Origin: Parcubacteria group bacterium GW2011_GWA2_40_23
GTDB lineage: Bacteria; Patescibacteriota; Patescibacteriia; UBA11705; JABHMO01
Assembly: GCA_000996245.1 (NCBI GenBank)
Contig: LBYP01000003.1
Coordinates: forward strand, 9,509-73,508
Direction: 5' to 3'
Length of the DNA: 64,000 nt
Every line of letters starts with the position of its first letter. Positions within the stretch are counted from its first letter, which is position 1. Below the pieces are notes generated by a model. That model was given only the letters and a program-made list of their open reading frames with translations. It was not told the origin of the DNA and ran no database searches. Positions 1 through 64,000 of this stretch are shown in pieces. Both the position numbers and the translations under genes were made by a program.

Positions 1-1053
1 CGTCACTTCACCATAACCGCCGCTTTCGCCAATGAAGGGCATCCAGGCTTCAATGTCGTATTTTTTGTAGGCAGGAGTTCCCAGATCCCCCTTGCACATC
101 AATAAAACACGATAAGGAAGCTTGAGAGCCTGATAGAATTCTTCTTCGATCGAAAGCAATTCTTCGTGAGCCGCGGCACTTTGATCCGGCCGCACAAACT
201 GATAAATCTCAACCTTGCTGAATTGATGAACACGGTAGAGCCCCTTGCTTTCGCGACCACTACTACCTGCTTCTGTTCTGAAGCAGTGACTCACACCAGA
301 AATACGAATCGGAAGGTTCTCTTCTGCAATTACCGTATTGGCCATGTAGCCACCGATAGTAATTTCAGAAGTACCAATCAAGCTTAGAGCACCTTCTGTC
401 AACGAGTAAATCTGACTTTCTGGTCCTCGTGGCGAAAAACCAGAAGCAGAAATAATCTCGTCGCGAGCTAGTTCCGGTGTTGTAACCGGAGTAAAGCCAT
501 ACTTCATTGCAAGATCAAGTGCGTAACGAATGAGGCCAAGCTCAAGAAGAACAGCCTCGTTCTTCAAGTAGTAGAACTTTGCTCCTGCAACTTTCGCTGC
601 TGCCACAAAGTCCAAAATGTCCAAGCGTCGGCCAAGCTCAACATGATCAAGCTTCTGAAAGTCGAACTGCCGCGGCGTTCCCACATGTTTAATGGGAAGA
701 TTGCTTGCTTCGTCTTTCCCTTGGGGAACATCTGAGGCTGCTAAATTGGGAATCCGAAGCATCTCCTCAAGATAGGCTTTTTCCAGGACTGCGAGTTCTT
801 CTTTGAAAACAGCCAGGTGCTGCTTAAGACTTGTCATTTCCAGACGAAGCTGCTCCCTAGTCTCATCACCAGCATTTTTAAACTGCCCTGCAATCTGATT
901 AGCTCGGTGTTGAGCCTCCTCGGCCGCCCTTCTTTTCTGCTTCATTTGCAGATAAAGGGAAACTGTTTTATCAACATCCGCCAAGGCATAACGCTCTTGT
1001 GTGTTCCTTCGCACTAGCTCCACGTTTTCAATGATGAACTGGATATCGAGCAT
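1..1053 (-). CDS. serS: seryl-tRNA synthetase, N-terminal ~350 aa; the 3' end runs off the window start
   Basis: The reverse-strand translation starts MLDIQFIIENVELVRRNTQERYAL... (classic SerRS N-terminal coiled coil). It is followed by the class II core (GTSEITIGGYM, YRVHQFSKVE). ATG is at 1051-1053. Confidence 0.85.
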   Translation of the reverse strand, partial: MLDIQFIIENVELVRRNTQERYALADVDKTVSLYLQMKQKRRAAEEAQHRANQIAGQFKNAGDETREQLRLEMTSLKQHLAVFKEELAVLEKAYLEEMLRIPNLAASDVPQGKDEASNLPIKHVGTPRQFDFQKLDHVELGRRLDILDFVAAAKVAGAKFYYLKNEAVLLELGLIRYALDLAMKYGFTPVTTPELARDEIISASGFSPRGPESQIYSLTEGALSLIGTSEITIGGYMANTVIAEENLPIRISGVSHCFRTEAGSSGRESKGLYRVHQFSKVEIYQFVRPDQSAAAHEELLSIEEEFYQALKLPYRVLLMCKGDLGTPAYKKYDIEAWMPFIGESGGYGEVT

Positions 1054-1230
1054 GGTGCCTCTCCTTTGCGCGCTGTGGCGTTTAGAAATAATCCCTTCTT
1101 TCACAATAATACATTAAACTTAATTGTTAATTTAGTCAAAAAGTTGAATTGACAAATAACCGCTTTAAAGTTAAATTATATTCAGAGGCTAAGAGTAGCA
1201 CACTGAAACTCCAAAAAAGGGGGGGTAAAC

Positions 1231-2421
1231 ATGTCAGCCGAGACGTTAATCGAGAATTCGCTAGTTGTGCATGCGTTCCTGGCAGAAAAAGGTTGGCGAT
1301 CACAGATCTGTACCAAATGTGGCTCAACCTTTTTCATTAAAACTTCTAACTCCACGAATTCAACTTTTTGTGGATGGCACAAGTGTAACAACGGAACCTA
1401 TCCTTTCCGCACACTATCGAAGAGAAAAAGTCTACTAACGATTCAGCAAATCAACACTCGAATGCGTGAGTATTTTCGTTCTGTGGGATTTATACCAATC
1501 CCACCGTTAAACATTGCAAACGCAGCCGGCCAAACAGACCTGGTCATTGCTGGGGTGCAAGTGTTTGATAATATCATCCACAACGAAGAACCAATTCGAG
1601 AAGATCCGTTCTTTATTTCTCAACCTTGTGTGCGGATGCAATTCCAGCCACAAGTAGAATCTCAAGAAGGGACATCCAGCTCTTTTGTAAATGTCTGCAC
1701 TGAGAAAATGGGGGCGGGGATTACCCAGCACCTGCAGACCATAGACCAGTGGTGTACGTTTCTGTCCCAAATGGGTCTTCACATGAATGACTTCGTTCTC
1801 GTGCTGCGGACGCGAACAAACGACTGGGGGACCGGCGCCTTTCAATCCCTTGAGCTTTTCTTCTCCTATGGCGGACTTGAACTCGGGGATGCAGCCTTTG
1901 TGCTGATTCCCCAAGCAAACCGAGACCCAATTCCCATTAGTGATATTGGCTTCGGACTCGAACGAATCGCCTGGGCGGTCAATAAGACCGCTTCGTATTT
2001 CGACCTATTAACGCCCTGGACATCAACAGAATCCAGGGAACTACATGACGCCTGTCGAACTCTTTCTCTCCTCGTCCTCTGCGGAGTACAAGCATCAAAC
2101 AAGGGGCCAGGACTCCAGTTCCGGCGCTTTGCTAAGTTACTCAGCGAGAAATACTATGGGGCTGAACTATATGCCCTAATCCAGTACTACTATAACTACT
2201 GGGCACAGTTCATTGAACCCCATGTCGATTGCGAACAAACATTGTTACGAGCACGTCTCGAGATAGAAAGGTTCATCAACCGGAGGCTCTGTGCAGAGTT
2301 AAAACTTCCCCGGCCCGACGAAGAAACAACCGAAGACTACCTTAATCGGTTGGTATATCTACACGGGGCAAACCTGCACGAGCTACGTAACACAGTACAA
2401 ACATGCAAAAGGCAAAGGTAA
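1231..2421 (+). CDS. AlaRS catalytic-domain-like class II aminoacyl ligase (396 aa) with an N-terminal CxxC...CxxxxC zinc ribbon; no AlaRS editing or C-terminal domains
   Basis: Motif-1-like QTDLVIAGVQVF (compare AlaRS DPTLLFTNAGMNQF). SQPCVRMQ (compare SQRCVRAGG). Motif 3 is PIPISDIGFGLERIAWAV (compare PKPSVDTGMGLERIAAVL). A strong SD (AAGGGGG) precedes the ATG. The 3' end overlaps the next gene by 19 nt. Confidence 0.55.
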   Translation: MSAETLIENSLVVHAFLAEKGWRSQICTKCGSTFFIKTSNSTNSTFCGWHKCNNGTYPFRTLSKRKSLLTIQQINTRMREYFRSVGFIPIPPLNIANAAGQTDLVIAGVQVFDNIIHNEEPIREDPFFISQPCVRMQFQPQVESQEGTSSSFVNVCTEKMGAGITQHLQTIDQWCTFLSQMGLHMNDFVLVLRTRTNDWGTGAFQSLELFFSYGGLELGDAAFVLIPQANRDPIPISDIGFGLERIAWAVNKTASYFDLLTPWTSTESRELHDACRTLSLLVLCGVQASNKGPGLQFRRFAKLLSEKYYGAELYALIQYYYNYWAQFIEPHVDCEQTLLRARLEIERFINRRLCAELKLPRPDEETTEDYLNRLVYLHGANLHELRNTVQTCKRQR

Positions 2422-3098
2422 ACAATCAGATCTATTTGTCGGGGGGAGGAAATGAACACCAATCATTCCCCCTCGACAACTTTTTTTTCAATGCCCTTCC
2501 TAAAAAAGGATTCTTTTTATATATACCCATAGCTCTGCGTGGCCACAAACTTTTTTCAACTGCACCCGCATGGATGAAGGGACTTATCACACTACACAAA
2601 CGAAGGGACTTAACTTTTAAAACTGTTATCAATCTTCAAAAATATAAATTTGAAAATCTAGTTAACATTAATGGAATATATATTGGGGGTGGTAACACTT
2701 GGCTTTTAATGCAAGAGCTTAAGGACTCTCGTTTTGCAGATGTCCTAAATCAATATTTAAAAACTGGCGTCCTTTTATATGGGGGTAGTGCTGGGGCAAT
2801 TGTTTTTGGTAAAAAAATTGATACCCAAAACGATAAAAATGTAGTTAGACTAAAAGACCAGAATGGCTTAAATCTGTTAAATAAATATTCTATTATTTGC
2901 CACTACACTAAAGTTCAGGATGATAACTGTAAAAAATGGACTAAAAAAAATAAACTGCCGCTTATTTGTCTGCCAGAAGAAACGGGCTTGATTATTGAAG
3001 CTGACCAAGCAAGGTGTGTCGGGACAAAACCTTGTATGCTTTATTCGGCAACAGGCAAACAAAAATTGATAAAACCAAACAAATCATTCAACTTATAA
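2403..3098 (+). CDS. peptidase S51 family (dipeptidase E / cyanophycinase-like)
   Basis: GGGN...YGGSAGAIVFG serine-nucleophile motif, ~230 aa, typical S51 architecture. Confidence 0.55.
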   Translation: MQKAKVNNQIYLSGGGNEHQSFPLDNFFFNALPKKGFFLYIPIALRGHKLFSTAPAWMKGLITLHKRRDLTFKTVINLQKYKFENLVNINGIYIGGGNTWLLMQELKDSRFADVLNQYLKTGVLLYGGSAGAIVFGKKIDTQNDKNVVRLKDQNGLNLLNKYSIICHYTKVQDDNCKKWTKKNKLPLICLPEETGLIIEADQARCVGTKPCMLYSATGKQKLIKPNKSFNL

Positions 3099-3139
3099 AA
3101 ACAACCCACCCCTTTGACGAGGTGGGCCGATTGATGTCC

Positions 3140-4399
3140 CTAATACAAGTTCAACTCTCCCTGCACAATCCTTTGCGTCGTTTCGTTGACGTGAAGAAGT
3201 TTGTCTTTGATGATCTCTGCGATCAACTGACGTTGAAGTGTGTTCGCCATGGAACCACAAACTTCAACACAGGCAGACCAGGGATCCGAAAGACTTCGAC
3301 CCATCTGTGAGGTGAGGTAGACATAGGTCTCGAGCCCTGTTTGGGTGAAGATCCCCTCAGAAATGAGAGCGCAAACTGCGGTGTAGATCTTGCCCACGTG
3401 GTAGACAGGATTCTTGCCGCAACAAGCTTCCATGCTCATGTGTCTCGTAAACGGGATCACTCCATTGTAGCGATTCCCGCGACCGACAACACCTTCGTCT
3501 CCGCTTTCGATCGCACTTCCAGTCAATGTCAAATAGTAATCCGATTTACCAGGATTGTCTCTGGTATTTAGAAAGACCTTTACTCCATACTGACTGAAGT
3601 TCCTCTGCACCAAGTTACGAATGAATTCCTCAAGAAATTCAAGTTTCTCGGCGTAGAACAACTTGTCCGGCGTATAGCACGCTACAAACGGAACACAAAC
3701 AGTTATCTCCAGGCGCCTTCTCATCCGCCTGGCCATAACCTTGATATCCGTCCCAACATAGGGATGGAGTTTTTTAAATTCCGGACTGTTAAGCGTGGTT
3801 TCCACGAGCAGCACGATCTTCTCGGTGTTGCTAAGTGGACTGTACGCAACCGCTGTCGAGGTATCGTTCGAGCGGAGATTGTTGTCATGGAAAACAGCAA
3901 ACTCCTTCTCGGGAATTTCGAAAAAGAACTGCCGTTCGTTCTGCGAGGTTCCATCAGCGTCGTATACTACGCCCGGCCCCGGAGCAAAGTGTGTGTTGTC
4001 CACGATCACGAACCAACGATCAAGATCCAGCAAAGGCAAAACTGTCCCAAGGTGCTGAAAGACTGTCTCCCGAACAATATCCAGGTAGGGGATGGTCTCT
4101 TTCTGGTAGCTGCGCGTGAATCGACAATTAAGGTACAGGCGCGTTGGCTTCTGCATCTCACCACCGCCGAACTGAACCTTCGTCGCCCCACCAGAGAGAG
4201 CAATTTTGTCGACCATGTGCCGCAAAATAATTCCATAATGCCTCAAGCAATATTGTGAATATGCCTGAGACACCTTTTCGGCAAGCGTATCGCAAAGAGT
4301 ATCCGGATGTCCGATACCCTTACGCTCGACAACCTCAAATGCCGTCTGGTCGATAGCCAGGGCTCCTGACGAATAAATCAACAAATTACGCTGGTTCAT
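3140..4399 (-). CDS. archaeal-type S-adenosylmethionine synthetase (methionine adenosyltransferase, PF01941-like)
   Basis: VERKGIGHPDTLCD, HPYVGTDIKVM, GDEGVVGRGNRYNG and SMEACCGKNPVYHVGKIY all match archaeal MAT signatures. Length is 419 aa. Confidence 0.85.
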   Translation of the reverse strand: MNQRNLLIYSSGALAIDQTAFEVVERKGIGHPDTLCDTLAEKVSQAYSQYCLRHYGIILRHMVDKIALSGGATKVQFGGGEMQKPTRLYLNCRFTRSYQKETIPYLDIVRETVFQHLGTVLPLLDLDRWFVIVDNTHFAPGPGVVYDADGTSQNERQFFFEIPEKEFAVFHDNNLRSNDTSTAVAYSPLSNTEKIVLLVETTLNSPEFKKLHPYVGTDIKVMARRMRRRLEITVCVPFVACYTPDKLFYAEKLEFLEEFIRNLVQRNFSQYGVKVFLNTRDNPGKSDYYLTLTGSAIESGDEGVVGRGNRYNGVIPFTRHMSMEACCGKNPVYHVGKIYTAVCALISEGIFTQTGLETYVYLTSQMGRSLSDPWSACVEVCGSMANTLQRQLIAEIIKDKLLHVNETTQRIVQGELNLY

Positions 4400-4514
4400 T
4401 TGCGTTCCCTCCTGGCAAGTCGGGGTAAAAGACCTGGGCGAACTGAGTTCAACGTACTATTTATCAAAATCATTGTCAATTGAGTTTTCTCAAAAAATGC
4501 TAAGCTATATTCAA

Positions 4515-4766
4515 GAATAACCGCCCCAGATCGAGGTGTCTCATGACCAAGAAGAGAAGTCGTCCGCTCGCAGGTTTCAAGGGTTCGATACTCGGCGGCA
4601 ACCACCCACTCGACGACCAGACACGCCAAGCCATCGCCGACGCCAGAAGGTTCCGCCCAATAACAGAGACACATTGCCCACGTATTAGACCTCGACCACA
4701 AATGGCTGGTCACGTCGCGGTAACGAAAACGCCCCGCAGATCAATTCTGTGGGGCGCTCTTTTTTT
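4515..4766 (+). other. GC-rich (~58%) unit ending in a strong intrinsic terminator. It is either a structured ncRNA or the remnant of a foreign high-GC gene (the 75-aa ORF 4543-4770 has GC3-rich codons in its first half and an SD GAGGTG).
   Basis: Terminator hairpin CGCCCCGCAGA-tcaat-TCTGTGGGGCG plus a T7 run at 4730-4766. Composition contrasts sharply with the flanking ~35% GC sequence. Confidence 0.3.
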
Positions 4767-4896
4767 ATGATTACTGAATTACAAATATCAGGAGGTTATG
4801 AATTATTAATTGCCGAGGCCCTTCTTCTAACACTGATTACTCGACAAGGCCACCTAATTGTTTTCTTGCTTTTTTGTTTTATTGATTATCGTTTAG

Positions 4897-6024
4897 CTAT
4901 TGTTTTATGGGCATCACAATATACGTATAACTATCATCACCCTTTGGTCGAACAAGAAAAGGAACATTACCATCAACAAGGCTCAGTTCAACTTCTTCGG
5001 CGGAAATATTATTTAGTCCGTCGAGTAAATATCTATAATTCAAAGTTGTTTCATTGTCTTCACCAGCAAAAGCAACCGCCATTTCTGATTTACTTTCACC
5101 GAGTTGTGAGTTGGTGGCCTCAATAATTAATCCCTTGGCTGAATTAAATTTTAAATTCACATCAAAAATCCCCAACTTTGAAAACAGGGCCACGGCCTTA
5201 ATCGACTTAACAAGTTCAGAGGTAGCAACAACAACTTGGGTGCGAGTCTCTGTCGGAATAATTTGTTTATAATCTGGAAATTGACCTTCAATTAGACGAG
5301 AGATGAGTTCAATGCCATCGCAAGAGAACAAAATCTGGTTATCAGAAACAAATATTTGCAAAGCATCAATTTGATTTTCTTGTTCCTTGACCAAACCAAG
5401 CACACGCAAAACTTCTTGTAATGATTTTACTGGAACAATCACGTCTCGTTCCTCTTTGTTGTCGCTAATGGCGAGTGCCTTCTCGGTTAAACGATAACTA
5501 TCTGTTCCTACAAGATGAACCATGCCAGGTTTAATTTTATTGAAAGACATTAAGACGCCGCTGATCTCTGGGCGGGATTCAGAGTTGGCCACAGCAAAAA
5601 CAACTTGTGCCAAAGCTTTTTTAAAATCCTTAATATTTATTTTGTAAGAAGATGTGCGTTCGATCTTAGGTATAACAGGGAAGTCATCTGAGACAATGCC
5701 CTTTATCTTAGTTTCAGAAGAACGACAAGCAACTTTTAAAAAATCGTCCTTGGCTAATTCGAGGTTTACTTGATCGTTTGGTAAAAGACTAATGTATTCA
5801 GAAAGAAGGCGAGCGTCCGCTGTGAAGGCACCTTCAACGTCAACCTTACAACGAACATGACAACTAATTCCAATTTCTAAATTAGTACTAGAAAGTTTTA
5901 CTCCACTGCTATTTGCTTCTAATAAAACATTGTTCAATATTGGGAGGTTAATGTTTTTGTTTACTAAATGTCCTGTTGCTTGTAGTCCAAAGTTTAAGTT
6001 TTCTTGAAGGCACGTAAATTTCAT
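4897..6024 (-). CDS. dnaN: DNA polymerase III beta sliding clamp
   Basis: 375 aa. N-terminus MKFTCLQENLNFGLQ..., three-domain length, located immediately downstream of dnaA. Confidence 0.9.
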   Translation of the reverse strand: MKFTCLQENLNFGLQATGHLVNKNINLPILNNVLLEANSSGVKLSSTNLEIGISCHVRCKVDVEGAFTADARLLSEYISLLPNDQVNLELAKDDFLKVACRSSETKIKGIVSDDFPVIPKIERTSSYKINIKDFKKALAQVVFAVANSESRPEISGVLMSFNKIKPGMVHLVGTDSYRLTEKALAISDNKEERDVIVPVKSLQEVLRVLGLVKEQENQIDALQIFVSDNQILFSCDGIELISRLIEGQFPDYKQIIPTETRTQVVVATSELVKSIKAVALFSKLGIFDVNLKFNSAKGLIIEATNSQLGESKSEMAVAFAGEDNETTLNYRYLLDGLNNISAEEVELSLVDGNVPFLVRPKGDDSYTYIVMPIKQ

Positions 6025-6291
6025 ACTTGTGTTTATTTAAATCTCTTATATATAAAACATAATAATAGTAATAATGCTGTGTATTACAGTGGACAAGTCT
6101 TTAGAAGATTTAATTTTAAAGAAATTTCCCTGTGTGTTCGTCTGTGTTTTGCTTGTGTGTGTTGTTGTGTGTAAGTCGTGCTTTTGATTGTTTTGAGACC
6201 CTCAAAATTTAATCAACAGTTGGAGTAAAAAGTTCTAAACATGTTTTTCCAGATAATTTATACGACTTGTAAACAGTTTATCCAGAGAAAA

Positions 6292-7677
6292 CTAGTGTGC
6301 GTAGACCTTTTGTTTAATTAAATTTATTTCTTGGCGCAGTTTTTCATCGTTTTCAACCAGTCCACTTATCTTTTCGTGTGCGTGCATGGCGGTGGTGTGG
6401 TCGCGTCCACCAAGTTCGTGTCCGATAGTTGGGTAAGAACAGCGCAATTCTTCTCTCAAAAGGTACATGATGACTTGTCTGGGGAAGGCAAAACGTTTTT
6501 CGCGACTCTTGCCCAACATGTCTTGCATGGCGGTATCATAAAACTCGCTAACGAGTTCAATTAATTGGCGGGCAGAAACAGCTCCGCTTTGTTTGCTGGC
6601 AGAAGAAATAGAGAAAAGAACTTTTTTTACATTCTCGAGGGTTGGGGGGATGTGGTTGAGTTGGTGATGAGCGATGATTTTATTGAGAGCGCCCTCAAGC
6701 TCACGAATATTGTTTTGAATGTTCAGTGTAATATATTGAATAATGTCACGTTCCAGTGGAAAGTTTTTTTCTTGGCATTTTGTTTCAAGAATAGCGATAC
6801 GGGTTTCAAGGTCTGGTTGAGAAATGTCTGCAATCATGCCCCATTCAAAGCGAGAAAGAAGGCGATCTTCTAGTGTGGCAATGGCTTTGGGTGGTCTGTC
6901 AGAAGTTAAAACAATTTGTTTGTCACTTTGGTGTAGTGCATTAAAGGTGTGGAAGAAAGTTTCTTGTGTGCCCTCTTTGCCAGCGAGGAATTGAATATCA
7001 TCAATTAGCAAAACATCCGGCGTGCGGTAGGTGGCATTAAACTTTTCTGTTCGGCCAGAAGATACTGCATTGATGAAGTCATTAGTAAATTGTTCACAAG
7101 TGACATAAAGGACTTTTTTCTGTGGTGAATGTCGTTGTATTTCATTTCCGATTGCTTGTATGATGTGAGTTTTACCCAAACCAACACCACCGTAAATAAA
7201 AAGCGGGTTATAAGTTAAACCCGGCTTTTCAGCCACAGCTCTGGCTGCGGCGTGGACTAGTTCATTGCCCTTGCCAACAACGAAAGAATCAAAACAATAC
7301 TTAGCATTTAAGCCAATCGCCTGTTCGCCAATAGCAGGGCGAGTTCTAACCTCTGCCTGGAATTGTTTGGCCTCGGCAATAATGGTCTTTTTGATTTGTT
7401 CTTGTTCTTGGCAGTAGTTCTTAACAGTTTGAACTTTATAAGTAATTTCTTTGATGCGTTCTTTAGACTTGCTTTGGATAATGCGGTAAATGTCGGTGTG
7501 ATATTTCTGTTTTAACCAGGCCTGAGAAAAGGTGTTGGGTACGCCGACAACAATTCTGCCGTCTTCATTTTCGATAATAAAAGTATTTTTGAGCCAAGTT
7601 GTGAAACTTGCCTTGCTTAGGGAGAGCTCAAGCTCCCCGAGGACTGCTTGCCAGAGTTGCTGATTAGCTTCTTCCAT
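6292..7677 (-). CDS. dnaA: chromosomal replication initiator DnaA
   Basis: 461 aa. Walker A GGVGLGKTHIIQAIGNE, AAA+ core, C-terminal DNA-binding domain (…TTAMHAHEKI…). Confidence 0.95.
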   Translation of the reverse strand: MEEANQQLWQAVLGELELSLSKASFTTWLKNTFIIENEDGRIVVGVPNTFSQAWLKQKYHTDIYRIIQSKSKERIKEITYKVQTVKNYCQEQEQIKKTIIAEAKQFQAEVRTRPAIGEQAIGLNAKYCFDSFVVGKGNELVHAAARAVAEKPGLTYNPLFIYGGVGLGKTHIIQAIGNEIQRHSPQKKVLYVTCEQFTNDFINAVSSGRTEKFNATYRTPDVLLIDDIQFLAGKEGTQETFFHTFNALHQSDKQIVLTSDRPPKAIATLEDRLLSRFEWGMIADISQPDLETRIAILETKCQEKNFPLERDIIQYITLNIQNNIRELEGALNKIIAHHQLNHIPPTLENVKKVLFSISSASKQSGAVSARQLIELVSEFYDTAMQDMLGKSREKRFAFPRQVIMYLLREELRCSYPTIGHELGGRDHTTAMHAHEKISGLVENDEKLRQEINLIKQKVYAH

Positions 7678-8098
7678 AGTTTTTTTTGTTTTGTTTTACG
7701 TTTAAAGCTTTTAGCTTCTAGCAAGTTAGCTTATAGGTGCTGAGCTATAAAAGGCTAAACACCTAACAGCTAGAAGCTATTTCCTAGAAGCTTTGTATTG
7801 TAGGTGTTTCTATTTTAGCACGAATGAGTATGTGGACAAGTTGTGATGATCTCTTAAAAACTGCGTAACCTGTTTATAACTTGTTGATAACTGTAAATTA
7901 TATTATCTGAGTTAGTGAAAATATGCAAGAAATAAATTTGGTAAAAGGGAAAAGGGGTATGGGCGAAGGGGAGCTCAAAAACAATTTGATCATAATTAAT
8001 TTTCCCTTATTCCTTACCCCACATCCCATAACCCCTTCTCATTGACAAATCCGCAAAAACAAGCTATTCTATGGTTACTTTACTATTAGACATTTTAT
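7678..8098. promoter_or_regulatory. candidate oriC / dnaA control region
   Basis: DnaA-box-like 9-mers TGTGGACAA (~7831) and TGTTGATAA (~7882). An AT-rich stretch. A long imperfect palindrome at ~7712-7790 (agcttctagc...gctagaagct). An inverted repeat at 7940-8040. A second box cluster lies in the dnaN-dnaA spacer (TTATCCAGA ~6278, AGTGGACAA ~6087). Confidence 0.5.
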
Positions 8099-8245
8099 AT
8101 GCCAAAAAGAACCTTCCAGCCGAACGTTGCTAAGAAACTTAAGAAACAAGGTTTCCGAGCTCGCATGGCTACTAGCGATGGACGAGAAATTATCAAAAGA
8201 CGACGCGCGAAGGGTCGCAAAAGACTAACTGCGTCAGATAAATAA
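8099..8245 (+). CDS. rpmH: 50S ribosomal protein L34
   Basis: Translates to [48 protein letters not shown] (48 aa). Missed by the ORF track because it is under 60 aa. Canonical dnaA-rpmH-rnpA order. Confidence 0.9.
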
Positions 8246-8437
8246 ACGATGGCTTGTCCCAGAAGTTATGCGAAACGTGTGTAATTGAATGGCTTGCCAT
8301 AAAGTTACGCGATTAGCGTATACTTTATGGAAAATTTATTAAAAAGAAGCTACACTGTTAGTAGTTTCTTTTTTGTAAAGTAAAAATAAATTCTATTTAC
8401 TGGTGACTGGTTACAGGTTACTGGTTACCCACGAACT

Positions 8438-8794
8438 ATGCTACAAAAAATATATCGTATAACAAAGCAATTAGAATTTGACGCCTTCTTTGGCAATAAA
8501 TTCAAACAAGCCCGCGGCCGCAATTTTTCTACGGCTAATTTTATTTTTAAGAGTAAGCCAAATGGTTTAAAGAATTCACGTTTTGGTTTTGTTATTTCCA
8601 ACAAAATTGATAATCGCGCAGTCGTCAGAAATCGTCTGCGTCGTTATACCCGTGAGACAATTAGACTCAATTTAGACAAATTTAAACAAAATTTGGATTG
8701 TTTGATTGTCTTTAAAAAAGGTTCACAGACACTGGATCATGAAAAATTAGAAAAAGAAATTTTAGGCATTTTTAAAACAATTAGATTGTTATGA
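8438..8794 (+). CDS. rnpA: ribonuclease P protein component
   Basis: 118 aa, basic. The RNR motif region VVRNRLRRYTRE is present. Follows rpmH. Confidence 0.85.
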   Translation: MLQKIYRITKQLEFDAFFGNKFKQARGRNFSTANFIFKSKPNGLKNSRFGFVISNKIDNRAVVRNRLRRYTRETIRLNLDKFKQNLDCLIVFKKGSQTLDHEKLEKEILGIFKTIRLL

Positions 8795-9051
8795 AATTAA
8801 AAGTTTTTTTATATTATCCTCGATATATCGCGCTTAAGATGATTCGCTTTTATCAGCGAACTATTTCTTTTGATCACAGCCCCATGAAAGAGTTCTTTCC
8901 AGGTGGTTTTTGTCGTTACAATCCATCGTGTTCAGAATATACATATAAATCAATTGAAAAATACGGCTTAATTAAAGGTGGGTTTAAGGGGGCGTGGCGC
9001 ATTATGCGTTGTAATCCTTGGTCAAGGGGTGGCGATGATCCAGTAAAATAG
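8791..9051 (+). CDS. yidD: membrane protein insertion efficiency factor YidD
   Basis: 86 aa. The Cys motif region FCRYNPSCSEY...GGFKGAWRIMRCNPWSRGGDDPV is present. ATGA overlap with the rnpA stop. Confidence 0.85.
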   Translation: MKLKVFLYYPRYIALKMIRFYQRTISFDHSPMKEFFPGGFCRYNPSCSEYTYKSIEKYGLIKGGFKGAWRIMRCNPWSRGGDDPVK

Positions 9052-9192
9052 TTACGAATAGCCACAGAAAGTTGATGTTACGAATTACTGCTAAGACTCG
9101 ATTGCTAAACAGTAATTCGCAACCTCTAAATAATTGAGTTATTTGTAATATAAAAACACGCCGCACTCGACGAGGAGTACGGCGGTGGCTGG

Positions 9193-9570
9193 CTACTTGG
9201 GAGCAGCTGGAACCTTTGTTTGGGCGTTGAACCTTCGGACTTCCTCTTGGCGAAGCCGGTGCCAGGTCAGGTGCTCCATCACGAGCAGCCAGACGATGGC
9301 GATGAAGTAGACGATTGGCCCGAGGGCAATGGTGATCTTCATCAGGGCTTCTGCCAAGAAGTAGATTGTCGCGGCGAAGATGATCGCACACAGGAAGCTA
9401 ATGCCGGTGCGAGGTGCGAGGCGAATGTCCTTGTCCCAGCTCTTCAGCAGGAGGCTGGTGGTCTGTGCGGTTGTGAAGGAGAGGAACAGGAGGGTGAAGA
9501 GGAACACGAGGTGTCCGTTGCCGGGGCCAGTCCCCAGTTGCGTGGATAGGGAACCAAATAGCTCATACAT
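9193..9570 (-). CDS. hypothetical multi-pass membrane protein encoded in a high-GC island
   Basis: 125 aa, 3-4 hydrophobic segments, GC3-rich codons (~58% GC) in a ~35% GC genome. Confidence 0.45.
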   Translation of the reverse strand: MYELFGSLSTQLGTGPGNGHLVFLFTLLFLSFTTAQTTSLLLKSWDKDIRLAPRTGISFLCAIIFAATIYFLAEALMKITIALGPIVYFIAIVWLLVMEHLTWHRLRQEEVRRFNAQTKVPAAPK

Positions 9571-9791
9571 GGGATTCCTCTATGTTGATAACGTTTGTAT
9601 TGGTACTCCCCACAAGTGAATATAGCACAGGGAAACATCTTTGTCAACTAAAAAGAGAGAAGGGTATAATAAAGCAAAAGAGAAATAAAACAGTAAATTT
9701 AAATAAAATGTTTATGTTTATAGGGACAGGTCGCGACCTGTCCCCGTGCAAAAAAAATAGCGCCGGTAGAAATGTTCCTACCAGCGCATTG

Positions 9792-10148
9792 TCAGCGACT
9801 ACGAATGAGCACTCCCTGGTTGCTGCCAACCGGGCCCGTGCAGGCGATCAGGTCGACGTTCTTGTTCCGGGCGTTTATGGCCCTGAAGGGGCAGGCCCAA
9901 GTGTCTTCCTGGGTGCACCCGAATTCTCGTGCGGGAGCCTTGCAGGCGCCCACCTGGATATCGGCGTACCCTTGCTTCTTCACCGCGGCGGAGACCGTCA
10001 CCGGATTCGGGGGCGATTCCATCGACTTCATGTACTTCACGAACGCAGGCACGGCCACCATCGCGACGACGGCCACCATCGCGACTACGATCATGAGCTC
10101 GATCAATGTGAAACCCTTCCTCATTCCGAACCCCCTTGTGTTGAGCAC
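9792..10148 (-). CDS. type IV pilin / pseudopilin-like protein (prepilin N-terminal cleavage-methylation motif)
   Basis: Leader MLNTRGFGMRKG, then FTLIELMIVVAMVAV (the G|FTLIE class III signal). 118 aa with 4 Cys. High GC. Confidence 0.55.
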   Translation of the reverse strand: MLNTRGFGMRKGFTLIELMIVVAMVAVVAMVAVPAFVKYMKSMESPPNPVTVSAAVKKQGYADIQVGACKAPAREFGCTQEDTWACPFRAINARNKNVDLIACTGPVGSNQGVLIRSR

Positions 10149-10182
10149 TATTGAGCGACGCTGTTGACAGTTGTCAGGAAGG

Positions 10183-10545
10183 TCACCAGCTACGAATCAG
10201 CACGCCGGTGTTGTCGCCGGCAGTACCTGTGCAAACGGTCAGGGTAACGCGCTCCTCTCGTACGTTCTTGGCAGAAACTAAACAGGCAAATCGGTCACTT
10301 TCAGGACAACCGAAGTACTCGGGTTTGTCCGAGCATTTGCTGACCGTGATGTCAGTGTATCCTTGGCGCTGTACGGCCAGGGTAATCGCGGATTTGTTCA
10401 TGGGCACTTTGGGAGCCCGTGGAGACAGAAACAAGTTGTAGAACATGACAGCAATAAGTGACACAGCCGCCGCGATCATCACTATTTCCATCGATGTGTT
10501 GTCCTTGGCACGTGGCATCTTGAACCTCCTTGTGTTGAGCACCAT
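10183..10545 (-). CDS. degenerate paralog of the adjacent pilin-like protein
   Basis: The leader (MVLNTRRFKMPRAK) and C-terminus (CTGTAGDNTGVLIRSW versus CTGPVGSNQGVLIRSR) are shared, but the G-F-T-L-I-E motif is degraded (NTSMEIVMIAAAV). High GC. Confidence 0.45.
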   Translation of the reverse strand: MVLNTRRFKMPRAKDNTSMEIVMIAAAVSLIAVMFYNLFLSPRAPKVPMNKSAITLAVQRQGYTDITVSKCSDKPEYFGCPESDRFACLVSAKNVREERVTLTVCTGTAGDNTGVLIRSW

Positions 10546-10631
10546 TTGAACACACCGTCTTCAACAGATAATCATGCCAGCAAAAAATAATTTTGTCAAT
10601 ACACTGAGGAGTACGGCGGTTCGAACAGGCG

Positions 10632-10943
10632 CTACCTCCTGGGCGGAGGCGGCGTGACGAGCGGCTTCTTCTTGCCGAAGATGAGGGCGAGGATGTAGAT
10701 CGCGCCGCCGACGCAGACGAGGATGAAGGCCCACTTCGCGATCCAGATGGCGATGGCTAGCACGATGGTGCCGGTCACGGCCTTTACCACGGCGCGGACG
10801 ATCTGCTTCTGTAGCGGCTCGTCGGGAGCCGTTTTCTGGAGGAAGAAGAGGATGAACGCGAGAGCCAGGCACCCGATAACCCACAACAGCATGACGCACC
10901 TCCTTCGAAGCGTTTGAGAACCAGCAACCACTCGCGAAGTCAT
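10632..10943 (-). CDS. hypothetical membrane protein (high GC); a likely true start is the internal Met at ~10892 (MLLWVIGCLALAF...)
   Basis: Two TM helices and a C-terminal KKKPLVTPPPPRR. Lies in the same high-GC island. Confidence 0.4.
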   Translation of the reverse strand: MTSRVVAGSQTLRRRCVMLLWVIGCLALAFILFFLQKTAPDEPLQKQIVRAVVKAVTGTIVLAIAIWIAKWAFILVCVGGAIYILALIFGKKKPLVTPPPPRR

Positions 10944-11098
10944 AATTTAGTATATAAAGAGATAAAAGTCAATAGCAAGCGTTGTATGGTTTTGTCGGGA
11001 CGAGTTGCGATTTGTTCCCGCGTAAATGAGGGGTTAGTTGCTCATCATTAAAAAATTCGGCACCAGTCATGAGAGACGGGTGCCGCGTAGGAATGTGT

Positions 11099-11434
11099 TT
11101 AGGACTTTTTCGCTTTGGGCTCTTTGAAGCTGTGGTAGGTTATCGCGATGGCGAGAAGAATCCCGAGAATAGGAACCCTTGTTGCCAGAAGGACACAAAT
11201 GACAGAGTTGAACCCTGCCACGCCAAGGAGATAGACCAACTTTTTCCAGAGAGGGGCTTTGGAAACAGCACGGAGCAAGTCCCTGAAGAGTTCATATCTT
11301 TCTTTGTAGAAAGATTTAGCTTCCGGAGTTTCCAGGAAAATGTATAGGCGCTTGTACATGAAGGAAAGAACAACGCTGAAGTAGAGGGCACCGAAGACGT
11401 AAAAGTAAACGATGTGCTCCCTAAAGACCTCCAT
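11099..11434 (-). CDS. small hypothetical membrane protein
   Basis: 111 aa, two hydrophobic helices, low-GC native composition. Confidence 0.4.
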   Translation of the reverse strand: MEVFREHIVYFYVFGALYFSVVLSFMYKRLYIFLETPEAKSFYKERYELFRDLLRAVSKAPLWKKLVYLLGVAGFNSVICVLLATRVPILGILLAIAITYHSFKEPKAKKS

Positions 11435-11666
11435 GATTCACCATGACACAGTCAATTGCATTAAAATTAGTATAGAGAGAGTACTTTGTCAATGTTGCCA
11501 TTGAATTTAAAAGCAAATTTAGATAAAATGGGAGCATAGCAACAAAAAATAGTTTTACGACAATCAAAAAACAATAAAACAATAAAACAAAAAGTTAACC
11601 ATAGGAGACTCCTTGCTTCTTTGTTTTCTTGCTTTATTGATTGTGTGCCAAGCAATTTAAAATACA

Positions 11667-13085
11667 ATGTCCGAAATAAACTCCAAAATCGCCCAAAACT
11701 CAATCATCCAACTAACAGGAAAACTAGTTAGTCTGGTTTTAGGTTTAGTGGCAGTGATGATAATGACTCGCTACCTCGGACAAGAGAAATTCGGATATTA
11801 TTATACGGTTGTAGCCTTCCTCCAATTTTTTGGAATACTTGTTGACTTTGGATTAACTTTGACGACAGTGCAAATGATTTCTGATTCGCGCTGGTCCCTT
11901 ACCCGTGTCATGAACTCAATCATGTCCTTTAGAATTATTACCGCGACAGCCTTCCTCGGACTGGCACCAATCATTGTTTGGTTTTTTCCATACAACAATT
12001 TTATTAAATGGGGCGTGTTAATTACAGTTTTTTCATTTTTCTGCATTACAGTTATTCAAGCATTGACTGGTGTCTTCCAACAAAAATTTAAAATGTTAGA
12101 AATAACAATCGCTGAAGTTGTTGGTCGAATCATTCTCGTCGCTGGTGTGGCCTTGACTGCTTATCTTGGTAAAAATATTTATTGGATTTTTTGGATGATT
12201 TCTATTGGCGCGGTTTTAAATTTGTTGATTGTATTTTTCTATTCACGAAAATATATTCAATGGAAATCAGAAGTTGATTTAGAAATTTGGAAAGTCTTGA
12301 TTCAAAAGTCTTGGCCAATTGCACTCGCTATTTCATTTAATTTGATTTATTTGAAGATGGATTCGATTATTCTTTCTTTGGTTAGAACACAATCAGAAGT
12401 TGGTTTGTATGGTGCAACCTATCGGGTGTTGGATATTCTGACAATGCTACCAGCCGTTCTTTTGGGAATTGCTTTGCCTGTTCTATCAAAATATTTTATT
12501 GATCATGAAATCGATAAGTTGAAAAATTTATTACAGAAAATTTTTGACGCGTTAATTATTTTTGCAGTGCCAATTGTTATTGGAACACAGATTGCCGGCC
12601 GCCCGATAATGGAATTTTTTGCGGGCAAAGATTTTTCTGTGTCCGGCGACATTTTAAGAGTTCTTATTTTGGCGGCCGGTGCCATTTTCGTCACCACTGT
12701 CTCTGGCTACGCTGTTATCGCTGTTCAAAAACAAAAACCCATGACTTGGGGTTATTTAACTGCAGCAGTTTTAACTCTCGCCGGTTATTTATATTTCATT
12801 CCTAAATTCGGTTATTGGGGTGCGGCCTGGATGACAGTTTTTTCTGAAATTTTAATTATGATCTGGTCAACTGTTCTTGTTTATAAAACAATTCAGTTTG
12901 TTCCCGGCTTAAATATTTTTTGGCGTTCGCTTGTTCCAACTCTTGTTATGACGATAGCTCTTTACTTGTGCCGAGATTTGCATGCCCTCTGGTTGATTTT
13001 GATTGCAATCATAGTTTATTTTCCATTATTATATTTATTCCGTGGTTTTGACCCCAAGCATTTTCGTGGTTTGTTGCGTTCGTAG
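11667..13085 (+). CDS. oligosaccharide flippase (Wzx / polysaccharide biosynthesis protein family, MOP superfamily)
   Basis: 472 aa, ~12-14 TM segments, N-terminal region typical of PF01943. Confidence 0.65.
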   Translation: MSEINSKIAQNSIIQLTGKLVSLVLGLVAVMIMTRYLGQEKFGYYYTVVAFLQFFGILVDFGLTLTTVQMISDSRWSLTRVMNSIMSFRIITATAFLGLAPIIVWFFPYNNFIKWGVLITVFSFFCITVIQALTGVFQQKFKMLEITIAEVVGRIILVAGVALTAYLGKNIYWIFWMISIGAVLNLLIVFFYSRKYIQWKSEVDLEIWKVLIQKSWPIALAISFNLIYLKMDSIILSLVRTQSEVGLYGATYRVLDILTMLPAVLLGIALPVLSKYFIDHEIDKLKNLLQKIFDALIIFAVPIVIGTQIAGRPIMEFFAGKDFSVSGDILRVLILAAGAIFVTTVSGYAVIAVQKQKPMTWGYLTAAVLTLAGYLYFIPKFGYWGAAWMTVFSEILIMIWSTVLVYKTIQFVPGLNIFWRSLVPTLVMTIALYLCRDLHALWLILIAIIVYFPLLYLFRGFDPKHFRGLLRS

Positions 13086-13127
13086 GGGCTTGTAGGGGCT
13101 CAAGAGATTGAGCCCAGGCTAAAATAT

Positions 13128-14549
13128 ATGTTATACATCCTCATTATCTTCGTACTCTTATTCGCCTACCTCGCCTGGCGCAAACCAATCTGGGCCCTGT
13201 CTTTTGTTGTTTTGGCTTTACCAACATATCTTCTGCGGTTCGAGATTCGAAATATTCCGACAACATTACTCGAAATCATGATTTTAGTTTTGTTTGTCGT
13301 CTGGCTTATCAAAACAATTTTAGAAAAACAAAAAATAACTTTTAGCAAATACAAATGGTGGATTCTGTTGTTGCTTGTCGTTGCGACAGTTTCCGCCTTT
13401 GTGACTTCGGTAGGGGCTCAAAATTTTGAGCCCCTACCGTGGGGAATTTGGAAAGCCTATTTTATTGAACCAATTTTATTCTTCTTGGTGTTTATCAATA
13501 CAGTAAAAACAAAAAAAGAGTGGAACTTAGTCGTTGGTGCGCTATGGTTATCCGCTTTTTTGGTAGCGATTCCCGCAATCATCCAAAAATTTACTGGCTG
13601 GGGAATACCAAATGAGTTTTGGCGAAATGAAGCTACTCGTCGCATCACTTCTTGGTATGGATTTCCCAATGCTGTTGGTTTATATCTGGCGCCAATAGGC
13701 ATGTTCTTTGCTGGATTGTTAATGCAAAATAAAATTAATGTTATTGAAAAATTTAAACAAAACGGTCTTGTAGGGATAGGTCGTGACCTGTCCCCCTTCC
13801 GGAAAAATTTTTGGAAAACAATATCAATTTTATTTTTATTTGTTTTAATTGTGCTGTCTTTAATTTTCGCTGGTTCAGAGGGAGCGCTCATCGGTCTTGT
13901 CGCCGGACTAATTTTCCTTGGTCTTGTCTATCCCTATCGTTTAACAAGAATTGCGACGCTAATATGTTTGCTTTCTTGCTTTCTTGCTTTCTTGATTGTC
14001 CCCAACTGGCGAGAATACGCCTCTGAGAAGTTTACTATGAGTGACCGCTCCGGCCAAATCCGCCAGCAACAGTGGAAGGAAACTTGGACGATGTTAAAAG
14101 AGGATCACCAAATTCTCGGAGGAGGTTTGGCGAATTATCAAACAGCGATTAAGCCGTATCATGCCGAAGGAATTTGGATTAAAGATAAAAATGATCATGA
14201 TTGGATTAATAAAATTAGAATAAGTGAAGAATTTAGAATCAAAAACTGGCAACCAACTGAAATTTATTTATATCCACATAATATTTTGTTAAATTTCTGG
14301 TCCGAAATCGGAATTTTAGGGGCTGGAATAATGTTAGTTTTAGTGCTAAAGTTGTTCCTCGGATACCTGCGAGTCAAAAGTCAGGAAAACAAAAGGATGT
14401 ATTTGATTTTAATGTCAGTTTTTGTCGTTATTCTTGTTCATGGTTTAGTCGACGTGCCGTATTTTAAAAATGATTTAAGTGTGTTTTGGTGGATGTTGTT
14501 TGGTCTAAGTGTGGTATTAATTAAAAGAAAAGAAATATTAATAAAGTAG
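13128..14549 (+). CDS. O-antigen ligase-like (Wzy_C) polytopic membrane protein
   Basis: 473 aa, many TM helices, a large loop with GSEGALIGLVAGLIFLG. Contains in-frame copies of two palindromic repeat families (see findings). Confidence 0.55.
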   Translation: MLYILIIFVLLFAYLAWRKPIWALSFVVLALPTYLLRFEIRNIPTTLLEIMILVLFVVWLIKTILEKQKITFSKYKWWILLLLVVATVSAFVTSVGAQNFEPLPWGIWKAYFIEPILFFLVFINTVKTKKEWNLVVGALWLSAFLVAIPAIIQKFTGWGIPNEFWRNEATRRITSWYGFPNAVGLYLAPIGMFFAGLLMQNKINVIEKFKQNGLVGIGRDLSPFRKNFWKTISILFLFVLIVLSLIFAGSEGALIGLVAGLIFLGLVYPYRLTRIATLICLLSCFLAFLIVPNWREYASEKFTMSDRSGQIRQQQWKETWTMLKEDHQILGGGLANYQTAIKPYHAEGIWIKDKNDHDWINKIRISEEFRIKNWQPTEIYLYPHNILLNFWSEIGILGAGIMLVLVLKLFLGYLRVKSQENKRMYLILMSVFVVILVHGLVDVPYFKNDLSVFWWMLFGLSVVLIKRKEILIK

Positions 14550-14553
14550 AGAT

Positions 14554-15444
14554 ATGTTTCAAGAAGGAATGATGCCAACGGCGGCTGGTCCAAAAGATCC
14601 AGTCATGGAAGCAGCCGTTTACGCTGCACAAATTAAAGGACATGAAAAAATTAGAGTTTATCATAACGATGGACATGTTTTATTTGAGGGGACTCCGAGG
14701 GAAGTGGCAAATTTTTGGGGTATTGGTGGTTTAGCGCGAGTGGAGGAGGTTGGTTCCATTGCGGATGCCGAAGGGCAAACAATTGTTAAGATTAACAATA
14801 CAAATGAATCAGGGTCTATTGCGAGAAATAAAGTTGAAATGATTATGGGTGCTTTAGCAATGGATATAGAAGATGCTGATATTGCTCAAGACCGTGCAGC
14901 CGGTTGTACATTGTCGCCAGAAGAACAAGAAGCAGAATTACGTCGTTGTTATTCAATTAAAAAACAGGTTGAAGCTAAACATGGAGAAAAGTTACAGGAA
15001 CATTTACTTATGATGTCATTGGGAATTAACCCTGAAAATGAAGAACCGCTTTTTAGAACAGTTTCTGGTGAAGTTGGTCATAATTTTGAGGCACATGGTA
15101 TCGAGAAAAATGATCAATTAGAAAAATTATTAGCCTTACTTGAGAATGGTATTAATAAAGAGAAACCATTCTCAACAGCGCCATTTGAATTACCTCCGAC
15201 AGAACGAGGCGTAGCCATGGCTGAGCATAAAGTTGGTAGTGGGGTTTGTTATCAGAGCGGAATGGCTGTAGTCACTGGGGGTTACAGAGAAGGCTTAGTT
15301 GAGCGCGGCATTAAATACGTTTTTATCAATGATGTTTATGCAGAACTTTTGGCTCCACTGCGAAAATTATTTCCACAGTACAAAATTCATTTATTAAGTT
15401 TTCAAAAAGAAGTTTTGGATACGGAATTTGTTGAACATAATTAG
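14554..15444 (+). CDS. hypothetical protein
   Basis: Long ORF (296 aa) with native codon usage and no recognisable motif. Confidence 0.4.
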   Translation: MFQEGMMPTAAGPKDPVMEAAVYAAQIKGHEKIRVYHNDGHVLFEGTPREVANFWGIGGLARVEEVGSIADAEGQTIVKINNTNESGSIARNKVEMIMGALAMDIEDADIAQDRAAGCTLSPEEQEAELRRCYSIKKQVEAKHGEKLQEHLLMMSLGINPENEEPLFRTVSGEVGHNFEAHGIEKNDQLEKLLALLENGINKEKPFSTAPFELPPTERGVAMAEHKVGSGVCYQSGMAVVTGGYREGLVERGIKYVFINDVYAELLAPLRKLFPQYKIHLLSFQKEVLDTEFVEHN

Positions 15445-15459
15445 CCATTCCAAAAGAAT

Positions 15460-16065
15460 ATGAACAAGATAATTTAAATTGGTGGTGCTCCAACAGTAGG
15501 GAAATCATTTGTTGCTCAAAAACTTTCCGAAGATTTGAAACTGCCTTGGATTTCGACTGATATTATCCGCACTATAATGCAGAAAACGGTTAAGAAAGTT
15601 GATTATCCAGACTTATTTTATCCTGCTATGGATGAAGCACAAGACTATTTAGGAAAAAAGAGCTCGCAAAAAATTGTTGATGATCAAAACAAAGAAAGCG
15701 CAGTGGTTTGGCGTGGTGTTGAGGCGATGATAAGAACTCAGGATACGTGGGAATCATATATAATAGAAGGCGTCGCTATTTTGCCAGAGTATGTCTCTCT
15801 CGTAAGCAAGGAAGTCGAGAACATTCAGCCTTTCTTTTTGTACGAAGAACGAGTAGAGCGGATTCGTGAAGTAATTTTTACGCGTGGATTATGGGACGAA
15901 GCAGATAAATATTCAAAGGAATTAAAAGAAAAAGAAGTTGAGTGGGTTCTTTTGTTCAATCAGTTCATTAAAGACGAAGCGACAAAATATGGTTTTCCAT
16001 TAATTCAATACAAGGATGACGGTTCGTATTTTGAAGAGATAAAGAAGTTGTTCAAAGTGTTGTAA
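15460..16065 (+). pseudogene. P-loop kinase-like NTPase whose N-terminus is interrupted by an in-frame TAA (MNKII*IGGAPTVGKS...)
   Basis: ATG at 15460. TAA at 15475-15477 sits in-frame directly before the Walker A IGGAPTVGKSFVAQ. The ORF track only finds a TTG-initiated remainder from 15535. Confidence 0.4.
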
Positions 16066-16152
16066 TTGTTTACCCAGCACTTTAAGGGAACACTTAATAG
16101 TACAGGGTTATATCGCTTCGCTTGTAGTCAGTATCTTAAAATTAAAAAATAT

Positions 16153-16242
16153 GGAGGCGTGGCTGAGTGGTCGAAAGCACCGCATTCGAAACGCGGCAGA
16201 TCTTAACCGGTCTCAGGGGTTCAAATCCTCTCGCCTCCGCCA
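16153..16242 (+). tRNA. tRNA-Ser (anticodon CGA), long variable arm
   Basis: Acceptor GGAGGCG/CGCCUCC. Anticodon loop UUCGAAA. Long extra arm CAGAUCUUAACCGGUCUCA. T-arm GGGGUUCAAAUCCUC. Discriminator G followed by CCA. Confidence 0.85.
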
Positions 16243-16309
16243 TGAAGTACACACGGAGTGTGACTTCATGGTATACCATATTTGTTCAGATGTTTTGTAA
16301 AATAAATAC

Positions 16310-17248
16310 ATGAATACAAATCTTTTTAGAACAGAGGAAGAGCGAAAAGTCACTCTTACACCCAAAGAGCTGAAGAATATTCTTGGTGTTGATCCGCAGT
16401 TTGAATCTGTTTCCGAAGCGGTTTACTTTGATAACTACGATCTACCATGTCCAGTAAGGGTGAGCGTAACCACTAAAGACAAAAAAGTAGTAATGATAGT
16501 TCTTAGAAAGAATCGACACGGCGGTATAAAAAACGAAGTAAAAATCTTCCGCGCACTAAAAGAGTTTGGTCTTCCTGTCCCCGAAGTTCTAGTTGAACCT
16601 TTTAAAAATGAAGAAGGCGAGTATGTTGCTATTTTGTCGCTTTTACCAGGAGAAAATCTTCAGAAACTAGGAATGCGATCTGATGAAGGTTTAGCACAAG
16701 CAAAAGAATTGCTTGTGCAGGCCGTAATTACTCTTACCACCGCCACAGATTTTATTAGAAAACATGAAGTATCTAAGATTATTCCAAATATCTCATTAAT
16801 GAAAGAGTTGGCAGACGTAAATGTTGAAGAAAATTCGTGGTTTAAGGAAGAAGTTTTTCAGACCGCAGTCGAAAAACTAAAAAGTATTCTTGAGGATATT
16901 ACAACTCCGTTAGTACTTTCAAATGGAGATTATCAGCCAGGTAATTTTTTGGCAAAGGACGGAGAAATTACCGGTTTCCTCGATTTTGAATCGCTATCAT
17001 TTCAAGACCCGCTAATGGGTTTTGTAAAATATCCGATTTATGATTTACTTCCATTATCTCGAACAGATGTAGTTAAAATATTCTTAGATAAAAAAGGATT
17101 TTCTGAAAAAGACTTTAGTTGTCGCTTGGCTTTGGGATGTTTGAAAGTTCTCAAAAAAGAAATTCCTGTTTCGGGAGGTGATGAAGAAACTCAAGAGTAC
17201 AGAAATAGAACCCTGACCCTTCTGAAGAAAAGTTTGAACTCTCTATGA
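16310..17248 (+). CDS. phosphotransferase-family (APH/choline-kinase-like) protein kinase-fold enzyme
   Basis: Catalytic loop NGDYQPGNFL and a DFE(S) motif (GFLDFESL). 312 aa. Confidence 0.5.
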   Translation: MNTNLFRTEEERKVTLTPKELKNILGVDPQFESVSEAVYFDNYDLPCPVRVSVTTKDKKVVMIVLRKNRHGGIKNEVKIFRALKEFGLPVPEVLVEPFKNEEGEYVAILSLLPGENLQKLGMRSDEGLAQAKELLVQAVITLTTATDFIRKHEVSKIIPNISLMKELADVNVEENSWFKEEVFQTAVEKLKSILEDITTPLVLSNGDYQPGNFLAKDGEITGFLDFESLSFQDPLMGFVKYPIYDLLPLSRTDVVKIFLDKKGFSEKDFSCRLALGCLKVLKKEIPVSGGDEETQEYRNRTLTLLKKSLNSL

Positions 17249-17309
17249 GAAAGTCACAAATAGATTAAATGATGACGTGGTTAACCAGAATTAAAATTAA
17301 AGTTAATTT

Positions 17310-18512
17310 ATGAAACTCAACAGATTTTTACAAATTGGAATTTTTTGTGTCATTGTTGTGTTGGTAATAGGGGGAGTTTTTTATTTATCAACGAATAGCA
17401 CCTCTTCCTCAATCGCCGCTATCATCGAAAATTCGCCGATGAACTTTATTTTTAAAGAAAAGATACCGGAAATAACAAAAACTGAAGCAGTGATAGTTTC
17501 TGTTGGTGACATTTTCATGCATGACAATAATTTATTTGCAGCCTACAACAAAACCACCAAAAAATATAACTTTGATTCTGTTTTTTCAGCAACTAATAAT
17601 TATTTTAAAGATGCTGACGTCTCGACTACCTGGCTTGGTGCGGTTTATAGTCCAATAGGACCATATTTAGGCTACCCTTTATTTAAATCCCCGGTTGAGC
17701 TTATCGACACCTTACAAAACATTGAATTGGATGTGGCATTTAGAACCAATCACACCATGGACTTTGGTGTTAAGGGGTTGAATGAAACAACGCAAATTCT
17801 TAAAGATCACAATATCAACCAAGTGGCGGCGTATGATACAGAAGATTCCAGTAAAGAGATTTATGTTTATAAAAAAGATGATTTAAAAATTTCTTTCCTC
17901 GGATATATTTATGGTATGAACGGGTTGCCAATTAAAGAACCATGGATGATTAACTTGATCGATTTGGAAAAAATAAAAAATGATATTGCCAAAGCTAAAA
18001 CACAATCAGACTTTGTTGTCGTGGCTCTACATTTTGGTAACGAATATCAGAGGTTTCCTAGCGATTGGCAAAAAGAAACCGCTCAACAAATTGCTGACTT
18101 TGGTGCAGACATGATTATTGGTTCTCATCCGCACGTTATGCAACCAGCAGATGTAATAACCGCAAGCGATGGAAGAAAAGTTTTTGTGGCTTATGGGTTA
18201 GGGAACTTTTACTGTGGTCAAAGAGAACAATTTACAGATGCTGGTATGGTATTACGATATACAATTGAGAAAACAGAGGGGAAGACAAGTTTAAAAGATG
18301 TTGCTTATGTTCCAACCTGGGTGGCGCAGTACAAAGAAAATGGCCGAACGCAGTTTAAGGTTTTACCAAGTAAGGAATATATAAAATTATACGAAGAGAA
18401 AAAGGCAGATTTTCTTTCTGTGGCGAATTACAATCGTTTAAAGCAAACTTATCAGGAAACAGTAAAACATTTGGATAATCTCAGAATTGGTTTTGTGGAA
18501 TATCAGAAGTAA
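17310..18512 (+). CDS. CapA-family metallophosphoesterase (poly-gamma-glutamate capsule synthesis protein-like)
   Basis: N-terminal TM, then VGDIFMHD and GSHPHVMQP motifs. 400 aa. Confidence 0.6.
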   Translation: MKLNRFLQIGIFCVIVVLVIGGVFYLSTNSTSSSIAAIIENSPMNFIFKEKIPEITKTEAVIVSVGDIFMHDNNLFAAYNKTTKKYNFDSVFSATNNYFKDADVSTTWLGAVYSPIGPYLGYPLFKSPVELIDTLQNIELDVAFRTNHTMDFGVKGLNETTQILKDHNINQVAAYDTEDSSKEIYVYKKDDLKISFLGYIYGMNGLPIKEPWMINLIDLEKIKNDIAKAKTQSDFVVVALHFGNEYQRFPSDWQKETAQQIADFGADMIIGSHPHVMQPADVITASDGRKVFVAYGLGNFYCGQREQFTDAGMVLRYTIEKTEGKTSLKDVAYVPTWVAQYKENGRTQFKVLPSKEYIKLYEEKKADFLSVANYNRLKQTYQETVKHLDNLRIGFVEYQK

Positions 18513-18560
18513 TTATTCTAATATCATCTAAATTGGACTTTTTTATACAGTAATAGTTAA

Positions 18561-18728
18561 AATGATGTATATGAAAAATATACAAAAAGAACTGGTGCTC
18601 TTTGAGCGCTTTTACATTCGTCGTTGTTATGATGAAAAGACGGAAACATGGTATTTTTCGGTTATTGATATTATCGCAGCTTTAATTGAGCAAGCTGATT
18701 TTAAGTGCGCACAGAGTTATTGAACAAC
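18561..18728 (+). pseudogene. truncated Bro-N/DinD-like fragment (55 aa), homologous to the N-terminus of ORF 55049-55876
   Basis: ELVLFERFYIRRCYDEKTETWYFSVIDIIAALIEQ aligns with LTIFEGKQIRRLWDEEKELWYFSVIDVISALTDS. It is not in the ORF track because it is under 60 aa. Confidence 0.5.
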
Positions 18729-18932
18729 ACTAAAAAGTCGTCTAAAGAAGGAAGGGAATCAGTCGGTCACAAAATGTGACCAACTGAAAATGTTATTTGG
18801 GTGAGAATTAAAAAATCACAGTCCATCATTTAATCATGTAAATCATAGTACCGAAAGAAGGGTTAAATATTGCCCTTGCCTCGCCAACCAGTAATTGATT
18901 CAATAAAAAGGTTAATTTGGAAATAATATATT

Positions 18933-20039
18933 ATGGCACACGAAAAAATAGATTTAACAAAAAAAGAGCCAGTTACGGTTGAGCCAGAAGAAGGCGAAGC
19001 ACAGGTTTGGGTTCAAGCGCAACCGCCCTGGGAAGATTTCGCTTCAGTCAATGTTGATGAAGACGCCAAAAGAAAAGAAGCCACACCAGAACAGGCTAAA
19101 GAAATGGACAAACGGATGGCGGAACTTGGCGTCGCTTTTGCAGGATCAAAATTAAATTGGCATTTGGATGGAGCTTTAAATATTTCATTATTAGCGGGAA
19201 AATATATTGGTTATCACAAAGACGTTGATGTGTCAGTCGAGCAAGGAGAGTTAGCACAACTTGAAGCTCAACTTTTTGACCATGGTTATGGTCTTTTTTT
19301 GTCTAGTACCAACGAAGAAACAGGTGAACGTCAATTACGCCGCGTGGGATTTAAAGTTTTTCAAGATTCTGAAAAAGAACATATGCTGATTGCAGCCATT
19401 GATGAACGCAGAAAGTTGCGCGAGGATAAGGCTTTGAATTTCGTAGATGTTCATGTGTTAGCTAGAAATGAGGCGGGGCTAGCCTTAGGTTGTTTGGATG
19501 TAGTAATCCCCGAAAAGTGGACCAAACCATATCCAGTTGAATTCAACGGCCAACAAATAAATTTATCGCATCCAGGGAAAGTACTTTATTATAAATTACA
19601 TCAAGACAGAAATTATGATGTGACTGACGTTGAGCGGCTTATTAAAACAGGAAATTTAATGGTTGAAGATGTTGATGATGTCGGCGAAGTTTATGAAAAA
19701 GAATTTAAGGCAAATTTAGCAAGAGCACGTAAACGTTTTGCCCCAATCTCAGCAGAAATAAAATCTGGCACAACAGCAGAACAAATTGCTCAATTATTTT
19801 TTAATGATGAAGAATTTTCTCGCGCCGGCGAAGCGACAAGGCCGGCTTTTGTGGAATTGGGCAAGCAACTTATTGCTTCTGGCGATACTTCTGTCGAGAA
19901 TATGATAAAAATTGCTGTGGGCATATTCAAAGCCGAGGAACAAAACGATCAAATACGGGAGAAGATTGCAAAAATTAGGAAAGATGTTGAGGTGCAGGCG
20001 GAGTTGAAAAATGTTCGAGAGCAAATGTCTAAATCATGA
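18933..20039 (+). CDS. Lnu/ANT(2'')-like nucleotidyltransferase-domain protein with N- and C-terminal extensions
   Basis: NWHLDGALNISLLAGKYIGYHKDVDVSV resembles the lincosamide nucleotidyltransferase motif YWLDGGWGVDVL..HRDIDID. 368 aa. Confidence 0.4.
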   Translation: MAHEKIDLTKKEPVTVEPEEGEAQVWVQAQPPWEDFASVNVDEDAKRKEATPEQAKEMDKRMAELGVAFAGSKLNWHLDGALNISLLAGKYIGYHKDVDVSVEQGELAQLEAQLFDHGYGLFLSSTNEETGERQLRRVGFKVFQDSEKEHMLIAAIDERRKLREDKALNFVDVHVLARNEAGLALGCLDVVIPEKWTKPYPVEFNGQQINLSHPGKVLYYKLHQDRNYDVTDVERLIKTGNLMVEDVDDVGEVYEKEFKANLARARKRFAPISAEIKSGTTAEQIAQLFFNDEEFSRAGEATRPAFVELGKQLIASGDTSVENMIKIAVGIFKAEEQNDQIREKIAKIRKDVEVQAELKNVREQMSKS

Positions 20040-20319
20040 TTTTTGTGATTATATGATTGCCATGATTAAGATAGGTTGTTGTATCGGAAAAAGTTTGAAA
20101 TCATAATTATCATAAAAATCATAGTTAATCATAGTAATGGTAGTGTGCTTGAGTGAAATCATGGTAATCACAAAAATCATAGTTAATCATAGTAATGGTA
20201 GTGTACTTGAGTGAAATCATGGTAATCACAAAAATCATAGTTAATCATAGTAATGGTAGTGTTCCTGAGTAAAATCATGGTAATCATTTAATCATGTAAT
20301 CATAGTAAGCGAAGCGCAC
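20040..20319. repeat. array 1 of the ~58-bp tandem repeat (AAATCATGGTAATCACAAAAATCATAGTTAATCATAGTAATGGT plus a 14-17-nt semi-variable GC-richer segment), ~4 units
   Basis: The direct repeats can be read directly in the sequence. Further arrays at 21373-21651, 21934-22036, 23521-23794 and 24329-24621. Confidence 0.9.
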
Positions 20320-20889
20320 ATGCTCAAACAAATTGATCTTAATCAAAACAAAGTCGATTATACTCTTAAAGTCAGTAAACGTTCACGTCGACTGCGACTC
20401 GCAGTATATTGTGATGGTCAACTTGTTGTTACTGCCCCCAGATTCATGAGTCTACATTACGTCGAAGCGTTTATTTTACAAAAAGCTCAGTGGATTTTGA
20501 GTCGAATAGACTATTTTAAGAAATTTCCAGGCAAAGCCTTGGGGCGTTTAACGAAAAAAGATTATTTTGAACACAAAGCACCGGCCTTGATGCTTGTCCA
20601 GACTCGAATAGCGCACTTCAATCAATTCTATAATGTTAAAATAAACAGGATCAGCATTAAAAATCAAAAAACACGTTGGGGTTCGTGTTCCAAAAAAGGT
20701 AATTTGAACTTTAATTATAAAATAGTCTTAATGCCAACAGAAATGGCGGATTATATTATTGTACATGAGCTCTGTCATCTGATAGAATTTAATCATTCAC
20801 GTAACTTCTGGGTTTTAGTCGCGAGGACTATACCAAGTCATTTGAAAATACGTAGGGAATTAAGAAAAGGGAACTTTAAAATTATTTAG
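20320..20889 (+). CDS. YgjP-like metal-dependent hydrolase (DUF45/WLM-like, HExxH)
   Basis: WGSCS, then HELCHLIEFNHS. 189 aa. Confidence 0.65.
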   Translation: MLKQIDLNQNKVDYTLKVSKRSRRLRLAVYCDGQLVVTAPRFMSLHYVEAFILQKAQWILSRIDYFKKFPGKALGRLTKKDYFEHKAPALMLVQTRIAHFNQFYNVKINRISIKNQKTRWGSCSKKGNLNFNYKIVLMPTEMADYIIVHELCHLIEFNHSRNFWVLVARTIPSHLKIRRELRKGNFKII

Positions 20890-20958
20890 CATCGGGAAAA
20901 CTCGTCTAGATTATGCTTTTCATAATTATTTGATTACCATGATTAGGAAGAGAAAATC

Positions 20959-21372
20959 ATGATAAACGAAAAATATCCCGAGAGCGAATTAACTGAAAAA
21001 ATAATAGGTTGTACCATGGAGGTGCACAAGTATTTTGGTAATGGTTTTCAGGAAGTTATTTACCAAAGAGCATTGGCTATTGAAATGAGATCTCGGGGGC
21101 TGGTCTTTAGTCGCGAACATGAAATGGATATTTATTACAAAGGTACGCATATTGGAACAAGACGTGTCGATTTCTTTGTAGAAGATAAAATAATGGTTGA
21201 GTTGAAAGCCGTAATTACGCTAGAAGATGTTCATCTCGCACAAGCGCTAAATTATTTAGAAGCGTATAATATGGAAATAGGACTGTTGATAAATTTTGGA
21301 TCAAAAAGTTTAACATTTAGAAGGTTGATGAAGAAGAAACGAAAAATTAATCCATCGGAAAAACTCGTCTAA
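20959..21372 (+). CDS. GxxExxY-family protein (PD-(D/E)XK nuclease superfamily)
   Basis: GNGFQEVIYQRAL and EL...D core motifs. 137 aa. The C-terminal codons (PSEKLV) are encoded by the conserved repeat-boundary motif. Confidence 0.65.
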   Translation: MINEKYPESELTEKIIGCTMEVHKYFGNGFQEVIYQRALAIEMRSRGLVFSREHEMDIYYKGTHIGTRRVDFFVEDKIMVELKAVITLEDVHLAQALNYLEAYNMEIGLLINFGSKSLTFRRLMKKKRKINPSEKLV

Positions 21373-21651
21373 ATCATGATTTTTGTGATTATATGATTAC
21401 CATGATTACAACAAGCAGCTTTGTTGTGAAATCACAGTCATCATAAGAATCATAGTTAATCATAGTAATGGTGCTGTCCTCGAGCTAAATCATAGTAATC
21501 ACACAAATCATAGTTAATCATAGTAATGGTGGTGAGGTGCTCGAGCGAAATCATGGTAATCATCTAAATCATAGTTAATCATAGTAATGGTAGTTGGGTG
21601 AATAAATTAAAATCATAGTTATCATTTAATTATAGTAATCATAGACAAAGT
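21373..21651. repeat. array 2 of the ~58-bp AATCATAGT tandem repeat (~4 units)
   Basis: Direct reading of the sequence. Confidence 0.9.
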
Positions 21652-21933
21652 ATGGAAAACACAAATGTGAATCAACCGGTAGTCGAGAAAAAATCGTCGC
21701 ATAAAGTTCTTTGGGGTGTGTTGTGCTTAATTGTTCCTTTCTTGTTGTTTGTTCTGACCTTAAGTGCCTACGCTATTGTTGCCTTTATATCTCAGCAATC
21801 TGCCGTTGAGCCTACTGATACGATACAAAAGGTACAAATGGGTTTAGGTATTTTTGGCATGGTAGACTTTCTTGCTTTCATCGTAGGCATTCCTGTGGGC
21901 ATTGTTTTGTTAGTGAAGAGTAAGAAATCTTAG
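21652..21933 (+). CDS. small membrane protein (2 TM helices)
   Basis: 93 aa, two hydrophobic helices, flanked by repeat arrays. Confidence 0.4.
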   Translation: MENTNVNQPVVEKKSSHKVLWGVLCLIVPFLLFVLTLSAYAIVAFISQQSAVEPTDTIQKVQMGLGIFGMVDFLAFIVGIPVGIVLLVKSKKS

Positions 21934-22036
21934 TTTATAATTTAATCATGGTAATCATATAAATCATGTTAATCATAGTAATGGTGTTTGAGCGAAAATC
22001 ATAGTAATCACATAAATCATAGTTAATCATAGCTTT
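21934..22036. repeat. array 3 of the AATCATAGT tandem repeat (~1.5 units)
   Basis: Direct reading of the sequence. Confidence 0.85.
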
Positions 22037-22666
22037 ATGACGGTTTGGGATAACATCTACAAAAATTATCAAAAAGGCGGCGACGCTTGGGCAACTCTTT
22101 CGGAAGAAATTCACCCTCTATTTAAAGAATTTTTGGAGAAAGAGAATTTTGATCTTAAAAGTATTTTTGATATTGGCTGTGGAACCGGTAAATATTTAGA
22201 ATTTTTAAAAGCTTATGGTTTTAAAACAGATGGAATTGATTCGAGTGAAACAGCAGTTGAAATGACAAAAGAAAAGCTTAGTTCCGATTCTGTTGTCACT
22301 TGTACTAACATGTTTGAGTTTGCTATCCCGCAAAATAAATATGATTTAGTTATTTCTATTGCTACAATTCATCACGGGACCAAGAAACAAGTTCAGGGTT
22401 TGATCAATAAAGTTTATGCGGTATTAGTCGAAAGTGGTAAAATCTTTATGACCTTGCCCGATATTGAAAGCACCAAGAAATGGAATACCTTTAAAGATCA
22501 TAAAGAAGTCGCGCCAGGAACCTTTGAACCACTGGCTGGTCCGGAACAGGGTTTGCCACACAGTTTTTATGCCAAAGAAGAAATTGAAGAATTGTTTTCA
22601 CGATTTACAAATGTGCAGATAGATTTGGATGATAGAGGGCGGTGGATTATAAGAGGAATAAAATAA
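22037..22666 (+). CDS. class I SAM-dependent methyltransferase
   Basis: Motif I DIGCGTGKYLEFL. 209 aa. Confidence 0.65.
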   Translation: MTVWDNIYKNYQKGGDAWATLSEEIHPLFKEFLEKENFDLKSIFDIGCGTGKYLEFLKAYGFKTDGIDSSETAVEMTKEKLSSDSVVTCTNMFEFAIPQNKYDLVISIATIHHGTKKQVQGLINKVYAVLVESGKIFMTLPDIESTKKWNTFKDHKEVAPGTFEPLAGPEQGLPHSFYAKEEIEELFSRFTNVQIDLDDRGRWIIRGIK

Positions 22667-23520
22667 CAAATATGAGTCAATTTGATTTTCCACCACAAGA
22701 AAAGCCTCTAGGTGAGTCAGGTGCGACAATTAGTGTAGAAATTCTTGAGCAGATTAAAGAAGATTTGCGTGATTTATTTCGTAGTGCCGATGATCCAACT
22801 GCTATATTATTACAAACTATGGAATCTGAAGAATTTAAAGCAGTAGTCCCATCCGAACTGATTAATGATGTGAGAGAGAGACTACAAGCACTTACCTTTG
22901 AGAATGAAGATGATTTCGTAACTAAAGTAATTAGTGTTATAACGCCGGTATTAAAAATAACAAAACGAGGGAAAACGGATATTATTAAACAAGTTGGAAG
23001 AGAAATGTTTACACCGGCTGATATAGAAGCAACAAGTGCTATTATTAAAGAAAGCGGTGCAAAAAAAATTTATGTCGTGGGGAACACTGGGTCTGGCAAA
23101 ACAACCTTTGCGAGGGAACTTTCTCGAGAAGTTGCTTACAAAAACATAGACATAGATCAGTGGTTTCAAATTTTTCGCCAAGAACAAAAACACGAAGCGA
23201 CAGGTTTGAAGGAACTTGTAGCTTATATTCTTGAAAAAGAGAAGCCGCCTTTTATTATTAACCATGCCGATTTATTAAGACAAGATTTAATTGAAGATGC
23301 TGATTTAGTAGTTTTTCTTAATCCTAAAAAAGAAGAACAATTGAAAAGTCATCAACTGCGAACTGAAAGTGGTGCCGAGGGAGAATGGAAAAATGTCAGC
23401 ACCGATGATTACGAGCTAATTGCGGCACAAAATATTGCTAAATTAGAACTTTTAGGAGGAGAAATTAAATATCAGAATGAAAAATCTGGGACTTCTGTTC
23501 TTGTGATAGGATCCAATTAG
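22642..23520 (+). CDS. P-loop NTPase (kinase/AAA-like) with an N-terminal extension
   Basis: Walker A VVGNTGSGKTTFARELS. Overlaps the upstream methyltransferase by 25 nt. Confidence 0.5.
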   Translation: MDYKRNKITNMSQFDFPPQEKPLGESGATISVEILEQIKEDLRDLFRSADDPTAILLQTMESEEFKAVVPSELINDVRERLQALTFENEDDFVTKVISVITPVLKITKRGKTDIIKQVGREMFTPADIEATSAIIKESGAKKIYVVGNTGSGKTTFARELSREVAYKNIDIDQWFQIFRQEQKHEATGLKELVAYILEKEKPPFIINHADLLRQDLIEDADLVVFLNPKKEEQLKSHQLRTESGAEGEWKNVSTDDYELIAAQNIAKLELLGGEIKYQNEKSGTSVLVIGSN

Positions 23521-23794
23521 GTTTTATCTTTTTCTAAGGAATATGACCAAATAAATTTTTGTGCTATTTCTGAAGAAGTTTTTCATGATTAAAAAATCAT
23601 AGCCCATCAAATAATCATAGTAATGGTGCTTGAGCGAAATCATAGTCCATCATTTAATCATAGTTAATCATAGTAATGGTGGCTGTGTGTTCGAGCGAAA
23701 TCATAGTAATCACACAAATCATAGTTAATCATAGTAATAGTGCTGTCCTCGATCTAAATCATAGTCATCACATAAATCATAGTTAATCATAGTA
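23521..23794. repeat. array 4 of the AATCATAGT tandem repeat (~4 units)
   Basis: Direct reading of the sequence. Confidence 0.9.
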
Positions 23795-24328
23795 ATGGTC
23801 ACAATCACAAAAGCTCACCCAGGCGCCGAAAAGCAGATTTCTGCTTTAGCCGATGATTATTGTCTAAAAGATAAAACAGAAAAAATCAGTAATTCTGGTT
23901 TTATTGTTTTTCCTAAACCGCCAGCCAAGTTTTTGAAGCGGATTAATCATTGTCAGTATTTTTATGTGGCTAAAGAAGGGCACAAGTTAGTGGGATATTT
24001 ATTGGCTTATACATTGAAAGAAATGGAAGATCTGAATGAAAACTTTTCTTATTTTGATGATCTCAAAAATGCGAGCGAAGGCAAGGATATAGTTTTTTTA
24101 GATCAAATAGTAGTTAGTCGAGAGTATACTGGTCGTGGTCTTGGACAAAACTTATTAGATCATTTACTAAGCAACTTGAAGGATAAACATGTTTTTGGAT
24201 TTATACTTCATGCACCAACTAGAAATCAAAGATCGATAAATTTTTTTCAATCAAAAAACAACTGGCAGTTAATTAAAGAAGTAAGTATCGAAGGCATGCT
24301 CTGTGGGCTTTACGGTTTCAAATATTAG
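23795..24328 (+). CDS. GNAT-family N-acetyltransferase
   Basis: VVSREYTGRGLGQNLLDHLL (acetyl-CoA binding motif). The ATG lies inside the last repeat unit (TAATGGTCAC). Confidence 0.55.
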   Translation: MVTITKAHPGAEKQISALADDYCLKDKTEKISNSGFIVFPKPPAKFLKRINHCQYFYVAKEGHKLVGYLLAYTLKEMEDLNENFSYFDDLKNASEGKDIVFLDQIVVSREYTGRGLGQNLLDHLLSNLKDKHVFGFILHAPTRNQRSINFFQSKNNWQLIKEVSIEGMLCGLYGFKY

Positions 24329-24621
24329 TTGATAGAAAATCATGGTAATCATTTAATCATAGTTAATCATAGTAATGGTGGCGTTCCTGAGCTAAATCAT
24401 GGCAATCATTAAATCATAGTTAATCATAGTAAGGGTGCTGTTCCCGAGCTAAATCATAGTCATCACAGAAATCATAGTTAATCATAGTAATGGTGCTGTT
24501 CTCGAGCTAAATCATGGCAATCATTAAATCATAGTTAATTATGGTAATGGTGATGTGTCTGAGCTAAATCATGGTAATCACACAAATCATAGTTAATCAT
24601 AGTCCCGATAGTTAAGTTTTT
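24329..24621. repeat. array 5 of the AATCATAGT tandem repeat (~5 units)
   Basis: Direct reading of the sequence. Confidence 0.9.
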
Positions 24622-25131
24622 ATGAACATACTTTTATTAATCATTTTTATCTTCGCCATCACCTTCGCCTACGCTGGCATTCGTGGCGCACCTTGGGCAC
24701 CAACGAAAAAAAATGATGTACCGCGATTCTTAGAATTAGCTGATATCAAGGGTGGCGAAAAGGTTTATGATTTAGGTTGCGGTGACGGTCGTTTGCTTTT
24801 CGCAGCAGCAGAAAAAGGCGCGGAGGTCATTGGCTATGAGATTTCTTTGTTGCCTTATTTGATTGCGAAGATTAAGCAGTTTTCATTTGTGAAAAAAGAG
24901 CATACTCGGATATTTTTTAAAGATTTTTGGCATGTTAATTTAGCTGAGGCTGATCTTGTTTATTTTTTTCTTATGCCCAAAATTTATGACAAACTTAAAG
25001 CTAAGTTTGAAAAAGAATTAAAACCAGGTAGTCGCGTTATTGCTTATGTTTGGCCGATTGAGGGTTGGACACCGATTAAGGTTAGTACTCTCGAAAATGC
25101 ACAAAAGATTTATCTTTATAAAATAAAATAA
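24622..25131 (+). CDS. membrane-anchored small methyltransferase-like protein
   Basis: N-terminal TM helix, then YDLGCGDGRLL. 169 aa. Paralogous to ORF 26344-26904. Confidence 0.5.
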   Translation: MNILLLIIFIFAITFAYAGIRGAPWAPTKKNDVPRFLELADIKGGEKVYDLGCGDGRLLFAAAEKGAEVIGYEISLLPYLIAKIKQFSFVKKEHTRIFFKDFWHVNLAEADLVYFFLMPKIYDKLKAKFEKELKPGSRVIAYVWPIEGWTPIKVSTLENAQKIYLYKIK

Positions 25132-25153
25132 AATAAAATAATTAATTGACCAA

Positions 25154-26347
25154 ATGGAAAAAGGAAATAAATATTGTCATGATTGTGGCCAACCAAAAGT
25201 TGAACACATTAATACCTGGATGGAAGAATTGCTAGGTCGTGTTTTGCCATCATTAAAATTACCAAAAAAGTTGGAAGAAATTTCTGATATTATTATTGAA
25301 AAGATTTTTACTCTTTCGAAATTGGCGAGGTTTACAACTGATTTTACTTCGGCAGACATTCAACTCCGCTCATCTTGTTTTATGGCTGAAATGAGGCCAC
25401 GCGGCGCAGTTTTTTATGCTACTAAAACTTCTTATGGCTTTACTAATTATTTTAAAATGGAAGTTGCAGATAAAATTTTTAGGTTCGAGACATTACCCCT
25501 AGCAAAGTTCGAAAGTAAATACCCCGCGAAGCTTGTGGATGACAAAGAATTAGCCAAACGTCACTGCCAAAACGGAGGTTTTCCCATAGCCGAAGGACGG
25601 GTTTTTTGGTTTTGGCAGAAAAAGAAGGCCATGGAATTTGCTCGTCAAGTCGGTTTCCCTTTGGTTGTTAAACCGCGCAGTGGCTCTGTCAGTCGTCACG
25701 TCACAACCAATATACAAAATGACGAGCAGCTAGAAAAAGCTATTCGTCATAGCATCAGTTATTCTCCATCTTTTATTATTGAAAGATTTATGGCTGATAC
25801 TTCAGTGTATAGAGCCACAGTAATTGATTTTGATTTTGTGGCCTGTATTAAACAGGTGCCCGCAAATATTGTCGGCGATGGGATATCGACTATACGTGAA
25901 CTCATCAATCAAAAGAATAATGATTCACGTAGGGGTGACCCAAAACAAAAGCAATTAACGCTTTATAAATTGGTGGAAAATGAAACGACCCAAAAGTTAT
26001 TAGATGAAAAAATGTATGACGATGGTACTATTTTAGCAAAGGACGAGAGTTTCTTTCTACAAAACAATCCATTTTTGAAACTTGGTGGTGATCTTGTTGA
26101 AGTTACGCCTATTGTTCATCCGGACAATCTGCAATTATTTAGAGACTTGGCGCGTCATTTTGATATTCGTTTAACAGGGATAGACTTTTTGGTGAATGAT
26201 ATTTCAGTCTCCTGGAAAGATCAACCTTGCGCAATTCTAGAATTAAACAGTGCACCTTGCATTGAGTTACATCATTATCCATCTTCTGGGGAGCCGACCA
26301 ACCCGGCTGGCGCCTTGGCAGATATGTTTTTTAAATATTACCTATGA
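25154..26347 (+). CDS. ATP-grasp ligase (cyanophycin-synthetase-N-domain/RimK-like) with an N-terminal CxxC region
   Basis: GFPLVVKPRSGSVSRHV and ILELNSAPCIELHHYPSSGEPTNPAGALADMF. 397 aa. Confidence 0.55.
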   Translation: MEKGNKYCHDCGQPKVEHINTWMEELLGRVLPSLKLPKKLEEISDIIIEKIFTLSKLARFTTDFTSADIQLRSSCFMAEMRPRGAVFYATKTSYGFTNYFKMEVADKIFRFETLPLAKFESKYPAKLVDDKELAKRHCQNGGFPIAEGRVFWFWQKKKAMEFARQVGFPLVVKPRSGSVSRHVTTNIQNDEQLEKAIRHSISYSPSFIIERFMADTSVYRATVIDFDFVACIKQVPANIVGDGISTIRELINQKNNDSRRGDPKQKQLTLYKLVENETTQKLLDEKMYDDGTILAKDESFFLQNNPFLKLGGDLVEVTPIVHPDNLQLFRDLARHFDIRLTGIDFLVNDISVSWKDQPCAILELNSAPCIELHHYPSSGEPTNPAGALADMFFKYYL

Positions 26348-26904
26348 TAAGTTTATTTTTTTCAGTTTTTTTGGCAGCCATTATTGTTATTCTGTTCATC
26401 TTTTGGTTGATTTTTATGGTCGATTCTGTTACTCGCGGACATGACTTACCAACGGGACGAAATCAAAGAAAAGAAATCTTTAAAATTATTTCAGAACAGA
26501 AGACAGCTCAAACTTTTTATGATTTAGGTTGTGCACACGGGGCATTGGCTGTGCGGATAAAAGGGAAATTTCCAGCTTTGTCAGTTTATGCCATTGATAT
26601 GGGCTCAGTACGTATCTTCTTTGCTAAAATCAGGGCGTTTGTTTTAAGAAAAAAAGTAAATTTTATTTGTGCTGACATTTTCAATGTTGACTTAAGCCAA
26701 GCTGATATTGTCTACACCTACCTTTGGTATGATATTATGCCAGCCTTAGAAAAAAAGCTTCAAAAAGAATTAAAACCTGGTGCGATTGTCGTTACGAATA
26801 CTTCAAGTTTTCTGAATTGGAAACCAATAAAAGAAATAGCCCCACCGGACAAAGCTTCGCAAAAAGTAAATATTGAAACTTTGTTTGTCTATCGAAAAGA
26901 ATAA
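26344..26904 (+). CDS. membrane-anchored small methyltransferase-like protein (paralog of 24622-25131)
   Basis: N-terminal TM, YDLGCAHGAL, shared LKPG and DIVY motifs. ATGA overlap with the ATP-grasp gene. Confidence 0.5.
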   Translation: MISLFFSVFLAAIIVILFIFWLIFMVDSVTRGHDLPTGRNQRKEIFKIISEQKTAQTFYDLGCAHGALAVRIKGKFPALSVYAIDMGSVRIFFAKIRAFVLRKKVNFICADIFNVDLSQADIVYTYLWYDIMPALEKKLQKELKPGAIVVTNTSSFLNWKPIKEIAPPDKASQKVNIETLFVYRKE

Positions 26905-26905
26905 A

Positions 26906-26946
26906 AAAACCCCGCTAACAGTGTCGACCGAAAGCGGGTTTTTTAT
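26906..26946 (+). terminator. rho-independent terminator closing the accessory block
   Basis: AAAAACCCCGC...GCGGG hairpin followed by TTTTTTAT. Confidence 0.6.
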
Positions 26947-27016
26947 TTCCAATTGTCGCGAAGAGAGCGGCTTGCCCTGAAGTCAAACGCAGTTTGTACT
27001 TCAGGGGCGTTGTTGT

Positions 27017-27838
27017 CTATTCCAGCGGTCCGAAGCTGAGATCTTCGCCGCAGTAGGGACAGTTCTTGACCGCACCGGGCAGGCAGGCGAGCTTCGTCTG
27101 TTTTGCCCTCGGACCGGAGATGTCGATCCAGATGAGCGGTTCACCTTCGGGCGACCAGACGATCCTGTCGACCAGCCTGGTGAATCTGGGGAAGCCGCCT
27201 TGCTTCGGGGTGAGGCTGGCTTGGGCTTCGAGCGCCCGCATGTTTTTGCAGCGATGCAGGTAGCTGCCATCGGGATGGAGGGTCCAGACCGCGTTGTGCA
27301 GTTCCCACTCTTTTTGGAGCAGTTCGATGTACGCCCCGTGATCGAAGCCCAGGTGCGTAGGTACTTCGAACAAGGGGATGAACATGGGATTGACTTGAAG
27401 TGTGTTCAGCCATTTTAGCTCGGGCTTGGTTTCCAGGTCGAGGCGCAGGACCATCGAAAGCCGCCGCTTGTCTGTGCGCTTATCGCGATACAGATCCGAG
27501 TGGAAGTACTGCTTGGCCCAGAGCTTGGGGTCTATCTCGAGACCGAAAGTTGCGGCCAGACGCGTGGCTGTCTGGTTGATGTCATGGTCGCAGAGGCTTT
27601 CTTCGACAGCTGGTTTGCTGACAAAGCTGCGACGCTGACTGACTAAATTCCCGGTTGCGAACTCGGTCGTAGGCAGACAGTGCAAGTGCATCGGCAGGTT
27701 CACCAGGGACTCGAATTTGGGCAGAACGAGCAGGATCTCTGGGGTCTTGGTCCGGAACTTGCGGGTTACCATGATGGACAGGTCTAGCACCAGTGGTGTG
27801 AGTCTTGCTTTCTTGCTTGTCATGATGGGCTCCTTCAT
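27017..27838 (-). CDS. hypothetical protein with a C-terminal CPYC zinc ribbon, in a high-GC island (~55% GC)
   Basis: 273 aa, GC3-rich codons, ends ...CLPGAVKNCPYCGEDLSFGPLE. Confidence 0.45.
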   Translation of the reverse strand: MKEPIMTSKKARLTPLVLDLSIMVTRKFRTKTPEILLVLPKFESLVNLPMHLHCLPTTEFATGNLVSQRRSFVSKPAVEESLCDHDINQTATRLAATFGLEIDPKLWAKQYFHSDLYRDKRTDKRRLSMVLRLDLETKPELKWLNTLQVNPMFIPLFEVPTHLGFDHGAYIELLQKEWELHNAVWTLHPDGSYLHRCKNMRALEAQASLTPKQGGFPRFTRLVDRIVWSPEGEPLIWIDISGPRAKQTKLACLPGAVKNCPYCGEDLSFGPLE

Positions 27839-28429
27839 GCCCAGTTGGACATTTCAATTTAGCAAATTATTGCTGTTCCGTCAACTCCATCCGATTTGCT
27901 CCATCCGATTTGCGAGCCTGCCTGCCGGCAGGCAGGGAGCACCTTTGTTAAGAAAGCGACGTTTACCCTGCACCTAAAGGGCACACTTTATGGTACAGGG
28001 CGGCAATCTCTTAATCAATCCCAAGGAAGCAATCTCCGACATCTTGATGATCGTTAGTTAGTAGGGGCTCAAGATATTGAGCCCCTGGATCTAAATTATC
28101 TTTGCCGTTTACCCCGAATCCAAAGGTCATTGCGAACCCAGCTCTGGGCAGGGGTGAAGCAATCTACCAATTCTCAATGATTTTGTTCTGCTAGAGAACA
28201 AAAGCTTTTTATCGCTGTTATTTATGATTGTTTCATTTTCTTGTTCCTCATAATGCGGTAAATGAAAATGTCATAGGGGTTCAAGACATTGAGCCCTCAT
28301 GGAGTTTTGGTCAAAAATACATTTTTCTGGTATAATTTTGTTTGTAGAAGAGTTTGTAGGGGTTCAAGATATTGAACCCTGCCACAAACAACATTTCAAT
28401 ATTTTTATTAAAAATTATTTTTAAAATTT

Positions 28430-28693
28430 ATGTCCTTAAACTTCCTTAAAGATTTTTACCACAATGTTCGTAATACCTTTATCTGGTTCGTTGTCTATTT
28501 TTTTCTCCAAGCCATAATTTGGATCGCTCTCGCAATTTTAATCCTTGTTTACCCGCAGGCGCTCTACGTGTTAGCTGCGGTTTTCTTTTTTATACTTGCG
28601 GTCGTCAGTTTTTATTTCGCTTGTGTGGTTATCAAATACGCACGTAAAATTAAAAAATTAAAAGATGCCTTAACTGGAGATTTACTCGATTAA
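28430..28693 (+). CDS. small membrane protein (2 TM)
   Basis: 87 aa, ends 3 nt before galU. Confidence 0.4.
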   Translation: MSLNFLKDFYHNVRNTFIWFVVYFFLQAIIWIALAILILVYPQALYVLAAVFFFILAVVSFYFACVVIKYARKIKKLKDALTGDLLD

Positions 28694-28695
28694 GT

Positions 28696-29568
28696 ATGTC
28701 TATTATCAAAAAGCTCGTTATTCCGGTCGCTGGTTATGGCACTAGATTTTTACCAGCCACTAAAGCACAACCAAAAGAGATGCTGCCAATTGTCGATAAA
28801 CCGATCATCCAATATGTAGTCGAAGAGGCAGTTAAATCTGGAATTACAGACGTTATTTTAGTAACCGGAAGTGGTAAACGCGCCGTAGAAGATCATTTTA
28901 GTTATAATTTTGAAATTCAGCATTTTTTAAAAAGTGTTGGCAAAGAAGAAGATAGGGAAGCTTTGAAAAAAATTGCAGACATGGCCAATTTTATTTTTGT
29001 GCGTCAAAAAGGACCTTATGGTAATGGCACTCCAGTCCTGTGTGCCAAAGCTATCATCGGAAATGAGCCCTTTGCTGTTGTTTGGGGTGATGATTTTTGG
29101 CAGTGTCCCAAGGAACCACAAATCAAGCAACTTATGAATGTTTTTGAAAAATATGGCGATCCTGTTTTAACGGCTAAGGACATTTCACGGGCTGATACTA
29201 GCAAGTATGGGGTTATTGATGGTGTTGATTTGGGTAACGGAGTTTTAGAAGTTAAAAAATTGGTTGAAAAACCAGGCCCAGAAAAAGCACCTTCACTCGT
29301 TGGTTCTTTTGGTGGTTATATTTTAACTCCAGATATTTTTGAAGCACTCGAGAATACAAAGCTCGGCAAGGGCGGCGAACTTTGGCTCGTTGATGCGATA
29401 GTTAAGCTTATGAAAAAGCGTCCGGTCTATGCCAAAAAAGTTGTAGGTAAATATTATGATACAGGGTCAAAAATAGGTTATCTTTGCGCGAATGTGGAAT
29501 TTGCGTTGCAACGGCCAGATCTGAAAAAAGATTTCAAAAAATATTTAAAAAGCTTAAATATAAAATAG
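28696..29568 (+). CDS. galU: UTP--glucose-1-phosphate uridylyltransferase
   Basis: N-terminus KKLVIPVAGYGTRFLPATKAQPKEMLPIVDKPIIQY. 290 aa. Confidence 0.85.
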   Translation: MSIIKKLVIPVAGYGTRFLPATKAQPKEMLPIVDKPIIQYVVEEAVKSGITDVILVTGSGKRAVEDHFSYNFEIQHFLKSVGKEEDREALKKIADMANFIFVRQKGPYGNGTPVLCAKAIIGNEPFAVVWGDDFWQCPKEPQIKQLMNVFEKYGDPVLTAKDISRADTSKYGVIDGVDLGNGVLEVKKLVEKPGPEKAPSLVGSFGGYILTPDIFEALENTKLGKGGELWLVDAIVKLMKKRPVYAKKVVGKYYDTGSKIGYLCANVEFALQRPDLKKDFKKYLKSLNIK

Positions 29569-29569
29569 T

Positions 29570-31009
29570 ATGGTCAAACGAGGGGTTTTTAAAATGGCAT
29601 TAGTGTCTTTGATTGTTTTTGTTCTGCTCGTTACTACTGGTTGCGCTACGAAAGGCGGCACAACGGAAGCCAAAAATGCTTATAAACCGGTTAAATTAGA
29701 ATACTGGAGTGTCTGGAATGATGAAGCTGATGTAACACTTTTGATTAATGCTTATAGAAAAGTTCATCCCAATGTTACTATTAATTATAAAAAATTCCGC
29801 TACGAAGAATATGAACGCGCCTTGCTCGAGGCTATGGCTGAGGATAGGGGGCCAGATGTTTTTTCGATTCATAATACTTGGATGAGAAAATATAAAACAA
29901 GACTTTTGCCAGCACCAACATCAGTTAGTCTCCCCTATAAATATATGTCTGGTTCTATTAAACCAGAAGAAATAGTCGAGTTGCGACCCACCACAATTGT
30001 TTCTGCCAGTAGTGTGGGGAAAACCTTTTTAGATGTTGTTGCTCCTGATGTTGTGATGCCATATAATACTGCCCCAACTACCACGGGAACGAAACCAGTC
30101 TATGAAAATAAGGTTTTTGGTTTGCCACTTAGTGTTGATACCTTAGTTCTCTATTACAATAAAGATTTATTAAACAATGCGGGTATAATTTCTGCTCCAG
30201 CAGATTGGACAGAGTTCCAAAATCAGGTTAAGAAAATTACTAAAATTGATAAGGAAACTGGTGACATTATATTGTCAGGTGCTGCTGTCGGCGCGGCTGA
30301 CAATGTTGTGCGCAGTACCGATATTTTAGCCTTACTCATGATGCAAAATTTAGCACCCATGTTAGATGAAACAGGTAATGCTTCTTTTGATAAAATACCC
30401 AGAGGTTATCCTGAAATAACAATCCCACCAGGCCTGGGCGCACTCGAGTTTTACACTCAGTTTTCTTCGCCTCTTTATGAAGGTTATTGTTGGAATAATA
30501 AAATGCCGAATAGTTTAGAAGCTTTTATTAAAGGCAAAACAGCTTTTTTCTTTGGTTATGCCTATAATCGTGCGGAGATTGTAAGCAAAGCTCCGAAGTT
30601 AAATTTCAGTATCGCGCCGGTGCCACAGGTTAGCGAGGCGCAAAAAGTTAATTATGCTAATTATTGGGTAGAATCTGTTTCTAACAAAACCAAAGTAAAA
30701 GATTATGCTTGGGATTTTGTTAATTTTATCACCCAAGAAGCAAATGTTGAAAAGTATTTAGATCAATCTAAAAAACCAACAGCTCTCCGTTCAACAAAAT
30801 TAATTAACAAGCAATTGGCCAGTCCAGCCACAGAAGTTTTTGCTGATCAATTGTTGACTGCTAAGAGTTGGTATAAAGGCATGAATCCTGAGGCTGCCGA
30901 GCAGGCATTTAAAGAAATGATTAACGTTGTTTTAGATAGTTCGCTTGATACCCAAAAAGCATTGAAACAGGGCGTTGCTAAAGTAGATCAATCAATTTAT
31001 TCAAAATAA
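29570..31009 (+). CDS. extracellular solute-binding lipoprotein (ABC transporter SBP family 1-like)
   Basis: Signal peptide with lipobox VTTGC. 479 aa. Typical SBP length and composition. Confidence 0.5.
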   Translation: MVKRGVFKMALVSLIVFVLLVTTGCATKGGTTEAKNAYKPVKLEYWSVWNDEADVTLLINAYRKVHPNVTINYKKFRYEEYERALLEAMAEDRGPDVFSIHNTWMRKYKTRLLPAPTSVSLPYKYMSGSIKPEEIVELRPTTIVSASSVGKTFLDVVAPDVVMPYNTAPTTTGTKPVYENKVFGLPLSVDTLVLYYNKDLLNNAGIISAPADWTEFQNQVKKITKIDKETGDIILSGAAVGAADNVVRSTDILALLMMQNLAPMLDETGNASFDKIPRGYPEITIPPGLGALEFYTQFSSPLYEGYCWNNKMPNSLEAFIKGKTAFFFGYAYNRAEIVSKAPKLNFSIAPVPQVSEAQKVNYANYWVESVSNKTKVKDYAWDFVNFITQEANVEKYLDQSKKPTALRSTKLINKQLASPATEVFADQLLTAKSWYKGMNPEAAEQAFKEMINVVLDSSLDTQKALKQGVAKVDQSIYSK

Positions 31010-31011
31010 AT

Positions 31012-31440
31012 ATGCAGAAAACGATTATTGTTGTTGTCCTGAGTCTCTGTGTTTTTTCTTTAGCTACACCGGTTTTTGCTTTCCCCACTTTAGTGCCAGT
31101 TGAATGCTCTGGAGATGCTTTGCTTGATAATCCCTCAACGGCAGAAAAAGAATGTGAACAATGTGACTTGGGAAAAGAATCAGGTCCACAATGTTGTTGT
31201 AATCTTAGCTCTGTTGAACGTATTGCAGTTAATGTCATGCAAATTATTTTGGGCATTGCTGGTTCATTAGCCTTGCTAACATTCGTTGTGGGCGGGGTTT
31301 TGTATATGACCTCTGGCGGTGAACCGGCTAAGGTCAGTAAGGCTACAACAATGTTGAAAACCGCAGTTATTGGTATTGCCATTATTCTTTTATCTGGAAT
31401 TATAATTCAAACACTACTCCGAAAATTAACTGGTACATAA
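31012..31440 (+). CDS. T4SS pilin-like protein (TrbC/VirB2-like, PF18895-like), copy 1. Cys-rich variable region.
   Basis: Signal peptide, variable region (CSGD...CEQC...QCCCN), TM hairpin with the conserved (Y/W)MT(S/A)GG(D/E)P.K loop. Confidence 0.5.
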   Translation: MQKTIIVVVLSLCVFSLATPVFAFPTLVPVECSGDALLDNPSTAEKECEQCDLGKESGPQCCCNLSSVERIAVNVMQIILGIAGSLALLTFVVGGVLYMTSGGEPAKVSKATTMLKTAVIGIAIILLSGIIIQTLLRKLTGT

Positions 31441-31443
31441 AAT

Positions 31444-31833
31444 ATGAAGAAACTTTTTGTTATTTTTGCACTGATATTTTTATTTTGTTCTTTGGCTACT
31501 GTTGTTTTTGCTGGTGAAAAAGCGGCTATAGATGCGGCTATAGACAAAATAGATGTTGGTTTTGGTTCCGGTATTGTCACGGCCAAAGGGGGCGATCCCA
31601 GCACGGTAACTCAAGAATTAATTGGTAATGCCATCAAAATTCTCCTGGGGATAATGGGTTCTGTTGCTTTGTGCATTTTCATTTACGGTGGTATAATATG
31701 GATGACAGCCGGAGGCACACCGGAGAATATTACTAATGCGCAAAACACAATGATTTGGGCAGCAATAGGTCTATTTGCTATTTTTGCTAGCTACATGATT
31801 ATCAATTTCTTAATAGGTTCACTGACGTTTTAA
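31444..31833 (+). CDS. T4SS pilin-like protein, copy 2
   Basis: Same architecture: IWMTAGGTPENI loop between two hydrophobic helices. Confidence 0.5.
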   Translation: MKKLFVIFALIFLFCSLATVVFAGEKAAIDAAIDKIDVGFGSGIVTAKGGDPSTVTQELIGNAIKILLGIMGSVALCIFIYGGIIWMTAGGTPENITNAQNTMIWAAIGLFAIFASYMIINFLIGSLTF

Positions 31834-31870
31834 CAAGTTTAAATAAAAATTAATAATTAACTTTAAGCAC

Positions 31871-32296
31871 ATGCTAAACGTACAAAAAGTTAAAAACATT
31901 GCTCGCCTAGGTGTTTTTGCTTTGGCTATTTTGACTCTCGTTGTGCCAGTAATTCTTCCGTTTGTTACAGCATCAGCTGCAGTTGAGGATTTCGGACTAT
32001 CAGATGTAAGCACTAGCGCTGGTTTGAAGAATGCTGACCTTAAAGCAACTATTGGTAAATTACTCAAGGTTGCTCTAGGCTTCTTGGGTATTATTGCTGT
32101 CATCATTGTTTTAGTTGGTGGTTTTAAGTACATGACAGCTGGTGGTGCAGAAGAAAAAGTTGGTGATGCTAAGAAGTGGATTGTTTCTGGTATCATTGGT
32201 TTAGCGATCGTTTTGAGCGCCTACGCCATTACTTCTTTCGCACTTACACAATTTACAAAAGCATTAACTGATGCTGGCGCACCTAAGGTTGAGTAA
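31871..32296 (+). CDS. T4SS pilin-like protein, copy 3
   Basis: KYMTAGGAEEKV loop. Same family. Confidence 0.5.
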   Translation: MLNVQKVKNIARLGVFALAILTLVVPVILPFVTASAAVEDFGLSDVSTSAGLKNADLKATIGKLLKVALGFLGIIAVIIVLVGGFKYMTAGGAEEKVGDAKKWIVSGIIGLAIVLSAYAITSFALTQFTKALTDAGAPKVE

Positions 32297-32364
32297 TTTT
32301 TTAGTTTGTCCCTCGCCTTTAGCGAGGGACATGACACGAGTTAATTAATAAATTTAATTGATTC

Positions 32365-32769
32365 GTGTCATGTATGAAAAAGACCATTTATTTAAGTATA
32401 ATTTTTATTGCTATATTGACTTTGTTTGCTGCACAAGCAGTTTTTGCAGGTGACCCGCCAGCAGCAGCAAGTACTTTACGCAAAAGTCTCGACACAGCTG
32501 CGACCGAGCCAGGGCTTATTCCAACTAGCGGAGTTACAGACATTCCAAGTATGGTTGGTAAAATAGTGAGTGTGGCCTTGCAATTTGTTTCACTGTTATT
32601 TTTGATAATAATTGTTTACGCTGGTATTCGTTGGATGACGGCCAATGGTGACCCCGGAAAGGTAAAAGAAGCGCGCAGTTGGATGATCCATGCGGCCATA
32701 GGTCTACTTATAACCCTCATGTCTTATCAGGTAGTGGCTTATATAATCGACAAGATTGTAATTCAATAG
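32365..32769 (+). CDS. T4SS pilin-like protein, copy 4
   Basis: RWMTANGDPGKV loop. Confidence 0.5.
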   Translation: MSCMKKTIYLSIIFIAILTLFAAQAVFAGDPPAAASTLRKSLDTAATEPGLIPTSGVTDIPSMVGKIVSVALQFVSLLFLIIIVYAGIRWMTANGDPGKVKEARSWMIHAAIGLLITLMSYQVVAYIIDKIVIQ

Positions 32770-32788
32770 TGTTAGCCGTATAAAAAGT

Positions 32789-33169
32789 ATGAAAAAGGTT
32801 TTAATTTATTTCTTACTATTATCAGTTTTTTGGTGCGCAGGTGTGGCTTATGTCTCGGCTGCCACAGCGCAAGATATTGCCAAGGGTGGTCTTGATGCTA
32901 CTAATGCTAAGGTGGGGTTAGCGGAAGGCGACCCTGCTACAACTATTGGTGCGGCACTGGGCGTTCTGTTGAACATATTGAGTTTAATATTTTTAATAAT
33001 TTGTGTTTACGCTGGGGTTACGTGGATGACAGCTAGTGGCGAAAAAGATAATATTGCTAAAGCCAGATCCATGTTGATTCAAGGTTCTATAGGTCTTGCA
33101 GTAACGCTTGCAGCTTACGCCTTTACTGCGTTTGTGGTTGATCGTATAAGTACAGCTGTAATAAAATAG
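32789..33169 (+). CDS. T4SS pilin-like protein, copy 5
   Basis: TWMTASGEKDNI loop. Confidence 0.5.
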   Translation: MKKVLIYFLLLSVFWCAGVAYVSAATAQDIAKGGLDATNAKVGLAEGDPATTIGAALGVLLNILSLIFLIICVYAGVTWMTASGEKDNIAKARSMLIQGSIGLAVTLAAYAFTAFVVDRISTAVIK

Positions 33170-33173
33170 TGAT

Positions 33174-33596
33174 ATGAAAAACTTTATTTATAATCCACGT
33201 AATTTGAAAATCTTAAGCTTATTATTTATTATTGTTTGTAGTTTTGTTTTTGCTAGTGTTGGTCAGGCGGGGCTCGATTTAAATGGTCCACTAGAAAAGG
33301 CAGGTAAGGGTATTTACGGAGCAGATGCCTTGCCCACAGCAGATCAAATGCCGATTACTATTGGTAAAGTTATTGGAGTAGTTCTTTCCTTAGTTGGTAT
33401 AATTTTGGTAATCATAATCGTTTATGCCGGTTTTACTTGGATGACTGGTGGTGGTGATCCAGAAAAAATTAAAGATGCCAAGAGTTGGATGCTTAATGCC
33501 GTGATTGGTTTGTTGATTTGCCTCGTTGCTTATAGCTTGTCATCTTTCGTGGTGACTAAAATTTTTGAAGCAACAACTGCCACTAAGACACCATGA
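33174..33596 (+). CDS. T4SS pilin-like protein, copy 6
   Basis: TWMTGGGDPEKIKDAKSWMLNAVIGL, nearly identical to copy 7. Confidence 0.5.
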   Translation: MKNFIYNPRNLKILSLLFIIVCSFVFASVGQAGLDLNGPLEKAGKGIYGADALPTADQMPITIGKVIGVVLSLVGIILVIIIVYAGFTWMTGGGDPEKIKDAKSWMLNAVIGLLICLVAYSLSSFVVTKIFEATTATKTP

Positions 33597-34063
33597 AAAA
33601 AATAGGTTTTAAATATTTAATTAATTTTAGTATGATGAAAAAATTCTTCTCTTTGTCATTATTATTGATAATGACAGCCATCCTTGTATCTAATCTTTGG
33701 GTGGTCCCCGCTGTTTCAGCTAGTAATCTTCAATCCAACATACAAGGCAGTATGGACCAGGTGACAAAGGCAGCTGGGTATGGAGATGCTACAACCGGCA
33801 TATCAGATTTGCCAACAATGGTAGGTAATATAATTGGTATTGGTTTAGGTCTCCTTGGTATGGTCATGGTGATAATTATTATTTATTCTGGTTACCTTTG
33901 GATGACTGGTGGTGGTGACCCAGAAAAAATTAAAGATGCTAAGAGTTGGATGTTAAATGCAGTAATTGGTTTAATTATTCTTTTAGCTGCTTATTCGATT
34001 TCAGACTTTGTTATCTTAAAGGTTTTTTGCGCCACAAGCGACAATACTGCTGCTGGTTGCTAG
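33593..34063 (+). CDS. T4SS pilin-like protein, copy 7
   Basis: LWMTGGGDPEKIKDAKSWMLNAVIGL. ATGA overlap with copy 6. Confidence 0.5.
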   Translation: MKKIGFKYLINFSMMKKFFSLSLLLIMTAILVSNLWVVPAVSASNLQSNIQGSMDQVTKAAGYGDATTGISDLPTMVGNIIGIGLGLLGMVMVIIIIYSGYLWMTGGGDPEKIKDAKSWMLNAVIGLIILLAAYSISDFVILKVFCATSDNTAAGC

Positions 34064-34080
34064 TTCAATTACTTTATTTA

Positions 34081-34118
34081 AAAAGCTCCCCTCCAAGCAT
34101 GGAATAGGGGAGCTTTTT
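34081..34118 (+). terminator. rho-independent terminator after the pilin array
   Basis: AAAAGCTCCCCT...AGGGGAGCTTTTT. Confidence 0.6.
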
Positions 34119-34200
34119 GCTTGCCCAGCAGTCAAACAAAGTTTGTACTGCTGGGTTGTCCGCCAAAGACGGACTATATAAAGGACAATGACTAAAGCAA

Positions 34201-35199
34201 TTATTTCATTAATTTTTTGAATTTTTCTACCAAGTCTACTGGTGCTGGGTCTATCTTATATAATAAGGCCAAGTAATAGGATGTCCAAAGACCCAGTTGT
34301 AGTGTCGTTACTAGTTTATAAAGAGCAGAACCTTTCAACATTTCAATATTTTGCACATTTAACTTTTTGCCTAGCAACTTTGTAAAAATTTGTGTACGTT
34401 TTATATTGCGTGAATGTTCATCTGGATCAGTAATAATGAATGTTTTGTACTTTGTCAGCAAGTGAGTGAAGCCAACCATTTCATTGTGATTCATTTCAGG
34501 AAAAACATTCCAAAAACTTTGTGTCTTGGCATTTTCATTAAAATTTATCTTCCAAACCATAGCCGTGTATTTCCACTTATTCGTTGTGTAGACTAATACA
34601 ACCTTGTCTTTGGCTGCCTTAGCTAGTTTTTGTGCTTTCATTTCGAGAGAACTGACGACTGATTGAGCTTTATTAATGTCTTTAATAAAAGGCTTCTCGT
34701 CTAATTTGATCAATTTGCTGTTTACCAGAACTTTTAGCAAGGCTCCCACGTAAAAGCCATAAGCCATGCGTGGCTGCTTAGCATCAGGGATCTGAATAAA
34801 AGCATATTTTTTCTTGGCAGCTATTTTTTTTAGTTCTCCGGTATGTGCCAAGACTACAATATTTTTTAAACCACGTTTTTCAGCTTCTTTTAAACAAGCC
34901 AGAATTTCTTCAGTATTACCAGAATAGGAATTAAAAAAACCGCACCAAGTTTTGTCGGTTGCTTTTGGCAAAACATAGTCGCGGTTTATTTTTATGGAAG
35001 CGTGAAAATCTATTTTAGCAGTCGAAATGTATGTTTTTAAAAGATTCGCTGGTAAAGCGGAACCGCCCATGCCACAAAACACAATTTTTTTAGTGTCTGT
35101 AGGAATTTTTATGTCGGTAGAATTGTAGCCATCAAGAAATTGTTGTGGCAAGCCGTTGATGATCGCGTGCAGATTTTGGCTATCTAGCTTTTTGGACAT
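34201..35199 (-). CDS. bifunctional phosphoglucose/phosphomannose isomerase (SIS domain, archaeal-type PGI/PMI)
   Basis: GMGGSALPANLLK. 332 aa. Confidence 0.7.
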   Translation of the reverse strand: MSKKLDSQNLHAIINGLPQQFLDGYNSTDIKIPTDTKKIVFCGMGGSALPANLLKTYISTAKIDFHASIKINRDYVLPKATDKTWCGFFNSYSGNTEEILACLKEAEKRGLKNIVVLAHTGELKKIAAKKKYAFIQIPDAKQPRMAYGFYVGALLKVLVNSKLIKLDEKPFIKDINKAQSVVSSLEMKAQKLAKAAKDKVVLVYTTNKWKYTAMVWKINFNENAKTQSFWNVFPEMNHNEMVGFTHLLTKYKTFIITDPDEHSRNIKRTQIFTKLLGKKLNVQNIEMLKGSALYKLVTTLQLGLWTSYYLALLYKIDPAPVDLVEKFKKLMK

Positions 35200-35518
35200 A
35201 AATTATCAAAACATAAATAAACTTAATATAAACTTATCAGATATTATTAAATGATTCAATTAACTTATACACACGAAGAAGGAAACAAACAATCAATTAA
35301 TCAATAAAACAAAAAGCAAAATCAATGGTACGTGTAAGTCGCGACTTACACGTACGGGATTGCTAATCACCCGTAGGTGCAGGTCGCGACCTGCACCTAC
35401 GGGAAGGATGAATCCACTCGCAAAAAGAGCCTTGATTTTATGCCTGAATTTTGGTATGGTGTGAATGTAATTTAGAAGATTCAAAAGGGGTGATTAACTA
35501 TTAATCAGGCTATTTTTT

Positions 35519-36235
35519 ATGTCAGGACACAGCAAATGGGCCACAACCAAAAATGCTAAAGCCGCTGCAGACGCAAAACGTTCTAGTTCGTTTACAAAGC
35601 TTTCAAAAAATATTTCTATTGCCGCTCGCAAGGGGGGTGATCCGGATACAAATTTTTCGCTTCGTCTGGCTATTGATAAGGCCAAAGAAGGTAATATGCC
35701 GAAAGAAAATATTGATCGTGCTATTAAACGAGGAACGGGTGAACTCGAAGGAGCAACATTAGAAGAAGTCATGTATGAGGGTTATGGACCGAGTGGAGTG
35801 GCTGTTCTGGTTGAAGCAGTGACAGATAATAAAAATAGAACTACACCAGAGATCAGATCTCTTTTAACTAGAGCTGGTGGTTCTCTGGGAGCTCAAAATG
35901 CAGTGCAGTGGATGTTTGAACATAAAGGTGTAATACGCGTGAAGAGTGAGCAGATTACTGATAAAGATAATTTTTTATTGTCAGTTATTGATTTTGGTTC
36001 TGAAGATGTAATTGAAGAAGATGGCGGATTTACCGTCCGCTGTGCATTCTCTGATTTTGAAAAAGTAAAACGTGGAATAGAAGCTTTGGGTTTGAAGGTT
36101 GATTATGCGGAAGTTGAATGGGTGGCTAAGGATTTAGTGGAGGCAGCACCGGAAGCGCAAGAAAGTGTGAATTCATTAGTTGACACATTGGAAGCGCAGG
36201 ATGATGTTAATGGAGTCTATACTAATCTTAAATAA
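35519..36235 (+). CDS. yebC: YebC/PmpR-family transcriptional regulator
   Basis: MSGHSKWATTKNAKAAADAKR... 238 aa. Confidence 0.85.
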   Translation: MSGHSKWATTKNAKAAADAKRSSSFTKLSKNISIAARKGGDPDTNFSLRLAIDKAKEGNMPKENIDRAIKRGTGELEGATLEEVMYEGYGPSGVAVLVEAVTDNKNRTTPEIRSLLTRAGGSLGAQNAVQWMFEHKGVIRVKSEQITDKDNFLLSVIDFGSEDVIEEDGGFTVRCAFSDFEKVKRGIEALGLKVDYAEVEWVAKDLVEAAPEAQESVNSLVDTLEAQDDVNGVYTNLK

Positions 36236-36237
36236 GT

Positions 36238-36744
36238 GTGAGTACTAAAAACAAAATTATTCTGGGTATTGATCCAGGATATGGACTCACCGGGTACGGG
36301 CTTATAGTCGTTGCGGGGTCTCGTATTAAAGCTCTTGATTATGGCGTTATCGAAACTTCGAATCAGGATGAATTTCCTGGACGCTTAAAAACTTTACATC
36401 AAGAACTCACTAAAATAATTAAAAAATATAAACCAGACATTGTTGCTGTTGAAGAATTATTTTTTTATAAGAATGTAACAACAGCTATTAAGGTTGGTCA
36501 GGCACGTGGAGTTATTATTCTGTCAGCCGTTTTGGCACACGTACCAGTTGTTGAGTTTACTCCGTTACAGGTTAAGCAAGCCATCTCTAGTTATGGTCGT
36601 GCAGGCAAAAATCAAGTTCAGCAAATGGTCAAAGTGTTTTTATCATTAGATAAAATTCCTAAACCAGATGATGCGGCGGATGCTTTGGCGGTGGCTATTT
36701 GCGCAGCCAATTCAGTCAAGTTTTTGAAAAAGATTAGCCAATAA
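36238..36744 (+). CDS. ruvC: Holliday junction resolvase RuvC
   Basis: GTG start, ILGIDPGYGLTGYGLI... 168 aa. Follows yebC. Confidence 0.8.
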   Translation: MSTKNKIILGIDPGYGLTGYGLIVVAGSRIKALDYGVIETSNQDEFPGRLKTLHQELTKIIKKYKPDIVAVEELFFYKNVTTAIKVGQARGVIILSAVLAHVPVVEFTPLQVKQAISSYGRAGKNQVQQMVKVFLSLDKIPKPDDAADALAVAICAANSVKFLKKISQ

Positions 36745-36747
36745 TAT

Positions 36748-37500
36748 ATGCAGATGTTACAGAATATCTCTGGAGGAGTTCGAACCTCATATGGGGTTAA
36801 AAGAGAAGGGAAAACAGAGTTTGTTATTGTGGCTCCGCATGCAGGTGGAGATGATCGTTGTACGGGTAAGATTGCGCGTCTTATTGGAAAACAATTAGAA
36901 GCTGGGATAGTCATTAATAAGTTCTTTTTTAAAAAAACAAATTCACGTGCTGAGAAATTACCAGATAGAGCTATAGATTTTAATCGTTTGTATTGGAGTA
37001 GTCGTCAAGGAAAATATATTTGGAAAAAGCAATTTCCAGCCATGAAAGAGTTTTACACAGACATTGGGAAATTTTGCGATCGAGTAGCAGAAAGAAGTCA
37101 TAAAAAAGCAGTTGCAGTGTATATACATGGAATGAATATCCCTCGTCTAGGAATTGATATCGGAGTAGGTATGAAGGCGAAGGGGAAGGGTTTTAGGTTC
37201 GAAGGTAGTTTAAAAAGTCCCTATTATTGTTCTGGTGTTGCCACTCTTCAACTAAGTCAGGTAAAAAAAATAAAAAAGTTACTTGAGACGGGAATCATGA
37301 ATAAGTATGGTTTGATGGTCGGAGTTGGTAAGCATTATCCGGCCTGGAGTAAGCGCATCGCAGTTCAATTTCATAAAACAGCTGGTAGAGATGATTATGC
37401 CCTTCAACTGGAGATTGATAAGGAGCTTAGAAATAGTCCTGAAGATTTAGTCTATATATCAAATTTAATAAGTGAATCATTAAAAAATACATTTTGTTAA
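36748..37500 (+). CDS. hypothetical protein (possible metal-dependent amidohydrolase-like), translationally coupled to the downstream RimK-like ligase
   Basis: VIVAPHAGGDD motif. 250 aa. 7-nt overlap with the next gene. Confidence 0.3.
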   Translation: MQMLQNISGGVRTSYGVKREGKTEFVIVAPHAGGDDRCTGKIARLIGKQLEAGIVINKFFFKKTNSRAEKLPDRAIDFNRLYWSSRQGKYIWKKQFPAMKEFYTDIGKFCDRVAERSHKKAVAVYIHGMNIPRLGIDIGVGMKAKGKGFRFEGSLKSPYYCSGVATLQLSQVKKIKKLLETGIMNKYGLMVGVGKHYPAWSKRIAVQFHKTAGRDDYALQLEIDKELRNSPEDLVYISNLISESLKNTFC

Positions 37501-38423
37501 TTCCTATGAAAATTCATGCTCTCGTATTCGGTCGTCCTAATAAAATAGGACAAAACACAAAAGCCAACCTTGATTTGTTAAGTGAATCAGCGATTAAACT
37601 TGGTCACACACTAGAAATAATTCATGACTATGATTGTCAGATGGTTTTTGGTAAAAAACCACGACTTTTAATTAAGAATCATAAGCTTGAAAATGTAAAT
37701 GTGTTGATTGTTCGTGCAAACCCGAGTGGGAAAAACTTGGAATTTAGAAGTTCAATTATTAAACAGTTTGAAGTGATTGGCATTCCGGTCATCAATAATG
37801 CCTTGGCTGTCATGTATGCCAAAAACAAAATGAAGACCTTACAGCTTTTGACTAGAAAAAAAGTTCCAATCCCAAAAACATATGTGGTTTTTCATTCCCA
37901 GTATATTGATGATGTTATCGAAGGGATTGGCAAGTTTCCTGTGATTATAAAATCAGTTAGTGGTTCTCATGGCAAGGGCGTTTCTATCGTCGAAAGCAAA
38001 CGTGCTTTAATTTCTATTATTGATATGATTACTAGGGAGGACGCCTCCGAGCCAGTTATTGTTCAAGAATATGTAAAAGAATCAAAGGGTAAGGATATTA
38101 GAGTTTTTATTGTGGGTAAGAATATTGTCGGCGTCATGGAAAGAATTGCCACAAAACGCGGGGAATTCAGATCTAATTTCCATTTGGGTGGTCGCGTGCG
38201 CATTGCAACTTTGACCAAACAGGAAATTGAGATTGCTTTTGCGGCTGTTAATGCTTGTGGACTTGATGTCGCTGGCGTGGATATTATCAGAACTAAAGTC
38301 GGGCCCAAGGTTTTAGAAGTAAATGCAAATCCTGGGTTGGAGGGAATCACCAAAGCGACAGGCAAAGATATTGCTGGCTCAATTATTAAATATGCTGTTA
38401 AAAAAGCACGTGCCAAGAAGTAA
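37494..38423 (+). CDS. RimK-family ATP-grasp (alpha-L-glutamate ligase-like)
   Basis: DIRVFIVGKNIVGVMERIATKRGEFRSNFHLGG...VLEVNANPGLEGI. Confidence 0.7.
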   Translation: MLIPMKIHALVFGRPNKIGQNTKANLDLLSESAIKLGHTLEIIHDYDCQMVFGKKPRLLIKNHKLENVNVLIVRANPSGKNLEFRSSIIKQFEVIGIPVINNALAVMYAKNKMKTLQLLTRKKVPIPKTYVVFHSQYIDDVIEGIGKFPVIIKSVSGSHGKGVSIVESKRALISIIDMITREDASEPVIVQEYVKESKGKDIRVFIVGKNIVGVMERIATKRGEFRSNFHLGGRVRIATLTKQEIEIAFAAVNACGLDVAGVDIIRTKVGPKVLEVNANPGLEGITKATGKDIAGSIIKYAVKKARAKK

Positions 38424-38431
38424 AATAATAT

Positions 38432-41275
38432 ATGCCAATTTCTCAGCTCCATGTGGTCCATCATCGTCCACCGACCGAACATAAACATAAACGAAAATTA
38501 TTGAGAAAAATTATCAAGAAAATTTTTCTCTATGGTTTAGTTTTAGGTCTTTTGCTTGTTATTTACTTGATCGGAGCCTTTGCTTGGTATTCAAGATCTT
38601 TACCTGACCCAAATAAAATATTGGAAAGAAATTTAGCCCAAAGCACCAAGCTCTACGATCGTAAAGGTGAAACTATTTTGTATGATGTCCACGGAACTGA
38701 AAAAAGAACTTTAGTAAAACTGGAAGAAATACCTTTGTCTGTTCAACAAGCCACTATTGCTGCTGAAGATAGATATTTTTATGAACACGGCGGATTTAAT
38801 TTAATTGCCATGTTTAAGGGTGCTATTATAGATCCTTTAATGGGAAAACAGGCACGCGGCGGGTCAACTTTAACTCAGCAATTTGTTAAAAACTCCATTT
38901 TAACCAATGAAAGAAAAATATCTCGTAAGATAAAAGAGTTTATTTTGTCATATAAGATTGAAAAAGCTTTTACTAAGGATCAAATTTTACAGATGTATTT
39001 GAATGAAATTCCTTATGGCTCGGTGGCTTACGGTGTTCAATCAGCTAGTCAAACTTTTTTTAATAAAAGCGTTAAAGATGTGAATCTGGCTGAAGCTGCA
39101 ATTCTTGCGGCTTTACCAAAAGCGCCCAGCTATTATTCTCCATATGGCAGTAATATCGATCGTTTAATGGGGAGACAACAATATATTTTAGATCAAATGG
39201 CTGATCTTGGTTATATCACTAAAGACGAAGCAGAAGCTGCCAAAAAGCAGGAAGTAAAATTTGCTTTAAAACGCGAATCAATCACTGCTCCGCATTTTGT
39301 CATGTACATTAAAGAATTTTTGAGTGAGAAATTGGGTGAAGATTTAGTGGAGCGTGGAGGTTTAAAAGTTATTACAACCTTAGATTTGGACAGGCAAAAG
39401 ATTGCAGAAGAAGCTGTGGTGAAAGGTGTCGATGATCGTGGTGCAAAATACGGATTTTATAACGCGGCGCTTTTATCTCTTGATCCTCGCACTGGTCAGA
39501 TATTGGCAATGGTCGGATCAAAAGATTATTTTGATTTAGAACATGATGGTAATGTTAATGTAACACTCCGCTTGCGCCAGCCGGGTTCTTCGATGAAACC
39601 GTTAGTTTATGCCACAGCTTTTAAACAAGGCTATACTCCAAACACAATCCTTTACGATGTAAATACAACTTTCAAAACTGACACCGCCGATTATAACCCG
39701 AGAAATTACGACTTGGGGCAACATGGGCCAGTCACAATGAGGACAGCGCTTGCAGGTTCATTGAATATTCCAGCAGTAAAAACTTTATATCTAGCTGGGG
39801 TTAAAAACGTTATCGACTTTTTGGAGCTCATGGGCTATACGTCTTTTGAAGATCGCAGCCGCTTTGGTTTGTCCTTAGTTTTGGGTGGAGGAGAAGTTCG
39901 TCTAATTGAACACGCAGCTGCTTATGCGACTTTTGCTAATGCGGGTGTGGCTAATCCAGTTACAGGAATTTTACGAGTTGAAGATAGTAAGGGAAATGTT
40001 TTAATGGAGTTCGAAAAACGAGATCGTCGTGTGCTTGATCAAAATATTGCTAACATTATGAGTAATGTTTTGTCTGATAATGAGGCACGTACTTATATTT
40101 TTGGCGCGCAAAATAATTTAACGCTTTCCAATAGACCAGTTGCGGCTAAAACCGGCACAACTAATGATTATAAAGATGCTTGGACTATGGGTTATACTCC
40201 TTCGCTCGTCACGGGTGTTTGGGTTGGTAATAATGATAGTACAGAAATGAAAAAGGGCGCTGATGGTAGCGTTATTGCAGCACCAATTTGGCGTGAATAT
40301 ATGGATAAGGCTTTAGCAGGCTCGTTGATTGAGGGTTTTGCTGCAGCAACTATTGACTTGACGGGTAAACCGGTTTTGGATGGAGTGATTGGAGAAGAGA
40401 CAACTGTTAAAATTGATAAGTTTACCGGTAAATTGGCAACATCAGAAACTCCGGAAAGCGCAGTTGAAGAAAAGAAGTTTTATAATGCGCATGACATTTT
40501 ACATTATGTTATTAAAGAAGATCCGCGTGGTTCAGCACCAGCTGACCCAGCCAAGGCTGACTCTGCTTATGTTCAATGGGAAGCTGGGGTTAAAGATTGG
40601 GTTAAGTTAAAACAAGCTGAGCATAAAGATGGGGAACCGGAATTTGTTTATGATTCTGCTCCAACTGAAATGGATGATGTTCACATTGCAGCGAATAAAC
40701 CATTTATTTCTATTAACTCACCAACTAACGGTCAAACCGTTGAAGGTGTTATGCAAGTTTTTGTTAATGCTTCAGCTCCGCGCGGTGTGAGTCGAGTTGA
40801 ATATTATTTGAACAAAAGAAAAGTTGGTACTATAACGACTGCACCATATACTTTAACCTTGCCACTTAATAGTTTTTTTATGAAGGGCAGTCGTCAGTTG
40901 CGTGCGGTTGTTTATGATGATGTCGACAACTCGAATGAGGCGAGCGTTAATGTTAATATCAATATTGGGAATATTTCTCAACCGAGTATTGTTTGGCAGA
41001 ATGTGAATGGTGTTAGTTTAAAGACAAGCTCATTCCCGTTTACTATAAAAGCTCAGTTGACTGATGTCTTATCTAGTAAGAAAGTTGATTTATATTTACG
41101 CAATCAAGATTCTGGTACAGTAAATTTTTTGGGTGCGATGATATTACCGGAAAATAGTGGATTAGAAATGGTTATACCAACTTTAGCGGCTGGCCGATAT
41201 AGTTTATATGCTGAAATTACTGATCCGTTGGATAATAAGTATACAACCTCCTCGGCCACCTTTTCGGTGGAATAA
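38432..41275 (+). CDS. class A penicillin-binding protein (GT51 transglycosylase + transpeptidase) with a ~300-aa C-terminal extension
   Basis: GT51 motifs AAEDRYFYEHGG and GGSTLTQQFVKN. Transpeptidase motifs SxxK (PGSSMKP) and KTGTTN. 947 aa. Confidence 0.8.
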   Translation: MPISQLHVVHHRPPTEHKHKRKLLRKIIKKIFLYGLVLGLLLVIYLIGAFAWYSRSLPDPNKILERNLAQSTKLYDRKGETILYDVHGTEKRTLVKLEEIPLSVQQATIAAEDRYFYEHGGFNLIAMFKGAIIDPLMGKQARGGSTLTQQFVKNSILTNERKISRKIKEFILSYKIEKAFTKDQILQMYLNEIPYGSVAYGVQSASQTFFNKSVKDVNLAEAAILAALPKAPSYYSPYGSNIDRLMGRQQYILDQMADLGYITKDEAEAAKKQEVKFALKRESITAPHFVMYIKEFLSEKLGEDLVERGGLKVITTLDLDRQKIAEEAVVKGVDDRGAKYGFYNAALLSLDPRTGQILAMVGSKDYFDLEHDGNVNVTLRLRQPGSSMKPLVYATAFKQGYTPNTILYDVNTTFKTDTADYNPRNYDLGQHGPVTMRTALAGSLNIPAVKTLYLAGVKNVIDFLELMGYTSFEDRSRFGLSLVLGGGEVRLIEHAAAYATFANAGVANPVTGILRVEDSKGNVLMEFEKRDRRVLDQNIANIMSNVLSDNEARTYIFGAQNNLTLSNRPVAAKTGTTNDYKDAWTMGYTPSLVTGVWVGNNDSTEMKKGADGSVIAAPIWREYMDKALAGSLIEGFAAATIDLTGKPVLDGVIGEETTVKIDKFTGKLATSETPESAVEEKKFYNAHDILHYVIKEDPRGSAPADPAKADSAYVQWEAGVKDWVKLKQAEHKDGEPEFVYDSAPTEMDDVHIAANKPFISINSPTNGQTVEGVMQVFVNASAPRGVSRVEYYLNKRKVGTITTAPYTLTLPLNSFFMKGSRQLRAVVYDDVDNSNEASVNVNINIGNISQPSIVWQNVNGVSLKTSSFPFTIKAQLTDVLSSKKVDLYLRNQDSGTVNFLGAMILPENSGLEMVIPTLAAGRYSLYAEITDPLDNKYTTSSATFSVE

Positions 41276-41284
41276 AATGCGCAC

Positions 41285-41374
41285 AAAAAATTGTACGTAA
41301 CAACGCATTTGCGTTGTAGGGAACAAAAATTTTTGTTCCCTACCGTCCATACGGACGGTTCGTACAATTTTTTT
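41285..41374. repeat. ~85-bp nested palindromic element, copy A
   Basis: Outer stem AAAAAATTGTACG...CGTACAATTTTTTT. Inner hairpins GTAGGGAAC-aaaaattttt-GTTCCCTAC and GTCCATACGGAC. Confidence 0.8.
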
Positions 41375-41419
41375 ATTAAAATTAACGACCGGCTTCGATG
41401 AGGAAGTCGGTCGGGTCGG

Positions 41420-41815
41420 TCACTTGAGCGGTTCGAGCAAGACGAACATTGGCACTTCGTTTGCCGTTGGGATGAGGCAAAGCTTGGTGCCGAGCATTTC
41501 GTACTTGTAGATCGCTTCTTTTTCTTCTTTGCTCCGCGAGTTGAAGACGAAGCCGGCGCTTTCGGCCTGAGCGTGTTCATGAACACGCACGTAGAGCAGG
41601 TCCAGCCCAGCGTTCTTGATGTCGGACGGAATATCTGCCGTGGTCTTGGCCAGGTGTTCGGGGGACAGGATCCCTGCGATCGTAACCACGCGGCACGTGT
41701 AGACAGGTGGTTGCTTTCCTTCGGACTGACAGCAGCTGCTTGCTCTCATGACCAGGTACATTGCACTGGCCACGAGCACGAGACATCCGAATGTGAAGAG
41801 ACCACGGAACATCAT
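41420..41815 (-). CDS. hypothetical secreted/membrane-anchored protein, high-GC island (start placed at the MMFRGLF Met)
   Basis: N-terminal TM/signal, GC3-rich codons, C-terminal FVLLEPLK shared with the neighbour. Confidence 0.4.
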   Translation of the reverse strand: MMFRGLFTFGCLVLVASAMYLVMRASSCCQSEGKQPPVYTCRVVTIAGILSPEHLAKTTADIPSDIKNAGLDLLYVRVHEHAQAESAGFVFNSRSKEEKEAIYKYEMLGTKLCLIPTANEVPMFVLLEPLK

Positions 41816-41832
41816 GGTTGACCTCGATGTTG

Positions 41833-42267
41833 TTACTGGATCTTGAGCGGTTCGTACAGGACGAACACACCCATCCGAACGAGGTCGACGCAAAGCGGAA
41901 TCTTGTTCCGCTGGTAGTCGAGGATGCTGGTCATGTTGTTCGGGAACGGTGACGACAGGATGTAACCCTCGTACTTGATGTTGTTGCCCTCGACGTTAGC
42001 CAGCACCACGTACGGCAGTTTCATGAAGGCCGGTTTCACTGCCTCGTTGTGCGGGATGCGCGTCTCGTCGTCGTGGTTTTCCCTCGCGACGATGCTCTCG
42101 ATGGTGACCATGACTTCGGGGCACCAGACGGTGAGCTGCTTCTCTGCCGTGTGGGTGCAGCCCTTGAACGAGAAGAGGTAGCTTAAGCCGATGAAGAAGA
42201 GTGCTCCGAGGAGTAAGCCGCCAATCGCACCAAGGACGCGACGGAGAGTCATGGTAAGCCTCAACAT
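41833..42267 (-). CDS. hypothetical secreted/membrane-anchored protein, paralog of 41420-41815, high GC
   Basis: N-terminal TM (LGAIGGLLLGALFFIGL), C-terminal FVLYEPLKIQ. Confidence 0.4.
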   Translation of the reverse strand: MLRLTMTLRRVLGAIGGLLLGALFFIGLSYLFSFKGCTHTAEKQLTVWCPEVMVTIESIVARENHDDETRIPHNEAVKPAFMKLPYVVLANVEGNNIKYEGYILSSPFPNNMTSILDYQRNKIPLCVDLVRMGVFVLYEPLKIQ

Positions 42268-42366
42268 GGTTTATCGATCCGAACTTAAAAGAATAGCAAA
42301 ATGCGCTAATTTTGTCAACAGCAGGGGCTTTGTTAGAGGTTGGTTTTCTGCTATAATTGGAGAGTT

Positions 42367-45300
42367 ATGCATCTACAACGTATAGAAATCCAAGGCTTCA
42401 AGTCTTTTGCCCAAAAGACTGTTTTTGATTTCCCTGAATATTCCAACCACGACAAAAACGCCAAGAGCATTACAGCTGTCGTCGGCCCAAATGGATCTGG
42501 TAAATCAAACGTGTCCGATGCTATTCGTTGGGTCTTGGGTGAACAAAGTTTAAAACTGATTCGTTGTAAAAAATCTGATGATGTGATTTTTGGTGGATCA
42601 GAAAAAAAGGCCAGACAAGGTTTTGCTGAAGTTTCACTTTTCATGAATAATGAGGACAAAGAATTACCGGTTGATTTCAGCGAACTTGTTATTACGCGTC
42701 GTGTTTATAGAAACGGCGAGACCGAATATTTAATTAATCGTCGAGCCGTACGTCTTTTTGATGTTTTAATTCTTTTGGCCAAGGCAAACTTTGGGCAACG
42801 CAGTTACAGTATTATTGGTCAGGGCATGGTTGATCATATTATTAATATTTCTGCTTTTGAACGCAAAGAATTTTTCGATGAAGCAACTGGTGTTAAGCAA
42901 TATCAAATTAAACGCGACCAAGCAGTTAATCGTTTGCGTCGTTCACGAGAAAATTTAGATCAAACCAATAAAGTTTTAGCTGAACTCGAACCACGACTTA
43001 GATTGCTCACTCGTCAAATCAAAAAATTAGAAATGAGGAAAGAATTAGAAAAAGAATTAAGAGATTTACAGAAGAAATACTACAATTATCTTTGGACCAA
43101 AATGCAGGCAGATCGCCAACGAGAAGACGAGAAGTTTGGCATTAAAGACTCGTTTAAAAAAGATTTAGAAGTTCGTTTAAATGAAGTTCAAAACAAGTTA
43201 GCCTTTTTAGCACGACAAGAATCACGTAAAGACATTTTTAACAATTTACAGAAAGATTATAATAAATTACAAAGTGAACGTAATGACTTAATGAAAGAAC
43301 TGACCATGGTCAAAGGTAAGATGAGTTTAGAGTATGTAAAGTTTGGCAAGCAAAATCTTTCGTGGTTAGAAGATAAAAAAGATGAGCTAGGTCGTCGCAT
43401 TAAGGAAATCACTGAGAGTGCCAATAACCTAAAAGTAAAACTTGATTATCGTACAGAGACTTTATTGGAGCAAGAAGGCAAATTCAATGAGTTAACTGGC
43501 AATTTAGTTGTTTTACGTAACAATTTACAAGTAGCAGAGGAAAACCTCCTAAACCTCAAATCTGGGGCTAAAAATAGCCATTATTTAGATGCTGTTAAGG
43601 CGATACTGCGTCAAAAAGACAGTATCAAGGGAATTTATGGAACGGTCAGTCAATTAGGCGCAACTCAAGCAATGTATGAAACTGCTTTGGCCATTGCTGC
43701 TGGCAATCGTTTAAGTGCTGTGGTTGTTCAAAGTGATGAAATCGCAGTGCGTTGCATTAATTTTTTGAAAGAAAGAAAATTAGGTTCGGTTATTTTCATT
43801 CCATTAAATAAAATCCAGGCCAGCGCACCAAATAAAGACTCTAAAGAACTTTTAGTGGCGAATGGTGCCATTGGTTTTGCAGTTGAACTATTAAGTTTTG
43901 ATGAAAAATATAAAAAAGCTTTTCAATTTGTTTTTGGTTCAACAATAGTTGTAGATAATCTTGAGAACGCTAAGACAATCGGTGTCGGTCGCGAACGCAT
44001 GGTCACACTCGATGGTGATGTAATGGAAAAAACTGGCATGATGCGCGGTGGTTATCGTCGCGAAGGCTCAGTTTCTTGGTTCATTTTAGTTGATGATAAA
44101 TTTTCTGGTTCACAAGAAGAGCTAATGAGAGAAATTGCCATTTTGAAAAATAAAATTGAAGAATCAACTCGAGAAAGAGAAAGTTTGGAGCTCCAATTGA
44201 ACGAATCTCGAGTTGAGAAACAGATTAACGAAACCAAAACAAAGGGTTTAGCTAATGATTTGGTAGATTTGCAAAAAGAAAAAGAGAAGATTGAAGTTGA
44301 AATCAATGAAAATAAAATAGCGCCAGACGATCAAGATAAATATTTGAAAGATTTAGATGCACGTCGCAAGGGTTTTGAATTAAAGCTCGAGAAGGCAGAT
44401 GAAGAAGTCGCTGATATACGTCAAAAGCTCGACGTTTTCAACCTAGAAGAAGAGAAAAAGAAAGAAGAAGTTTTTGCCATGCAATCAGAAATGCAAAAAT
44501 ACCAGATGAAGTTGAATGAAGTTAGTAACGAAGTGAACACGATCAATATTACCATCGCTAAACTTGAAACAAAGCGTGAAGATTTAGAAAAAGAAGCGAT
44601 TCAAGAAGTTGGACCAGAATTTAAATTCACAAAATCAGATATTGAAGCGTTGAATGTTGATGAGCTTTGGTTCAATATCAGCAAACTAAGAAATAGTTTA
44701 GAACAAATTGGGGGCATTGATGCAGAAATTGTAGAAGAACATAAAGAAGTTTCTGAAAGATACGAATTTTTATCAGCGCAAGTCAAAGATTTGGACAAAG
44801 CGATTGGAGACTTGGAAAAAATTGTTGGCGAACTTGATGAATTAATCAATAAACAATTTGATTCATCATTTAAGAAGATTAATAAAGCGTTTGAAAAATA
44901 TTTTGAGAAGATTTTTAATGGTGGGAAGGCAAAACTGGAATTAGTTCAAAAAGAAAAACCCACAAAAGCTGAAGCCGAAGTCGTACAAGCGGAAACTGGC
45001 GAGGCAGTGGCTCAAGATGAGTCTGACGAAGAACTTCCGGAAGAGAAATCAAAGTTATTGAATACTGGAATCGATATTATGGTTGCCCCACCAAATAAAA
45101 AGATTAGTAATATTGCAGTTCTTTCTGGTGGTGAAAGAACCATGACTTCACTGGCTCTCATTTGCGCGATCATCGAAAGTAATCCATCTCCATTTATAGT
45201 TATGGACGAGGTGGAAGCAGCTTTGGACGAAGAAAACTCTCATAAGTTCGCCGCAATTCTTCAAGAGCTGTCTTATAAAGCCCAGTTTATTATTATCACA

Positions 45301-45420
45301 CATAATAGAGTTACCATGCACGTCGCTGACGTTCTTTACGGCGTGGCCATGGGGGAAGATGGTGTGTCAAAAACATTGTCGTTGAAGTTGACAGAAGCGC
45401 AGGCAACCGTGAAAAAATAA
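42367..45420 (+). CDS. smc: chromosome segregation protein SMC
   Basis: MHLQRIEIQGFKSF, Walker A GPNGSGKSN, long coiled coils, hinge, C-terminal LSGGE signature and Walker B DEVEAALD. The ORF track starts 9 codons earlier at a TTG. Confidence 0.85.
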   Translation: MHLQRIEIQGFKSFAQKTVFDFPEYSNHDKNAKSITAVVGPNGSGKSNVSDAIRWVLGEQSLKLIRCKKSDDVIFGGSEKKARQGFAEVSLFMNNEDKELPVDFSELVITRRVYRNGETEYLINRRAVRLFDVLILLAKANFGQRSYSIIGQGMVDHIINISAFERKEFFDEATGVKQYQIKRDQAVNRLRRSRENLDQTNKVLAELEPRLRLLTRQIKKLEMRKELEKELRDLQKKYYNYLWTKMQADRQREDEKFGIKDSFKKDLEVRLNEVQNKLAFLARQESRKDIFNNLQKDYNKLQSERNDLMKELTMVKGKMSLEYVKFGKQNLSWLEDKKDELGRRIKEITESANNLKVKLDYRTETLLEQEGKFNELTGNLVVLRNNLQVAEENLLNLKSGAKNSHYLDAVKAILRQKDSIKGIYGTVSQLGATQAMYETALAIAAGNRLSAVVVQSDEIAVRCINFLKERKLGSVIFIPLNKIQASAPNKDSKELLVANGAIGFAVELLSFDEKYKKAFQFVFGSTIVVDNLENAKTIGVGRERMVTLDGDVMEKTGMMRGGYRREGSVSWFILVDDKFSGSQEELMREIAILKNKIEESTRERESLELQLNESRVEKQINETKTKGLANDLVDLQKEKEKIEVEINENKIAPDDQDKYLKDLDARRKGFELKLEKADEEVADIRQKLDVFNLEEEKKKEEVFAMQSEMQKYQMKLNEVSNEVNTINITIAKLETKREDLEKEAIQEVGPEFKFTKSDIEALNVDELWFNISKLRNSLEQIGGIDAEIVEEHKEVSERYEFLSAQVKDLDKAIGDLEKIVGELDELINKQFDSSFKKINKAFEKYFEKIFNGGKAKLELVQKEKPTKAEAEVVQAETGEAVAQDESDEELPEEKSKLLNTGIDIMVAPPNKKISNIAVLSGGERTMTSLALICAIIESNPSPFIVMDEVEAALDEENSHKFAAILQELSYKAQFIIITHNRVTMHVADVLYGVAMGEDGVSKTLSLKLTEAQATVKK

Positions 45421-45503
45421 AAAATGTACGCGCAACACGTCTGTGTTGTAGGGAACAAAAATTTTTGTTCCCTACCGTCCAAATGGACGGGGCGTACATT
45501 TTT
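45421..45503. repeat. ~85-bp nested palindromic element, copy B (near-identical core to copy A)
   Basis: GTAGGGAACAAAAATTTTTGTTCCCTACCGTCCAAATGGACGG flanked by the AAAATGTACG...CGTACATTTTTT outer stem. Confidence 0.8.
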
Positions 45504-47053
45504 TATTGTTTCCACAGCTCCTCAAAATAATCATTGTACGATTGCACCAAATGTTCATTTTCAGAAATAAAGAAGATGGGCTTTTTTTTGTCTGCCCAAT
45601 TAGCAATGACGAGTTTTTTGCCATAGAGCCAGACAACATTGGGGTTGCCTATTTTTGAAAGATTATATTTTGTGCGACTCCATGGATATTTGGTAATGGC
45701 ATGGCCTTGGACACTACGATCAACAATATTGCGCCAAATAATCCCCGGAGTATTTTTGGCTTTGGCTTCAATCTTTTTAAAAAGTTCAGGATAATAATCG
45801 ATAAAATATCCGCGGGCGCCAATCAAGCGTAATTCCTTAGTGTCAAGCGCTTCAAACCAAATTTTCTGCAGAGCTTCTGGACCTTGAAGTGTGTACGTTT
45901 CTTGCTGCCAAATATTATCAAAATAATTTTTGAATGATTCAGCCATGATTGGATTATCGAAAGAGATAACAGTTGGAACTTTTTCGTAAAGAATGAAAAA
46001 AATCTTATTGTTATAAATATTTATCTGCATCGGTATGGGGGTGGTGTTGATGTATTTTCTTAAAAAGCTTACTTTGCCTTCGGGATCCCCACATTTGGCA
46101 AATTTTTCTTTTAAATTATCATATGATTCTTGAAAACAAAGCATTTTTGTTATTACACCTTTTTTTATTCTTTCGGTGTGAAATTTGTCGTAGAGTTCAT
46201 GGAAACCAGGTGGATAATCTTTGCCTAAAGCACCGAGAACATAATAATGTTCCCCAGGTTTTAGTGCATTGAGCTGATCATAAATAGCTTCTTCAACAGC
46301 ATCTAATCCAGTTTTAGTGATGGTTCGTTGATTCCAAAAATAGTTGAAGTATTTTTTAAAGCCCTCAACAATTTTTTTGTCTTTGACGCTAATCGTAATG
46401 GGGTTATCACTCATCAACCCGATATTTAAAAGATCATCAATAAAATCAAACCAAAAAGGGGAATCGATATTGAAGGGTAGAAAGCGAGCTTTGCTCAATG
46501 GCAAGGAGTTTCTCCACGCCAAGCCTTCTTTGACGAGTGGGTCAGATGAAAGCTCATATAAAATTTTTTGACTGATTTTTTTCTTTTCACGTTCTTTGTG
46601 AAAACGCTTCCAAAATGATTCCATTTCTGGTTTTGATGTTAAATTTGTTGCGCCAAGAACATAAAACTCACTACCAGCTGGATAATTTAAAACGCGATTG
46701 CGAGCTCTTTTAATCCCTTCAACGCCCGCAAAGATTTGGATGTCGCCAGCTTCTGTGGTGTGTCTTTTGTGTAGTTCAATAATAATTTCCTTCGCTGTTT
46801 CTTCTTGATCAAGAACGTTTTCGAGAATCGATTCAGGATTGTTGGGAATGAACTCAGCTACGCCACGAGAGGTGAGTTTTGAAACCAACTTTTTTTTAAG
46901 TAATGATTCAAGAGACGTATAAACTAGGTTACGATGTAATCCCGTAAGTTCAATTATTTTACCAGCGCGGCTTTTCCCGTTTTCAATTAGGTATAAATAT
47001 ACAGTGATTTCATTAGGTGAAAAGCCTAGTTGTTGTAGTTTGTCTTTTATCAT
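45503..47053 (-). CDS. TrmB-family transcriptional regulator with a triplicated C-terminal domain
   Basis: N-terminal wHTH (ITVYLYLIENGKSRAGKIIELTGLHRNLVYTSL). Three ~150-aa repeats ending FKKYFNYFWNQ, FKNYFDNIWQQ and YNDYFEELWKQ. Confidence 0.55.
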   Translation of the reverse strand: MIKDKLQQLGFSPNEITVYLYLIENGKSRAGKIIELTGLHRNLVYTSLESLLKKKLVSKLTSRGVAEFIPNNPESILENVLDQEETAKEIIIELHKRHTTEAGDIQIFAGVEGIKRARNRVLNYPAGSEFYVLGATNLTSKPEMESFWKRFHKEREKKKISQKILYELSSDPLVKEGLAWRNSLPLSKARFLPFNIDSPFWFDFIDDLLNIGLMSDNPITISVKDKKIVEGFKKYFNYFWNQRTITKTGLDAVEEAIYDQLNALKPGEHYYVLGALGKDYPPGFHELYDKFHTERIKKGVITKMLCFQESYDNLKEKFAKCGDPEGKVSFLRKYINTTPIPMQINIYNNKIFFILYEKVPTVISFDNPIMAESFKNYFDNIWQQETYTLQGPEALQKIWFEALDTKELRLIGARGYFIDYYPELFKKIEAKAKNTPGIIWRNIVDRSVQGHAITKYPWSRTKYNLSKIGNPNVVWLYGKKLVIANWADKKKPIFFISENEHLVQSYNDYFEELWKQ

Positions 47054-47230
47054 ATATTTAGTGACAGTTTTATTATAGTAAAATTAGTCAATAAAGACAA
47101 GCTTGCATCTATTTTGTCTGTGTGGTTTGATTATATTTTGACTAAATTTAAAGCAAAAGGCTTGATTTATCTTAATTTTTATGATATTATTATAAGTCCT
47201 GACAAGTAGGGACAAGACAAACCAACTCTT

Positions 47231-47842
47231 GTGGAGGCTCTCATGAAGCTCGCTAGCCTGATCCTCGCCCTTGCGCTGGTGCTGTCCTCGACCGTCTTCG
47301 CCCAGGAGCGTTCGCTCTCGGGCAACTTCGAGATCCAGAGCGTGACCCCTGCGGTCGAGAAGAACCTGATCCTGAGCGGCGGCCTGATCTACAAGGTCAC
47401 CCCGCAGTTCGCCGGGAAGCTCTTCTTCCTGACCAAGGGACCCTGGGCCGAAGTCTATGCGGGACCGATGTTCACGCCCGCAGCCTGGATTCAGCTCTAC
47501 GCGTGCGCGGGTGCGAGCCAGAAGGCTGGGGAGCTTGAGCTCCGGACCGCGTACGGCATCAACCTGATCTACCGCGCGTTCGTCTTCAGCGCGGGTACCG
47601 AGATGAACAATGCCGCCTACAAGGGCGACTACAAGTCCATCTGGTACGACATCACGGCTACTTATCAGCCCCTGTCCTGGCTCATCGTGGGCCTGAAGGA
47701 CCGGCGGCCTGTCGGTTTCGGTCCCATGATCCGCTTCCGCTACGACGTGGCAGAGGTCTGGGTCACCTGGGCACCGGTCTCGTCCGAGAACTCGACGACC
47801 GACATGGATCGCTTCATCGTCGGTTTGAAGTTCAACCTCTAG
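47231..47842 (+). CDS. secreted beta-strand-rich (outer-membrane-barrel-like) protein encoded in a ~60% GC island
   Basis: Signal peptide LILALALVLSSTVFAQ, alternating aromatic/hydrophobic pattern, strongly GC3-biased codons, its own terminator. Confidence 0.45.
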   Translation: MEALMKLASLILALALVLSSTVFAQERSLSGNFEIQSVTPAVEKNLILSGGLIYKVTPQFAGKLFFLTKGPWAEVYAGPMFTPAAWIQLYACAGASQKAGELELRTAYGINLIYRAFVFSAGTEMNNAAYKGDYKSIWYDITATYQPLSWLIVGLKDRRPVGFGPMIRFRYDVAEVWVTWAPVSSENSTTDMDRFIVGLKFNL

Positions 47843-47848
47843 CTAATG

Positions 47849-47888
47849 CCGGCGCACCTTCTCACGGAAGGTGCGCCGGATTCTTTTT
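47849..47888 (+). terminator. intrinsic terminator of the high-GC gene
   Basis: CCGGCGCACCTTC-tcac-GGAAGGTGCGCCGG followed by TTCTTTTT. Confidence 0.7.
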
Positions 47889-47965
47889 AATCAATTCTTT
47901 TCAATCACAGTTCCCAAGTAACTCTAATTTAGATATAATATAGTCATCAATTCTTAATCTTTTGT

Positions 47966-49033
47966 ATGGACGAATGGAGTTTAGTCATCTTAACCTTATT
48001 AGTGCTAATTTTGCCATCATTTAGGCAAGTTTTTTTTAGAAAAAATGAAAAAACAGAAGGCACAGTTGTCACTGAGCGATTAGTATTCTTCGACATCTTG
48101 CGCGGGATAGCTATTATTGCCGTTGTTCTGATCCATGTAACTTTTTTCTTTACTCATACCAAAGATTTAGTAAACAATAATTTTTTTATCAATGTCATTA
48201 ATAATATTTCTCGCTTTGCGATAGCTTTTTTCTTTATTTGCTCTGGAATATTGTTAAACCCAATTAAAACTAAACAAGATCTTAAAAATTTTTACTCCAG
48301 AAAGTTAGTCAGAATTGTCTTGCCTTATTTTTTTGTAACAATGTTTTTGTTCTTTGCAAATCCTGTTGGTATCAAAACACTTTTATTTCAACTTGTGACG
48401 GGAAAAGCCGCAGCTCCTTTCTATTTCGTTCTGGTTCTAATCCAAATGTATCTTCTTTACCCCTTGCTCTCGCGTTGGCGTTATAAAAGATGGTTTTTAC
48501 CCGTTATGTTTTTTGTCAGTTTGATTTACTTTGTTTCTCCGCTACCAGAGCAACCATTTGGATTCCCTATATTTCTACCATTTTTATTTTTGTTCTGTTA
48601 TGGCATGTACTATCGCGATCGGTTTTTAAATTATCAAGCGGATAAGCAAGAGATTTTTATTTGGATAATGATAATTTTAGCTGATGTTCTGATAATGATT
48701 TGGGGGCAAGATTATTATTATAATCAGCGCTATTTCTATGGCCCGGCTTTATTCAATGTCCTGTTTTTCTTCCGTCTCGGTGTTATGAGACACAAACGAG
48801 TCAGTAAATTTTTATTGGCTTTTGGAAAAAACAGTTTATGGATTTTTTTAACACATTTCCCGTTGATGGGTGTAATGTATCCGTATTTTTACATTTTTCA
48901 TTTTAATTATTATGTAACTTTTTTTGTCTGTTTTGTTGTCTCTTTGGGAACAAGTTATTTGTTGGCAAGAGCTTGTCAATTACTGTATGATTATGGAATT
49001 GAGCGATTTAAGATAAGAGGATCTAAAATTTAA
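47966..49033 (+). CDS. acyltransferase 3 family membrane protein (OafA-like)
   Basis: FFDILRGIAIIAVVLIHV, ~10 TM, 355 aa. Confidence 0.6.
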   Translation: MDEWSLVILTLLVLILPSFRQVFFRKNEKTEGTVVTERLVFFDILRGIAIIAVVLIHVTFFFTHTKDLVNNNFFINVINNISRFAIAFFFICSGILLNPIKTKQDLKNFYSRKLVRIVLPYFFVTMFLFFANPVGIKTLLFQLVTGKAAAPFYFVLVLIQMYLLYPLLSRWRYKRWFLPVMFFVSLIYFVSPLPEQPFGFPIFLPFLFLFCYGMYYRDRFLNYQADKQEIFIWIMIILADVLIMIWGQDYYYNQRYFYGPALFNVLFFFRLGVMRHKRVSKFLLAFGKNSLWIFLTHFPLMGVMYPYFYIFHFNYYVTFFVCFVVSLGTSYLLARACQLLYDYGIERFKIRGSKI

Positions 49034-49036
49034 ACT

Positions 49037-49699
49037 ATGAAATATAATATATTCCCAACAATAACGACTTGCCCCAATTTTTCATGGAAACATAAACTTC
49101 AAGAAGTTAAGTGTTTGGGTTTAACTGAGGTTTCTGTTTTTCCGACATTTATTGGCTTAGCAGAGCGCAAAAGGCTTTATAAAGAACTCGATAAATCAAA
49201 TATCAAATGGGTACCACACGTTCATGTCCGTAGTGATTTTGAAGTCTGGGAGTTTGAATTTTTTTGGAAACGCTTTAAAACACGCTCCTTTAATACTCAT
49301 GAGGATTTTATTTTTCAGTTAAAAAAGTGGTATAAATATCGTTATAATCTTTATGTTGAGTTTGACTATGAAGGGGCTGTCACCCAAAAAGCAGATTTGA
49401 AATTAGTAGCCGGTCTTTGCGTTGACTTGTCTCATTTGTGGTCAGCGAAGGCAAGGGGGAGGAAAGAATTCAATGTTCAGAACGAATATGCGACTAAACA
49501 CGGTGTTGGCTGTAACCATCTAAATGGATTCGCACGACACCTTACAAGAGATATGCATTACGTGCGAGACAAACACAATTTTGATTATTTGAAGGAAATT
49601 TCTAAGAAATTTTTTGGTAAAATTATTTCTTTAGAACTGAATAATTCAATCGAAAAGCAATTAGAGTATAAAAAATATATTGAGAAAATATTAAAATAA
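49037..49699 (+). CDS. hypothetical protein
   Basis: 220 aa, no clear motif. Confidence 0.35.
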   Translation: MKYNIFPTITTCPNFSWKHKLQEVKCLGLTEVSVFPTFIGLAERKRLYKELDKSNIKWVPHVHVRSDFEVWEFEFFWKRFKTRSFNTHEDFIFQLKKWYKYRYNLYVEFDYEGAVTQKADLKLVAGLCVDLSHLWSAKARGRKEFNVQNEYATKHGVGCNHLNGFARHLTRDMHYVRDKHNFDYLKEISKKFFGKIISLELNNSIEKQLEYKKYIEKILK

Positions 49700-49703
49700 A
49701 TTT

Positions 49704-50450
49704 ATGATTTGGATTTATTCATTGGTCAGTATCCTTGCTGTTAGTTTGATTTCTTTCCTTGGCGTTTTGTTCTTAGGAATTAAAAAGGAAAAATTAGAAC
49801 ATATACTTTTGTATTTTGTTAGTTTTTCAATTGGCGCGTTATTTGCCGAAGTCTTTATCCACATTATTCCGCGTATTGTCGAAGAGGTGGGGTTTACTGT
49901 TCGTTACGGATTATACTTTTTACTGGGTTTAATAGTCTTTTTTATTGTTGAGAAGTACGTTCATTGGCATCACTGCCATAAGGTTGACCATCATCACGAA
50001 ATTAAACCAGTTGCTTATACCAATTTAATTGGGGATGGGTTACATAACTTTCTTGATGGATTAATCATTGCTTCGAGTTTTGTCGTCAGCGTACCGTTGG
50101 GAATAGCCACTGCTTTTGCTGTGTTGTTTCATGAAATTCCTCAAGAAATCGGTGACTTCGGAGTACTTTTGTATTCTGGTCTTTCAAAAAAGAAAGCTCT
50201 TTGGTTGAATTTTGGTTCTGCCTTGCTCGCGGTTGTTGGTGGTGTTGTTGGAATTTTGTTGGCCAGTACGGTCAGCTCAATTGAAATGGTTATTCTGGCT
50301 ATAGCCGGTGGTGGTTTTGTATATATTGCTGGTTCAGATTTAATTCCGGAGTTACATCAAAACAAATGCTCTCGTTGCAGTTCAGTGTACCAACTTCTCT
50401 TTATGATTTTAGGAATTGTTGTTATGATGGGGTTGTTGCTTCTTGAATAA
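49704..50450 (+). CDS. ZIP-family divalent metal transporter (ZupT-like)
   Basis: HEIPQEIGDFGVLL signature, His-rich loop HWHHCHKVDHHHE, 8 TM. Confidence 0.7.
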   Translation: MIWIYSLVSILAVSLISFLGVLFLGIKKEKLEHILLYFVSFSIGALFAEVFIHIIPRIVEEVGFTVRYGLYFLLGLIVFFIVEKYVHWHHCHKVDHHHEIKPVAYTNLIGDGLHNFLDGLIIASSFVVSVPLGIATAFAVLFHEIPQEIGDFGVLLYSGLSKKKALWLNFGSALLAVVGGVVGILLASTVSSIEMVILAIAGGGFVYIAGSDLIPELHQNKCSRCSSVYQLLFMILGIVVMMGLLLLE

Positions 50451-50663
50451 CAGCTTAACTATAATCAAGAAAACAAAAAAGCAAGAAAGCAAGAAAGCAA
50501 GGAGTAAAAGCAATGAACAAGCGAAGCGATAGAGCATCTTGAACAATTAGAACAATTAAAATAAATAACAAATATACAAAGTTCAGCAAATTGTTTTCTT
50601 GTTTTCTTGCTTTTTTGCTGAGGTGCTAAGTAATTTGAATAAATTATTTGTAACTAAAAATCT

Positions 50664-51455
50664 ATGCCAACAGAAACATGTTGTCGTGGCCATAAATGGA
50701 TAATGGTGCTCGCCATAGTCTGTTTAACTGCCATTGTGCTTGTCGCCATTGTGCGCGATAGAATCGTCACTCAAAATAATTGGACTGTTCAGGTAACTGG
50801 TACGGGTGAAGTAAATTATGAACCAGATACTGCCAGTGTGAGTCTTGGTGTATCAATTATGAATGAAAAAAATGCGAGCAAAGCAATTGCCGATATGTCG
50901 GTAATAACAAAAAAAGTTATTGAAGCGGTTACAAAACTAGGCATTGCTACGGAAAATTTTCAAACAACAAACTTTAACCTGAATCCACATTACGTTTATC
51001 AAGATAATAATAACCCAACGGTTACTGGGTATGATGCCGAGCAGACATTGTTAATCAAAATAGAGAGCATTGATCAAAACAAAGAATTGTTAGGCAAGGT
51101 TATCGAAGCTGCCAGTTTAGTTGGCGCTAATAAAGTACAAGGAATTGATTTCACTTATTCAAAGATTGAAGAAGTGAAACAAGCAGCTAGAATTTTAGCT
51201 TTAACAGATGCCCGCACTAAGGCCAGTTCAACGGCGCAGGCAGCTGGTGTTAAACTAAGCAAGGTTGTTGGTTGGTGGGAAAATATGGTTTATCCAGAAG
51301 CTTTGGGTAAGGGCGGTTTTGGTGGGTCTGATGTGGCAGCCACAATAACTGTCCCAAGTGGTCAGCAAAAGATGAAGATTGAAATGAATGTCAGTTATTT
51401 GATAAAACCAGGTTATTTTAAGAGTTTTGATAGGGAACGTGGAGACAATAAGTAA
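50664..51455 (+). CDS. SIMPL-domain protein (DUF541 / 26 kDa periplasmic immunogenic protein family)
   Basis: N-terminal TM plus typical SIMPL length and composition (263 aa). Confidence 0.55.
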   Translation: MPTETCCRGHKWIMVLAIVCLTAIVLVAIVRDRIVTQNNWTVQVTGTGEVNYEPDTASVSLGVSIMNEKNASKAIADMSVITKKVIEAVTKLGIATENFQTTNFNLNPHYVYQDNNNPTVTGYDAEQTLLIKIESIDQNKELLGKVIEAASLVGANKVQGIDFTYSKIEEVKQAARILALTDARTKASSTAQAAGVKLSKVVGWWENMVYPEALGKGGFGGSDVAATITVPSGQQKMKIEMNVSYLIKPGYFKSFDRERGDNK

Positions 51456-51466
51456 AAATTGATTTA

Positions 51467-51500
51467 AAAAGCTCCTCATCTTGGGGAGCTTTTGGTTTTA
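51467..51500. terminator. bidirectional intrinsic terminator between the SIMPL gene and maf
   Basis: AAAAGCTCC...GGAGCTTTTGGTTTT. Confidence 0.5.
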
Positions 51501-51516
51501 CTTAATTTACGTAGAA

Positions 51517-52092
51517 TTAAAGAATTGTTATCCCAAACTTTTTCAACGCTTGTGCCAGTTCAAAGAGTGGAAGTCCCATAACATTTAAATAATCGCCTTC
51601 AATTTTTTTAACAATGACTGCGCCCAAGCCTTGAATGGCAAAGGCGCCGGCTTTATCGAGTGGTTCATTAGTCTTTATATAATTTTCTATTTCTTGAGTT
51701 GATAATTTTTTGATAAAGACTTTTGTAACGCATGCTTTAGAATAAGATTTTTTTGTGCTTGTATCGATAATCGTAAATCCAGTAATAACAGAAACAGCTT
51801 TGCCACTAATTTTTTTAAGAGACTTGCGCGCCTTTTCCATTGTTAATGGCTTTCCTAACAGTTCATCTTTAAGTGCAATAAAAGTATCAGCACCAATAAT
51901 AATATGGTTTGGATATTTGTTAGCGATTGATATAGCTTTTCCTCTGGATAAATGTTTTGCTAAATCTAGTGGTTTTAGCTTTAGCGTCATGTCTTCCTCA
52001 TAATTACTGCTTACAGCTGTGAACGACAGTCCACTTTGAGCGAGAATTTGTTTACGACGTGGAGAAGTTGAAGCGAGAATTATATGTTTCAT
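51517..52092 (-). CDS. maf: Maf-like nucleoside triphosphate pyrophosphatase
   Basis: ILASTSPRRKQIL N-terminus. 191 aa. Confidence 0.8.
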   Translation of the reverse strand: MKHIILASTSPRRKQILAQSGLSFTAVSSNYEEDMTLKLKPLDLAKHLSRGKAISIANKYPNHIIIGADTFIALKDELLGKPLTMEKARKSLKKISGKAVSVITGFTIIDTSTKKSYSKACVTKVFIKKLSTQEIENYIKTNEPLDKAGAFAIQGLGAVIVKKIEGDYLNVMGLPLFELAQALKKFGITIL

Positions 52093-52248
52093 ATTTCATG
52101 TAAATTTTAAACTGCTTATATTCTATCAAAAATAGCTGTTTTTACCAATTTTTATGTTAATTTGAAATAATTTTTATCTGTTGACTACTGATAACGGAGT
52201 TGTTAATATGCGAGTATCAATGGCATATGGTAAACGCTAAAAACCTCG

Positions 52249-52557
52249 ATGTGGAGGTCGTCCATGGCGCTAAAAAGGTTCGAGCTTGTTTTGCTCCAAA
52301 TTCTTAGCTCGAATCGAGCAGACTGGTGGTTGGCCCTGGACCTTGTTCGGGCCGCTCGAGGATATGTAGGACCACTCTCTGTTTACAGGAGATTCGCTCG
52401 TCTCGAAAAAGCGAGTTTCATTACCTCTCGCGACATGACAGAGGAAGAAGCCACGAACGAATATTGCGAGCTGCCTCGTCGTCGACTCTACCAGATCGCA
52501 ATCCTGGGTATTCGTCAGGCCCGTTCCTTGGGTCTGGTGCAAGGCCGATCAGGCTGA
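52249..52557 (+). CDS. small PadR-like winged-helix regulator in a high-GC island (likely start MALKRFE at ~52264)
   Basis: LSVYRRFARLEKASFITSR resembles the PadR recognition-helix/wing region. A sigma70-like promoter TTGACT-17-TAATAT lies at ~52181-52210. Confidence 0.35.
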   Translation: MWRSSMALKRFELVLLQILSSNRADWWLALDLVRAARGYVGPLSVYRRFARLEKASFITSRDMTEEEATNEYCELPRRRLYQIAILGIRQARSLGLVQGRSG

Positions 52558-52565
52558 ATCAAAAA

Positions 52566-52596
52566 CCCCGCATGGAGCAAGTCCGTGCGGGGTTTT
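52566..52596. terminator. bidirectional intrinsic terminator (A-run / hairpin / T-run)
   Basis: AAAAACCCCGCATGG...CCGTGCGGGGTTTT. Confidence 0.6.
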
Positions 52597-52605
52597 AAAT
52601 TCTAT

Positions 52606-52824
52606 TTATTTTTTATTAAAATCTTCTTTTGTTAAGTTCGCTTGCCTGACAATTGAACGGAAGGTGCCATAGGTTATTTCTTTTTCATGTATTGGAACAA
52701 TCACCGTTAGCGTCATTGTACTTTCTTTGCGATATTTTGCATGTGAGCCTGTTTGTGAAACAAAAAAGAACCCCTTAGACTTTAGGATTCTTAGAAGTAA
52801 GCGTAGCGGATAAGGCTTAGGCAT
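52606..52824 (-). CDS. hicA: HicA-family mRNA interferase toxin
   Basis: KSKGFFFVSQTGSHAKYRKES..TLTVIVPIHEKEITYGTFRSIVRQANL matches the YcfA/HicA fold pattern. Confidence 0.6.
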   Translation of the reverse strand: MPKPYPLRLLLRILKSKGFFFVSQTGSHAKYRKESTMTLTVIVPIHEKEITYGTFRSIVRQANLTKEDFNKK

Positions 52825-53035
52825 ACTGCAAGGTGATAGATTCGATAGCTGGTCGGCTGACGTTTAATTTCTTTGGGAGGGGGATATCTTCGAAATATAA
52901 TTCTAAAGCTTCGTGTAGGTTTGTTAATGCTTCTTTCTTTGTCTTTCCGAAACTGGAAACATCCACCTCTAAACATTGGGAGACATAGTATTTGCCTTCT
53001 TTCCAAACAACTGATTTTAGGTTTATTTTACTCAT
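52817..53035 (-). CDS. hicB: HicB-family antitoxin
   Basis: YYVSQCLEVDVSSFGKTKKEALTNLHEALELYFE (UPF0150 pattern). Overlaps hicA by 8 nt. Confidence 0.55.
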   Translation of the reverse strand: MSKINLKSVVWKEGKYYVSQCLEVDVSSFGKTKKEALTNLHEALELYFEDIPLPKKLNVSRPAIESITLQYA

Positions 53036-53100
53036 ATTATATGATTACATTAAAAGCATAAATTGTTTACAGGAGTATGTCAAATCTAGGTGGAATGAGT

Positions 53101-54117
53101 TTATTCCATTGGAATATTAGCACAAAATTCTTTGCTGTGACAACTGGCGTAGTTAGAAGCTTGAGTCACGCCACAGAACTCACAACGAGTTTCCTTTTCC
53201 GGACAGCCCTCACCAAAGGATACACAATAGGTTTCATCGTCAGTGATTTGAGCCTTAGAGTCGCCGGGTGCATAGTCAAAAATAACTTTCTTGATGTTAG
53301 GTATGAGCAATAAAGTTTTTTCTATAATTGGATGAATAATAGCCAGGGTCGAAGAAACGCCAGCCCAACCATCAACGTCAATGTTTAATAAAATGTAAAC
53401 TGTGTCAGCCCCAACATTAAGATAAGTGACAAAAGCCTTGTCTGGGCCGCCGCCTAAAGGAATCCCAGCGATTGCAGCCTCAGCACTGGCCTTGACAATG
53501 GCGCTAGTGTAAGGGATAATAATATTTTTTTGGACAAATTTTGTTGATGGTAATGGATCAATACCACCGACTTGAGCGTATTCAGCCATTCGTTGTTGAT
53601 AAAGCGCCAGATTTTCTGGAACCATAACTGTGATAGTCGTGGTACTGGTTGTATCGATAGAATTTGCAGGCTCAATATTTGAAATTATTCTAGCTAAGCC
53701 AGTGCTCGTTGCTTGTACTGTCTTATAAAAATCTTCGTAAGTTATTAGTGGTGCAGCAGTTGTGTGTTTTATGGCGAGCTTTAGTTCATTCGCCAGCGAT
53801 TTAAGACCAATCAAATTTAGCGTGATTTTTTCTGGGACTTTTTTATTAGCAACTTCAGCTTCAAACTTTCTAATTGTTGTTTCCAGTGACGTTGAAATTT
53901 TGGTGACGGTTTTGGTATATTCTTCGAATGTAGGTGCTAGCGCTGCGTCACCACGCATTAATGAGACGTTGAGATCATTGACGATATTTGTCAGTTCAGT
54001 TAGGACTTCAGTACTTGGCTTGTAGCTAGACGCGTTATTCGAGCTTTGTTGTTTGGAAGTACAGCCGGAAAAAAAGAGAAGAGAGATTGCTACTAGAAGA
54101 AAGAGACCTTTTTTCAT
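53101..54117 (-). CDS. hypothetical lipoprotein with a Cys-rich C-terminus
   Basis: Lipobox LLFFSGC. 338 aa. Confidence 0.45.
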   Translation of the reverse strand: MKKGLFLLVAISLLFFSGCTSKQQSSNNASSYKPSTEVLTELTNIVNDLNVSLMRGDAALAPTFEEYTKTVTKISTSLETTIRKFEAEVANKKVPEKITLNLIGLKSLANELKLAIKHTTAAPLITYEDFYKTVQATSTGLARIISNIEPANSIDTTSTTTITVMVPENLALYQQRMAEYAQVGGIDPLPSTKFVQKNIIIPYTSAIVKASAEAAIAGIPLGGGPDKAFVTYLNVGADTVYILLNIDVDGWAGVSSTLAIIHPIIEKTLLLIPNIKKVIFDYAPGDSKAQITDDETYCVSFGEGCPEKETRCEFCGVTQASNYASCHSKEFCANIPME

Positions 54118-54126
54118 ATTTTAAAT

Positions 54127-54516
54127 TTATTTAATTATATTTGGTATCTCTGTCCTTGGTATTTTGTGAACATTTACTTTCTTGTGTCCGAGAATTTTCG
54201 CTTTGACTAGTCGGTGTAGACCGTTCAGGATTAACCAACGCCCTTTATTCTCCATAATATCTATCGGATACAACAAATCAGATCCCATGGTTCGATTATA
54301 TTCAAGCTGATATGTATCCGGATCAGAAATGACCTGGTTGGGTGAAAGATTGTAGATAGCCTCTCCAACGCTCCAAAAAGGGATCTCGAAATGCCAGACT
54401 AATTCGGACAAGGAGATTTCCTCGATTGGGAAATTAAGAGCCCAGACTTTACGCTCATCCCAGCTGAAGTCAAAGCCAACTTCTTGAATAATTTTAGGTA
54501 ATTTTTTGTCTTCCAT
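54127..54516 (-). CDS. hypothetical protein with a ParB/Srx-like motif
   Basis: RWLILNGLHRLVKAKILGHKKV resembles the DGHHR region of ParB-like nucleases. 129 aa. Confidence 0.3.
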   Translation of the reverse strand: MEDKKLPKIIQEVGFDFSWDERKVWALNFPIEEISLSELVWHFEIPFWSVGEAIYNLSPNQVISDPDTYQLEYNRTMGSDLLYPIDIMENKGRWLILNGLHRLVKAKILGHKKVNVHKIPRTEIPNIIK

Positions 54517-54613
54517 AATATCTCTATCCTATCATAAACAAGCATGTCTCTCAATAAGCTTGATTTTTGTTAAATAATTTTATAATATGAGGAGACGGTT
54601 CCGCTTTTTTTTC

Positions 54614-54642
54614 TTGACTATTTAAGTAAATTTGCTATTATA
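54614..54642 (+). promoter_or_regulatory. sigma70-like promoter (TTGACT-16-TATTAT) driving the downstream ncRNA candidate
   Basis: The -35 and -10 hexamers read directly; there is no coding gene downstream. Confidence 0.5.
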
Positions 54643-54649
54643 TTTCTGA

Positions 54650-54896
54650 CGGCCATTTTCACCATGGAGGTATTCATCATGGTCCAGGCCAGTCTGACGT
54701 GCTGCGTGGTGGTGGGATAGCCGGGAGGCCTTCCACGCACCGGCTCCGACAGCGGAGCAGACGACGCTAAGAAAGTAGGTACTTGGAGGTCCCTATCTGG
54801 CACCTCCAGACGAGCGTCGTCTCCACCTCCCTGTTTTACAGGGATGCAGCAAGTGCTTGGGGCGGATTTCTCGTGAGATCCGCCCCGCTTTTTTTG
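54650..54896 (+). ncRNA. GC-rich (~57%) structured RNA candidate of ~245 nt between a promoter and a strong intrinsic terminator; class unresolved (6S/SRP-like/other)
   Basis: Multiple hairpins with a GGGA tetraloop. A long-range pairing GCAGACGACGCU / AGCGUCGUCU. Terminator GGGGCGGATTTCTCGTGAGATCCGCCCC plus a T7 run. The overlapping minus-strand ORF 54618-54932 is probably spurious. Confidence 0.45.
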
Positions 54897-55048
54897 TTTT
54901 ATATGTGTTTCAATCATAAAGGGTGGGGACAAATTGTCCCTACCCTTGGTACTATTGATTACTTGAGATGTCTACAAATTGTAGATAGCTGAAAGGCAAA
55001 TTCATTTATAACTTGTAGTGTTTAGAGAAACCTAATGTAGGTGAAAAA

Positions 55049-55876
55049 TTATTTTGGTAATAACGTTGTTTTTTTATTTGTAATTACTTTCTTACCAGTT
55101 TTGGCTTCAATTTGTTTGCGAGCGTTTCCTGCAATTGAACCGCCTTCACGTGCAACGTATCTATTCTCTGGAAATGTTCTTGGTAGTTTAACTTTTGATA
55201 TTTCAGTCGTGGATGTTTCTGCGAGCATATTCAAAACGATTTCGAGATTTGACATGTTGTCACGCAAATTTTCTTTCTTTAAGTTTTTAATTTTTTTGTA
55301 GTCCTTTGTCTTTAATCCTGCCCAAGCGAAAGTTATGTCATCAGTTAAAATAGCAAATTCTTTGTTAGTTAAAACGCCTCGTTCCTGCCATTCATTAGTC
55401 AAATCGTTTCTAATTTCAATACTTTTAAGCCGCATATCAATCCAGTTTTTGGAATAGCCTTTTTTCAGATATGTCTCTAACGCTCTTCGAATCGCTTTCT
55501 CTGGATCTTCTGTTTCTTCAACTCGTTCGTAGCCAACTCGAGCTAGCCAGAGTTTGAATGGTTCTGCTTTAGGCGAAGGGATAGACTGGATAATGCGAAA
55601 AAGACCCTCTGTATCTGCACAGTCGGTTTCTCTCATTTTCCCATCAGGTGCTTCTAGTTTAAACTGTCGACAAATTGTCGACGGTTCAAAACTAGACTCC
55701 TCTTTGACTCTGAGTTTCATTTTAAACCAATAATCGCGTGCGTTTAGGCTATCTGTTAAGGCTGAAATAACGTCAATAACAGAAAAGTACCAAAGTTCCT
55801 TTTCTTCGTCCCAAAGACGACGAATTTGTTTGCCTTCAAAAATAGTGAGGACTTTGTTAGTTTTTGTGTTTTTCAT
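55049..55876 (-). CDS. DinD/Bro-N-domain protein (DNA-damage-inducible protein D-like)
   Basis: N-terminal Bro-N pattern IRRLWDEEKELWYFSVIDVISALT. 275 aa. Confidence 0.55.
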   Translation of the reverse strand: MKNTKTNKVLTIFEGKQIRRLWDEEKELWYFSVIDVISALTDSLNARDYWFKMKLRVKEESSFEPSTICRQFKLEAPDGKMRETDCADTEGLFRIIQSIPSPKAEPFKLWLARVGYERVEETEDPEKAIRRALETYLKKGYSKNWIDMRLKSIEIRNDLTNEWQERGVLTNKEFAILTDDITFAWAGLKTKDYKKIKNLKKENLRDNMSNLEIVLNMLAETSTTEISKVKLPRTFPENRYVAREGGSIAGNARKQIEAKTGKKVITNKKTTLLPK

Positions 55877-55903
55877 ATACTTCCATTGTAACCCGTGGCG
55901 TTT

Positions 55904-56395
55904 TTAAAAGTCTAATCTAGGTGAAAACAGTTGTTTTGAGATGTAGCCAAGCTTCTCAAAAAACTCTCTCCCACCAGGGATCAGTTTTACGTCTCTAAGT
56001 TCGATGGGATCGAACCAGCGTACTTCAATTAAGTCATCATCGAGCTTGAGTTGAATCTTATCTGCCGTTTTATCATTAATAATAATTTTGAAACGATTAA
56101 ATTCCATATGGCACAAAACTTTTTCACCAGTGTCTTTTAATGTTTTTTCCGAGACTCCTTTAGCAACATAAGGGATGGCTTCTGGTTTATATGGAGTTAT
56201 GTCGAGACCAACTTCTTCTTTGACTTCTCGAATCAAAGCTTGCTCAAATGTTTCGCCTTCCTCAACTCCGCCACCAGGGATATGCCAGCAATCTGGGTAA
56301 ACGCCGCCTTTAGTTGGGTCTTTTTTACCCAGGAGGAGTTTATTGTCGCTACTAAAGATTAGCGCGGAAACAATGGTGCGATTGATTGTTCTCAT
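55904..56395 (-). CDS. NUDIX hydrolase
   Basis: Nudix box GGGVEEGETFEQALIREVKEEVGL. Confidence 0.8.
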   Translation of the reverse strand: MRTINRTIVSALIFSSDNKLLLGKKDPTKGGVYPDCWHIPGGGVEEGETFEQALIREVKEEVGLDITPYKPEAIPYVAKGVSEKTLKDTGEKVLCHMEFNRFKIIINDKTADKIQLKLDDDLIEVRWFDPIELRDVKLIPGGREFFEKLGYISKQLFSPRLDF

Positions 56396-56399
56396 ATTA

Positions 56400-56726
56400 T
56401 TATTTTAGTGATTGCTCAATCTCTTCTTCAATCGTTTTTGCCAGATCCTCTAGGTGTACGTTTTTCGCCAGATTTAAAATATCTTCAAATTCCAAAAGAG
56501 CGACTTCTGTATACCCAGCAGACAAATAGATTCTAGCTCAACGTAGATTAAATTGAATAAGGGCCGTTTGGTCGCCAGACGCTTCGAGCAAAGCTTTTTG
56601 TTCTAGCGCCATATTATTTAAAAGTTCGCTGACGATTGGATTGTCAGGGCCTTTTTCTTTAAGAAGTTGAGCTAGTTTTTGGTCGTGTTCTTGCACTGAT
56701 TCAAACTCAAATTTTGGACGAAACAT
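56400..56726 (-). pseudogene. hypothetical ORF split by an in-frame TGA (plus-strand tca at 56538-56540); the downstream half has no Met
   Basis: The minus-strand reading frame is continuous from 56726 to 56400 apart from one TGA. Confidence 0.35.
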
Positions 56727-57196
56727 ATTGATTTGCTATTTATATTTGTAATCGGTAAACTGATAACAGTGATCGCAATCTTTTCCGGAAGGAGGCGCTC
56801 ATGCTGATCGTTCGTCAACTTACCTCGAAAGGGGGTGATCCTCTCTACGGGTCCGTCTAAATTGGAATAATGCGGGAGACAAGACGGCTCCATTATAAAG
56901 GGTAAACAACAGAAGGGCTTCGGTCTTTGGCCGCGTGAGACGGCCCAGGGGAAGAGACCTTGATCTCGTTTTACATTCGTCAGATTGCTACATAGCGATC
57001 TGACGATTTATTTATACTACTAATTACGAATCTGCTACTTATCTACTAATAATTTCGTACGATTTGCGAGGAGCTAAGCCTTAAATATTTAAAGCGACGA
57101 AGCAATCTCTTGATCGAATACTGAAAAAACGGCTAGTGGTTGCTTCGTCTTGTCATCTAATGTGGCTTGAAAAACTAATTGTATTTTTTAGATGTT

Positions 57197-57574
57197 TTAT
57201 TTCTCTGCAACCTTCATTACTAATCTTTGATAAAACTCAGCCGCTGCTGTTCCGCCAAAAGCCATTGTACCTGAACCTTTATAAACATACATTAAAACTA
57301 TTTCATGAATGACGTCCATTGTGTCTTGATGTCCTTTTGTTTCAATTAATTTTTCAGCGCACAGTTCGACCAACCTTGGATAGAGTCTTGCTGCTTCACG
57401 TTTTTGTTCGGTAATCCATTCTGGATTGGGATCACGACCATAAACAATGTAAGCCGCTGTCGCATACTCGAGAGTTAATGCACTCAAATCTTCGCGGAAC
57501 TTGGCGAGGTCCGGTTTTGAAGGGATGGTTTCTGTTGTGAGAACGCTTGGCTGGTCTGGTTTTGGTTCTGGCAT
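57197..57574 (-). CDS. hypothetical protein
   Basis: 125 aa, no motif. Confidence 0.35.
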   Translation of the reverse strand: MPEPKPDQPSVLTTETIPSKPDLAKFREDLSALTLEYATAAYIVYGRDPNPEWITEQKREAARLYPRLVELCAEKLIETKGHQDTMDVIHEIVLMYVYKGSGTMAFGGTAAAEFYQRLVMKVAEK

Positions 57575-57773
57575 ATTATTTAAGTTATTAATAGTATTTG
57601 TATCGTAGTTTTTCCTGTGTATGTTATCACTTTAATTTACCTTGTTCTTTGGTTAATAGGGAGACTACTCCATACTAAGGTATCAAATTTATAATTACTT
57701 GCGGACGGATAGTACTTGACATCGTACAAAAAGTCCGTTACACTGTCTTTATCTAACAGTTAATATTAAAACT

Positions 57774-58793
57774 ATGAAGAAGTATGCATTTTGGAATAAC
57801 AAAGGTGGTACTGGCAAGACAAGTCTTGCTTTTCAAGTGATATGTGAGTACGCAAGGAGCAAGCCAACTGAAAAAATTCTGGCTATCGATGTGTGCCCAC
57901 AGGCAAACCTATCAGAAATATTTTTAGGAGGATTGCAACATGGGGGTAGCGACAACTTGCTAAAACGCCAAGGAGAAAGTGTACGTGCAACTATTGGAGG
58001 ATATTTTCAGATACGAATGCCGTCTCCTTTTAGTGTGCCTTCTTTTAGTCCTCAAGATTATTTGACTAAGCCATCTAAATACAATGAGCAAGTACCGGAA
58101 AATATTGACCTGTTATGTGGTGATCCTCTGTTGGAACTTCAATCTAATGCAATGTCAACTTTAGCAAATACACAAATTCCAGGTACCAATACATGGATTT
58201 CAATAATAGATTGGTTAAACGATTTTATCAAACCTTTAAGCAATAATTACGATGTTGTTTTTATTGATACAAATCCAAGTTTTTCTATTTATACACAGAT
58301 TGCCTTGTCGGTCGCTGAAAAATTGCTTTTGCCTGTAATGGCTGACGATTCATCACGAAGAGCGATTCAAAATGTCTTTTCACTTATATATGGGTTGAAG
58401 CTACCGGCAGAAATATATGCAAAATATGCTTTTGCTGAAAAGTTGAAGGAAGTAAATCGTTCTTTACCAAAAGTACATTTGATTATGAAAAATCGTCTTA
58501 CTCAATACATGGGAGCAGCTTCTGCCTATTCTACCGTATTAACAGCTATTGATGATGATATCAAATCATTGCTTGCCTCGCAGAGTTCAATATTTACATT
58601 CGATAACCTTAAAGATGGTATGGTTGATGTTAGAGATTTTCAAACAACTGGAGTGGTGGCGTTTGCGCGAGGTTGTCCATTTTATAAACTTTCTCCCGGT
58701 CGGCTTGATCTATTAGGACAGCGAGTGCAGGTTAAAGAAGAATATCGTAAAAATTGCATTGAAAATATACAAACCGTAGTTGATAAGTTGTAA
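57774..58793 (+). CDS. ParA/MinD-superfamily P-loop ATPase (deviant Walker A) with a divergent C-terminal half
   Basis: FWNNKGGTGKTSLAFQV near the N-terminus. 339 aa. Confidence 0.55.
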   Translation: MKKYAFWNNKGGTGKTSLAFQVICEYARSKPTEKILAIDVCPQANLSEIFLGGLQHGGSDNLLKRQGESVRATIGGYFQIRMPSPFSVPSFSPQDYLTKPSKYNEQVPENIDLLCGDPLLELQSNAMSTLANTQIPGTNTWISIIDWLNDFIKPLSNNYDVVFIDTNPSFSIYTQIALSVAEKLLLPVMADDSSRRAIQNVFSLIYGLKLPAEIYAKYAFAEKLKEVNRSLPKVHLIMKNRLTQYMGAASAYSTVLTAIDDDIKSLLASQSSIFTFDNLKDGMVDVRDFQTTGVVAFARGCPFYKLSPGRLDLLGQRVQVKEEYRKNCIENIQTVVDKL

Positions 58794-58819
58794 ATCCTAT
58801 ACATTAAATCATTTAAGAA

Positions 58820-58893
58820 TGGAGCGGAATACGGGAGTCGGACCCGCTTCTTTAGCTTGGGAAGCTAACATAATACCGTTATACGAATTCCGC
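58820..58893 (-). tRNA. probable tRNA-Gly (anticodon CCC) with an atypical T-loop
   Basis: Acceptor GCGGAAU/AUUCCGC, discriminator U plus CCA (Gly-like). Anticodon stem UUAGC/GCUAA with loop UUCCCAA. T-stem GCGGG/CCCGU. The T-loop is UCCGACU where U55 is replaced by C. The D-stem is weak. Confidence 0.55.
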
Positions 58894-58987
58894 AATATTG
58901 ATTCAATTTTAGCCTAAATTTTTGGAATTGAAAAGCTCCTTAATGACATTCATATCACTAAGGAGCTTTCATCCTAACGGCTGGCTA

Positions 58988-59302
58988 TCATCTGACAGCT
59001 GCGTTTGCGGTTTGTTTTCCATAATTTGCTTTAAGTTTTTTAGCGGCTCGTTCCTTTCTCTTCTGAATTTTGAAGAAATAGGTTGTGAGCATGGTACCCA
59101 CTGAACATCCGGCTGCATAAAGAAGAATTAGCTGCCAATTGTTAATGTCATTAACAAAGATGGTCAAAATGTAGTACCAGATTAAGACGTTGATTGATGT
59201 GATGATGCCGCTTTTTAAGACCTTGGCGTCGGAGACGACAGTAGTCCAAGCAGTCACAACAATCATTTCAACGATTCCGATTATGAATAGCATCATAGGC
59301 AT
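58988..59302 (-). CDS. small hypothetical membrane protein
   Basis: 104 aa, 3 TM helices. Confidence 0.4.
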   Translation of the reverse strand: MPMMLFIIGIVEMIVVTAWTTVVSDAKVLKSGIITSINVLIWYYILTIFVNDINNWQLILLYAAGCSVGTMLTTYFFKIQKRKERAAKKLKANYGKQTANAAVR

Positions 59303-59588
59303 TTTTTTATGTTAATCTGCATAAAAACAGCCGACCTTTTGATGATTCTGTTTTCACTGGTTTCCCAGTGGCTCTATTATAGGCTAAAAGCAAAATACTG
59401 TCAAGTCGTAAAAGGTCATATTTGGACTAATTTTAGGTAAATTTTGGGGAAAGAATAATGAATAATGAATAAAGAATAATGAAGCAAAACACGTTATTCG
59501 TTATTCTTAATTCTTTATTCCCGTCCATGGTATAATGAAGGTACTTGTTAAGGATTTAGGGTTTTAAACGTCTTATATTATAGAGCAT

Positions 59589-60095
59589 ATGCCCAGCCGA
59601 GAAGAAAAATTTGAGCAGTTATTTGAAATACACGCTGACGAAATTTTCCGTTTTGTCTATTTCCGAGTCTATGACAGGGAGTTAGCCAAGGATTTGGTGC
59701 AAGATACTTTTTTGCGCGCCTGGAGCTTTGAGCTTAAAGAGAAAGTTTGGAATAAGCGTGCACTCCTGTTTAAGATAGCTCGAAATTTGATTATCGATAA
59801 CGCACGTCAAAAAAGGGAGACTTACTCAATCGATCAAGTGTTAGAACAATCTGGGGTTGAGCCCATCGATAAAAAGGATCTGGACATCGAACTTGATGGA
59901 AAAATGTTTTTAGAGAACCTAGATAAACTCAAAACTGACGAGCAGGAATTAATTACACTCAGATATTTAAGCGGATTTTCTCCACGCGAAATTGCTAAAA
60001 TGTTAGAGCGTAGTGTCGGCGTAGTCTCGGTACAATTAACTCGAGCTAAAAATAAGCTCAAACAAATTTATGAAGATTCCATTCCGAAAAATTAA
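59589..60095 (+). CDS. ECF-subfamily sigma-70 factor
   Basis: Region 2 DLVQDTFLRAW. Region 4 LSGFSPREIAKMLERSVGVVSVQLTRA. An extended -10 (TGGTATAAT) lies at ~59528-59536. Confidence 0.8.
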   Translation: MPSREEKFEQLFEIHADEIFRFVYFRVYDRELAKDLVQDTFLRAWSFELKEKVWNKRALLFKIARNLIIDNARQKRETYSIDQVLEQSGVEPIDKKDLDIELDGKMFLENLDKLKTDEQELITLRYLSGFSPREIAKMLERSVGVVSVQLTRAKNKLKQIYEDSIPKN

Positions 60096-61206
60096 ACAAG
60101 ATTTTACCGCAGTTAGATTTTCATCTGAAGAAAAAGCGGGAGTATTAAAATCAATTAATTTGTATATGGCTGAAAATCCACTCGAAAGACAAGGTTTTAG
60201 TTTCAATTTATTCATAAGAAAAAATTATATGATTCCAGCAATAATTATCGCTCTATTACTAGCCACTTCTGGTGGCACCGTCGCTGCCGCAGAAAATTCA
60301 TTGCCCGGCGATATGCTTTACGGAGTTAAGCTCCAGGTAAATGAAAGAATGATGTCGGCTCTGGCTGTTTCTGATGATGCTGAAGCCGATGTCCAATCAA
60401 AACTGGCAGAACGTAGGCTCCAAGAATTTAACAAAATGATAGAAATAAAGGAATGGTCTGCTGAAAAGGAGCAAAAAATGGCAGATCGTTTGGCTGAGTA
60501 TCAAACAAAAACGCTGGCACTAATTGAAAGATTACGAACTGCAGGAAAGAATGAATTGGCTGATAGTATTTATGACAGAATGGTGGCTAAAGAAAATTCC
60601 CATGAAGAATTTGTCGCCATGATAAAAAATGCAAGTTCCGAAGATGTCAAAACCAAATTAGCGGAACGCATGAAGGAAATGCGTTCTAAAGTTGATGCTG
60701 CTGATGAAATCGTAAAAACCCCAGAAGGTTTAAAGGTTAGCGCAGAACAACACATTCAAAATGCAAAAGATGCTATTACTCAACTTGCGAAGGTTTACGA
60801 TGAGCAGAAAGCAACTCTCAGTGATCGTTTAAAAACTTATATGGAAAGCTCCTTAGCAGAAGCTCAGAGTAAACTGGCTGAAGCAGAAGCGAAATATGCA
60901 ATCCTCGAATATCAGCCAGCCTCAGATTTAGCCAAAGATGCTATGCATATAGCAATTAAGGCTCGTAATTTCAGCAGTATGATTGAAAATGCAGGGGAGC
61001 TGGTCAGCGAGAAAAAATTAGAAAAGATGGAAGTTCATCAGGAAACTAAAAATGAACCTCAAGACCTAGTTGAACAGAAAAAAGAAGAAGTAAAACAATC
61101 GAACAAAGATTTACAGCAAGACAGTCAAGACTCAAAAGAGACGCTAAGAGAAGATAGAAAGGAACAAGAAGATGAAGAAGAATTGGAAGTTGAAGATAGA
61201 AATTAA
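60070..61206 (+). CDS. putative membrane-anchored anti-sigma factor (coiled-coil rich, acidic C-terminus)
   Basis: Overlaps the sigma gene. Single TM IIIALLLATSGGTVAAA. Long helical repeats. Confidence 0.45.
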   Translation: MKIPFRKIKQDFTAVRFSSEEKAGVLKSINLYMAENPLERQGFSFNLFIRKNYMIPAIIIALLLATSGGTVAAAENSLPGDMLYGVKLQVNERMMSALAVSDDAEADVQSKLAERRLQEFNKMIEIKEWSAEKEQKMADRLAEYQTKTLALIERLRTAGKNELADSIYDRMVAKENSHEEFVAMIKNASSEDVKTKLAERMKEMRSKVDAADEIVKTPEGLKVSAEQHIQNAKDAITQLAKVYDEQKATLSDRLKTYMESSLAEAQSKLAEAEAKYAILEYQPASDLAKDAMHIAIKARNFSSMIENAGELVSEKKLEKMEVHQETKNEPQDLVEQKKEEVKQSNKDLQQDSQDSKETLREDRKEQEDEEELEVEDRN

Positions 61207-61212
61207 TTCAAA

Positions 61213-61296
61213 TAAAAATATACGGACCGCCCATTCGGACGGTAGGGATAGGTCGAGACCTGTCCCTACAACGCAGCGCGTTGATCCGTATATTTT
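61213..61296. repeat. ~85-bp nested palindromic element, copy C (inverted orientation, different central hairpin)
   Basis: AAAAATATACGG...CCGTATATTTTTT outer stem. Encloses CCATTCGGACGG and GTAGGGATAGGTCGAGACCTGTCCCTAC. Confidence 0.75.
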
Positions 61297-63105
61297 TTAT
61301 TCTTCTGTTTCTTCAACTACACCAGGACGTCTATTTTTATTGCGAGCATTTTTAGTTAAGCCTTTTTTACGGAGACGGACAAAGTGTGGAGTAATTTCTA
61401 GATATTCATCTTCCTTCATGATACTAAGTCCTTTTTCAATGGTAAGTTCAATCGGGGTAGTAAGTTCAATTGCTTCATCCGCATTAGAGGAACGCATGTT
61501 GGTTAGGTTTTTGCCCTTGATTGGATTTACTTCCATGTCATTGCCTTTGGCAGTATTACCAATGACCATGCCTTCATAAACTTGTGTTGTTGGAGCAGTA
61601 TATAATTGGCCGCGATTTTGTAAGTTAGCCAGAGAGAAGGCAAGAACTTTTCCAGTGGCCATAGAAATCATAGAGCCGAATTCAGTTTTTTCAATGTCAC
61701 CAGCATAAGGTCTAAAACCAAGGTTATGACTGCATAAAATTCCTTCTCCACGAGTGTCAACAACGAATTCAGCACGATAGCCAAGCAATCCACGGACAGG
61801 GATGTCAAATAATAATCTGGAGTTGCCATTATGGGTTGTGAGTTTTGTCATGATACCTTTGCGGCGTGAAATTTTATCAATAATAGTTCCGGTTAAATTA
61901 TCTGGAATATCAATGGTAATTTCTTCGTATGGCTCTAACTTTTGGCCGTTTTCTTCTTTAATAATTACAGTTGGTTGTGAAACTTGAAGTTCATAACCTT
62001 CGCGGCGCATGTTTTCTAAAAGAATAGCTACATGCAATTCTCCGCGACTGCTAATTTTATAATAAGTTGTTGGAGAAAAATCTACTTTAAGACCGACGTT
62101 AACTTCTAATTCTTTTTGTAAACGTTCTTTAATTTGGTTGTTGGTGACGTATTTGCCATCTTGTCCAGCAAAAGGTGAGTCATTTACCAAGAAGGATAAA
62201 GAAATAGTTGGTTCATCAATTTTAATGTGTGGGAGTGGTTCTTGATTTTCGTTTTCACAAATAGTATCGCCAATATAAATATTAGGAATACCAGCGATCA
62301 AAGCAATATCACCAGAATAGGCTGTTTGAACTTCTTGTCGTTTTAATCCATGAAAAGTAAAAAGTTTAGTTACCTTTGATGTTGAAATTCCATCTTGTTT
62401 AATAATGGTTACTTTTTGGCCTACTGAAATTTTGCCATTATAAATTCTGGCAATCGCTAAACGGCCTAAAAAATTATCATAAGCTAAGTTGAAAGGTTGT
62501 GCGGTCAACTCTTTGTTTAAAGCTTCTTCAGTTGTGGCTGGTTGGACGTATTCTAAAATAGTATCAAGTAAAGGATTTAAATTTTCTCCAGGAATAGCCG
62601 GGTCGAGCGTGCATTTGCCTTGCTTAGCGATGGCATAGAGAGTAGGAAATTTTAGTTGTTCATCATTAGCTCCAAGATCAAGGAAAAGTTCATAGATTTC
62701 TTCTTTAACCTCAGAAATTCGAGCGGCTGGTTTATCAATTTTATTAATAACAACAATTGGCTTAAGACCGAGTTCAATAGATTTTTTCAAAACAAATTTA
62801 GTCTGTGGCATTGGTCCTTCCTGTGCATCAACTAAAAGAACAACAGAGTCGATAGAACGCAAAACGCGCTCAACTTCAGAACCAAAATCAGCATGACCGG
62901 GAGTATCGATAATGTTAATTTTTACGTCTTTATAAATAACAGACGTATTCTTTGAGTAAATTGTAATGCCGCGTTCTTGCTCCAATTTATTGCTGTCCAT
63001 GCTTTCTTCCGCCTCGCACATGCCGTTTTGTTTCATGAGTGCGTCGGTGAGAGATGTCTTGCCATGGTCAACGTGGGCAATAATGGCGATGTTTCGTATT
63101 TCCAT
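61297..63105 (-). CDS. typA: translational GTPase TypA/BipA
   Basis: [24 protein letters not shown]... 603 aa from the internal Met; the ORF track begins 10 codons upstream. Confidence 0.85.
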
Positions 63106-63170
63106 AGTATTAATTTGATGACAATAGAATATCAAGAAAAGGGAATTTTGTCAATGTTTGTGATAATGCA

Positions 63171-63304
63171 TCCGATTTGCGAGGAGTCTCGCCCTAGCGG
63201 GACGACGTGGCAATCTCTTAATCATTCTTAAACAATCTTCTGCGACAGTTGCAAAAGATTGCTTCGTCGTAGAAATAGTTAAGATAGGACTCCTCGCAAA
63301 TCGA
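63171..63304. mobile_element. MITE-like ~134-bp element with 16-17-bp terminal inverted repeats (TCCGATTTGCGAGGAGTC ... GACTCCTCGCAAATCGA)
   Basis: Inverted termini read directly. Internal motif GCAATCTCTTAATCA. Partial copies at 27885-28016 and 57058-57130. Confidence 0.45.
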
Positions 63305-63370
63305 ATGTGGTTGTCGCAAACAAAACTCCGCGCGACAGAAAATTGCGTGCGGAGTGTTAAAGATTCTTTA

Positions 63371-64000
63371 TTACATCATTCCCCCCATGCCACCCATACC
63401 ACCACCTCCATCATGATCATGTTTATGTTCATCTTCAGGGTCATCAGTAATGACACATTCAGTTGTGAGCAACATGGCCGAAATTGAAGCTGCATTTTGC
63501 AAAGCGCAACGAGTTACTTTTGTTGGGTCAATGATACCAGCTTTAACCAAATCTTCGAACTTATCTGTTGATGCATTATAACCAACATTGCCGCTGTTGC
63601 GACGAACTTCTTCGGCAATAACTGCTCCATCTTTACCAGCATTAATGGCGATTTGTCGTATTGGTTCTTCGAGGGCTCGTTTTAAAATGTCGATGCCGAT
63701 TTTTTGTTCACCGGTTAATTCAACTTGGTCCAAAATTTTCTTAGCGCGGAAAAGTGCGACTCCGCCGCCAGGTACTATACCTTCTTCAACTGCGGCTTTG
63801 GTGGCATTGATGGCATCTTCGATGCGAAGTTTCATTTCTTTAACTTCTGTTTCAGTAGCCGCGCCAACTTTGATAACAGCCACGCCACCAGCAAGTTTGG
63901 CTAAACGTTCTTTTAATTTTTCTTTATCAAATTCAGAAGTACTAGTTTCAATTTCAGTTCTGATATGAGCAATTCTATCGTCCAAAACTTTTTTATCGCC
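63371..64000 (-). CDS. groL: chaperonin GroEL, C-terminal portion (gene continues beyond the window end)
   Basis: ...[10 protein letters not shown]... and the C-terminal [13 protein letters not shown] tail. Confidence 0.85.

What the first reader, a model, noticed from the sequence alone, without database searches (positions are those of the whole stretch)
1231..3098. Stand-alone AlaRS catalytic-domain homolog with a zinc ribbon, coupled to an S51 peptidase
A 396-aa protein carries the three class II AlaRS aminoacylation motifs (…DLVIAGVQVF…, SQPCVRMQ, DIGFGLERIAWAV) but none of the tRNA-recognition, editing or C-Ala domains. It gains an N-terminal CxxC-17-CxxxxC ribbon. Its 3' end overlaps a peptidase E/cyanophycinase-family gene by 19 nt, so the two are probably co-translated. 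It may be the alpha half of a split AlaRS, as occurs in some reduced genomes. It may instead be a tRNA-independent or tRNA-dependent amino-acid ligase paired with a dipeptidase; that would be an unusual pairing.
Basis: partly seen in the sequence, partly recalled or inferred. Interest (0 to 1): 0.55.

Follow-up and report, generated by a model that had tools for sequence, protein, structure and literature searches.

The report
AlaRS-derived ligase, S51 hydrolase, SAM-synthetase cassette
A shortened, strongly diverged copy of the enzyme that loads alanine onto tRNA is always encoded with a small serine hydrolase and a SAM-making enzyme, and usually with a serine-tRNA-loading enzyme; together they form a mobile gene cassette of unknown chemistry in ultra-small (CPR) bacteria, and it is unlikely to be the cell's ordinary alanine-loading enzyme.

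Summary
Both ORFs are real: 1231-2421 (396 aa) and 2403-3098 (231 aa), overlapping by 19 nt. ORF1 is an AlaRS relative (best sequence and fold match: archaeal AlaRS), but two details of the finding are wrong.

- The Cys4 ribbon is inherited from archaeal-type AlaRS, not gained.
- The C-terminal 130 residues are the helical tRNA-recognition domain. [quoted passage not shown]

ORF1 is very probably not a split or housekeeping AlaRS. It scores 46 bits against a 745-bit cutoff. It belongs to an unannotated family of at least 241 clusters at 50% identity.

Gene context is strongly conserved.
- An S51 Ser-His-Glu hydrolase lies immediately downstream in 41 of 42 main-clade loci, and is fused to the ligase in one relative.
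- An archaeal-type SAM synthetase is adjacent in 32 of 32 assessable loci. Other clades have a radical-SAM enzyme or a fused SAM methyltransferase instead.
- A distinct SerRS clade usually sits alongside.

The four genes keep their own GC content across hosts, so they move as a cassette.

Best reading: a non-translational, ATP-dependent amino-acid ligase paired with a hydrolase, acting on a SAM- or adenosine-linked aminoacyl compound. AcmF/AcmE, MshC and MccG are precedents. The chemistry is inferred, not shown.

The parts
1..1053 (-). serS, 5' 351 codons (the gene runs off the left end of the window; full length 446 aa). Cassette-type seryl-tRNA synthetase, transcribed divergently from ORF1.
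   Evidence: 100% identical to 'Serine-tRNA ligase, Parcubacteria bacterium GW2011_GWC2_39_14'. It belongs to a discrete clade of ~88 clusters (56-79% id) found on the same contigs as the AlaRS-like gene. Its GC is 0.47, like the rest of the cassette.
1149..1177 (+). Promoter-like site (TTGACA-17-TAAATT) in the 177-nt serS/ORF1 divergent intergenic region.
   Evidence: Consensus scan, 10 of 12 matches. This is a consensus match only.
1231..2421 (+). AlaRS-like ligase ('ALAL'), 396 aa: N-terminal Cys4 ribbon, class II catalytic core, helical tRNA-recognition-like domain. No editing or C-Ala domain.
1309..1386 (+). Cys4 ribbon (C27, C30, C47, C52).
   Evidence: Invariant in 32 of 32 clade members. 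Aligned with the CPKCG..CGDPPC motif of A. fulgidus AlaRS. Forms a beta-hairpin, residues 22-37, in the model.
1618..1641 (+). Motif 2 'SQPCVRMQ' (Q131, P132, R135).
   Evidence: Q131 131/131, P132 130/131, R135 130/131 across family representatives. R135 corresponds to E. coli AlaRS R69.
1876..1899 (+). Pocket strand 'LELGDAAF' (residues 216-223), aligned with E. coli E209-I-W-N212-I-V214-F.
   Evidence: G219 is near-invariant (124/131). D220 replaces N212: it is invariant in the CPR clade and Asp in 81/131 family-wide. Position 222 is variable. The E. coli pocket residue list comes from PMC12467997.
1939..1965 (+). Motif 3 'SDIGFGLER' (D238, G240, G242, E244, R245).
   Evidence: D238 129/131, E244 130/131, R245 131/131. 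D238 and G240 correspond to E. coli D235 and G237.
2023..2418 (+). Helical tRNA-recognition-like domain (residues ~265-396) with D273, R276, 'ASN290KGPG', 'FRRFAK' and 'LVYLHG'.
   Evidence: Six helices in the model. Aligns to AlaRS Af 340-412 and 9jc7 254-350. D273 123/131, R276 117/131. The Af N359 equivalent is kept (N290). The Af D450 equivalent is Tyr.
2403..3098 (+). S51-family Ser-His-Glu hydrolase, 231 aa; its start overlaps the ORF1 stop by 19 nt.
   Evidence: PF03575, 81.8 bits. S129/H167/E192 align with PepE S120/H157/E192 and are kept in 57/57, 57/57 and 56/57 partners. It lies immediately downstream of the ligase in 41 of 42 main-clade loci, and is fused to the ligase in P0201.
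3102..3129 (.). Hairpin followed by a T-run between the convergent S51 and MAT genes; a possible bidirectional terminator.
   Evidence: Terminator-like scan. Consensus match only.
3140..4399 (-). Archaeal-type methionine adenosyltransferase (SAM synthetase), 419 aa.
   Evidence: PF01941, 345.8 bits. Full-length match to T. kodakarensis MAT 4l4q, E 2e-73, with the GHPD and GDDGxVGRGNR motifs kept. Present in 32 of 32 assessable main-clade loci. The >=60%-identity clade lies on the same contigs as the ligase.

Best explanation
ORF1 is a neofunctionalised descendant of archaeal-type AlaRS. It keeps the Cys4 ribbon, the catalytic core and the acceptor-stem-binding helical domain. It has left translation and acts as an ATP-dependent amino-acid ligase.

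Proposed steps:
1. It adenylates a small amino acid that is probably not alanine. This is inferred from the invariant motif 2 and motif 3 arginines and the alpha-amine-binding Asp, together with a remodelled side-chain pocket.
2. It passes the aminoacyl group to an acceptor that is tied to S-adenosylmethionine. The most likely acceptor is an amine or hydroxyl of SAM or of a SAM-derived adenosyl compound, possibly via a tRNA-type acceptor end.
3. The S51 Ser-His-Glu hydrolase is co-translated with the ligase and sits where the editing domain sits in real AlaRS. It hydrolyses that aminoacyl bond, for trimming, proofreading or self-protection, as the S51 enzyme MccG does with aminoacyl-nucleotides.

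The adjoining archaeal-type MAT supplies the SAM. The cassette's own SerRS either supplies Ser-tRNA or is a protected target copy.

In CPR bacteria the four genes travel together as a horizontally mobile cassette.

Shown: homology, architecture, residue conservation, synteny, fusions, compositional foreignness. Inferred: every catalytic step and the identity of both substrates.
For: Not a normal AlaRS.
- 46 bits against a 744.7-bit cutoff; no Pfam hit.
- 13-18% identity to solved AlaRS structures, despite the same fold.

Likely still catalytic.
- Q131, P132, R135, F152, W199, D238, G242, E244 and R245 are kept in 125-131 of 131 representatives of a family with 241 clusters at E<=1e-30.
- Pocket residues differ from AlaRS: N212 to D220, W211 to G219, V214 to A222. 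They also vary between clades, which suggests differing amino-acid specificity.

Hydrolase partner.
- Adjacent on the same strand in 41 of 42 main-clade loci, with a modal 13-nt overlap, and present in 19 of 20 distant-clade loci.
- Natural fusion P0201 = ligase + S51, in that order.
- Catalytic triad intact.
- S51 enzymes are known to hydrolyse aminoacyl-nucleotides (MccG; PMC9239234).

Link to SAM.
- MAT present in 32 of 32 main-clade loci and 12 of 17 distant ones.
- MAT overlaps the ligase gene in L062 and L085.
- MAT clade members not seen in the ligase list still have the ligase and S51 next door.
- Ligase-SAM-methyltransferase fusions P0212 and P0214 exist.
- Clades without MAT have a conserved radical-SAM gene overlapping the ligase gene.

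Precedents.
- AcmF is a truncated AlaRS-like enzyme that makes alanyl-sulfamoyl-adenosine, with a partner aaRS (AcmD) and hydrolase (AcmE) (PMC12945691).
- Relatives sit among glycosyltransferases, sugar aminotransferases, inositol-1-P synthase, a nucleoside kinase, a phosphatase and other aaRS-like genes plus an S66 (MccF-family) peptidase.

Mobility.
- Cassette GC stays at 0.42-0.54 against flanks of 0.35-0.63.
- Flanking genes differ in every host.
- The cassette SerRS clade is discrete, and its next relatives are non-CPR.
Against: - No biochemical datum exists for any member.
- Neither the amino acid nor the acceptor can be read from sequence.
- The CPR cassette has no tailoring enzyme, transporter or obvious acceptor-making enzyme apart from MAT. 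MAT and SerRS could therefore simply be housekeeping genes that hitch-hike with the pair.
- In L003 two tRNA-Ser genes sit beside serS, as expected for a housekeeping serS.
- Retention of the whole acceptor-stem-binding domain, of N290 (= Af N359) and of basic residues fits real tRNA charging as well as it fits this model.
- The cassette S51 is not in the MccG clade: its triad has Glu, not Asp.
- I could not show that a canonical alaS co-exists in the same genome.
Confidence: 0.45

Rival explanations
1. Genuine minimal AlaRS for translation: either a mini-AlaRS like that of Tupanvirus, or the catalytic subunit of a split enzyme. The S51 hydrolase would act in trans in place of the editing domain, clearing Ser- or Gly-tRNA-Ala.
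For: - The domain content equals the N-terminal AlaRS fragment that is sufficient for charging.
- R69, W170, D235 and G237 equivalents are kept.
- N290 = Af N359 is kept in the CPR clade.
- In the fusion P0201 the hydrolase sits exactly where the editing domain would be.
- No alaS lies in the window or its flanks.
Against: - 46 bits against a 745-bit cutoff.
- The N212 equivalent is Asp, the pocket is enlarged, and the Af D450 equivalent is Tyr. Yet a cassette-bearing contig's tRNA-Ala has the standard G3:U70.
- The family is sporadic: about 180 clusters at 90% identity in 5.8 billion proteins. It is horizontally mobile and occurs in sugar- or nucleoside-type clusters fused to methyltransferases.
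- This reading gives no reason for the obligate SAM-synthetase or radical-SAM partner.
Confidence: 0.12
2. Resistance cassette against aminoacyl-adenylate-type or nucleoside antibiotics. The S51 enzyme would detoxify aminoacyl-nucleotides as MccG does. The foreign SerRS, the archaeal-type MAT and the AlaRS-like enzyme would be drug-insensitive replacement targets.
For: - S51 peptidases confer resistance by cleaving aminoacyl-nucleotides.
- Extra aaRS copies are the classic self-resistance device in producers of aaRS inhibitors (general knowledge; AcmD and the SbzA context).
- The cassette is mobile and compositionally foreign.
- The SerRS clade is foreign to CPR.
- L090 combines S51, S66 (MccF family) and several aaRS-like genes.
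Against: - The AlaRS-like protein is too diverged and too altered in its pocket to look like a working AlaRS.
- Tight translational coupling and fusion of ligase with hydrolase argue that the hydrolase acts on the ligase's own product, not on an external toxin.
- No PADLOC hit, although that library covers anti-phage systems only.
Confidence: 0.13
3. Macromolecule-modifying enzyme in the manner of EpmA/EpmB (LysRS paralog plus radical-SAM enzyme, beta-lysylating EF-P) or GluQRS (GluRS paralog, aminoacylating a tRNA base). The ligase would attach an amino acid to a tRNA nucleoside or to a tRNA-mimicking protein. SAM-dependent enzymes would make or further modify the group.
For: - The acceptor-stem-binding domain and basic patch are retained.
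- A conserved radical-SAM partner occurs in several clades.
- Methyltransferase fusions with weak TRM5/TYW2-like hits exist.
- SerRS and tRNA genes are often nearby.
Against: - No candidate target gene is conserved in the neighbourhood, and no dedicated tRNA is present.
- This reading gives no role for a peptidase-type hydrolase.
- Glycosyltransferase, sugar-aminotransferase and inositol contexts in relatives fit small-molecule or glycan chemistry better.
Confidence: 0.15
4. No joint function: a decaying AlaRS paralog and a nutritional dipeptidase that merely sit beside two housekeeping genes near the replication origin.
For: SerRS and MAT are essential-type enzymes. The window copy lies next to dnaN and dnaA.
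Against: - The association persists at 30% identity, in different gene orders, and in bacteria and apparent archaea.
- Fusions exist.
- Strong purifying selection: 63% mean column identity.
- The neighbourhood outside the cassette differs in every host.
Confidence: 0.03

Closest known systems
AcmF / AcmD / AcmE of ascamycin biosynthesis (Streptomyces sp. 80H647)
   Same: AcmF is a truncated AlaRS-like protein with only the aminoacylation and tRNA-recognition domains. It works outside translation, joins an amino acid to an adenosine derivative, and is clustered with a bona fide aaRS (AcmD) and a hydrolase that reverses the reaction (AcmE) (PMC12945691). The logic of ligase + aaRS + hydrolase + adenosine-type scaffold matches ALAL + SerRS + S51 + MAT.
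   Different: AcmF has lost most ATP- and alanine-activation residues (N219Q, D232E) and depends on Ala-tRNA. ALAL keeps the motif 2 and motif 3 arginines and D238. Its partner aaRS is SerRS rather than AlaRS, and its hydrolase is S51 rather than an alpha/beta hydrolase. The scaffold enzymes also differ (MAT or radical SAM rather than sulfamate chemistry). I could not compare the sequences directly because no AcmF sequence was available.
Archaeal-type AlaRS N-terminal fragment; N. equitans AlaRS-alpha; Tupanvirus mini-AlaRS
   Same: Same fold and domain order. Shares the N-terminal Cys4 motif with A. fulgidus AlaRS, the class II motifs and the DxxR/PSN helical domain. It is a stand-alone protein without editing and C-Ala domains, like mini-AlaRS and AlaRS-alpha.
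   Different: Only ~18% identity. Fails every AlaRS model cutoff. The pocket Asn is Asp and the G3-reading Asp is Tyr. It is longer than N. equitans alpha, which corresponds to E. coli 368N. It is locked to S51 and MAT partners that no AlaRS has.
MccG (S51) and MccF (S66) immunity peptidases of microcin C-like antibiotics
   Same: ORF2 is an S51 peptidase with an intact nucleophile elbow and His. MccG shows that this family can hydrolyse the amide between an amino acid and a nucleotide, i.e. an aminoacyl-adenylate mimic. A relative's cluster (L090) carries both S51 and S66 genes next to aaRS-like genes.
   Different: MccG-clade enzymes use Ser-His-Asp and are specific for (iso)aspartyl-nucleotides. 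ORF2 uses Ser-His-Glu like PepE, is roughly equidistant from all solved S51 structures (E ~1e-6), and is coupled to an aaRS-like enzyme rather than to a MccB-type adenylyltransferase.
MshC (mycothiol cysteine ligase, a CysRS paralog)
   Same: An aaRS catalytic-domain paralog that adenylates an amino acid and transfers it to the amine of an amino-sugar-inositol instead of to tRNA. Relatives of ALAL sit beside inositol-1-phosphate synthase, GT1/GT4 glycosyltransferases, a polysaccharide deacetylase, sugar aminotransferases and a phosphatase.
   Different: MshC is class I (CysRS-derived). It has no S51 or MAT partner. The CPR cassette itself has no sugar enzymes.
EpmA/EpmB (PoxA/YjeK) and GluQRS
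   Same: Truncated aaRS paralogs that aminoacylate a non-canonical acceptor. EpmA works with a radical-SAM enzyme, as several ALAL clades may.
   Different: They derive from different aaRS parents (LysRS, GluRS). No hydrolase partner is known for them. The radical-SAM partner here has an N-terminal CxxxCxxC and a SPASM-like C-terminus, unlike lysine 2,3-aminomutase (sequence; my reading).

Membership tests
Canonical alanyl-tRNA synthetase (TIGR03683 / TIGR00344 / PF01411) | Score at or above the curated family cutoff | tested here: not met
   TIGR03683 46.1 bits vs 744.7; TIGR00344 15.7 vs 457; no Pfam hit at E<=1. Ten distant relatives score 18-60 bits.
Canonical alanyl-tRNA synthetase | Class II fold with motifs 2 and 3 and the alanine/ATP-site residues R69, W170, D235, G237 (E. 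coli numbering) | tested here: met
   The equivalents R135, W199, D238 and G240 are present and near-invariant family-wide. The fold is confirmed by Foldseek.
Canonical alanyl-tRNA synthetase | Alanine-pocket residues M43, N212 (and V214) | tested here: not met
   M43 becomes V109, N212 becomes D220, W211 becomes G219, V214 becomes A222. The alignment to E. coli rests on my recalled sequence. The A. fulgidus part is confirmed.
Canonical alanyl-tRNA synthetase | G3:U70-reading pair (Af Asn359 and Asp450) | tested here: not met
   N290 aligns with Asn359, but it is Asn in only 55 of 131 family representatives. The Asp450 position (LYDSHG) reads LVYLHG, i.e. Tyr.
Canonical alanyl-tRNA synthetase | Editing domain (HxxxH / CxxxH) and C-Ala domain | tested here: not met
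   The protein ends at residue 396, after the helical domain. No editing motif occurs anywhere in the window.
Split AlaRS, alpha subunit (N. equitans type) | A partner AlaRS-beta (rest of the recognition domain + editing + C-Ala) encoded in the genome | not testable with these tools
   None is found in the 64-kb window, in 10 kb to the left, or in the flanks of ~90 loci. The rest of the genome could not be searched.
Split AlaRS, alpha subunit (N. equitans type) | Same break point (about E. coli residue 368) and ordinary AlaRS-level sequence similarity | tested here: not met
   ALAL contains the segment equivalent to LYDSHG, which is in the N. equitans beta subunit. Its similarity is far below AlaRS level.
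AcmF-type aa-tRNA-dependent AlaRS-like transferase | Truncated AlaRS-like protein with aminoacylation + tRNA-recognition domains only | tested here: met
   definition.
AcmF-type aa-tRNA-dependent AlaRS-like transferase | Loss of ATP- and amino-acid-activation residues (N219Q, D232E in AcmF) | tested here: not met
   D238, R135 and R245 are invariant or near-invariant. Only the Asn position is changed, to Asp.
AcmF-type aa-tRNA-dependent AlaRS-like transferase | Uses aminoacyl-tRNA as donor and an adenosine derivative as acceptor | not testable with these tools
   Only context is available: SerRS and MAT in the cassette.
Peptidase family S51 (ORF2) | Pfam PF03575 above the gathering score, and the Ser-His-Glu/Asp triad | tested here: met
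   81.8 bits vs 23.9. S129/H167/E192 are kept in 57/57, 57/57 and 56/57 partners and align with PepE S120/H157/E192 (PepE sequence recalled, numbering agrees).
Dipeptidase E (PepE equivalog NF003642) / cyanophycinase (TIGR02069) | Score at or above the equivalog cutoff | tested here: not met
   63.4 bits vs 156; 31 bits vs 126.6.
MccG clade of S51 | Ser-His-Asp triad; cleavage of aspartyl-nucleotides | tested here: not met
   The third triad residue is Glu, against Asp in the MccG clade. Activity is not testable here.
Archaeal-type methionine adenosyltransferase (neighbour 3140-4399) | PF01941 above cutoff with catalytic motifs; NCBIfam equivalog cutoff | tested here: inconclusive
   PF01941 345.8 bits vs 27, and a full-length match to 4l4q with GHPD/GRGNR motifs kept. 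However, 310.7 bits is below the 553-bit equivalog cutoff and 303.1 is below the 435-bit subfamily cutoff.

The most novel reading that the evidence does not exclude
The ligase joins an amino acid (serine-like) to SAM or to a SAM-like adenosyl amino acid, giving an 'aminoacyl-SAM', a previously unknown class of SAM-derived metabolite. This compound may serve CPR and DPANN symbionts as an aminoacyl-adenylate mimic or aaRS inhibitor. The fused or co-translated S51 hydrolase and the cassette's own SerRS would then provide self-protection. This would be a new enzymology for an aaRS scaffold and the first small-molecule weapon or signal assigned to these ultra-small organisms.
Probability: 0.15. 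Interest if true: 0.88.

Novelty: new variant of a known kind. Interest (0 to 1): 0.68.

Why it matters
aaRS paralogs that left translation (AsnA, HisZ, MshC, EpmA, GluQRS, AcmF) have each revealed new chemistry. This AlaRS-derived family is large: at least 241 clusters at 50% identity. It has no annotation in Pfam or NCBIfam, and every source names its members 'hypothetical protein'.

Its gene context is unusually informative. It has an obligate S51 hydrolase, which is fused to it in one lineage, and an obligate link to SAM. That link takes the form of a dedicated archaeal-type MAT, a radical-SAM enzyme or a fused methyltransferase.

In CPR bacteria, whose genomes are stripped to essentials, the four genes move between hosts as a unit. 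They therefore probably confer a selectable trait: a metabolite, a resistance or a modification.

The work also corrects the view that the Cys4 ribbon is a novelty, and it shows that S51 'dipeptidases' may more generally be partners of adenylate-forming enzymes. The module is only three or four small soluble proteins, so reconstitution in vitro is straightforward.

Tried and rejected
Co-occurrence with a canonical alaS in species genomes could therefore not be tested.
- No alaS, AlaX or editing motif was found in the window by regex, among large window ORFs by Pfam, in 10 kb left of the window, or in the flanks of 83 loci by phmmer.
- Rfam and ARAGORN found no RNA gene or dedicated tRNA in or beside the cassette. 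The only tRNAs lie elsewhere in the window. There is no consistent tRNA across 37 loci.
- PADLOC gave no hit for any of the three proteins.
- The AFDB Foldseek library was unavailable.
- Literature searches found nothing on the AlaRS-like/S51/MAT combination or on archaeal-type MAT in CPR.
- Pfam found nothing for the recurrent unknown neighbours: the 450-570 aa protein, and the 312-aa and 353-aa proteins.
- Does Asp220 track MAT-containing contexts, as a possible sulfonium-binding residue? No clean correlation. Radical-SAM clades also have Asp, and the MAT-linked fusion clade has Val or Ile.
- Is the ORF-poor GC-rich 3 kb left of serS a decayed alaS? tblastn found nothing.
- DnaA-box scan gave no clear cluster.
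- 'Defence system' and 'pseudogene' readings were rejected for lack of any support.


Full report
**1. Observation**

The window is part of contig UT32_C0002 of Parcubacteria group bacterium GW2011_GWC2_39_14, a CPR bacterium: ORF1 is 100% identical to its hypothetical protein UT32_C0002G0010.

- ORF1 (1231-2421, +, 396 aa) and ORF2 (2403-3098, +, 231 aa) exist as described and overlap by 19 nt.
- ORF1 has a G-rich ribosome-binding site and a promoter-like site at 1149-1177.
- ORF2 is a clear Peptidase_S51 member (81.8 bits).
- ORF1 has no Pfam hit. Its only detectable relatives among known families are AlaRSs:
  - TIGR03683, E 2e-12 but only 46 bits against a cutoff of 744.7;
  - A. fulgidus AlaRS by sequence;
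  - archaeal, then bacterial and human AlaRS catalytic fragments, then GlyRS-alpha, by fold (model pLDDT 87.9, pTM 0.88).

**2. Two corrections to the description**

- The Cys4 ribbon is not a gain. HMMER aligns 'ICTKCGSTFF...FCGWHKC' with 'CPKCGKHFW...CGDPPC' of A. fulgidus AlaRS. The four cysteines are present in 84 of 131 family representatives and have been lost in some clades.
- The protein is not catalytic-domain only. Residues ~265-396 form six helices. They align with the AlaRS tRNA-recognition domain: D273-x-x-R276 with 'aDHxR', 'ASN290KGPGLQFRRFAK' with 'PSNaGaGYlaRlmiRR', and 'LVYLHG' with Af 'LYDSHG'.
- Foldseek aligns ~490 columns with archaeal AlaRS and 420-435 with the 441-residue bacterial fragments.
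- The architecture therefore equals the N-terminal AlaRS fragment that suffices for charging, as in Tupanvirus mini-AlaRS and AcmF. It is longer than N. equitans AlaRS-alpha, which stops at about E. coli residue 368 and leaves the LYISKG/LYDSHG segment in the beta subunit.

**3. A large, unannotated family**

- A word-indexed search found 181 proteins, mostly 390-400 aa and 50-65% identical, all 'hypothetical' and all from Patescibacteria-type sources.
- An exhaustive profile search of 1.84 billion cluster representatives found 241 at E<=1e-30 and 496 at E<=1e-3.
- Over 131 full-length representatives, these are kept in 125-131 sequences: Q131, P132, R135 (motif 2), F152, W199, D238, G242, E244, R245 (motif 3). 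D273 and R276 are kept in 123 and 117.
- These are the residues that in class II synthetases hold ATP and the alpha-amino group. E. coli AlaRS R69, W170, D235 and G237 are listed as substrate-binding in PMC12467997. I infer that adenylate chemistry is retained.
- The strand lining the side-chain pocket is changed. E. coli E-I-W-N212-I-V214-F and Af E-V-A-T-L-V-F become E-L-G-D220-A-A-F. D220 is invariant in the CPR clade. Positions 220 and 222 vary between clades (GD.., G[VI]AN..), as expected if clades activate different amino acids.
- Ten distant relatives also score only 18-60 bits on AlaRS models.

**4. Gene context**

I fetched 79 metagenomic loci with a family alignment and scored their ORFs against the window's four proteins.

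- Main clade, 47 non-redundant loci:
  - S51 lies immediately downstream on the same strand in 41 of 42 assessable loci, with a modal overlap of 13 nt.
  - PF01941 MAT is present in 32 of 32.
  - serS is adjacent in almost every locus long enough to judge; L036 and L086 are the exceptions.
  - serS lies sometimes upstream of the ligase (window, L003) and sometimes beyond MAT (L001).
- Distant clades, 30-37% identity and mostly without the ribbon:
  - S51 is present in 19 of 20 and MAT in 12 of 17.
  - The order is often MAT>ligase>S51 with overlapping stops and starts (L062, L065, L072).
- Clades lacking MAT carry a conserved ~305-aa radical-SAM/SPASM-like gene overlapping the ligase gene, plus an unknown 450-540-aa protein, S51 and often SerRS (L067, L075, L083, L089).
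- GC-rich relatives lack S51 but keep MAT directly beside or overlapping the ligase. They sit among glycosyltransferases, methyltransferases, radical-SAM enzymes, DegT and class III aminotransferases and a GFO/IDH/MocA oxidoreductase (L084, L085).
- Fusions exist: P0201 = ligase + S51; P0212 and P0214 = ligase + class I SAM methyltransferase; P0203 = ligase + ~270 aa, glycosyltransferase-like by eye.
- P0201's locus (L090) reads radical SAM > MAT > ligase-S51. Further on it holds two class II aaRS-like genes, a methyltransferase, an AspRS/AsnA-like gene and an S66 (MccF-family) peptidase.
- Starting from MAT instead: the clade with >=60% identity to the window's MAT lies on the same contigs as the ligase. 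Two members not in the ligase list (L086, L087) also have S51 and the ligase next door.

**5. The partners look functional**

- S51: S129, H167 and E192 align with PepE S120, H157 and E192 and are kept in 57/57, 57/57 and 56/57 partners.
- MAT aligns end to end with T. kodakarensis MAT (E 2e-73), with the GHPD and GDDGxVGRGNR motifs and one insertion.
- SerRS has both the N-terminal arm and the class II core.

**6. A mobile cassette**

- Across hosts, the four genes keep a GC of 0.42-0.54 while the flanks range from 0.35 to 0.63. The cassette is richer than the host in the window (0.456 vs 0.387), L022 and L034, and poorer in L003 and L036.
- The flanks differ in every host:
  - dnaN/dnaA here;
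  - thyA and ribosomal protein genes in L001;
  - conjugation-type genes in L003;
  - a restriction-modification locus in L087;
  - nucleotide-sugar genes in L086.
- The cassette SerRS is a discrete clade of ~88 clusters (56-79% identity). Its next-best relatives are Treponema, Rectinema and Micavibrio SerRSs at 50-53%, not CPR enzymes.
- On the window's own contig, the GC-rich stretch begins right after a tRNA-Trp gene about 4.5 kb left of the window.

**7. Interpretation**

The split or housekeeping AlaRS reading is disfavoured for these reasons:
- the extreme divergence;
- the altered pocket, and Tyr at the G3-reading Asp position, while a cassette-bearing contig has a normal G3:U70 tRNA-Ala;
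- the sporadic, mobile distribution;
- the obligate S51 and SAM partners;
- the absence of any AlaRS-beta or AlaX nearby.

It is not excluded, because I could not search whole genomes.

The positive model rests on three precedents.
- AcmF is a truncated AlaRS-like enzyme that builds alanyl-sulfamoyl-adenosine, with AcmD (aaRS) and AcmE (hydrolase).
- MccG is an S51 peptidase that hydrolyses aminoacyl-nucleotides.
- MshC is an aaRS paralog that acylates an amino-sugar-inositol (my own knowledge).

Combined with the tight coupling to MAT or radical-SAM enzymes, the most economical reading is as follows. ORF1 adenylates a small amino acid and transfers it to a SAM-linked (adenosine-type) acceptor, perhaps via a tRNA-like acceptor end. 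S51 hydrolyses the resulting aminoacyl bond. S51 occupies the place of the editing domain both in gene order and in the fusion.

The synteny, fusions, conservation and mobility are shown. Every chemical step is inference.

**8. Rivals and verdict**

Rivals, with my probabilities:
- minimal AlaRS with S51 as trans-editor: 0.12;
- resistance cassette with replacement targets plus a detoxifying S51: 0.13;
- tRNA or protein modification, EpmA/GluQRS-like: 0.15;
- no joint function: 0.03.

The finding is real and more interesting than stated, but for partly different reasons. It is a new variant of a known kind, namely aaRS paralogs recruited to non-translational ligation. It has an unprecedented partner set and a clear route to experimental test.

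Noticed in passing
window 4897-7677, 7678-8437 and 8438-9051: dnaN (4897-6024, -) and dnaA (6292-7677, -) lie next to the cassette. GC skew changes sign near 6 kb. An ORF-free stretch of ~760 bp precedes dnaA, and rnpA/yidD follow it. The cassette therefore sits within a few kb of the probable replication origin. DnaA-box matches are not clearly clustered.
   Followed up: partly
window 2403-3098, and the S51 genes of L001, L006, L022, L034, L045, L055: Within the cassette, the S51 gene is consistently 5-13 GC points lower (0.33-0.39) than the ligase, MAT and serS (0.43-0.56), whatever the host. Unexplained.
   Followed up: no
L091 4227-8533 (same contig, left of the window; window position 1 = L091 8771): The GC-rich stretch starts right after tRNA-Trp (4227-4302). 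It contains a 253-aa ORF with GC 0.59 and no Pfam hit, then ~3 kb almost devoid of ORFs (GC 0.47-0.56) with no Rfam match and no AlaRS remnant, then tRNA-Gly and tRNA-Leu, then serS. It may be a larger, partly decayed island.
   Followed up: partly
L067 98-1003, L075 242-1186, L083 2676-3611, L089 3038-3967; L080 4380-5990, L083 3604-5073, L089 1667-3031: In clades without MAT, the ligase-S51 pair is accompanied by an orthologous ~305-aa radical-SAM enzyme (N-terminal CxxxCxxC, SPASM-like C-terminus) and by a conserved 450-540-aa protein with no Pfam match.
   Followed up: partly
L090 5456-16977: One locus strings together radical SAM, MAT, the ligase-S51 fusion, two class II (2b + HGTP anticodon) aaRS-like genes, a UbiE-type methyltransferase, a tRNA-synt_2 (AspRS/AsnA-like) gene and an S66 (MccF-family) peptidase. 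That makes a second 'aaRS-like + Ser-His-Glu peptidase' pair.
   Followed up: no
window 1-1053 (serS): The cassette SerRS clade's nearest outside relatives are spirochaete (Treponema, Rectinema) and Micavibrio SerRSs at 50-53% identity rather than CPR enzymes. This suggests a foreign origin for this serS.
   Followed up: partly
window 3140-4399 (MAT residues ~130-165): Relative to T. kodakarensis MAT, the CPR enzyme has an insertion of about 18 residues ('...YDADGTSQNERQFFFEIPEKEFAVFHDNNL...'). It also falls below all NCBIfam MAT cutoffs despite conserved catalytic motifs.
   Followed up: no
L080 3422-4183, with L075, L076, L083: The ribbon-less radical-SAM clade sits beside a ribosomal protein L1 that looks archaeal in type. 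The family may therefore span DPANN archaea as well as CPR bacteria. This is judged by eye only.
   Followed up: no
window 4400-4896: A ~500-bp intergenic stretch lies between MAT and dnaN. It has a strong hairpin followed by a T-run at 4730-4756 (+) and only a doubtful 105-aa ORF.
   Followed up: no

What the first reader, a model, noticed from the sequence alone, without database searches (positions are those of the whole stretch)
9150..10950. High-GC island after yidD encoding a type IV pilin-like pair and two membrane proteins
Immediately after rpmH-rnpA-yidD the composition jumps from ~35% to ~58% GC, with GC3-rich codons, for four minus-strand genes. Where oxaA/yidC is usually expected there is instead: a multi-pass membrane protein; a classic class-III-signal pilin (MLNTRGFGMRKG|FTLIELMIVV...); a degenerate paralog that retains the leader and C-terminus but has lost the G-F-T-L-I-E motif; and a small membrane protein with a poly-proline tail. 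The block is interrupted at 9580-9790 by AT-rich DNA carrying the palindrome GGGACAGGTCGCGACCTGTCCC. This looks like horizontally acquired surface-appendage genes. The donor might be a high-GC host organism, but that is speculation.
Basis: partly seen in the sequence, partly recalled or inferred. Interest (0 to 1): 0.7.

Follow-up and report, generated by a model that had tools for sequence, protein, structure and literature searches.

The report
GC-rich small membrane-protein cassette island
A real, strain-variable block of five small GC-rich membrane-protein genes sits beside the replication-origin genes of a low-GC groundwater Falkowbacteria (CPR) genome. One gene encodes a pilin-type protein whose outer domain belongs to a family otherwise seen in phages. 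The block is neither an assembly error nor a one-off import from a high-GC host.

Summary
After rpmH-rnpA-yidD, GC rises from about 35% to 53-63%. The island genes have GC3 of 0.61-0.91, against 0.27-0.40 for neighbouring host genes. The island runs to about 11434 and holds five minus-strand genes, not four.

- **Gene organisation.** Each gene or gene pair has its own sigma-70-like promoter and Shine-Dalgarno site; two intrinsic terminators close the mem125 and pilA units.
- **The pilin.** The real leader is MRKG|FTLIELM. The "MLNTRGFG" stretch is 5'UTR that carries the ribosome-binding site.
- **The paralog.** It keeps Glu5 and the membrane helix but has Asp at -1, so it is probably an uncleaved membrane anchor.
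- **The shared outer domain.** This ~65-aa Cys-containing domain is homologous to PHROG 902 (hhalign 99.5%). That family includes T4-like phage RB16 gp39.1 and a Xanthomonas jumbo-phage protein annotated "type IV pilus subunit".
- **Assembly.** Six independent assemblies carry the island essentially unchanged (four identical, two with one SNP each), so it is not a chimera.
- **Relatives.** The yidD-flippase slot is empty in some related species. Two close relatives hold a syntenic, equally GC3-rich island whose proteins have diverged far more than the flanking genes.

This is a lineage-resident, fast-turnover cassette island, not a recent transfer from a high-GC host. Its function is inferred only: surface or pilus modification, possibly phage exclusion. 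What keeps GC3 high is unexplained.

The parts
9052..9165 (.). Junction element between yidD and the island: a terminator tail followed by a TTACGAAT...GTTACGAATTACTG/CAGTAATTCGCAAC hairpin.
   Evidence: Read from the sequence. Homologous copies in L095 lie after pilA and next to yidD, and they bracket a 4-gene block.
9159..9184 (-). Intrinsic terminator of mem125.
   Evidence: Stem of 10 pairs followed by TGTTTTTATA.
9193..9570 (-). mem125: a 125-aa multi-pass membrane protein, GC3 0.76. No relative was found outside this lineage.
   Evidence: ORF. GC3. Hydrophobic segments. Only itself was found among 5.8 billion proteins. The L095 ortholog is 52-53% identical.
9619..9647 (-). Promoter of mem125: TTGACA, 17-nt spacer, TG, TATATT.
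   Evidence: 11 of 12 consensus matches.
9723..9744 (.). Perfect 22-nt palindrome GGGACAGGTCGCGACCTGTCCC. It is a dispersed genomic repeat, not specific to the island.
   Evidence: Three copies in the window (9723, 13773, 61245), none in 100 shuffles. Absent at the equivalent place in L095.
9760..9787 (-). Intrinsic terminator of the pilB-pilA unit.
   Evidence: 12-pair stem followed by TATTTTTTTT. Conserved in L095.
9792..10124 (-). pilA: a 110-aa prepilin-type protein. It has leader MRKG, cleavage before FTLIELM, a ~25-aa helix, a Pro-rich linker, and a ~65-aa outer domain with 4 Cys of the PHROG-902 type. GC3 0.81.
   Evidence: N_methyl/TIGR02532. (domain family). (AF2 model, pLDDT 85.5). 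(GC3).
10125..10152 (-). pilA 5'UTR carrying the Shine-Dalgarno site AAGGGGG. It is 92% identical to the pilB 5'UTR at 10522-10546.
   Evidence: repeat D4.
10183..10518 (-). pilB: a 111-aa paralog of pilA (MPRAKDNTSMEIV...). Gly-1 is replaced by Asp and Phe+1 by Asn, while Glu5 and the TM helix are kept. It carries the same outer domain. GC3 0.61. Probably an uncleaved bitopic membrane protein.
   Evidence: Other family members use plain TM or lipoprotein anchors. Absent in L095 and L001, where an unrelated TM gene of about 110 aa takes its place.
10571..10599 (-). Promoter of the pilB-pilA unit: TTGACA, 17-nt spacer, TG, CATGAT.
   Evidence: 10 of 12 consensus matches. A homologous promoter is present in L001/L095.
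10632..10892 (-). small86: an 86-aa protein with about three hydrophobic segments and a C-terminal KKKPLVTPPPPRR tail. GC3 0.91.
   Evidence: AAGGAGG lies 5 nt before the ATG. The L095 ortholog is 48-50% identical with a conserved tail. No database relative was found.
10944..10972 (-). Promoter of small86: TTGACT, 17-nt spacer, TAAATT.
   Evidence: 9 of 12 consensus matches.
11099..11434 (-). next111: a 111-aa membrane protein with two hydrophobic segments. GC3 0.60.
   Evidence: The L095 ortholog is 75% identical.
11464..11492 (-). Putative promoter of next111: TTGACA, 17-nt spacer, TAATTT. The -10 element is weaker.
   Evidence: Read from the sequence. Repeat D5 links it to the mem125 promoter. 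The consensus scan did not report it.

Best explanation
**What it is.** The region 9150-11440 is a flexible, fast-turnover cassette island. It lies in the slot between yidD and a polysaccharide flippase/Wzy cluster of a Candidatus Falkowbacteria (Patescibacteria/CPR) chromosome, a few kb from the replication origin and head-on to replication.

**How it is built (shown).**
- Each cassette is a self-contained expression unit: an AT-rich sigma-70-type promoter, a strong Shine-Dalgarno site and a GC3-rich ORF. Intrinsic terminators were found after mem125 and after pilA.
- All five products are small integral membrane proteins.
- Cassettes are gained, lost, duplicated and swapped between strains.

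**How it most likely works (inferred).**
- PilA has every sequence feature of a class III (prepilin) signal. It is most likely cut after Gly4 by the cell's prepilin peptidase.
- It would then sit in the membrane or be built into a type IV filament, displaying a ~65-aa outer domain tethered by a Pro-rich linker. The four Cys suggest disulfide bonding, but this was not tested.
- PilB displays a diverged copy of the same domain on an uncleavable anchor.
- That domain belongs to a family carried mainly by virulent and jumbo phages (PHROG 902). There it sits behind a lipoprotein signal, or in one Xanthomonas phage behind a prepilin signal; metagenomic members also use a plain TM anchor.
- By analogy with phage-encoded pilins that alter the pilus and block other phages, the island most likely varies the cell surface or pilus. 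This would serve phage exclusion or the interaction of this probable episymbiont with its host.

**Unresolved.** The high GC3 reflects either continuing influx from an unidentified GC-rich gene pool or a force that maintains G/C at third codon positions. A single old transfer is ruled out for at least part of the island.
For: **Composition and gene structure:**

**Lineage:** DnaA relatives are Falkowbacteria/Patescibacteria MAGs.

**The slot is variable.**
- yidD abuts the flippase gene in L012 and L016 (109-124 bp).
- Other GC3-rich TM genes occupy the slot in L009 (255 aa, GC3 0.78) and L014 (86 aa, GC3 0.74).
- Other cargo occupies it in L010, L011, L017 and L018.

**Sister strains carry a syntenic island.**
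- L095 (DnaA 97.6% identical) has orthologs of mem125, pilA, small86 and next111 plus about seven further small GC3-rich TM genes (GC3 0.65-0.94).
- L089 (DnaA 91.5% identical) has a pilin 45-49% identical to pilA plus other GC3-rich TM genes.

**Fast protein divergence.**
- Flanking genes are 95-98% identical, with dN/dS 0.02-0.04.
- Island genes are 50-84% identical, with dN/dS 0.26-0.86.
- The only two SNPs among six assemblies fall in pilB and small86, and both change an amino acid.

**Prepilin signal:**

**Domain family.**
- The profile search found 16 proteins among 1.84 billion representatives, with pilin, TM or lipoprotein N-termini.
- 9 of 14 family members hit phrog_902.
- 97 phage records match, including RB16 gp39.1 and PhiXhv-15 XYR93166.1 (MKKQSG|FTLIELL... 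plus the domain).
- hhalign gives 99.5% probability, E = 3e-23. Pairwise BLASTP of pilA against the PhiXhv-15 protein gives 32% identity over the full length, E = 1e-14.
- The AF2 model is confident (pLDDT 85.5), and the best viral fold matches are small phage proteins.

**Precedent.** Phage-encoded FimU/PilA-like proteins are incorporated into pili and block phage adsorption (PMC12952977). Type IV pili are conserved in Patescibacteria and are used for host attachment (PMC12206443, PMC9894109).

**GC3 argument.** At four-fold sites a two-state model was calibrated on the flanking genes. A gene that started at 100% GC could be at most about 0.765 after the window/L095 split. small86 has GC3 of 0.91 and 0.94 in the two strains.
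Against: - No function has been tested for any member of the domain family or for any other cassette.
- pilA itself does not hit phrog_902 directly at E <= 0.1. The link runs through profiles.
- No phage structural gene, integrase or tRNA flanks the island. No relative of pilA, mem125 or small86 was found in IMG/VR viral contigs.
- No prepilin peptidase or pilus assembly gene was found among the roughly 39 window ORFs scanned. Cleavage and assembly therefore rest on what is known of other Patescibacteria.
- The GC3 and dS comparisons rest on short genes (22-51 four-fold sites each) and on the NG86 method, which underestimates dS under strong codon bias.
Confidence: 0.55

Rival explanations
1. 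Recent horizontal transfer of a surface-appendage gene block from a high-GC bacterium, for example the organism this CPR cell lives on.
For: - GC3 is 0.61-0.91 in a genome whose GC3 is 0.27-0.40.
- The slot is empty in some relatives.
- The pilin's first ~35 residues match Myxococcota/Deltaproteobacteria-type PilA best, at 62-78% identity.
- Several cassettes have GC3 too high to have resided here since the window/L095 split.
- Other GC-rich single-gene islands exist in the window.
Against: - The island is syntenic at the same slot in two sister lineages whose flanking genes have diverged to dS 0.7-1.2.
- The AT-rich promoters and terminators between the ORFs (GC 0.38-0.46) are homologous between strains and travel with the ORFs. 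A high-GC donor would not supply them.
- Outside this lineage, full-length pilA relatives are phage and unassigned metagenomic proteins; none was traced to a high-GC bacterium.
- There is no integrase, tRNA or mobility gene at the borders.
Confidence: 0.15
2. A native, vertically inherited pilin locus of the Falkowbacteria type IV pilus used for host attachment. Its high GC3 would be maintained by selection on codons or mRNA, or by GC-biased gene conversion in a recombination hot spot. On this view there is no phage connection in function.
For: - The island is present at the same place in three related genomes.
- GC3 is equal in the orthologous pairs: 0.81/0.79, 0.91/0.94 and 0.76/0.79.
- Third-position changes in small86 are mostly G<->C (21 of 29).
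- Island dS is lower than flank dS.
- Pili are conserved in Patescibacteria (PMC12206443).
Against: - Cassette content differs greatly between strains whose DnaA is 97.6% identical.
- Biased gene conversion should not stop sharply at ORF borders, nor spare the adjacent flippase gene (GC3 0.35).
- Other membrane proteins of the genome use normal codons.
- The outer domain's relatives are mostly in phage genomes.
- No pilus machinery lies nearby.
Confidence: 0.2
3. Chimeric assembly joining high-GC DNA of another organism to a low-GC contig.
For: The compositional steps at the borders are sharp.
Against: - Four assemblies (L004, L005, L007, L008) match the window at 100% across both junctions, over 10.8-17.7 kb. 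They come from two ENA MEGAHIT assemblies, one JGI sample and one Logan run.
- Two Rifle scaffolds add one SNP each. L006 spans both junctions. L003 is a 1085-bp contig lying inside the island.
- Related islands sit in the same slot in L095 and L089.
Confidence: 0.01

Closest known systems
Type IV pilins and pseudopilins (class III signal peptide; TIGR02532 / PF07963 N_methyl)
   Same: Short basic leader ending in Gly, Phe at +1, Glu at +5 and a ~20-residue hydrophobic helix. Both HMMs score above their cut-offs.
   Different: - The protein is very small (106 aa when mature).
- In the model the N-terminal helix ends at about residue 31 and a Pro-rich linker follows, so there is no continuous alpha-1 helix packed on the head.
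- No assembly genes lie nearby.
PHROG 902: Escherichia phage RB16 gp39.1 (ADJ55455.1) and relatives in RB43/KP15/Lw1-type phages; Xanthomonas jumbo phage PhiXhv-15 'type IV pilus subunit' XYR93166.1
   Same: - The same ~65-aa domain, with motif QGY-D-[IV]...GC..(S)D..A...A.N..G..V....C.G...G.(T)[IV]R.
- hhalign gives 99.5% probability.
- The PhiXhv-15 protein has the same overall design: a short leader, G|FTLIEL and then the domain.
   Different: - These are encoded in virulent or jumbo phages of Proteobacteria, not in a CPR chromosome.
- RB16 gp39.1 uses a lipoprotein-type signal.
- The function of the family is unknown.
- pilA and pilB have an extra Cys pair and do not hit the PHROG HMM directly.
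Phage-encoded pilins that give anti-phage defence (P-FimU of Pseudomonas F10-like prophages; P-PilA of Xylella prophages; PMC12952977)
   Same: A mobile-element-associated, rapidly diverging pilin-type protein that could replace or decorate a pilus component. It is the functional analogy used here.
   Different: - P-FimU and P-PilA are clear homologs of host pilus subunits with pilin head folds, and they sit in prophages.
- Here the head is a different domain, no prophage is present, and nothing has been tested.
Phage 'morons' (autonomous promoter-ORF-terminator units of atypical composition in lambdoid phages; from my own knowledge of the literature, Hendrix and colleagues)
   Same: Each cassette has its own promoter, and composition differs sharply from the surroundings. 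Terminators were found after mem125 and pilA. Other GC-rich units in the window have their own promoters too.
   Different: The units are not embedded between phage genes. They are arrayed in a chromosomal slot next to housekeeping genes.
Flexible (hypervariable) genomic islands encoding surface structures next to O-antigen/polysaccharide loci (from my own knowledge of population genomics of marine and freshwater bacteria)
   Same: - Strain-specific gene content between conserved flanks.
- Location next to flippase/Wzy genes.
- Fast protein divergence.
   Different: Such islands are usually lower in GC than the genome and encode glycosyltransferases. Here the cargo is small membrane proteins with very high GC3.

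Membership tests
Type IV pilin / prepilin (class III signal) | N-terminal cleavage/methylation motif: a basic leader, Gly-1, Phe/Met+1, Glu+5 and a hydrophobic helix. | tested here: met
   pilA reads MRKG|FTLIELMIVVAMVAVVAMVAV. TIGR02532 scores 32.2 bits (cut-off 16.3) and PF07963 scores 28.6 bits (cut-off 21.2). pilB has Asp at -1 and Asn at +1 and matches neither HMM.
Type IV pilin / prepilin (class III signal) | Pilin head fold: a continuous alpha-1 helix packed on a 4-stranded antiparallel sheet. | tested here: inconclusive
Type IV pilin / prepilin (class III signal) | A prepilin peptidase and filament assembly machinery in the same genome. | not testable with these tools
   None was found among the roughly 39 window ORFs scanned against Pfam. 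The rest of the genome is not available. Such machinery is conserved in Patescibacteria according to PMC12206443.
PHROG 902 (RB16 gp39.1-like small membrane-anchored phage proteins) | Sequence homology of the ~65-aa C-terminal domain. | tested here: met
   - hhalign of the pilA/pilB/P0001 profile against the phage and metagenome family gives probability 99.5%, E = 2.9e-23.
- 9 of 14 aligned family members hit phrog_902, best E = 2e-11.
- pilA and pilB alone give no direct hit at E <= 0.1.
PHROG 902 (RB16 gp39.1-like small membrane-anchored phage proteins) | Encoded in a phage genome. | tested here: not met
   No phage genes flank the island. There are no relatives in IMG/VR and no tblastn hit of pilA in 50,697 phage records.
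Recently acquired genomic island from a high-GC donor | Atypical composition relative to the host genome. | tested here: met
   GC3 is 0.61-0.91 against 0.27-0.40.
Recently acquired genomic island from a high-GC donor | Absence from close relatives, and donor-like homologs elsewhere. | tested here: not met
   A syntenic island is present in L095 and L089. No full-length homologs were traced to a high-GC bacterium.
Recently acquired genomic island from a high-GC donor | Mobility signatures: an integrase, a flanking tRNA, or direct repeats at the borders. | tested here: not met
   - There is no tRNA near the island; the nearest is at 16153.
- There are no border repeats in the window.
- There is no integrase-sized ORF in or beside the island.
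- L095 does have a repeated ~110-nt junction element around an inserted block.
Phage moron | Autonomous promoter and terminator around a single ORF of atypical composition. | tested here: met
   Promoter-like sites lie at 9647-9619, 10599-10571 and 10972-10944. Terminators lie at 9184-9159 and 9787-9760. These are consensus matches only.
Phage moron | Location between genes of a (pro)phage. | tested here: not met
   The flanks are yidD and a polysaccharide flippase, conserved in relatives.

The most novel reading that the evidence does not exclude
Falkowbacteria, and perhaps other low-GC Patescibacteria, may keep an origin-proximal, head-on array of autonomous cassettes for small membrane proteins. 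In this reading the third codon positions are actively held at G/C while the proteins diverge almost neutrally and the cassettes are shuffled at conserved AT-rich junction elements. That would be a dedicated surface-variation or phage-exclusion locus with a composition-maintaining mechanism not yet described (selection on GC3, or a continuous feed from an unknown GC-rich phage or host gene pool). The prepilin-anchored PHROG-902 domain would be its pilus-targeted member.
Probability: 0.2. Interest if true: 0.7.

Novelty: new variant of a known kind. Interest (0 to 1): 0.45.

Why it matters
CPR/Patescibacteria are thought to live attached to other cells and to rely on type IV pili, yet the variable part of their surface is almost unknown.

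- **A concrete variable locus.** This island differs between strains. It encodes a pilin-type protein sharing a domain with proteins of unrelated phages, and it can be tracked across groundwater metagenomes.
- **A practical blind spot.** Gene callers trained on the low-GC genome mis-call these GC-rich genes, choosing antisense or wrong-frame ORFs in public assemblies. Such cassettes are therefore largely invisible in protein databases.
- **An open evolutionary question.** If GC3 is actively maintained against the genome's AT bias, the locus would be a useful natural case for studying what sets base composition. That claim still needs polarised population data.

Tried and rejected
- **Assembly chimera.** Rejected. 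Four independent assemblies are identical to the window across the island and two more differ by one SNP each.
- **The 12-residue leader MLNTRGFGMRKG.** Rejected in favour of MRKG. The SD lies inside the supposed leader, the orthologs have short leaders, and the 110-aa product is the form on record in a public assembly while the 118-aa form is not.
- **Missing yidC.** Not an anomaly. In relatives yidD abuts the flippase gene.
- **The palindrome as an island-specific or recombination site.** Rejected. Two further copies lie elsewhere in the genome and it is absent from the L095 island.
- **Homolog searches for mem125 and small86.** These found nothing beyond mem125 itself. This is partly because public gene calls use the wrong frames here.
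- **Viral contig scans with pilA, mem125 and small86.** No relatives.
- **Anti-phage defence models (PADLOC).** Ten island proteins from the window and L095 gave nothing meaningful.
- **Pfam and NCBIfam on the non-pilin proteins.** Only sub-threshold noise.
- **Rfam and tRNA scans.** No RNA gene lies in the island.
- **Fold search against afdb50.** The library was unavailable.
- **Profile-based scan of viral contigs.** The alignment was too divergent to seed the search.
- **Phage origin of the other GC-rich islands (273-aa and 203-aa proteins).** No phage matches.
- **A high-GC Patescibacteria donor.** Such genomes exist (GC 0.60, GC3 0.75-0.78), but their intergenic GC (about 0.55) exceeds that of the island (0.38-0.46). 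This is neither supported nor excluded.
- **Literature searches.** I found no paper on gp39.1 function or on GC-rich islands in Patescibacteria.
Full report
**1. The observation**

The window has 39% GC overall. Just after rpmH (8099-8245), rnpA (8438-8794) and yidD (8791-9051), GC in 200-nt windows climbs from 0.29-0.40 to 0.52-0.645. There is a trough of 0.39-0.42 around 9500-9800.

In their reading frames GC3 is 0.76 (mem125), 0.81 (pilA), 0.61 (pilB) and 0.91 (small86). For dnaN, dnaA, rpmH, rnpA, yidD and the flippase gene it is 0.27-0.40. A fifth minus-strand membrane-protein gene at 11099-11434 has GC3 0.60, so the island runs to about 11440 and not 10950. No tRNA or Rfam family lies in it.

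**2. Gene anatomy**

The DNA alignment of the two pilin paralogs shows that the most conserved stretch is the 25 nt upstream of an internal ATG. It reads ...GTGCTCAACACAAGG(G/A)GGTTC..ATG and contains a Shine-Dalgarno sequence. Four findings follow.

- **pilA.** It starts at 10124 and encodes MRKG|FTLIELM... (110 aa). The 110-aa product is the one on record in a public assembly, whereas the 118-aa form is not. Orthologs begin MKSSRG|F and MKRPCG|F.
- **pilB.** It encodes MPRAKDNTSMEIV.... Gly-1 has become Asp and Phe+1 has become Asn. Glu5 and the hydrophobic helix are kept. A prepilin peptidase should therefore not cut it.
- **small86.** It starts at 10892 behind AAGGAGG.
- **Expression signals.** On the minus strand, promoter-like sites at 9647-9619, 10599-10571 and 10972-10944 and intrinsic terminators at 9787-9760 and 9184-9159 divide the island into units: small86, pilB-pilA and mem125. 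A weaker candidate promoter lies upstream of next111.

The AT-rich 'interruption' is simply the pilA terminator followed by the mem125 promoter. The palindrome GGGACAGGTCGCGACCTGTCCC has two near-copies elsewhere, at 13773 inside the Wzy-like ORF and at 61245 between convergent genes. It is therefore a dispersed repeat of the genome.

**3. Not an assembly artefact**

The window's DnaA is carried by 11 public contigs. Five of those contigs, plus one short contig found through pilA, come from different samples and pipelines: two ENA MEGAHIT assemblies, two Rifle 'ANAN16' scaffolds, one JGI sample and one Logan run. All six contain the island. Four are 100% identical to the window over 10.8-17.7 kb, and the other two differ by one SNP each.

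In those records the gene callers chose a 190-aa antisense ORF in place of pilA and a wrong-frame ORF in place of small86. This explains why these proteins are nearly absent from protein databases.

**4. Organism and locus history**

DnaA relatives in GTDB genomes are Candidatus Falkowbacteria and other Patescibacteria. The order yidD, flippase (472 aa), Wzy-like (473 aa) is conserved, but the gap between yidD and the flippase varies.

| Locus | DnaA identity to the window | Content of the yidD-flippase slot |
|---|---|---|
| L012 | 72% | empty (109 bp) |
| L016 | 70% | empty (124 bp) |
| L009 | 92% | one 255-aa TM protein, GC3 0.78 |
| L014 | 70% | one 86-aa TM protein, GC3 0.74 |
| L010, L011, L017, L018 | 68-76% | 2.6-4.8 kb of other genes |

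Two close relatives carry a related island in the same slot.

- **L095** (DnaA 97.6%, flippase 95% identical). Its island is 5 kb. It holds orthologs of next111 (75%), small86 (48-50%), pilA (84%) and mem125 (52-53%). An unrelated TM gene of about 110 aa stands where pilB is. About six further small GC3-rich TM genes are present, so the cassettes number about eleven with GC3 of 0.65-0.94.
- **L089** (DnaA 91.5%). It holds a pilin 45-49% identical to pilA (P0124, GC3 0.68) and five other GC3-rich genes, four of them with predicted TM segments.

The AT-rich promoter regions are homologous between strains. In L095 a ~110-nt junction element is duplicated around an inserted four-gene block.

The island is therefore a resident but rapidly changing feature of this lineage.

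**5. Rates**

| Gene set (window vs L095) | dS | dN/dS |
|---|---|---|
| Flanking genes dnaA, rnpA, yidD, flippase | 0.7-1.2 | 0.02-0.04 |
| Island genes | 0.31-0.57 | 0.26-0.86 |

In mem125 and small86, differences are spread evenly over the three codon positions. In small86, 21 of 29 third-position differences are G<->C.

At four-fold sites I calibrated a two-state model on the flanks (GC4* = 0.39). It predicts that even a gene at 100% GC would have fallen to about 0.765 since the split. small86 shows GC3 of 0.91 and 0.94 in the two strains. pilA has fewer S<->W differences (7 of 51) than the roughly 18 expected.

So at least some cassettes were exchanged or acquired after the split, or G/C at third positions is maintained. 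mem125 and next111 are compatible with old residence and partial decay.

These numbers rest on short genes, and NG86 underestimates dS under codon bias. I treat the 'GC3 maintenance' idea as open.

**6. What the pilin pair is**

- **N-terminus.** It is a bona fide prepilin signal.
- **Rarity.** Among 5.8 billion proteins only one full-length relative appeared (P0001, the L001/L095 ortholog). All other hits covered only the N-terminal ~35 residues, best to Myxococcota/Deltaproteobacteria-type PilA.
- **Domain family.** A profile of the C-terminal domain, searched against 1.84 billion representatives, found 16 proteins. Most are 82-123 aa long. They carry the same domain behind a pilin signal, a plain TM helix or a lipoprotein signal; one (P0128) has no evident anchor.
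- **Phage link.**
  - Nine of the 14 aligned members match PHROG 902, whose function is unknown.
  - tblastn finds the domain in 97 phage records. These include T4-like phages (RB16 gp39.1, RB43, KP15, Lw1, Miller) and Xanthomonas jumbo phages.
  - In PhiXhv-15 the protein is annotated 'type IV pilus subunit' and reads MKKQSG|FTLIELLIVV... followed by the domain.
  - RB16 gp39.1 has a lipoprotein-type signal.
  - Profile-profile comparison gives 99.5% probability. The family is rare on plasmids.
- **Structure.**
  - The AlphaFold model built from the 14-sequence alignment is confident (pLDDT 85.5).
  - It shows a TM helix at residues 7-31, a Pro-rich linker, and then one helix and four strands.
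  - The best viral matches are small phage proteins, one of them annotated as a lipoprotein.

pilB is thus better described as a TM-anchored member of the family than as a broken pilin.

**7. The other cassettes**

mem125, small86 and next111, and the extra cassettes of L095 and L089, have no recognisable family in Pfam, NCBIfam, PHROGs or PADLOC. All but one (a 107-aa L089 ORF) are predicted to have one to five hydrophobic segments.

No prepilin peptidase or pilus assembly gene was found among the roughly 39 window ORFs scanned. The neighbourhood encodes polysaccharide and capsule functions.

**8. Interpretation**

The following points are shown:
- The island is real.
- It is made of autonomous expression units for small membrane proteins.
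- It lies in a variable slot.
- It is shared with sister strains but differs in content.
- Its proteins diverge far faster than the flanking genes.
- Its pilin pair belongs to a phage-associated domain family.

The following points are inferred:
- PilA is processed by the cell's prepilin peptidase. It then displays its domain on the membrane or on a type IV filament.
- The island serves surface or pilus variation. This rests on analogy with phage-encoded FimU/PilA-like proteins that enter the pilus and block pilus-binding phages (PMC12952977). It also rests on the central role of type IV pili in Patescibacteria (PMC12206443, PMC9894109).

The source or cause of the high GC3 remains unexplained. 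A single ancient transfer does not fit small86 and pilA. A recent transfer from a high-GC bacterium does not fit the shared synteny and the shared AT-rich regulatory DNA.

**9. Verdict**

I classify it as a new variant of known kinds, namely a flexible surface island, moron-like cassettes and a phage-family pilin-like protein. Interest is moderate. It would rise if the maintenance of GC3 were confirmed with polarised population data.

Noticed in passing
window 9723-9744, 13773-13794, 61245-61266: The dispersed 22-nt palindrome GGGAYAGGTCGNGACCTGTCCC has three copies. The copy at 13773 lies in frame inside the Wzy-like ORF 13128-14549 (...VGIGRDLSPF...). The copy at 61245 sits inside a larger hairpin between convergent genes. 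This could be a small palindromic mobile or terminator element.
   Followed up: partly
window 9052-9165; L095 10262-10375 and about 11860-11990: A ~110-nt junction element (terminator tail plus TTACGAAT-type hairpin) occurs once in the window, by yidD. In L095 it occurs twice, bracketing a four-gene block. It may be the site where cassettes recombine.
   Followed up: partly
window 27017-27838 (-), 41420-42267 (-), 47231-47842 (+): Three further GC3-rich islands (GC3 0.62-0.87) lie in the window, each with its own promoter-like site: a 273-aa soluble protein, two TM-anchored paralogs of 157 and 144 aa, and a 203-aa signal-peptide protein followed by a strong terminator. None has a Pfam, NCBIfam or PHROG family, and the two tested (273-aa and 203-aa) have no phage match.
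   Followed up: partly
window 1231-2421 (+) and 3140-4399 (-): Two moderately GC-enriched genes (GC3 0.50 and 0.57) lie on the other side of dnaN. One is an archaeal-type S-adenosylmethionine synthetase (PF01941, as listed for the public contigs). The other is a 396-aa protein without a family.
   Followed up: no
L004-L008 (public assemblies of the same locus): Public gene calls in the island are wrong: a 190-aa ORF antisense to pilA and a 107/112-aa wrong-frame ORF over small86. Protein databases therefore under-represent such GC-rich cassettes in low-GC genomes.
   Followed up: yes
window 10271 (pilB) and 10817 (small86): These are the only two SNPs seen among six independent assemblies, which overlap the window by 1-18 kb each. 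Both fall in island genes and both change an amino acid.
   Followed up: partly
window about 5000-8100 versus 9150-11440: Cumulative GC skew turns near dnaN/dnaA, which suggests that the replication origin is there. The island genes would then be transcribed head-on to replication, whereas nearly all genes from 11.6 to 45 kb are co-directional.
   Followed up: no
window 10128-10152 and 10522-10546: The 25-nt 5'UTR/SD segments before pilA and pilB are 92% identical, although the coding regions are only 37-39% identical at the protein level. The last ~20 nt of both genes are also conserved. This fits recombination at conserved ends or a shared translational control element.
   Followed up: no
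window 55049-55876 (-): A 275-aa protein with a Bro-N domain, often associated with phages, lies in a region with slightly raised GC.
   Followed up: no

What the first reader, a model, noticed from the sequence alone, without database searches (positions are those of the whole stretch)
13083..13795. Palindromic repeat families, with two copies embedded in-frame inside the O-antigen-ligase-like gene
Family 1 is GTAGGGGCTCAAGATATTGAGCCCCTAC. Copies lie at 13083-13117 (intergenic, with a tandem half-copy), 13410-13437 (inside ORF 13128-14549, encoding VGAQNFEPLP) and three times in the 27839-28429 spacer (28062, 28274, 28356). Family 2 is GGGAYAGGTCGNGACCTGTCCC. Copies lie at 9723-9745, 13774-13795 (inside the same ORF, encoding GIGRDLSP), 35370-35403 (variant GTAGGTGCAGGTCGCGACCTGCACCTAC, beside a second palindrome GTGTAAGTCGCGACTTACAC) and 61243-61270. 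The intragenic copies keep the reading frame open. This is reminiscent of REP/MITE-type insertions being tolerated in loop regions of a membrane protein.
Basis: seen in the sequence. Interest (0 to 1): 0.55.

Follow-up and report, generated by a model that had tools for sequence, protein, structure and literature searches.

The report
GTAG-footed REP hairpins inside a gene
The palindromes are real and are 28-base "double-foot" REP elements, a known kind of hairpin repeat tied to RAYT transposases; two copies sit in frame in loop regions of a membrane-protein gene of a candidate-phyla-radiation bacterium, which is a new host but not a new phenomenon.

Summary
Observation confirmed. Interpretation supported and made more specific.

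- **One superfamily.** There are 14 copies in the window, including a GTAC-foot variant, a 21-nt copy and a third stem type.
- **The intragenic copies are insertions.** Both Wzy-gene copies are lineage-specific: +5 aa and +10 aa relative to orthologues of 71-80% identity. Both fall in loops of an AlphaFold model.
- **Why they are in frame.** Only the GTA-GGG reading frame of the first family lacks a stop codon on either strand.
- **Wide distribution.** Core-only scans recovered the same 28-mers, foot included, in MAGs named for more than 15 taxonomic groups.
- **RAYT link.** In 21 of 240 fetched loci the 28-mer lies inside a RAYT-like gene, between the HUH and Tyr motifs. Quentin et al. 2018 describe this for TnpA_REP subclass 2.4 and its "double foot" REPs. 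Di Nocera et al. 2013 describe intragenic GTAG REPs.
- **CPR context.** RAYTs of this type are common in Patescibacteria. None lies in about 80 kb of this organism.
- **Terminator positions.** Three copies form the core of A-run/T-run hairpins at convergent gene ends. Close relatives carry different REPs at the same sites.

Verdict: new member of a known kind; modest interest.

The parts
13128..14549 (+). Wzy_C (O-antigen ligase/polymerase-like) membrane protein gene, 473 aa, host of two REP copies
   Evidence: Pfam PF04932, E=8.7e-19, residues 236-401. 100% match to a protein of Parcubacteria group bacterium GW2011_GWC2_39_14. AlphaFold mean pLDDT 81.4.
13410..13437 (+). Perfect 28-nt double-foot REP GTAGGGGCTCAAAATTTTGAGCCCCTAC, in frame (VGAQNFEPL, residues 95-103)
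   Evidence: Absent from all 19 aligned orthologues, net +15 nt. Loop between helices 76-94 and 103-125, pLDDT <50 at 97-100. RNA fold -28.4 kcal/mol, z -9.3.
13770..13797 (+). REP GTAGGGATAGGTCGTGACCTGTCCCCCT, 3' foot degenerate, in frame (VGIGRDLSP, residues 215-223)
   Evidence: A 30-nt insertion relative to L003 and to all orthologues except P0004/L001. L001 has GTAGGGACAGCTCTGGAGCTGTCCCC at the same site, with a compensatory change.
13082..13119 (+). Half copy GTAGGGGCTT followed by a degenerate family-1 REP, in the 42-nt spacer upstream of the Wzy gene
   Evidence: The TAG at 13083-13085 is the stop codon of ORF 11667-13085. The REP core GGCTCAAGAGATTGAGCC is conserved at the orthologous spacer in L001 and L003.
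9720..9747 (.). Family-2 REP with both feet degenerate (ATAGGGACAGGTCGCGACCTGTCCCCGT), 25 nt upstream of ATG 9772
   Evidence: Absent at the orthologous place in L001.
28061..28088 (.). Family-1 REP, 3' foot degenerate, in the 590-nt divergent spacer
28273..28300 (.). Degenerate family-1 REP (ATAGGGGTTCAAGACATTGAGCCCTCAT)
28356..28383 (.). Degenerate family-1 REP (GTAGGGGTTCAAGATATTGAACCCTGCC)
35328..35355 (.). Perfect 28-nt palindrome with a GTAC foot (GTACGTGTAAGTCGCGACTTACACGTAC)
   Evidence: An identical copy lies about 2 kb beyond the right end of the window (L245 15995-16022).
35370..35403 (.). 34-nt perfect palindrome containing the REP GTAGGTGCAGGTCGCGACCTGCACCTAC (35373-35400)
   Evidence: A sister sequence, GTAGGTGCGGGTCGCGACCCGCACCTAC, lies next to a RAYT gene in a Patescibacteria genome (L247).
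41289..41375 (.). Composite four-way hairpin at the 3' end of the PBP gene: an outer stem (A-run+GTACG / CGTAC+T-run) encloses three hairpins, the central one being the REP at 41316-41343
   Evidence: Fold -46.4 kcal/mol, z -10.3. Conserved in L248 with a different apex. Replaced by an ordinary terminator in L251.
45417..45506 (.). Second copy of the composite (REP at 45448-45475), between convergent SMC and TrmB-like genes
   Evidence: 60 nt are 92% identical to the 41313-41372 stretch. Fold -54.3 kcal/mol, z -10.9. Relatives L248 and L250 have only a simple 28-nt GTAC/GTAT-foot REP here.
61214..61297 (.). Composite of the same architecture in the opposite orientation, with family-2 REP 61242-61269 as central arm, between convergent genes
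   Evidence: Fold -42.4 kcal/mol, z -7.9.
54923..54943 (.). Short 21-nt double-foot copy GTGGGGACAAATTGTCCCTAC (GTGG...CTAC)

Best explanation
**What they are.** The palindromes are 'double-foot' REP elements. Each is a 28-nt hairpin-forming repeat with a 5' GT[AG]G foot, usually three G-C pairs at the base of the stem, a variable self-complementary interior, and the complement of the foot at the 3' end.

**How they spread (inferred).** Elements of this type are the substrates of REP-associated tyrosine transposases (RAYT, also called TnpA_REP; HUH/Y1 nucleases). These enzymes recognise the foot and the hairpin on single-stranded DNA. This step comes from the literature and from the physical REP-RAYT linkage seen in other genomes. 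It was not shown for this organism.

**The two copies in the Wzy-like gene (shown).** They are lineage-specific insertions in loop regions. They persist because only insertions of a length divisible by three, read in the GTA-GGG frame, avoid a stop codon. They most likely behave as neutral passengers that add 5 and 10 residues.

**The copies outside genes (shown and inferred).** Most sit at gene ends. Three form the core of A-run/hairpin/T-run structures between convergent genes, and related genomes have different REPs at the same places. Those observations are shown. That these structures act as bidirectional transcription terminators is inferred.
For: - **Anatomy.** The window holds 14 copies, most with a GTAGG foot; 94% of stem cells are paired, and 10 of 12 stem pairs change on both sides across subfamilies.
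- **Not chance.** Shuffles gave 0.00 expected matches.
- **Insertions.** Both intragenic copies are absent from orthologues.
- **Loop location.** Shown by the AlphaFold model.
- **Frame logic.** Frame 1 starts with TAG, and frame 2 of family 1 contains TGA.
- **Foot recovered without being searched for.** Family 1 in genomes: 121 matches, 70 with GTA, 77 with TAC, 58 with both. Family 2 in metagenomes: 100 of 132 for GTA and 100 of 132 for TAC.
- **RAYT linkage.** An HMM of the recurrent neighbouring protein hit 30 ORFs (E<=1e-3) in 27 of the 240 loci; in 21 loci the 28-mer lies inside the hit ORF.
- **RAYT identity.** The protein matches NF047646 REP_Tyr_transpos at E=1.8e-15. Homologues carry PF01797 and are named RayT by JGI. 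A profile hits PDB 4ER8 TnpArep over the HUH and Tyr motifs.
- **Presence in CPR.** Many homologues are from Patescibacteria, Buchananbacteria and Pacebacteria. Two CPR REPtrons were read directly.
- **Literature.** Double-foot REPs and in-frame REPs inside subclass 2.4 tnpA_REP genes are described in PMC6006769. GTAG REP superfamily, intragenic REPs and TAG stop donation are described in PMC3733652.
- **Turnover at orthologous sites.** Shown.
Against: - No RAYT gene or remnant was found in about 80 kb of this organism's contig, nor in the 13.8-23 kb fetched from each of four relatives (L001, L003, L248, L251). Mobilisation in this genome is therefore unproven, and the rest of the genome could not be read.
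- The RAYT-like proteins score below NCBIfam's curated cut-off (57 against 80 bits). Three of them gave no Pfam hit at 1e-3 when scanned here.
- Neither intragenic site is a clean 28-nt insertion. The net changes are +15 and +30 nt, with replaced neighbouring bases, so the insertion chemistry cannot be read from them.
- Some copies have a GTAC foot, not GT[AG]G.
- The simple terminator scan did not call the composite elements.
- The covariation set was chosen from sequences already seen to be palindromic, which inflates the pairing figures.
Confidence: 0.8

Rival explanations
1. The hairpins are host-selected structural elements (terminators or mRNA stabilisers). On this view they arise and are kept by ordinary mutation plus compensatory change at each site, with no mobile element involved.
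For: - Three copies are the core of A-run/hairpin/T-run structures at convergent gene ends.
- A more distant relative, L251, has ordinary terminators at the same two sites.
- The L248 and L250 hairpins at the SMC end could derive from one another by compensatory changes.
- The site-2 copy differs from L001 by a compensatory pair.
Against: - Identical 28-mers recur, foot included, in contigs of 31-67% GC named for more than 15 taxonomic groups.
- Identical 28-mers lie inside RAYT genes.
- A 60-nt module is 92% identical at two unlinked sites in the window, and it is absent from one of those sites in two close relatives.
- Copies inside a coding region have no terminator role.
- Exaptation as terminators is compatible with the main explanation. 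It does not rival it.
Confidence: 0.1
2. The intragenic palindromes are ancient coding sequence that happens to be self-complementary.
For: Both copies are read in an open frame, and the protein is otherwise well conserved.
Against: - Orthologues of 47-81% alignment identity lack the residues: a 5-aa gap at site 1 and a 10-aa gap at site 2.
- The same nucleotide 28-mer occurs in non-coding DNA of the same window and in unrelated genomes.
Confidence: 0.02
3. They are classical MITEs, that is, deletion derivatives of a DDE-transposase insertion sequence.
For: They are short, repeated and dispersed. An IS256-type transposase (PF00872) lies about 5 kb beyond the right end of the window.
Against: - The whole element is a single 28-nt hairpin, not a body flanked by inverted repeats.
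- No target-site duplication is visible at the filled sites when compared with empty ones.
- The linked protein elsewhere is an HUH/Y1 enzyme.
Confidence: 0.03
4. They are operator sites for a dimeric DNA-binding protein (a regulon), or DNA-uptake signals.
For: They are perfect dyad symmetry elements with conserved outer bases. Some lie upstream of genes (9720, 28061-28383, 35328-35400).
Against: - The interior varies freely while self-complementarity is kept, which points to a folded single strand, not a duplex reading.
- Copies lie inside genes and at 3' ends.
- Only 5-6 outer bases are shared, which is too few for an uptake signal.
Confidence: 0.03

Closest known systems
'Double foot' REP sequences of TnpA_REP subclass 2.4 (Quentin et al. 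2018, PMC6006769), equivalent to RAYT group 4 of Bertels et al. 2017
   Same: - 5' GT[AG]G with its reverse complement at the 3' end.
- Three G-C pairs at the bottom of the stem.
- REP copies inserted in frame inside the tnpA_REP gene between the HUH and Tyr motifs.
- A patchy distribution across phyla.

All of these were seen here.
   Different: - The host here is a candidate-phyla-radiation bacterium. The paper's text does not mention Patescibacteria or Parcubacteria.
- No cognate RAYT lies in the 80 kb available.
- Some copies have a GTAC foot.
- Some copies are nested in a four-way composite.
GTAG-tagged REP superfamily, including SMAG elements and intragenic REPs (Di Nocera et al. 2013, PMC3733652)
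   Same: - GTAG tag.
- Subfamilies with complementary stem changes.
- Preference for convergent and unidirectional gene ends.
- The TAG of the foot donating a stop codon.
- REPs lying wholly inside genes and adding short peptides.

   Different: - In that paper the tag is an unpaired motif at one end of the repeat. Here it is paired with its complement.
- The paper notes many intragenic REPs in replication and repair genes. Here the host gene encodes a surface-polysaccharide membrane protein.
Rickettsia palindromic elements (RPE)
   Same: Palindromic repeats inserted in frame in protein-coding genes and tolerated at the protein level. Di Nocera equates RPE-4 and RPE-6 with CGTC REPs.
   Different: They belong to the CGTC-tagged superfamily, not the GTAG one. 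That paper found CGTC repeats not associated with transposase genes.
E. coli REP/BIME with TnpA_REP (PDB 4ER8)
   Same: An HUH/Y1 enzyme family recognising a GTAG-footed hairpin. The profile of the CPR-type RAYTs aligns to 4ER8 over both catalytic motifs.
   Different: - E. coli REPs are imperfect hairpins with an unpaired foot, arranged as BIMEs.
- The proteins are only distantly related: E=9.7e-5 by profile, no hit by single sequence.

Membership tests
Double-foot GTAG REP (TnpA_REP subclass 2.4 type) | Short (20-40 nt) self-complementary repeat able to form a hairpin | tested here: met
   The units are 28 nt, and six copies are perfect palindromes. Fold z-scores run from -2.1 to -10.9.
Double-foot GTAG REP (TnpA_REP subclass 2.4 type) | [quoted passage not shown] | tested here: met
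   - Both feet are intact in 13410, 35373, 41316, 45448, 61242 and 54923.
- Only the 5' foot is intact in 13092, 13770, 28061 and 28356.
- Both feet are degenerate in 9720 and 28273.
- 35328 has a GTAC foot.

Double-foot GTAG REP (TnpA_REP subclass 2.4 type) | Three consecutive G-C pairs at the bottom of the stem | tested here: met
   GGG...CCC follows the foot in families 1, 2 and 3. It does not in the GTAGGT and GTACGT variants.
Double-foot GTAG REP (TnpA_REP subclass 2.4 type) | Many dispersed copies per genome, mostly intergenic | tested here: inconclusive
   The window holds 14 copies in 64 kb, 12 of them outside genes. The rest of the genome could not be read.
Double-foot GTAG REP (TnpA_REP subclass 2.4 type) | Cognate RAYT gene in the same genome, flanked by or containing the REP (REPtron) | tested here: inconclusive
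   None was found in the window, nor in the 8.8 kb and 7.2 kb beyond its two ends. The feature is met in other genomes for the identical 28-mers and in CPR genomes.
Double-foot GTAG REP (TnpA_REP subclass 2.4 type) | The associated protein is an HUH/Y1 enzyme of the RAYT class | tested here: met
   - HUH motif (MPNHxHGI) and Tyr motif (WQRxFYDxIIR) are present.
- NF047646 matches at E=1.8e-15, but below the curated cut-off.
- PF01797 is precomputed for homologues.
- A profile hits PDB 4ER8.

This applies to proteins of other genomes, not of this window.
Double-foot GTAG REP (TnpA_REP subclass 2.4 type) | Cleavage and strand transfer of the REP by its RAYT | not testable with these tools
   This needs biochemistry.
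Classical MITE | Terminal inverted repeats around an internal body, with a target-site duplication | tested here: not met
   The element is one hairpin. No duplication appears at filled sites compared with empty ones.
Intrinsic (rho-independent) terminator | G+C-rich hairpin followed by a T-run at a gene's 3' end | tested here: inconclusive
   A-run and T-run flank the composites at 41289-41375, 45417-45506 and 61214-61297, between convergent genes. The consensus scan did not call them, because its stem and loop limits do not fit. There are no transcript data.

The most novel reading that the evidence does not exclude
Three linked claims make up this reading.

1. Each RAYT clade carries its own 28-nt REP in frame, as a conserved segment of the protein. 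Enzyme and substrate would then travel together as one unit.
2. That would explain why the same two 28-mers are sequence-identical in MAGs named for more than 15 taxonomic groups, including CPR bacteria and one archaeal MAG.
3. In this CPR lineage the REPs have become the standard hairpin of bidirectional terminators. They are swapped or nested at orthologous sites between genomes only about 15% diverged, apparently by insertion into the apex of existing hairpins.
Probability: 0.35. Interest if true: 0.5.

Novelty: new member of a known kind. Interest (0 to 1): 0.3.

Why it matters
- **Annotation.** REP-encoded peptides such as VGAQNFEPL and VGTGRDLSL appear inside real proteins. They also extend spurious ORFs in CPR and other MAGs: one assembly calls a 190-aa ORF straight through the 9720 copy.
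- **Genome biology of small genomes.** Ultra-small, streamlined CPR genomes still host REP/RAYT systems and appear to use the hairpins at gene ends.
- **Assembly quality.** The perfect palindromes can seed fold-back misassemblies in metagenomes; one such case was seen.
- **A possible next study.** The cross-phylum identity of the 28-mers, together with their conserved in-frame position in the RAYT genes, offers a tractable system for asking how a transposase and its substrate co-migrate.

Tried and rejected
- **Rfam.** At gathering thresholds it found only two tRNAs in the window.
- **First k-mer self-comparison.** It was swamped by AT-rich chance matches, so I replaced it with blastn-short.
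- **Full-text literature search for the 28-mers or their peptides.** Nothing relevant. RAYT together with Patescibacteria gave only false word matches.
- **Pfam scan of three RAYT-like ORFs typed in from loci.** No hit at 1e-3.
- **Single-sequence search of PDB.** No hit; the profile search was needed.
- **tblastn and HMM searches for a RAYT or a RAYT remnant.** In the window, its flanks and relatives they returned only the palindrome-encoded peptides.
- **Look-up of the BipA-like ORF from its TTG start.** It failed, probably because the start is wrong.
- **Consensus terminator scan.** It did not call the composite elements.
- **CRISPR.** Rejected because the copies are solitary and not spaced in arrays.
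- **tRNA-like reading of the four-way composites.** Rejected: ARAGORN and Rfam are silent, and the outer stem is 13 bp.
- **Genome scan row limit.** A genome-wide REP count and RAYT search for it were therefore not possible.
Full report
**1. The observation**

Dinucleotide-preserving shuffles of the window gave 0.00 expected matches for either family pattern.

Listing every GTAGG and CCTAC in the window shows that the two families share their ends. Almost all copies are 28-nt units of the form GTAGG-N18-CCTAC. Three further items had been missed:
- a third stem type, GTAGGGAACAAAAATTTTTGTTCCCTAC, at 41316 and 45448;
- a GTAC-foot variant at 35328;
- a 21-nt copy at 54923.

I aligned 14 units from the window and two relatives. 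In that alignment 94% of stem cells are paired, and 10 of 12 pairs show changes on both sides, against 6.6 ± 1.1 in shuffles. One caveat applies: these units were picked because they looked palindromic.

**2. The organism and the gene**

ORF 13128-14549 is 100% identical to a protein of Parcubacteria group bacterium GW2011_GWC2_39_14. The window has 39% G+C and carries dnaA and rnpA. The ORF has a Wzy_C domain at residues 236-401.

**3. Are the intragenic copies insertions?**

Yes, both are.

- *Site 1.* In a 20-sequence alignment, VGAQNFEPLP replaces ES-RLAA with a 5-residue gap in every orthologue.
- *Site 2.* There is a 10-residue gap in every orthologue except the closest one, P0004.
- *DNA level.* The net gains are +15 nt and +30 nt.
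- *The P0004 locus (L001).* At site 2 it has GTAGGGACAGCTCTGGAGCTGTCCCC where the window has GTAGGGATAGGTCGTGACCTGTCCCC. One stem pair has changed from G-C to C-G. The palindrome has therefore been kept since the two lineages split.

An AlphaFold model (mean pLDDT 81.4) places site 1 in the loop between helices 76-94 and 103-125, with pLDDT below 50 at residues 97-100. It places site 2 at the helix break 218-220, in a block of mean pLDDT 62.

The open frame has a simple cause. Frame 1 of every unit begins with TAG, and frame 2 of family 1 contains TGA. Because the unit is its own reverse complement, only the GTA-GGG frame can survive inside a gene.

**4. What the elements are**

*Scans with the core only.* I scanned a species-representative genome collection with the family-1 core alone, GGGGCTCAANNNNTTGAGCCCC. 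The hits are MAGs named for more than 15 taxonomic groups, from Bacteroidia to Chloroflexi, plus a Methanosarcinales MAG. The foot was not in the pattern, yet 70 of 121 matches are preceded by GTA, 77 are followed by TAC, and 58 have both. Locus G+C ranges from 35 to 67%. The family-2 core in metagenomes behaved the same way: 100 of 132 for GTA, 100 of 132 for TAC, and G+C of 31-63%.

*A recurrent neighbouring protein.* All-against-all clustering of ORFs from the first set of loci turned up a 190-230 aa protein with an MPNHxHGI (HUH) motif and a WQRNYYEHIIR (Tyr) motif. A profile built from it found 30 ORFs (E<=1e-3) in 27 of the 240 loci. In 21 loci the 28-mer lies inside the hit ORF, read as VGAQNFEPL or VGTGRDLSL.

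*Identity of that protein.*
- It matches NCBIfam NF047646, 'REP-associated tyrosine transposase', at E=1.8e-15. The score of 57 bits is below the curated 80.
- It has 1195 homologues. Many carry PF01797, and JGI names them RayT.
- A profile of 22 homologues aligns to E. coli TnpA_REP (PDB 4ER8) over both catalytic motifs, E=9.7e-5.
- In that 22-sequence alignment the REP-encoded VGTGRDLSL segment is present in nearly all members.

**5. Comparison with the literature**

Quentin et al. 2018 describe exactly this for TnpA_REP subclass 2.4 (PMC6006769):
- 'double foot' REPs with 5' GT[AG]G and 3' C[TC]AC;
- three G-C pairs at the stem bottom;
- a patchy distribution across phyla.

Di Nocera et al. 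2013 describe the GTAG superfamily, its subfamilies with complementary stem changes, REPs entirely inside ORFs, and GTAG termini that donate TAG stop codons (PMC3733652). The last point also holds here: the TAG of the half copy at 13083-13085 terminates the Polysacc_synt gene 11667-13085.

**6. The candidate phyla radiation (CPR)**

Named homologues of the family-2-type RAYT are largely from Patescibacteria, Buchananbacteria and Pacebacteria. I read two CPR loci directly:
- L246 has the family-2 28-mer in frame in its RAYT.
- L247 has a REP inside its RAYT. The sister sequence of window 35373 lies 180 nt downstream, and again 7 kb away.

For this organism itself I found no RAYT or remnant in the window, in 8.8 kb to its left, or in 7.2 kb to its right. 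I could not read the rest of the genome. I found no paper in the held library on REP/RAYT in CPR.

**7. What the extragenic copies do**

Three copies are the central arm of 84-90-nt structures. In each, an A-run plus GTACG pairs with CGTAC plus a T-run, and this outer stem encloses three hairpins. All three lie between convergent genes. Their fold z-scores run from -7.9 to -10.9.

Relatives clarify their history.
- *PBP gene end.* A genome with 95% SMC identity (L248) has the same composite with a different apex. A 75% relative (L251) has an ordinary terminator there.
- *SMC/TrmB site.* L248 has a plain AAAAAAA-GTACGGACAGGTCTAGACCTGTCCGTAC-TTTTTTT. L250 has GTATGTGCAGGTCGCGACCTGCACGTAC. The window has the same GTACG...CGTAC outer stem with about 48 extra bases inside. 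Those bases belong to a 60-nt stretch that is 92% identical to the copy at the PBP site.

This is a gain at the apex of an existing hairpin since the split from L248. It fits a wider pattern: 10-15% of the cross-phylum copies sit at the apex of longer perfect hairpins, against 0.4% expected, and one REP sits inside another REP. That these structures act as bidirectional terminators is my inference. The simple scan did not call them, and there are no transcript data.

**8. Verdict**

The kind is known. The CPR host, the four-way composites and the turnover at orthologous terminator sites are modest additions.

The main open point is whether this genome has its own RAYT.

Noticed in passing
window 18813-18850, 20027-20310, 20890-20945, 21353-21644, 21944-22032, 23612-23799, 24336-24603: Arrays of a 57-61-nt tandem repeat, built on AATCATAGT sub-units. 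They fill successive spacers upstream of + strand genes. Short matches to the unit also occur in relative L001.
   Followed up: partly
window 27917-27936; L001 55-78 and 7603-7626; L246 16190-16209: A further palindrome family without a GTAG foot, CCTGCCTGCCGGCAGGCAGG. L001 has a 20-nt insertion containing it that L003 lacks. In the window it is nested inside another repeat.
   Followed up: partly
window 27880-27915, 28005-28040, 28120-28165, 57060-57115, 63169-63224, 63251-63303; L001 and L003 spacer upstream of the Wzy gene: Another dispersed intergenic family, CGATTTGCGAGGAG...[variable insert]...CGACGAAGCAATCTC, that can pair with itself. It occurs in both orientations. I found no name for it.
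   Followed up: no
window 54650-54900: A G+C-rich stretch of about 250 nt in a 39% G+C genome. It ends in a strong terminator, GGGGCGGATTTCTCGTGAGATCCGCCCCGCTTTTTTT. It may be a structured RNA. Rfam gave only weak sub-threshold matches.
   Followed up: partly
window 13083-13085: The TAG of a REP half copy is the stop codon of the Polysacc_synt (flippase-like) gene 11667-13085. About 130 nt of spacer present in relatives L001 and L003 is missing here.
   Followed up: yes
L153 (metagenome contig ERZ724517 NODE-120), centred on 4770-4797: The contig is a perfect inverted duplication of at least 1.9 kb around a family-2 REP. This is most likely a fold-back assembly or amplification artefact seeded by the palindrome.
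   Followed up: no
P0135, L141 1170-1796, L094 1555-2277, L159 1925-2566: Some RAYT genes carry tandemly multiplied, partly decayed REP-derived segments, for example VGTGRDAAS x3, GTGHDDA x4 and PTPVEVQH x3. These lengthen the linker between the HUH and Tyr motifs.
   Followed up: no
window 9582-10154 versus 9772-10167: One assembly's gene call (L243 18352-18924) reads a 190-aa ORF straight through the REP at 9720 in its open frame. The orthologue in L001 starts at the ATG equivalent to 9772, in another frame. The long ORF is probably a REP-assisted over-extension.
   Followed up: partly
window 33437-33511 and 33898-33972: A 75-nt direct repeat, 92% identical, shared by two adjacent small genes (33174-33596 and 33593-34063). 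They are probably tandem paralogues.
   Followed up: no
L245 18069-18875 and 20188-21137 (about 4-7 kb beyond the right end of the window): An IS256-type transposase (PF00872) and a second Wzy_C gene lie just outside the window. Two more GTAC-foot palindromes lie at L245 15951-16022.
   Followed up: no
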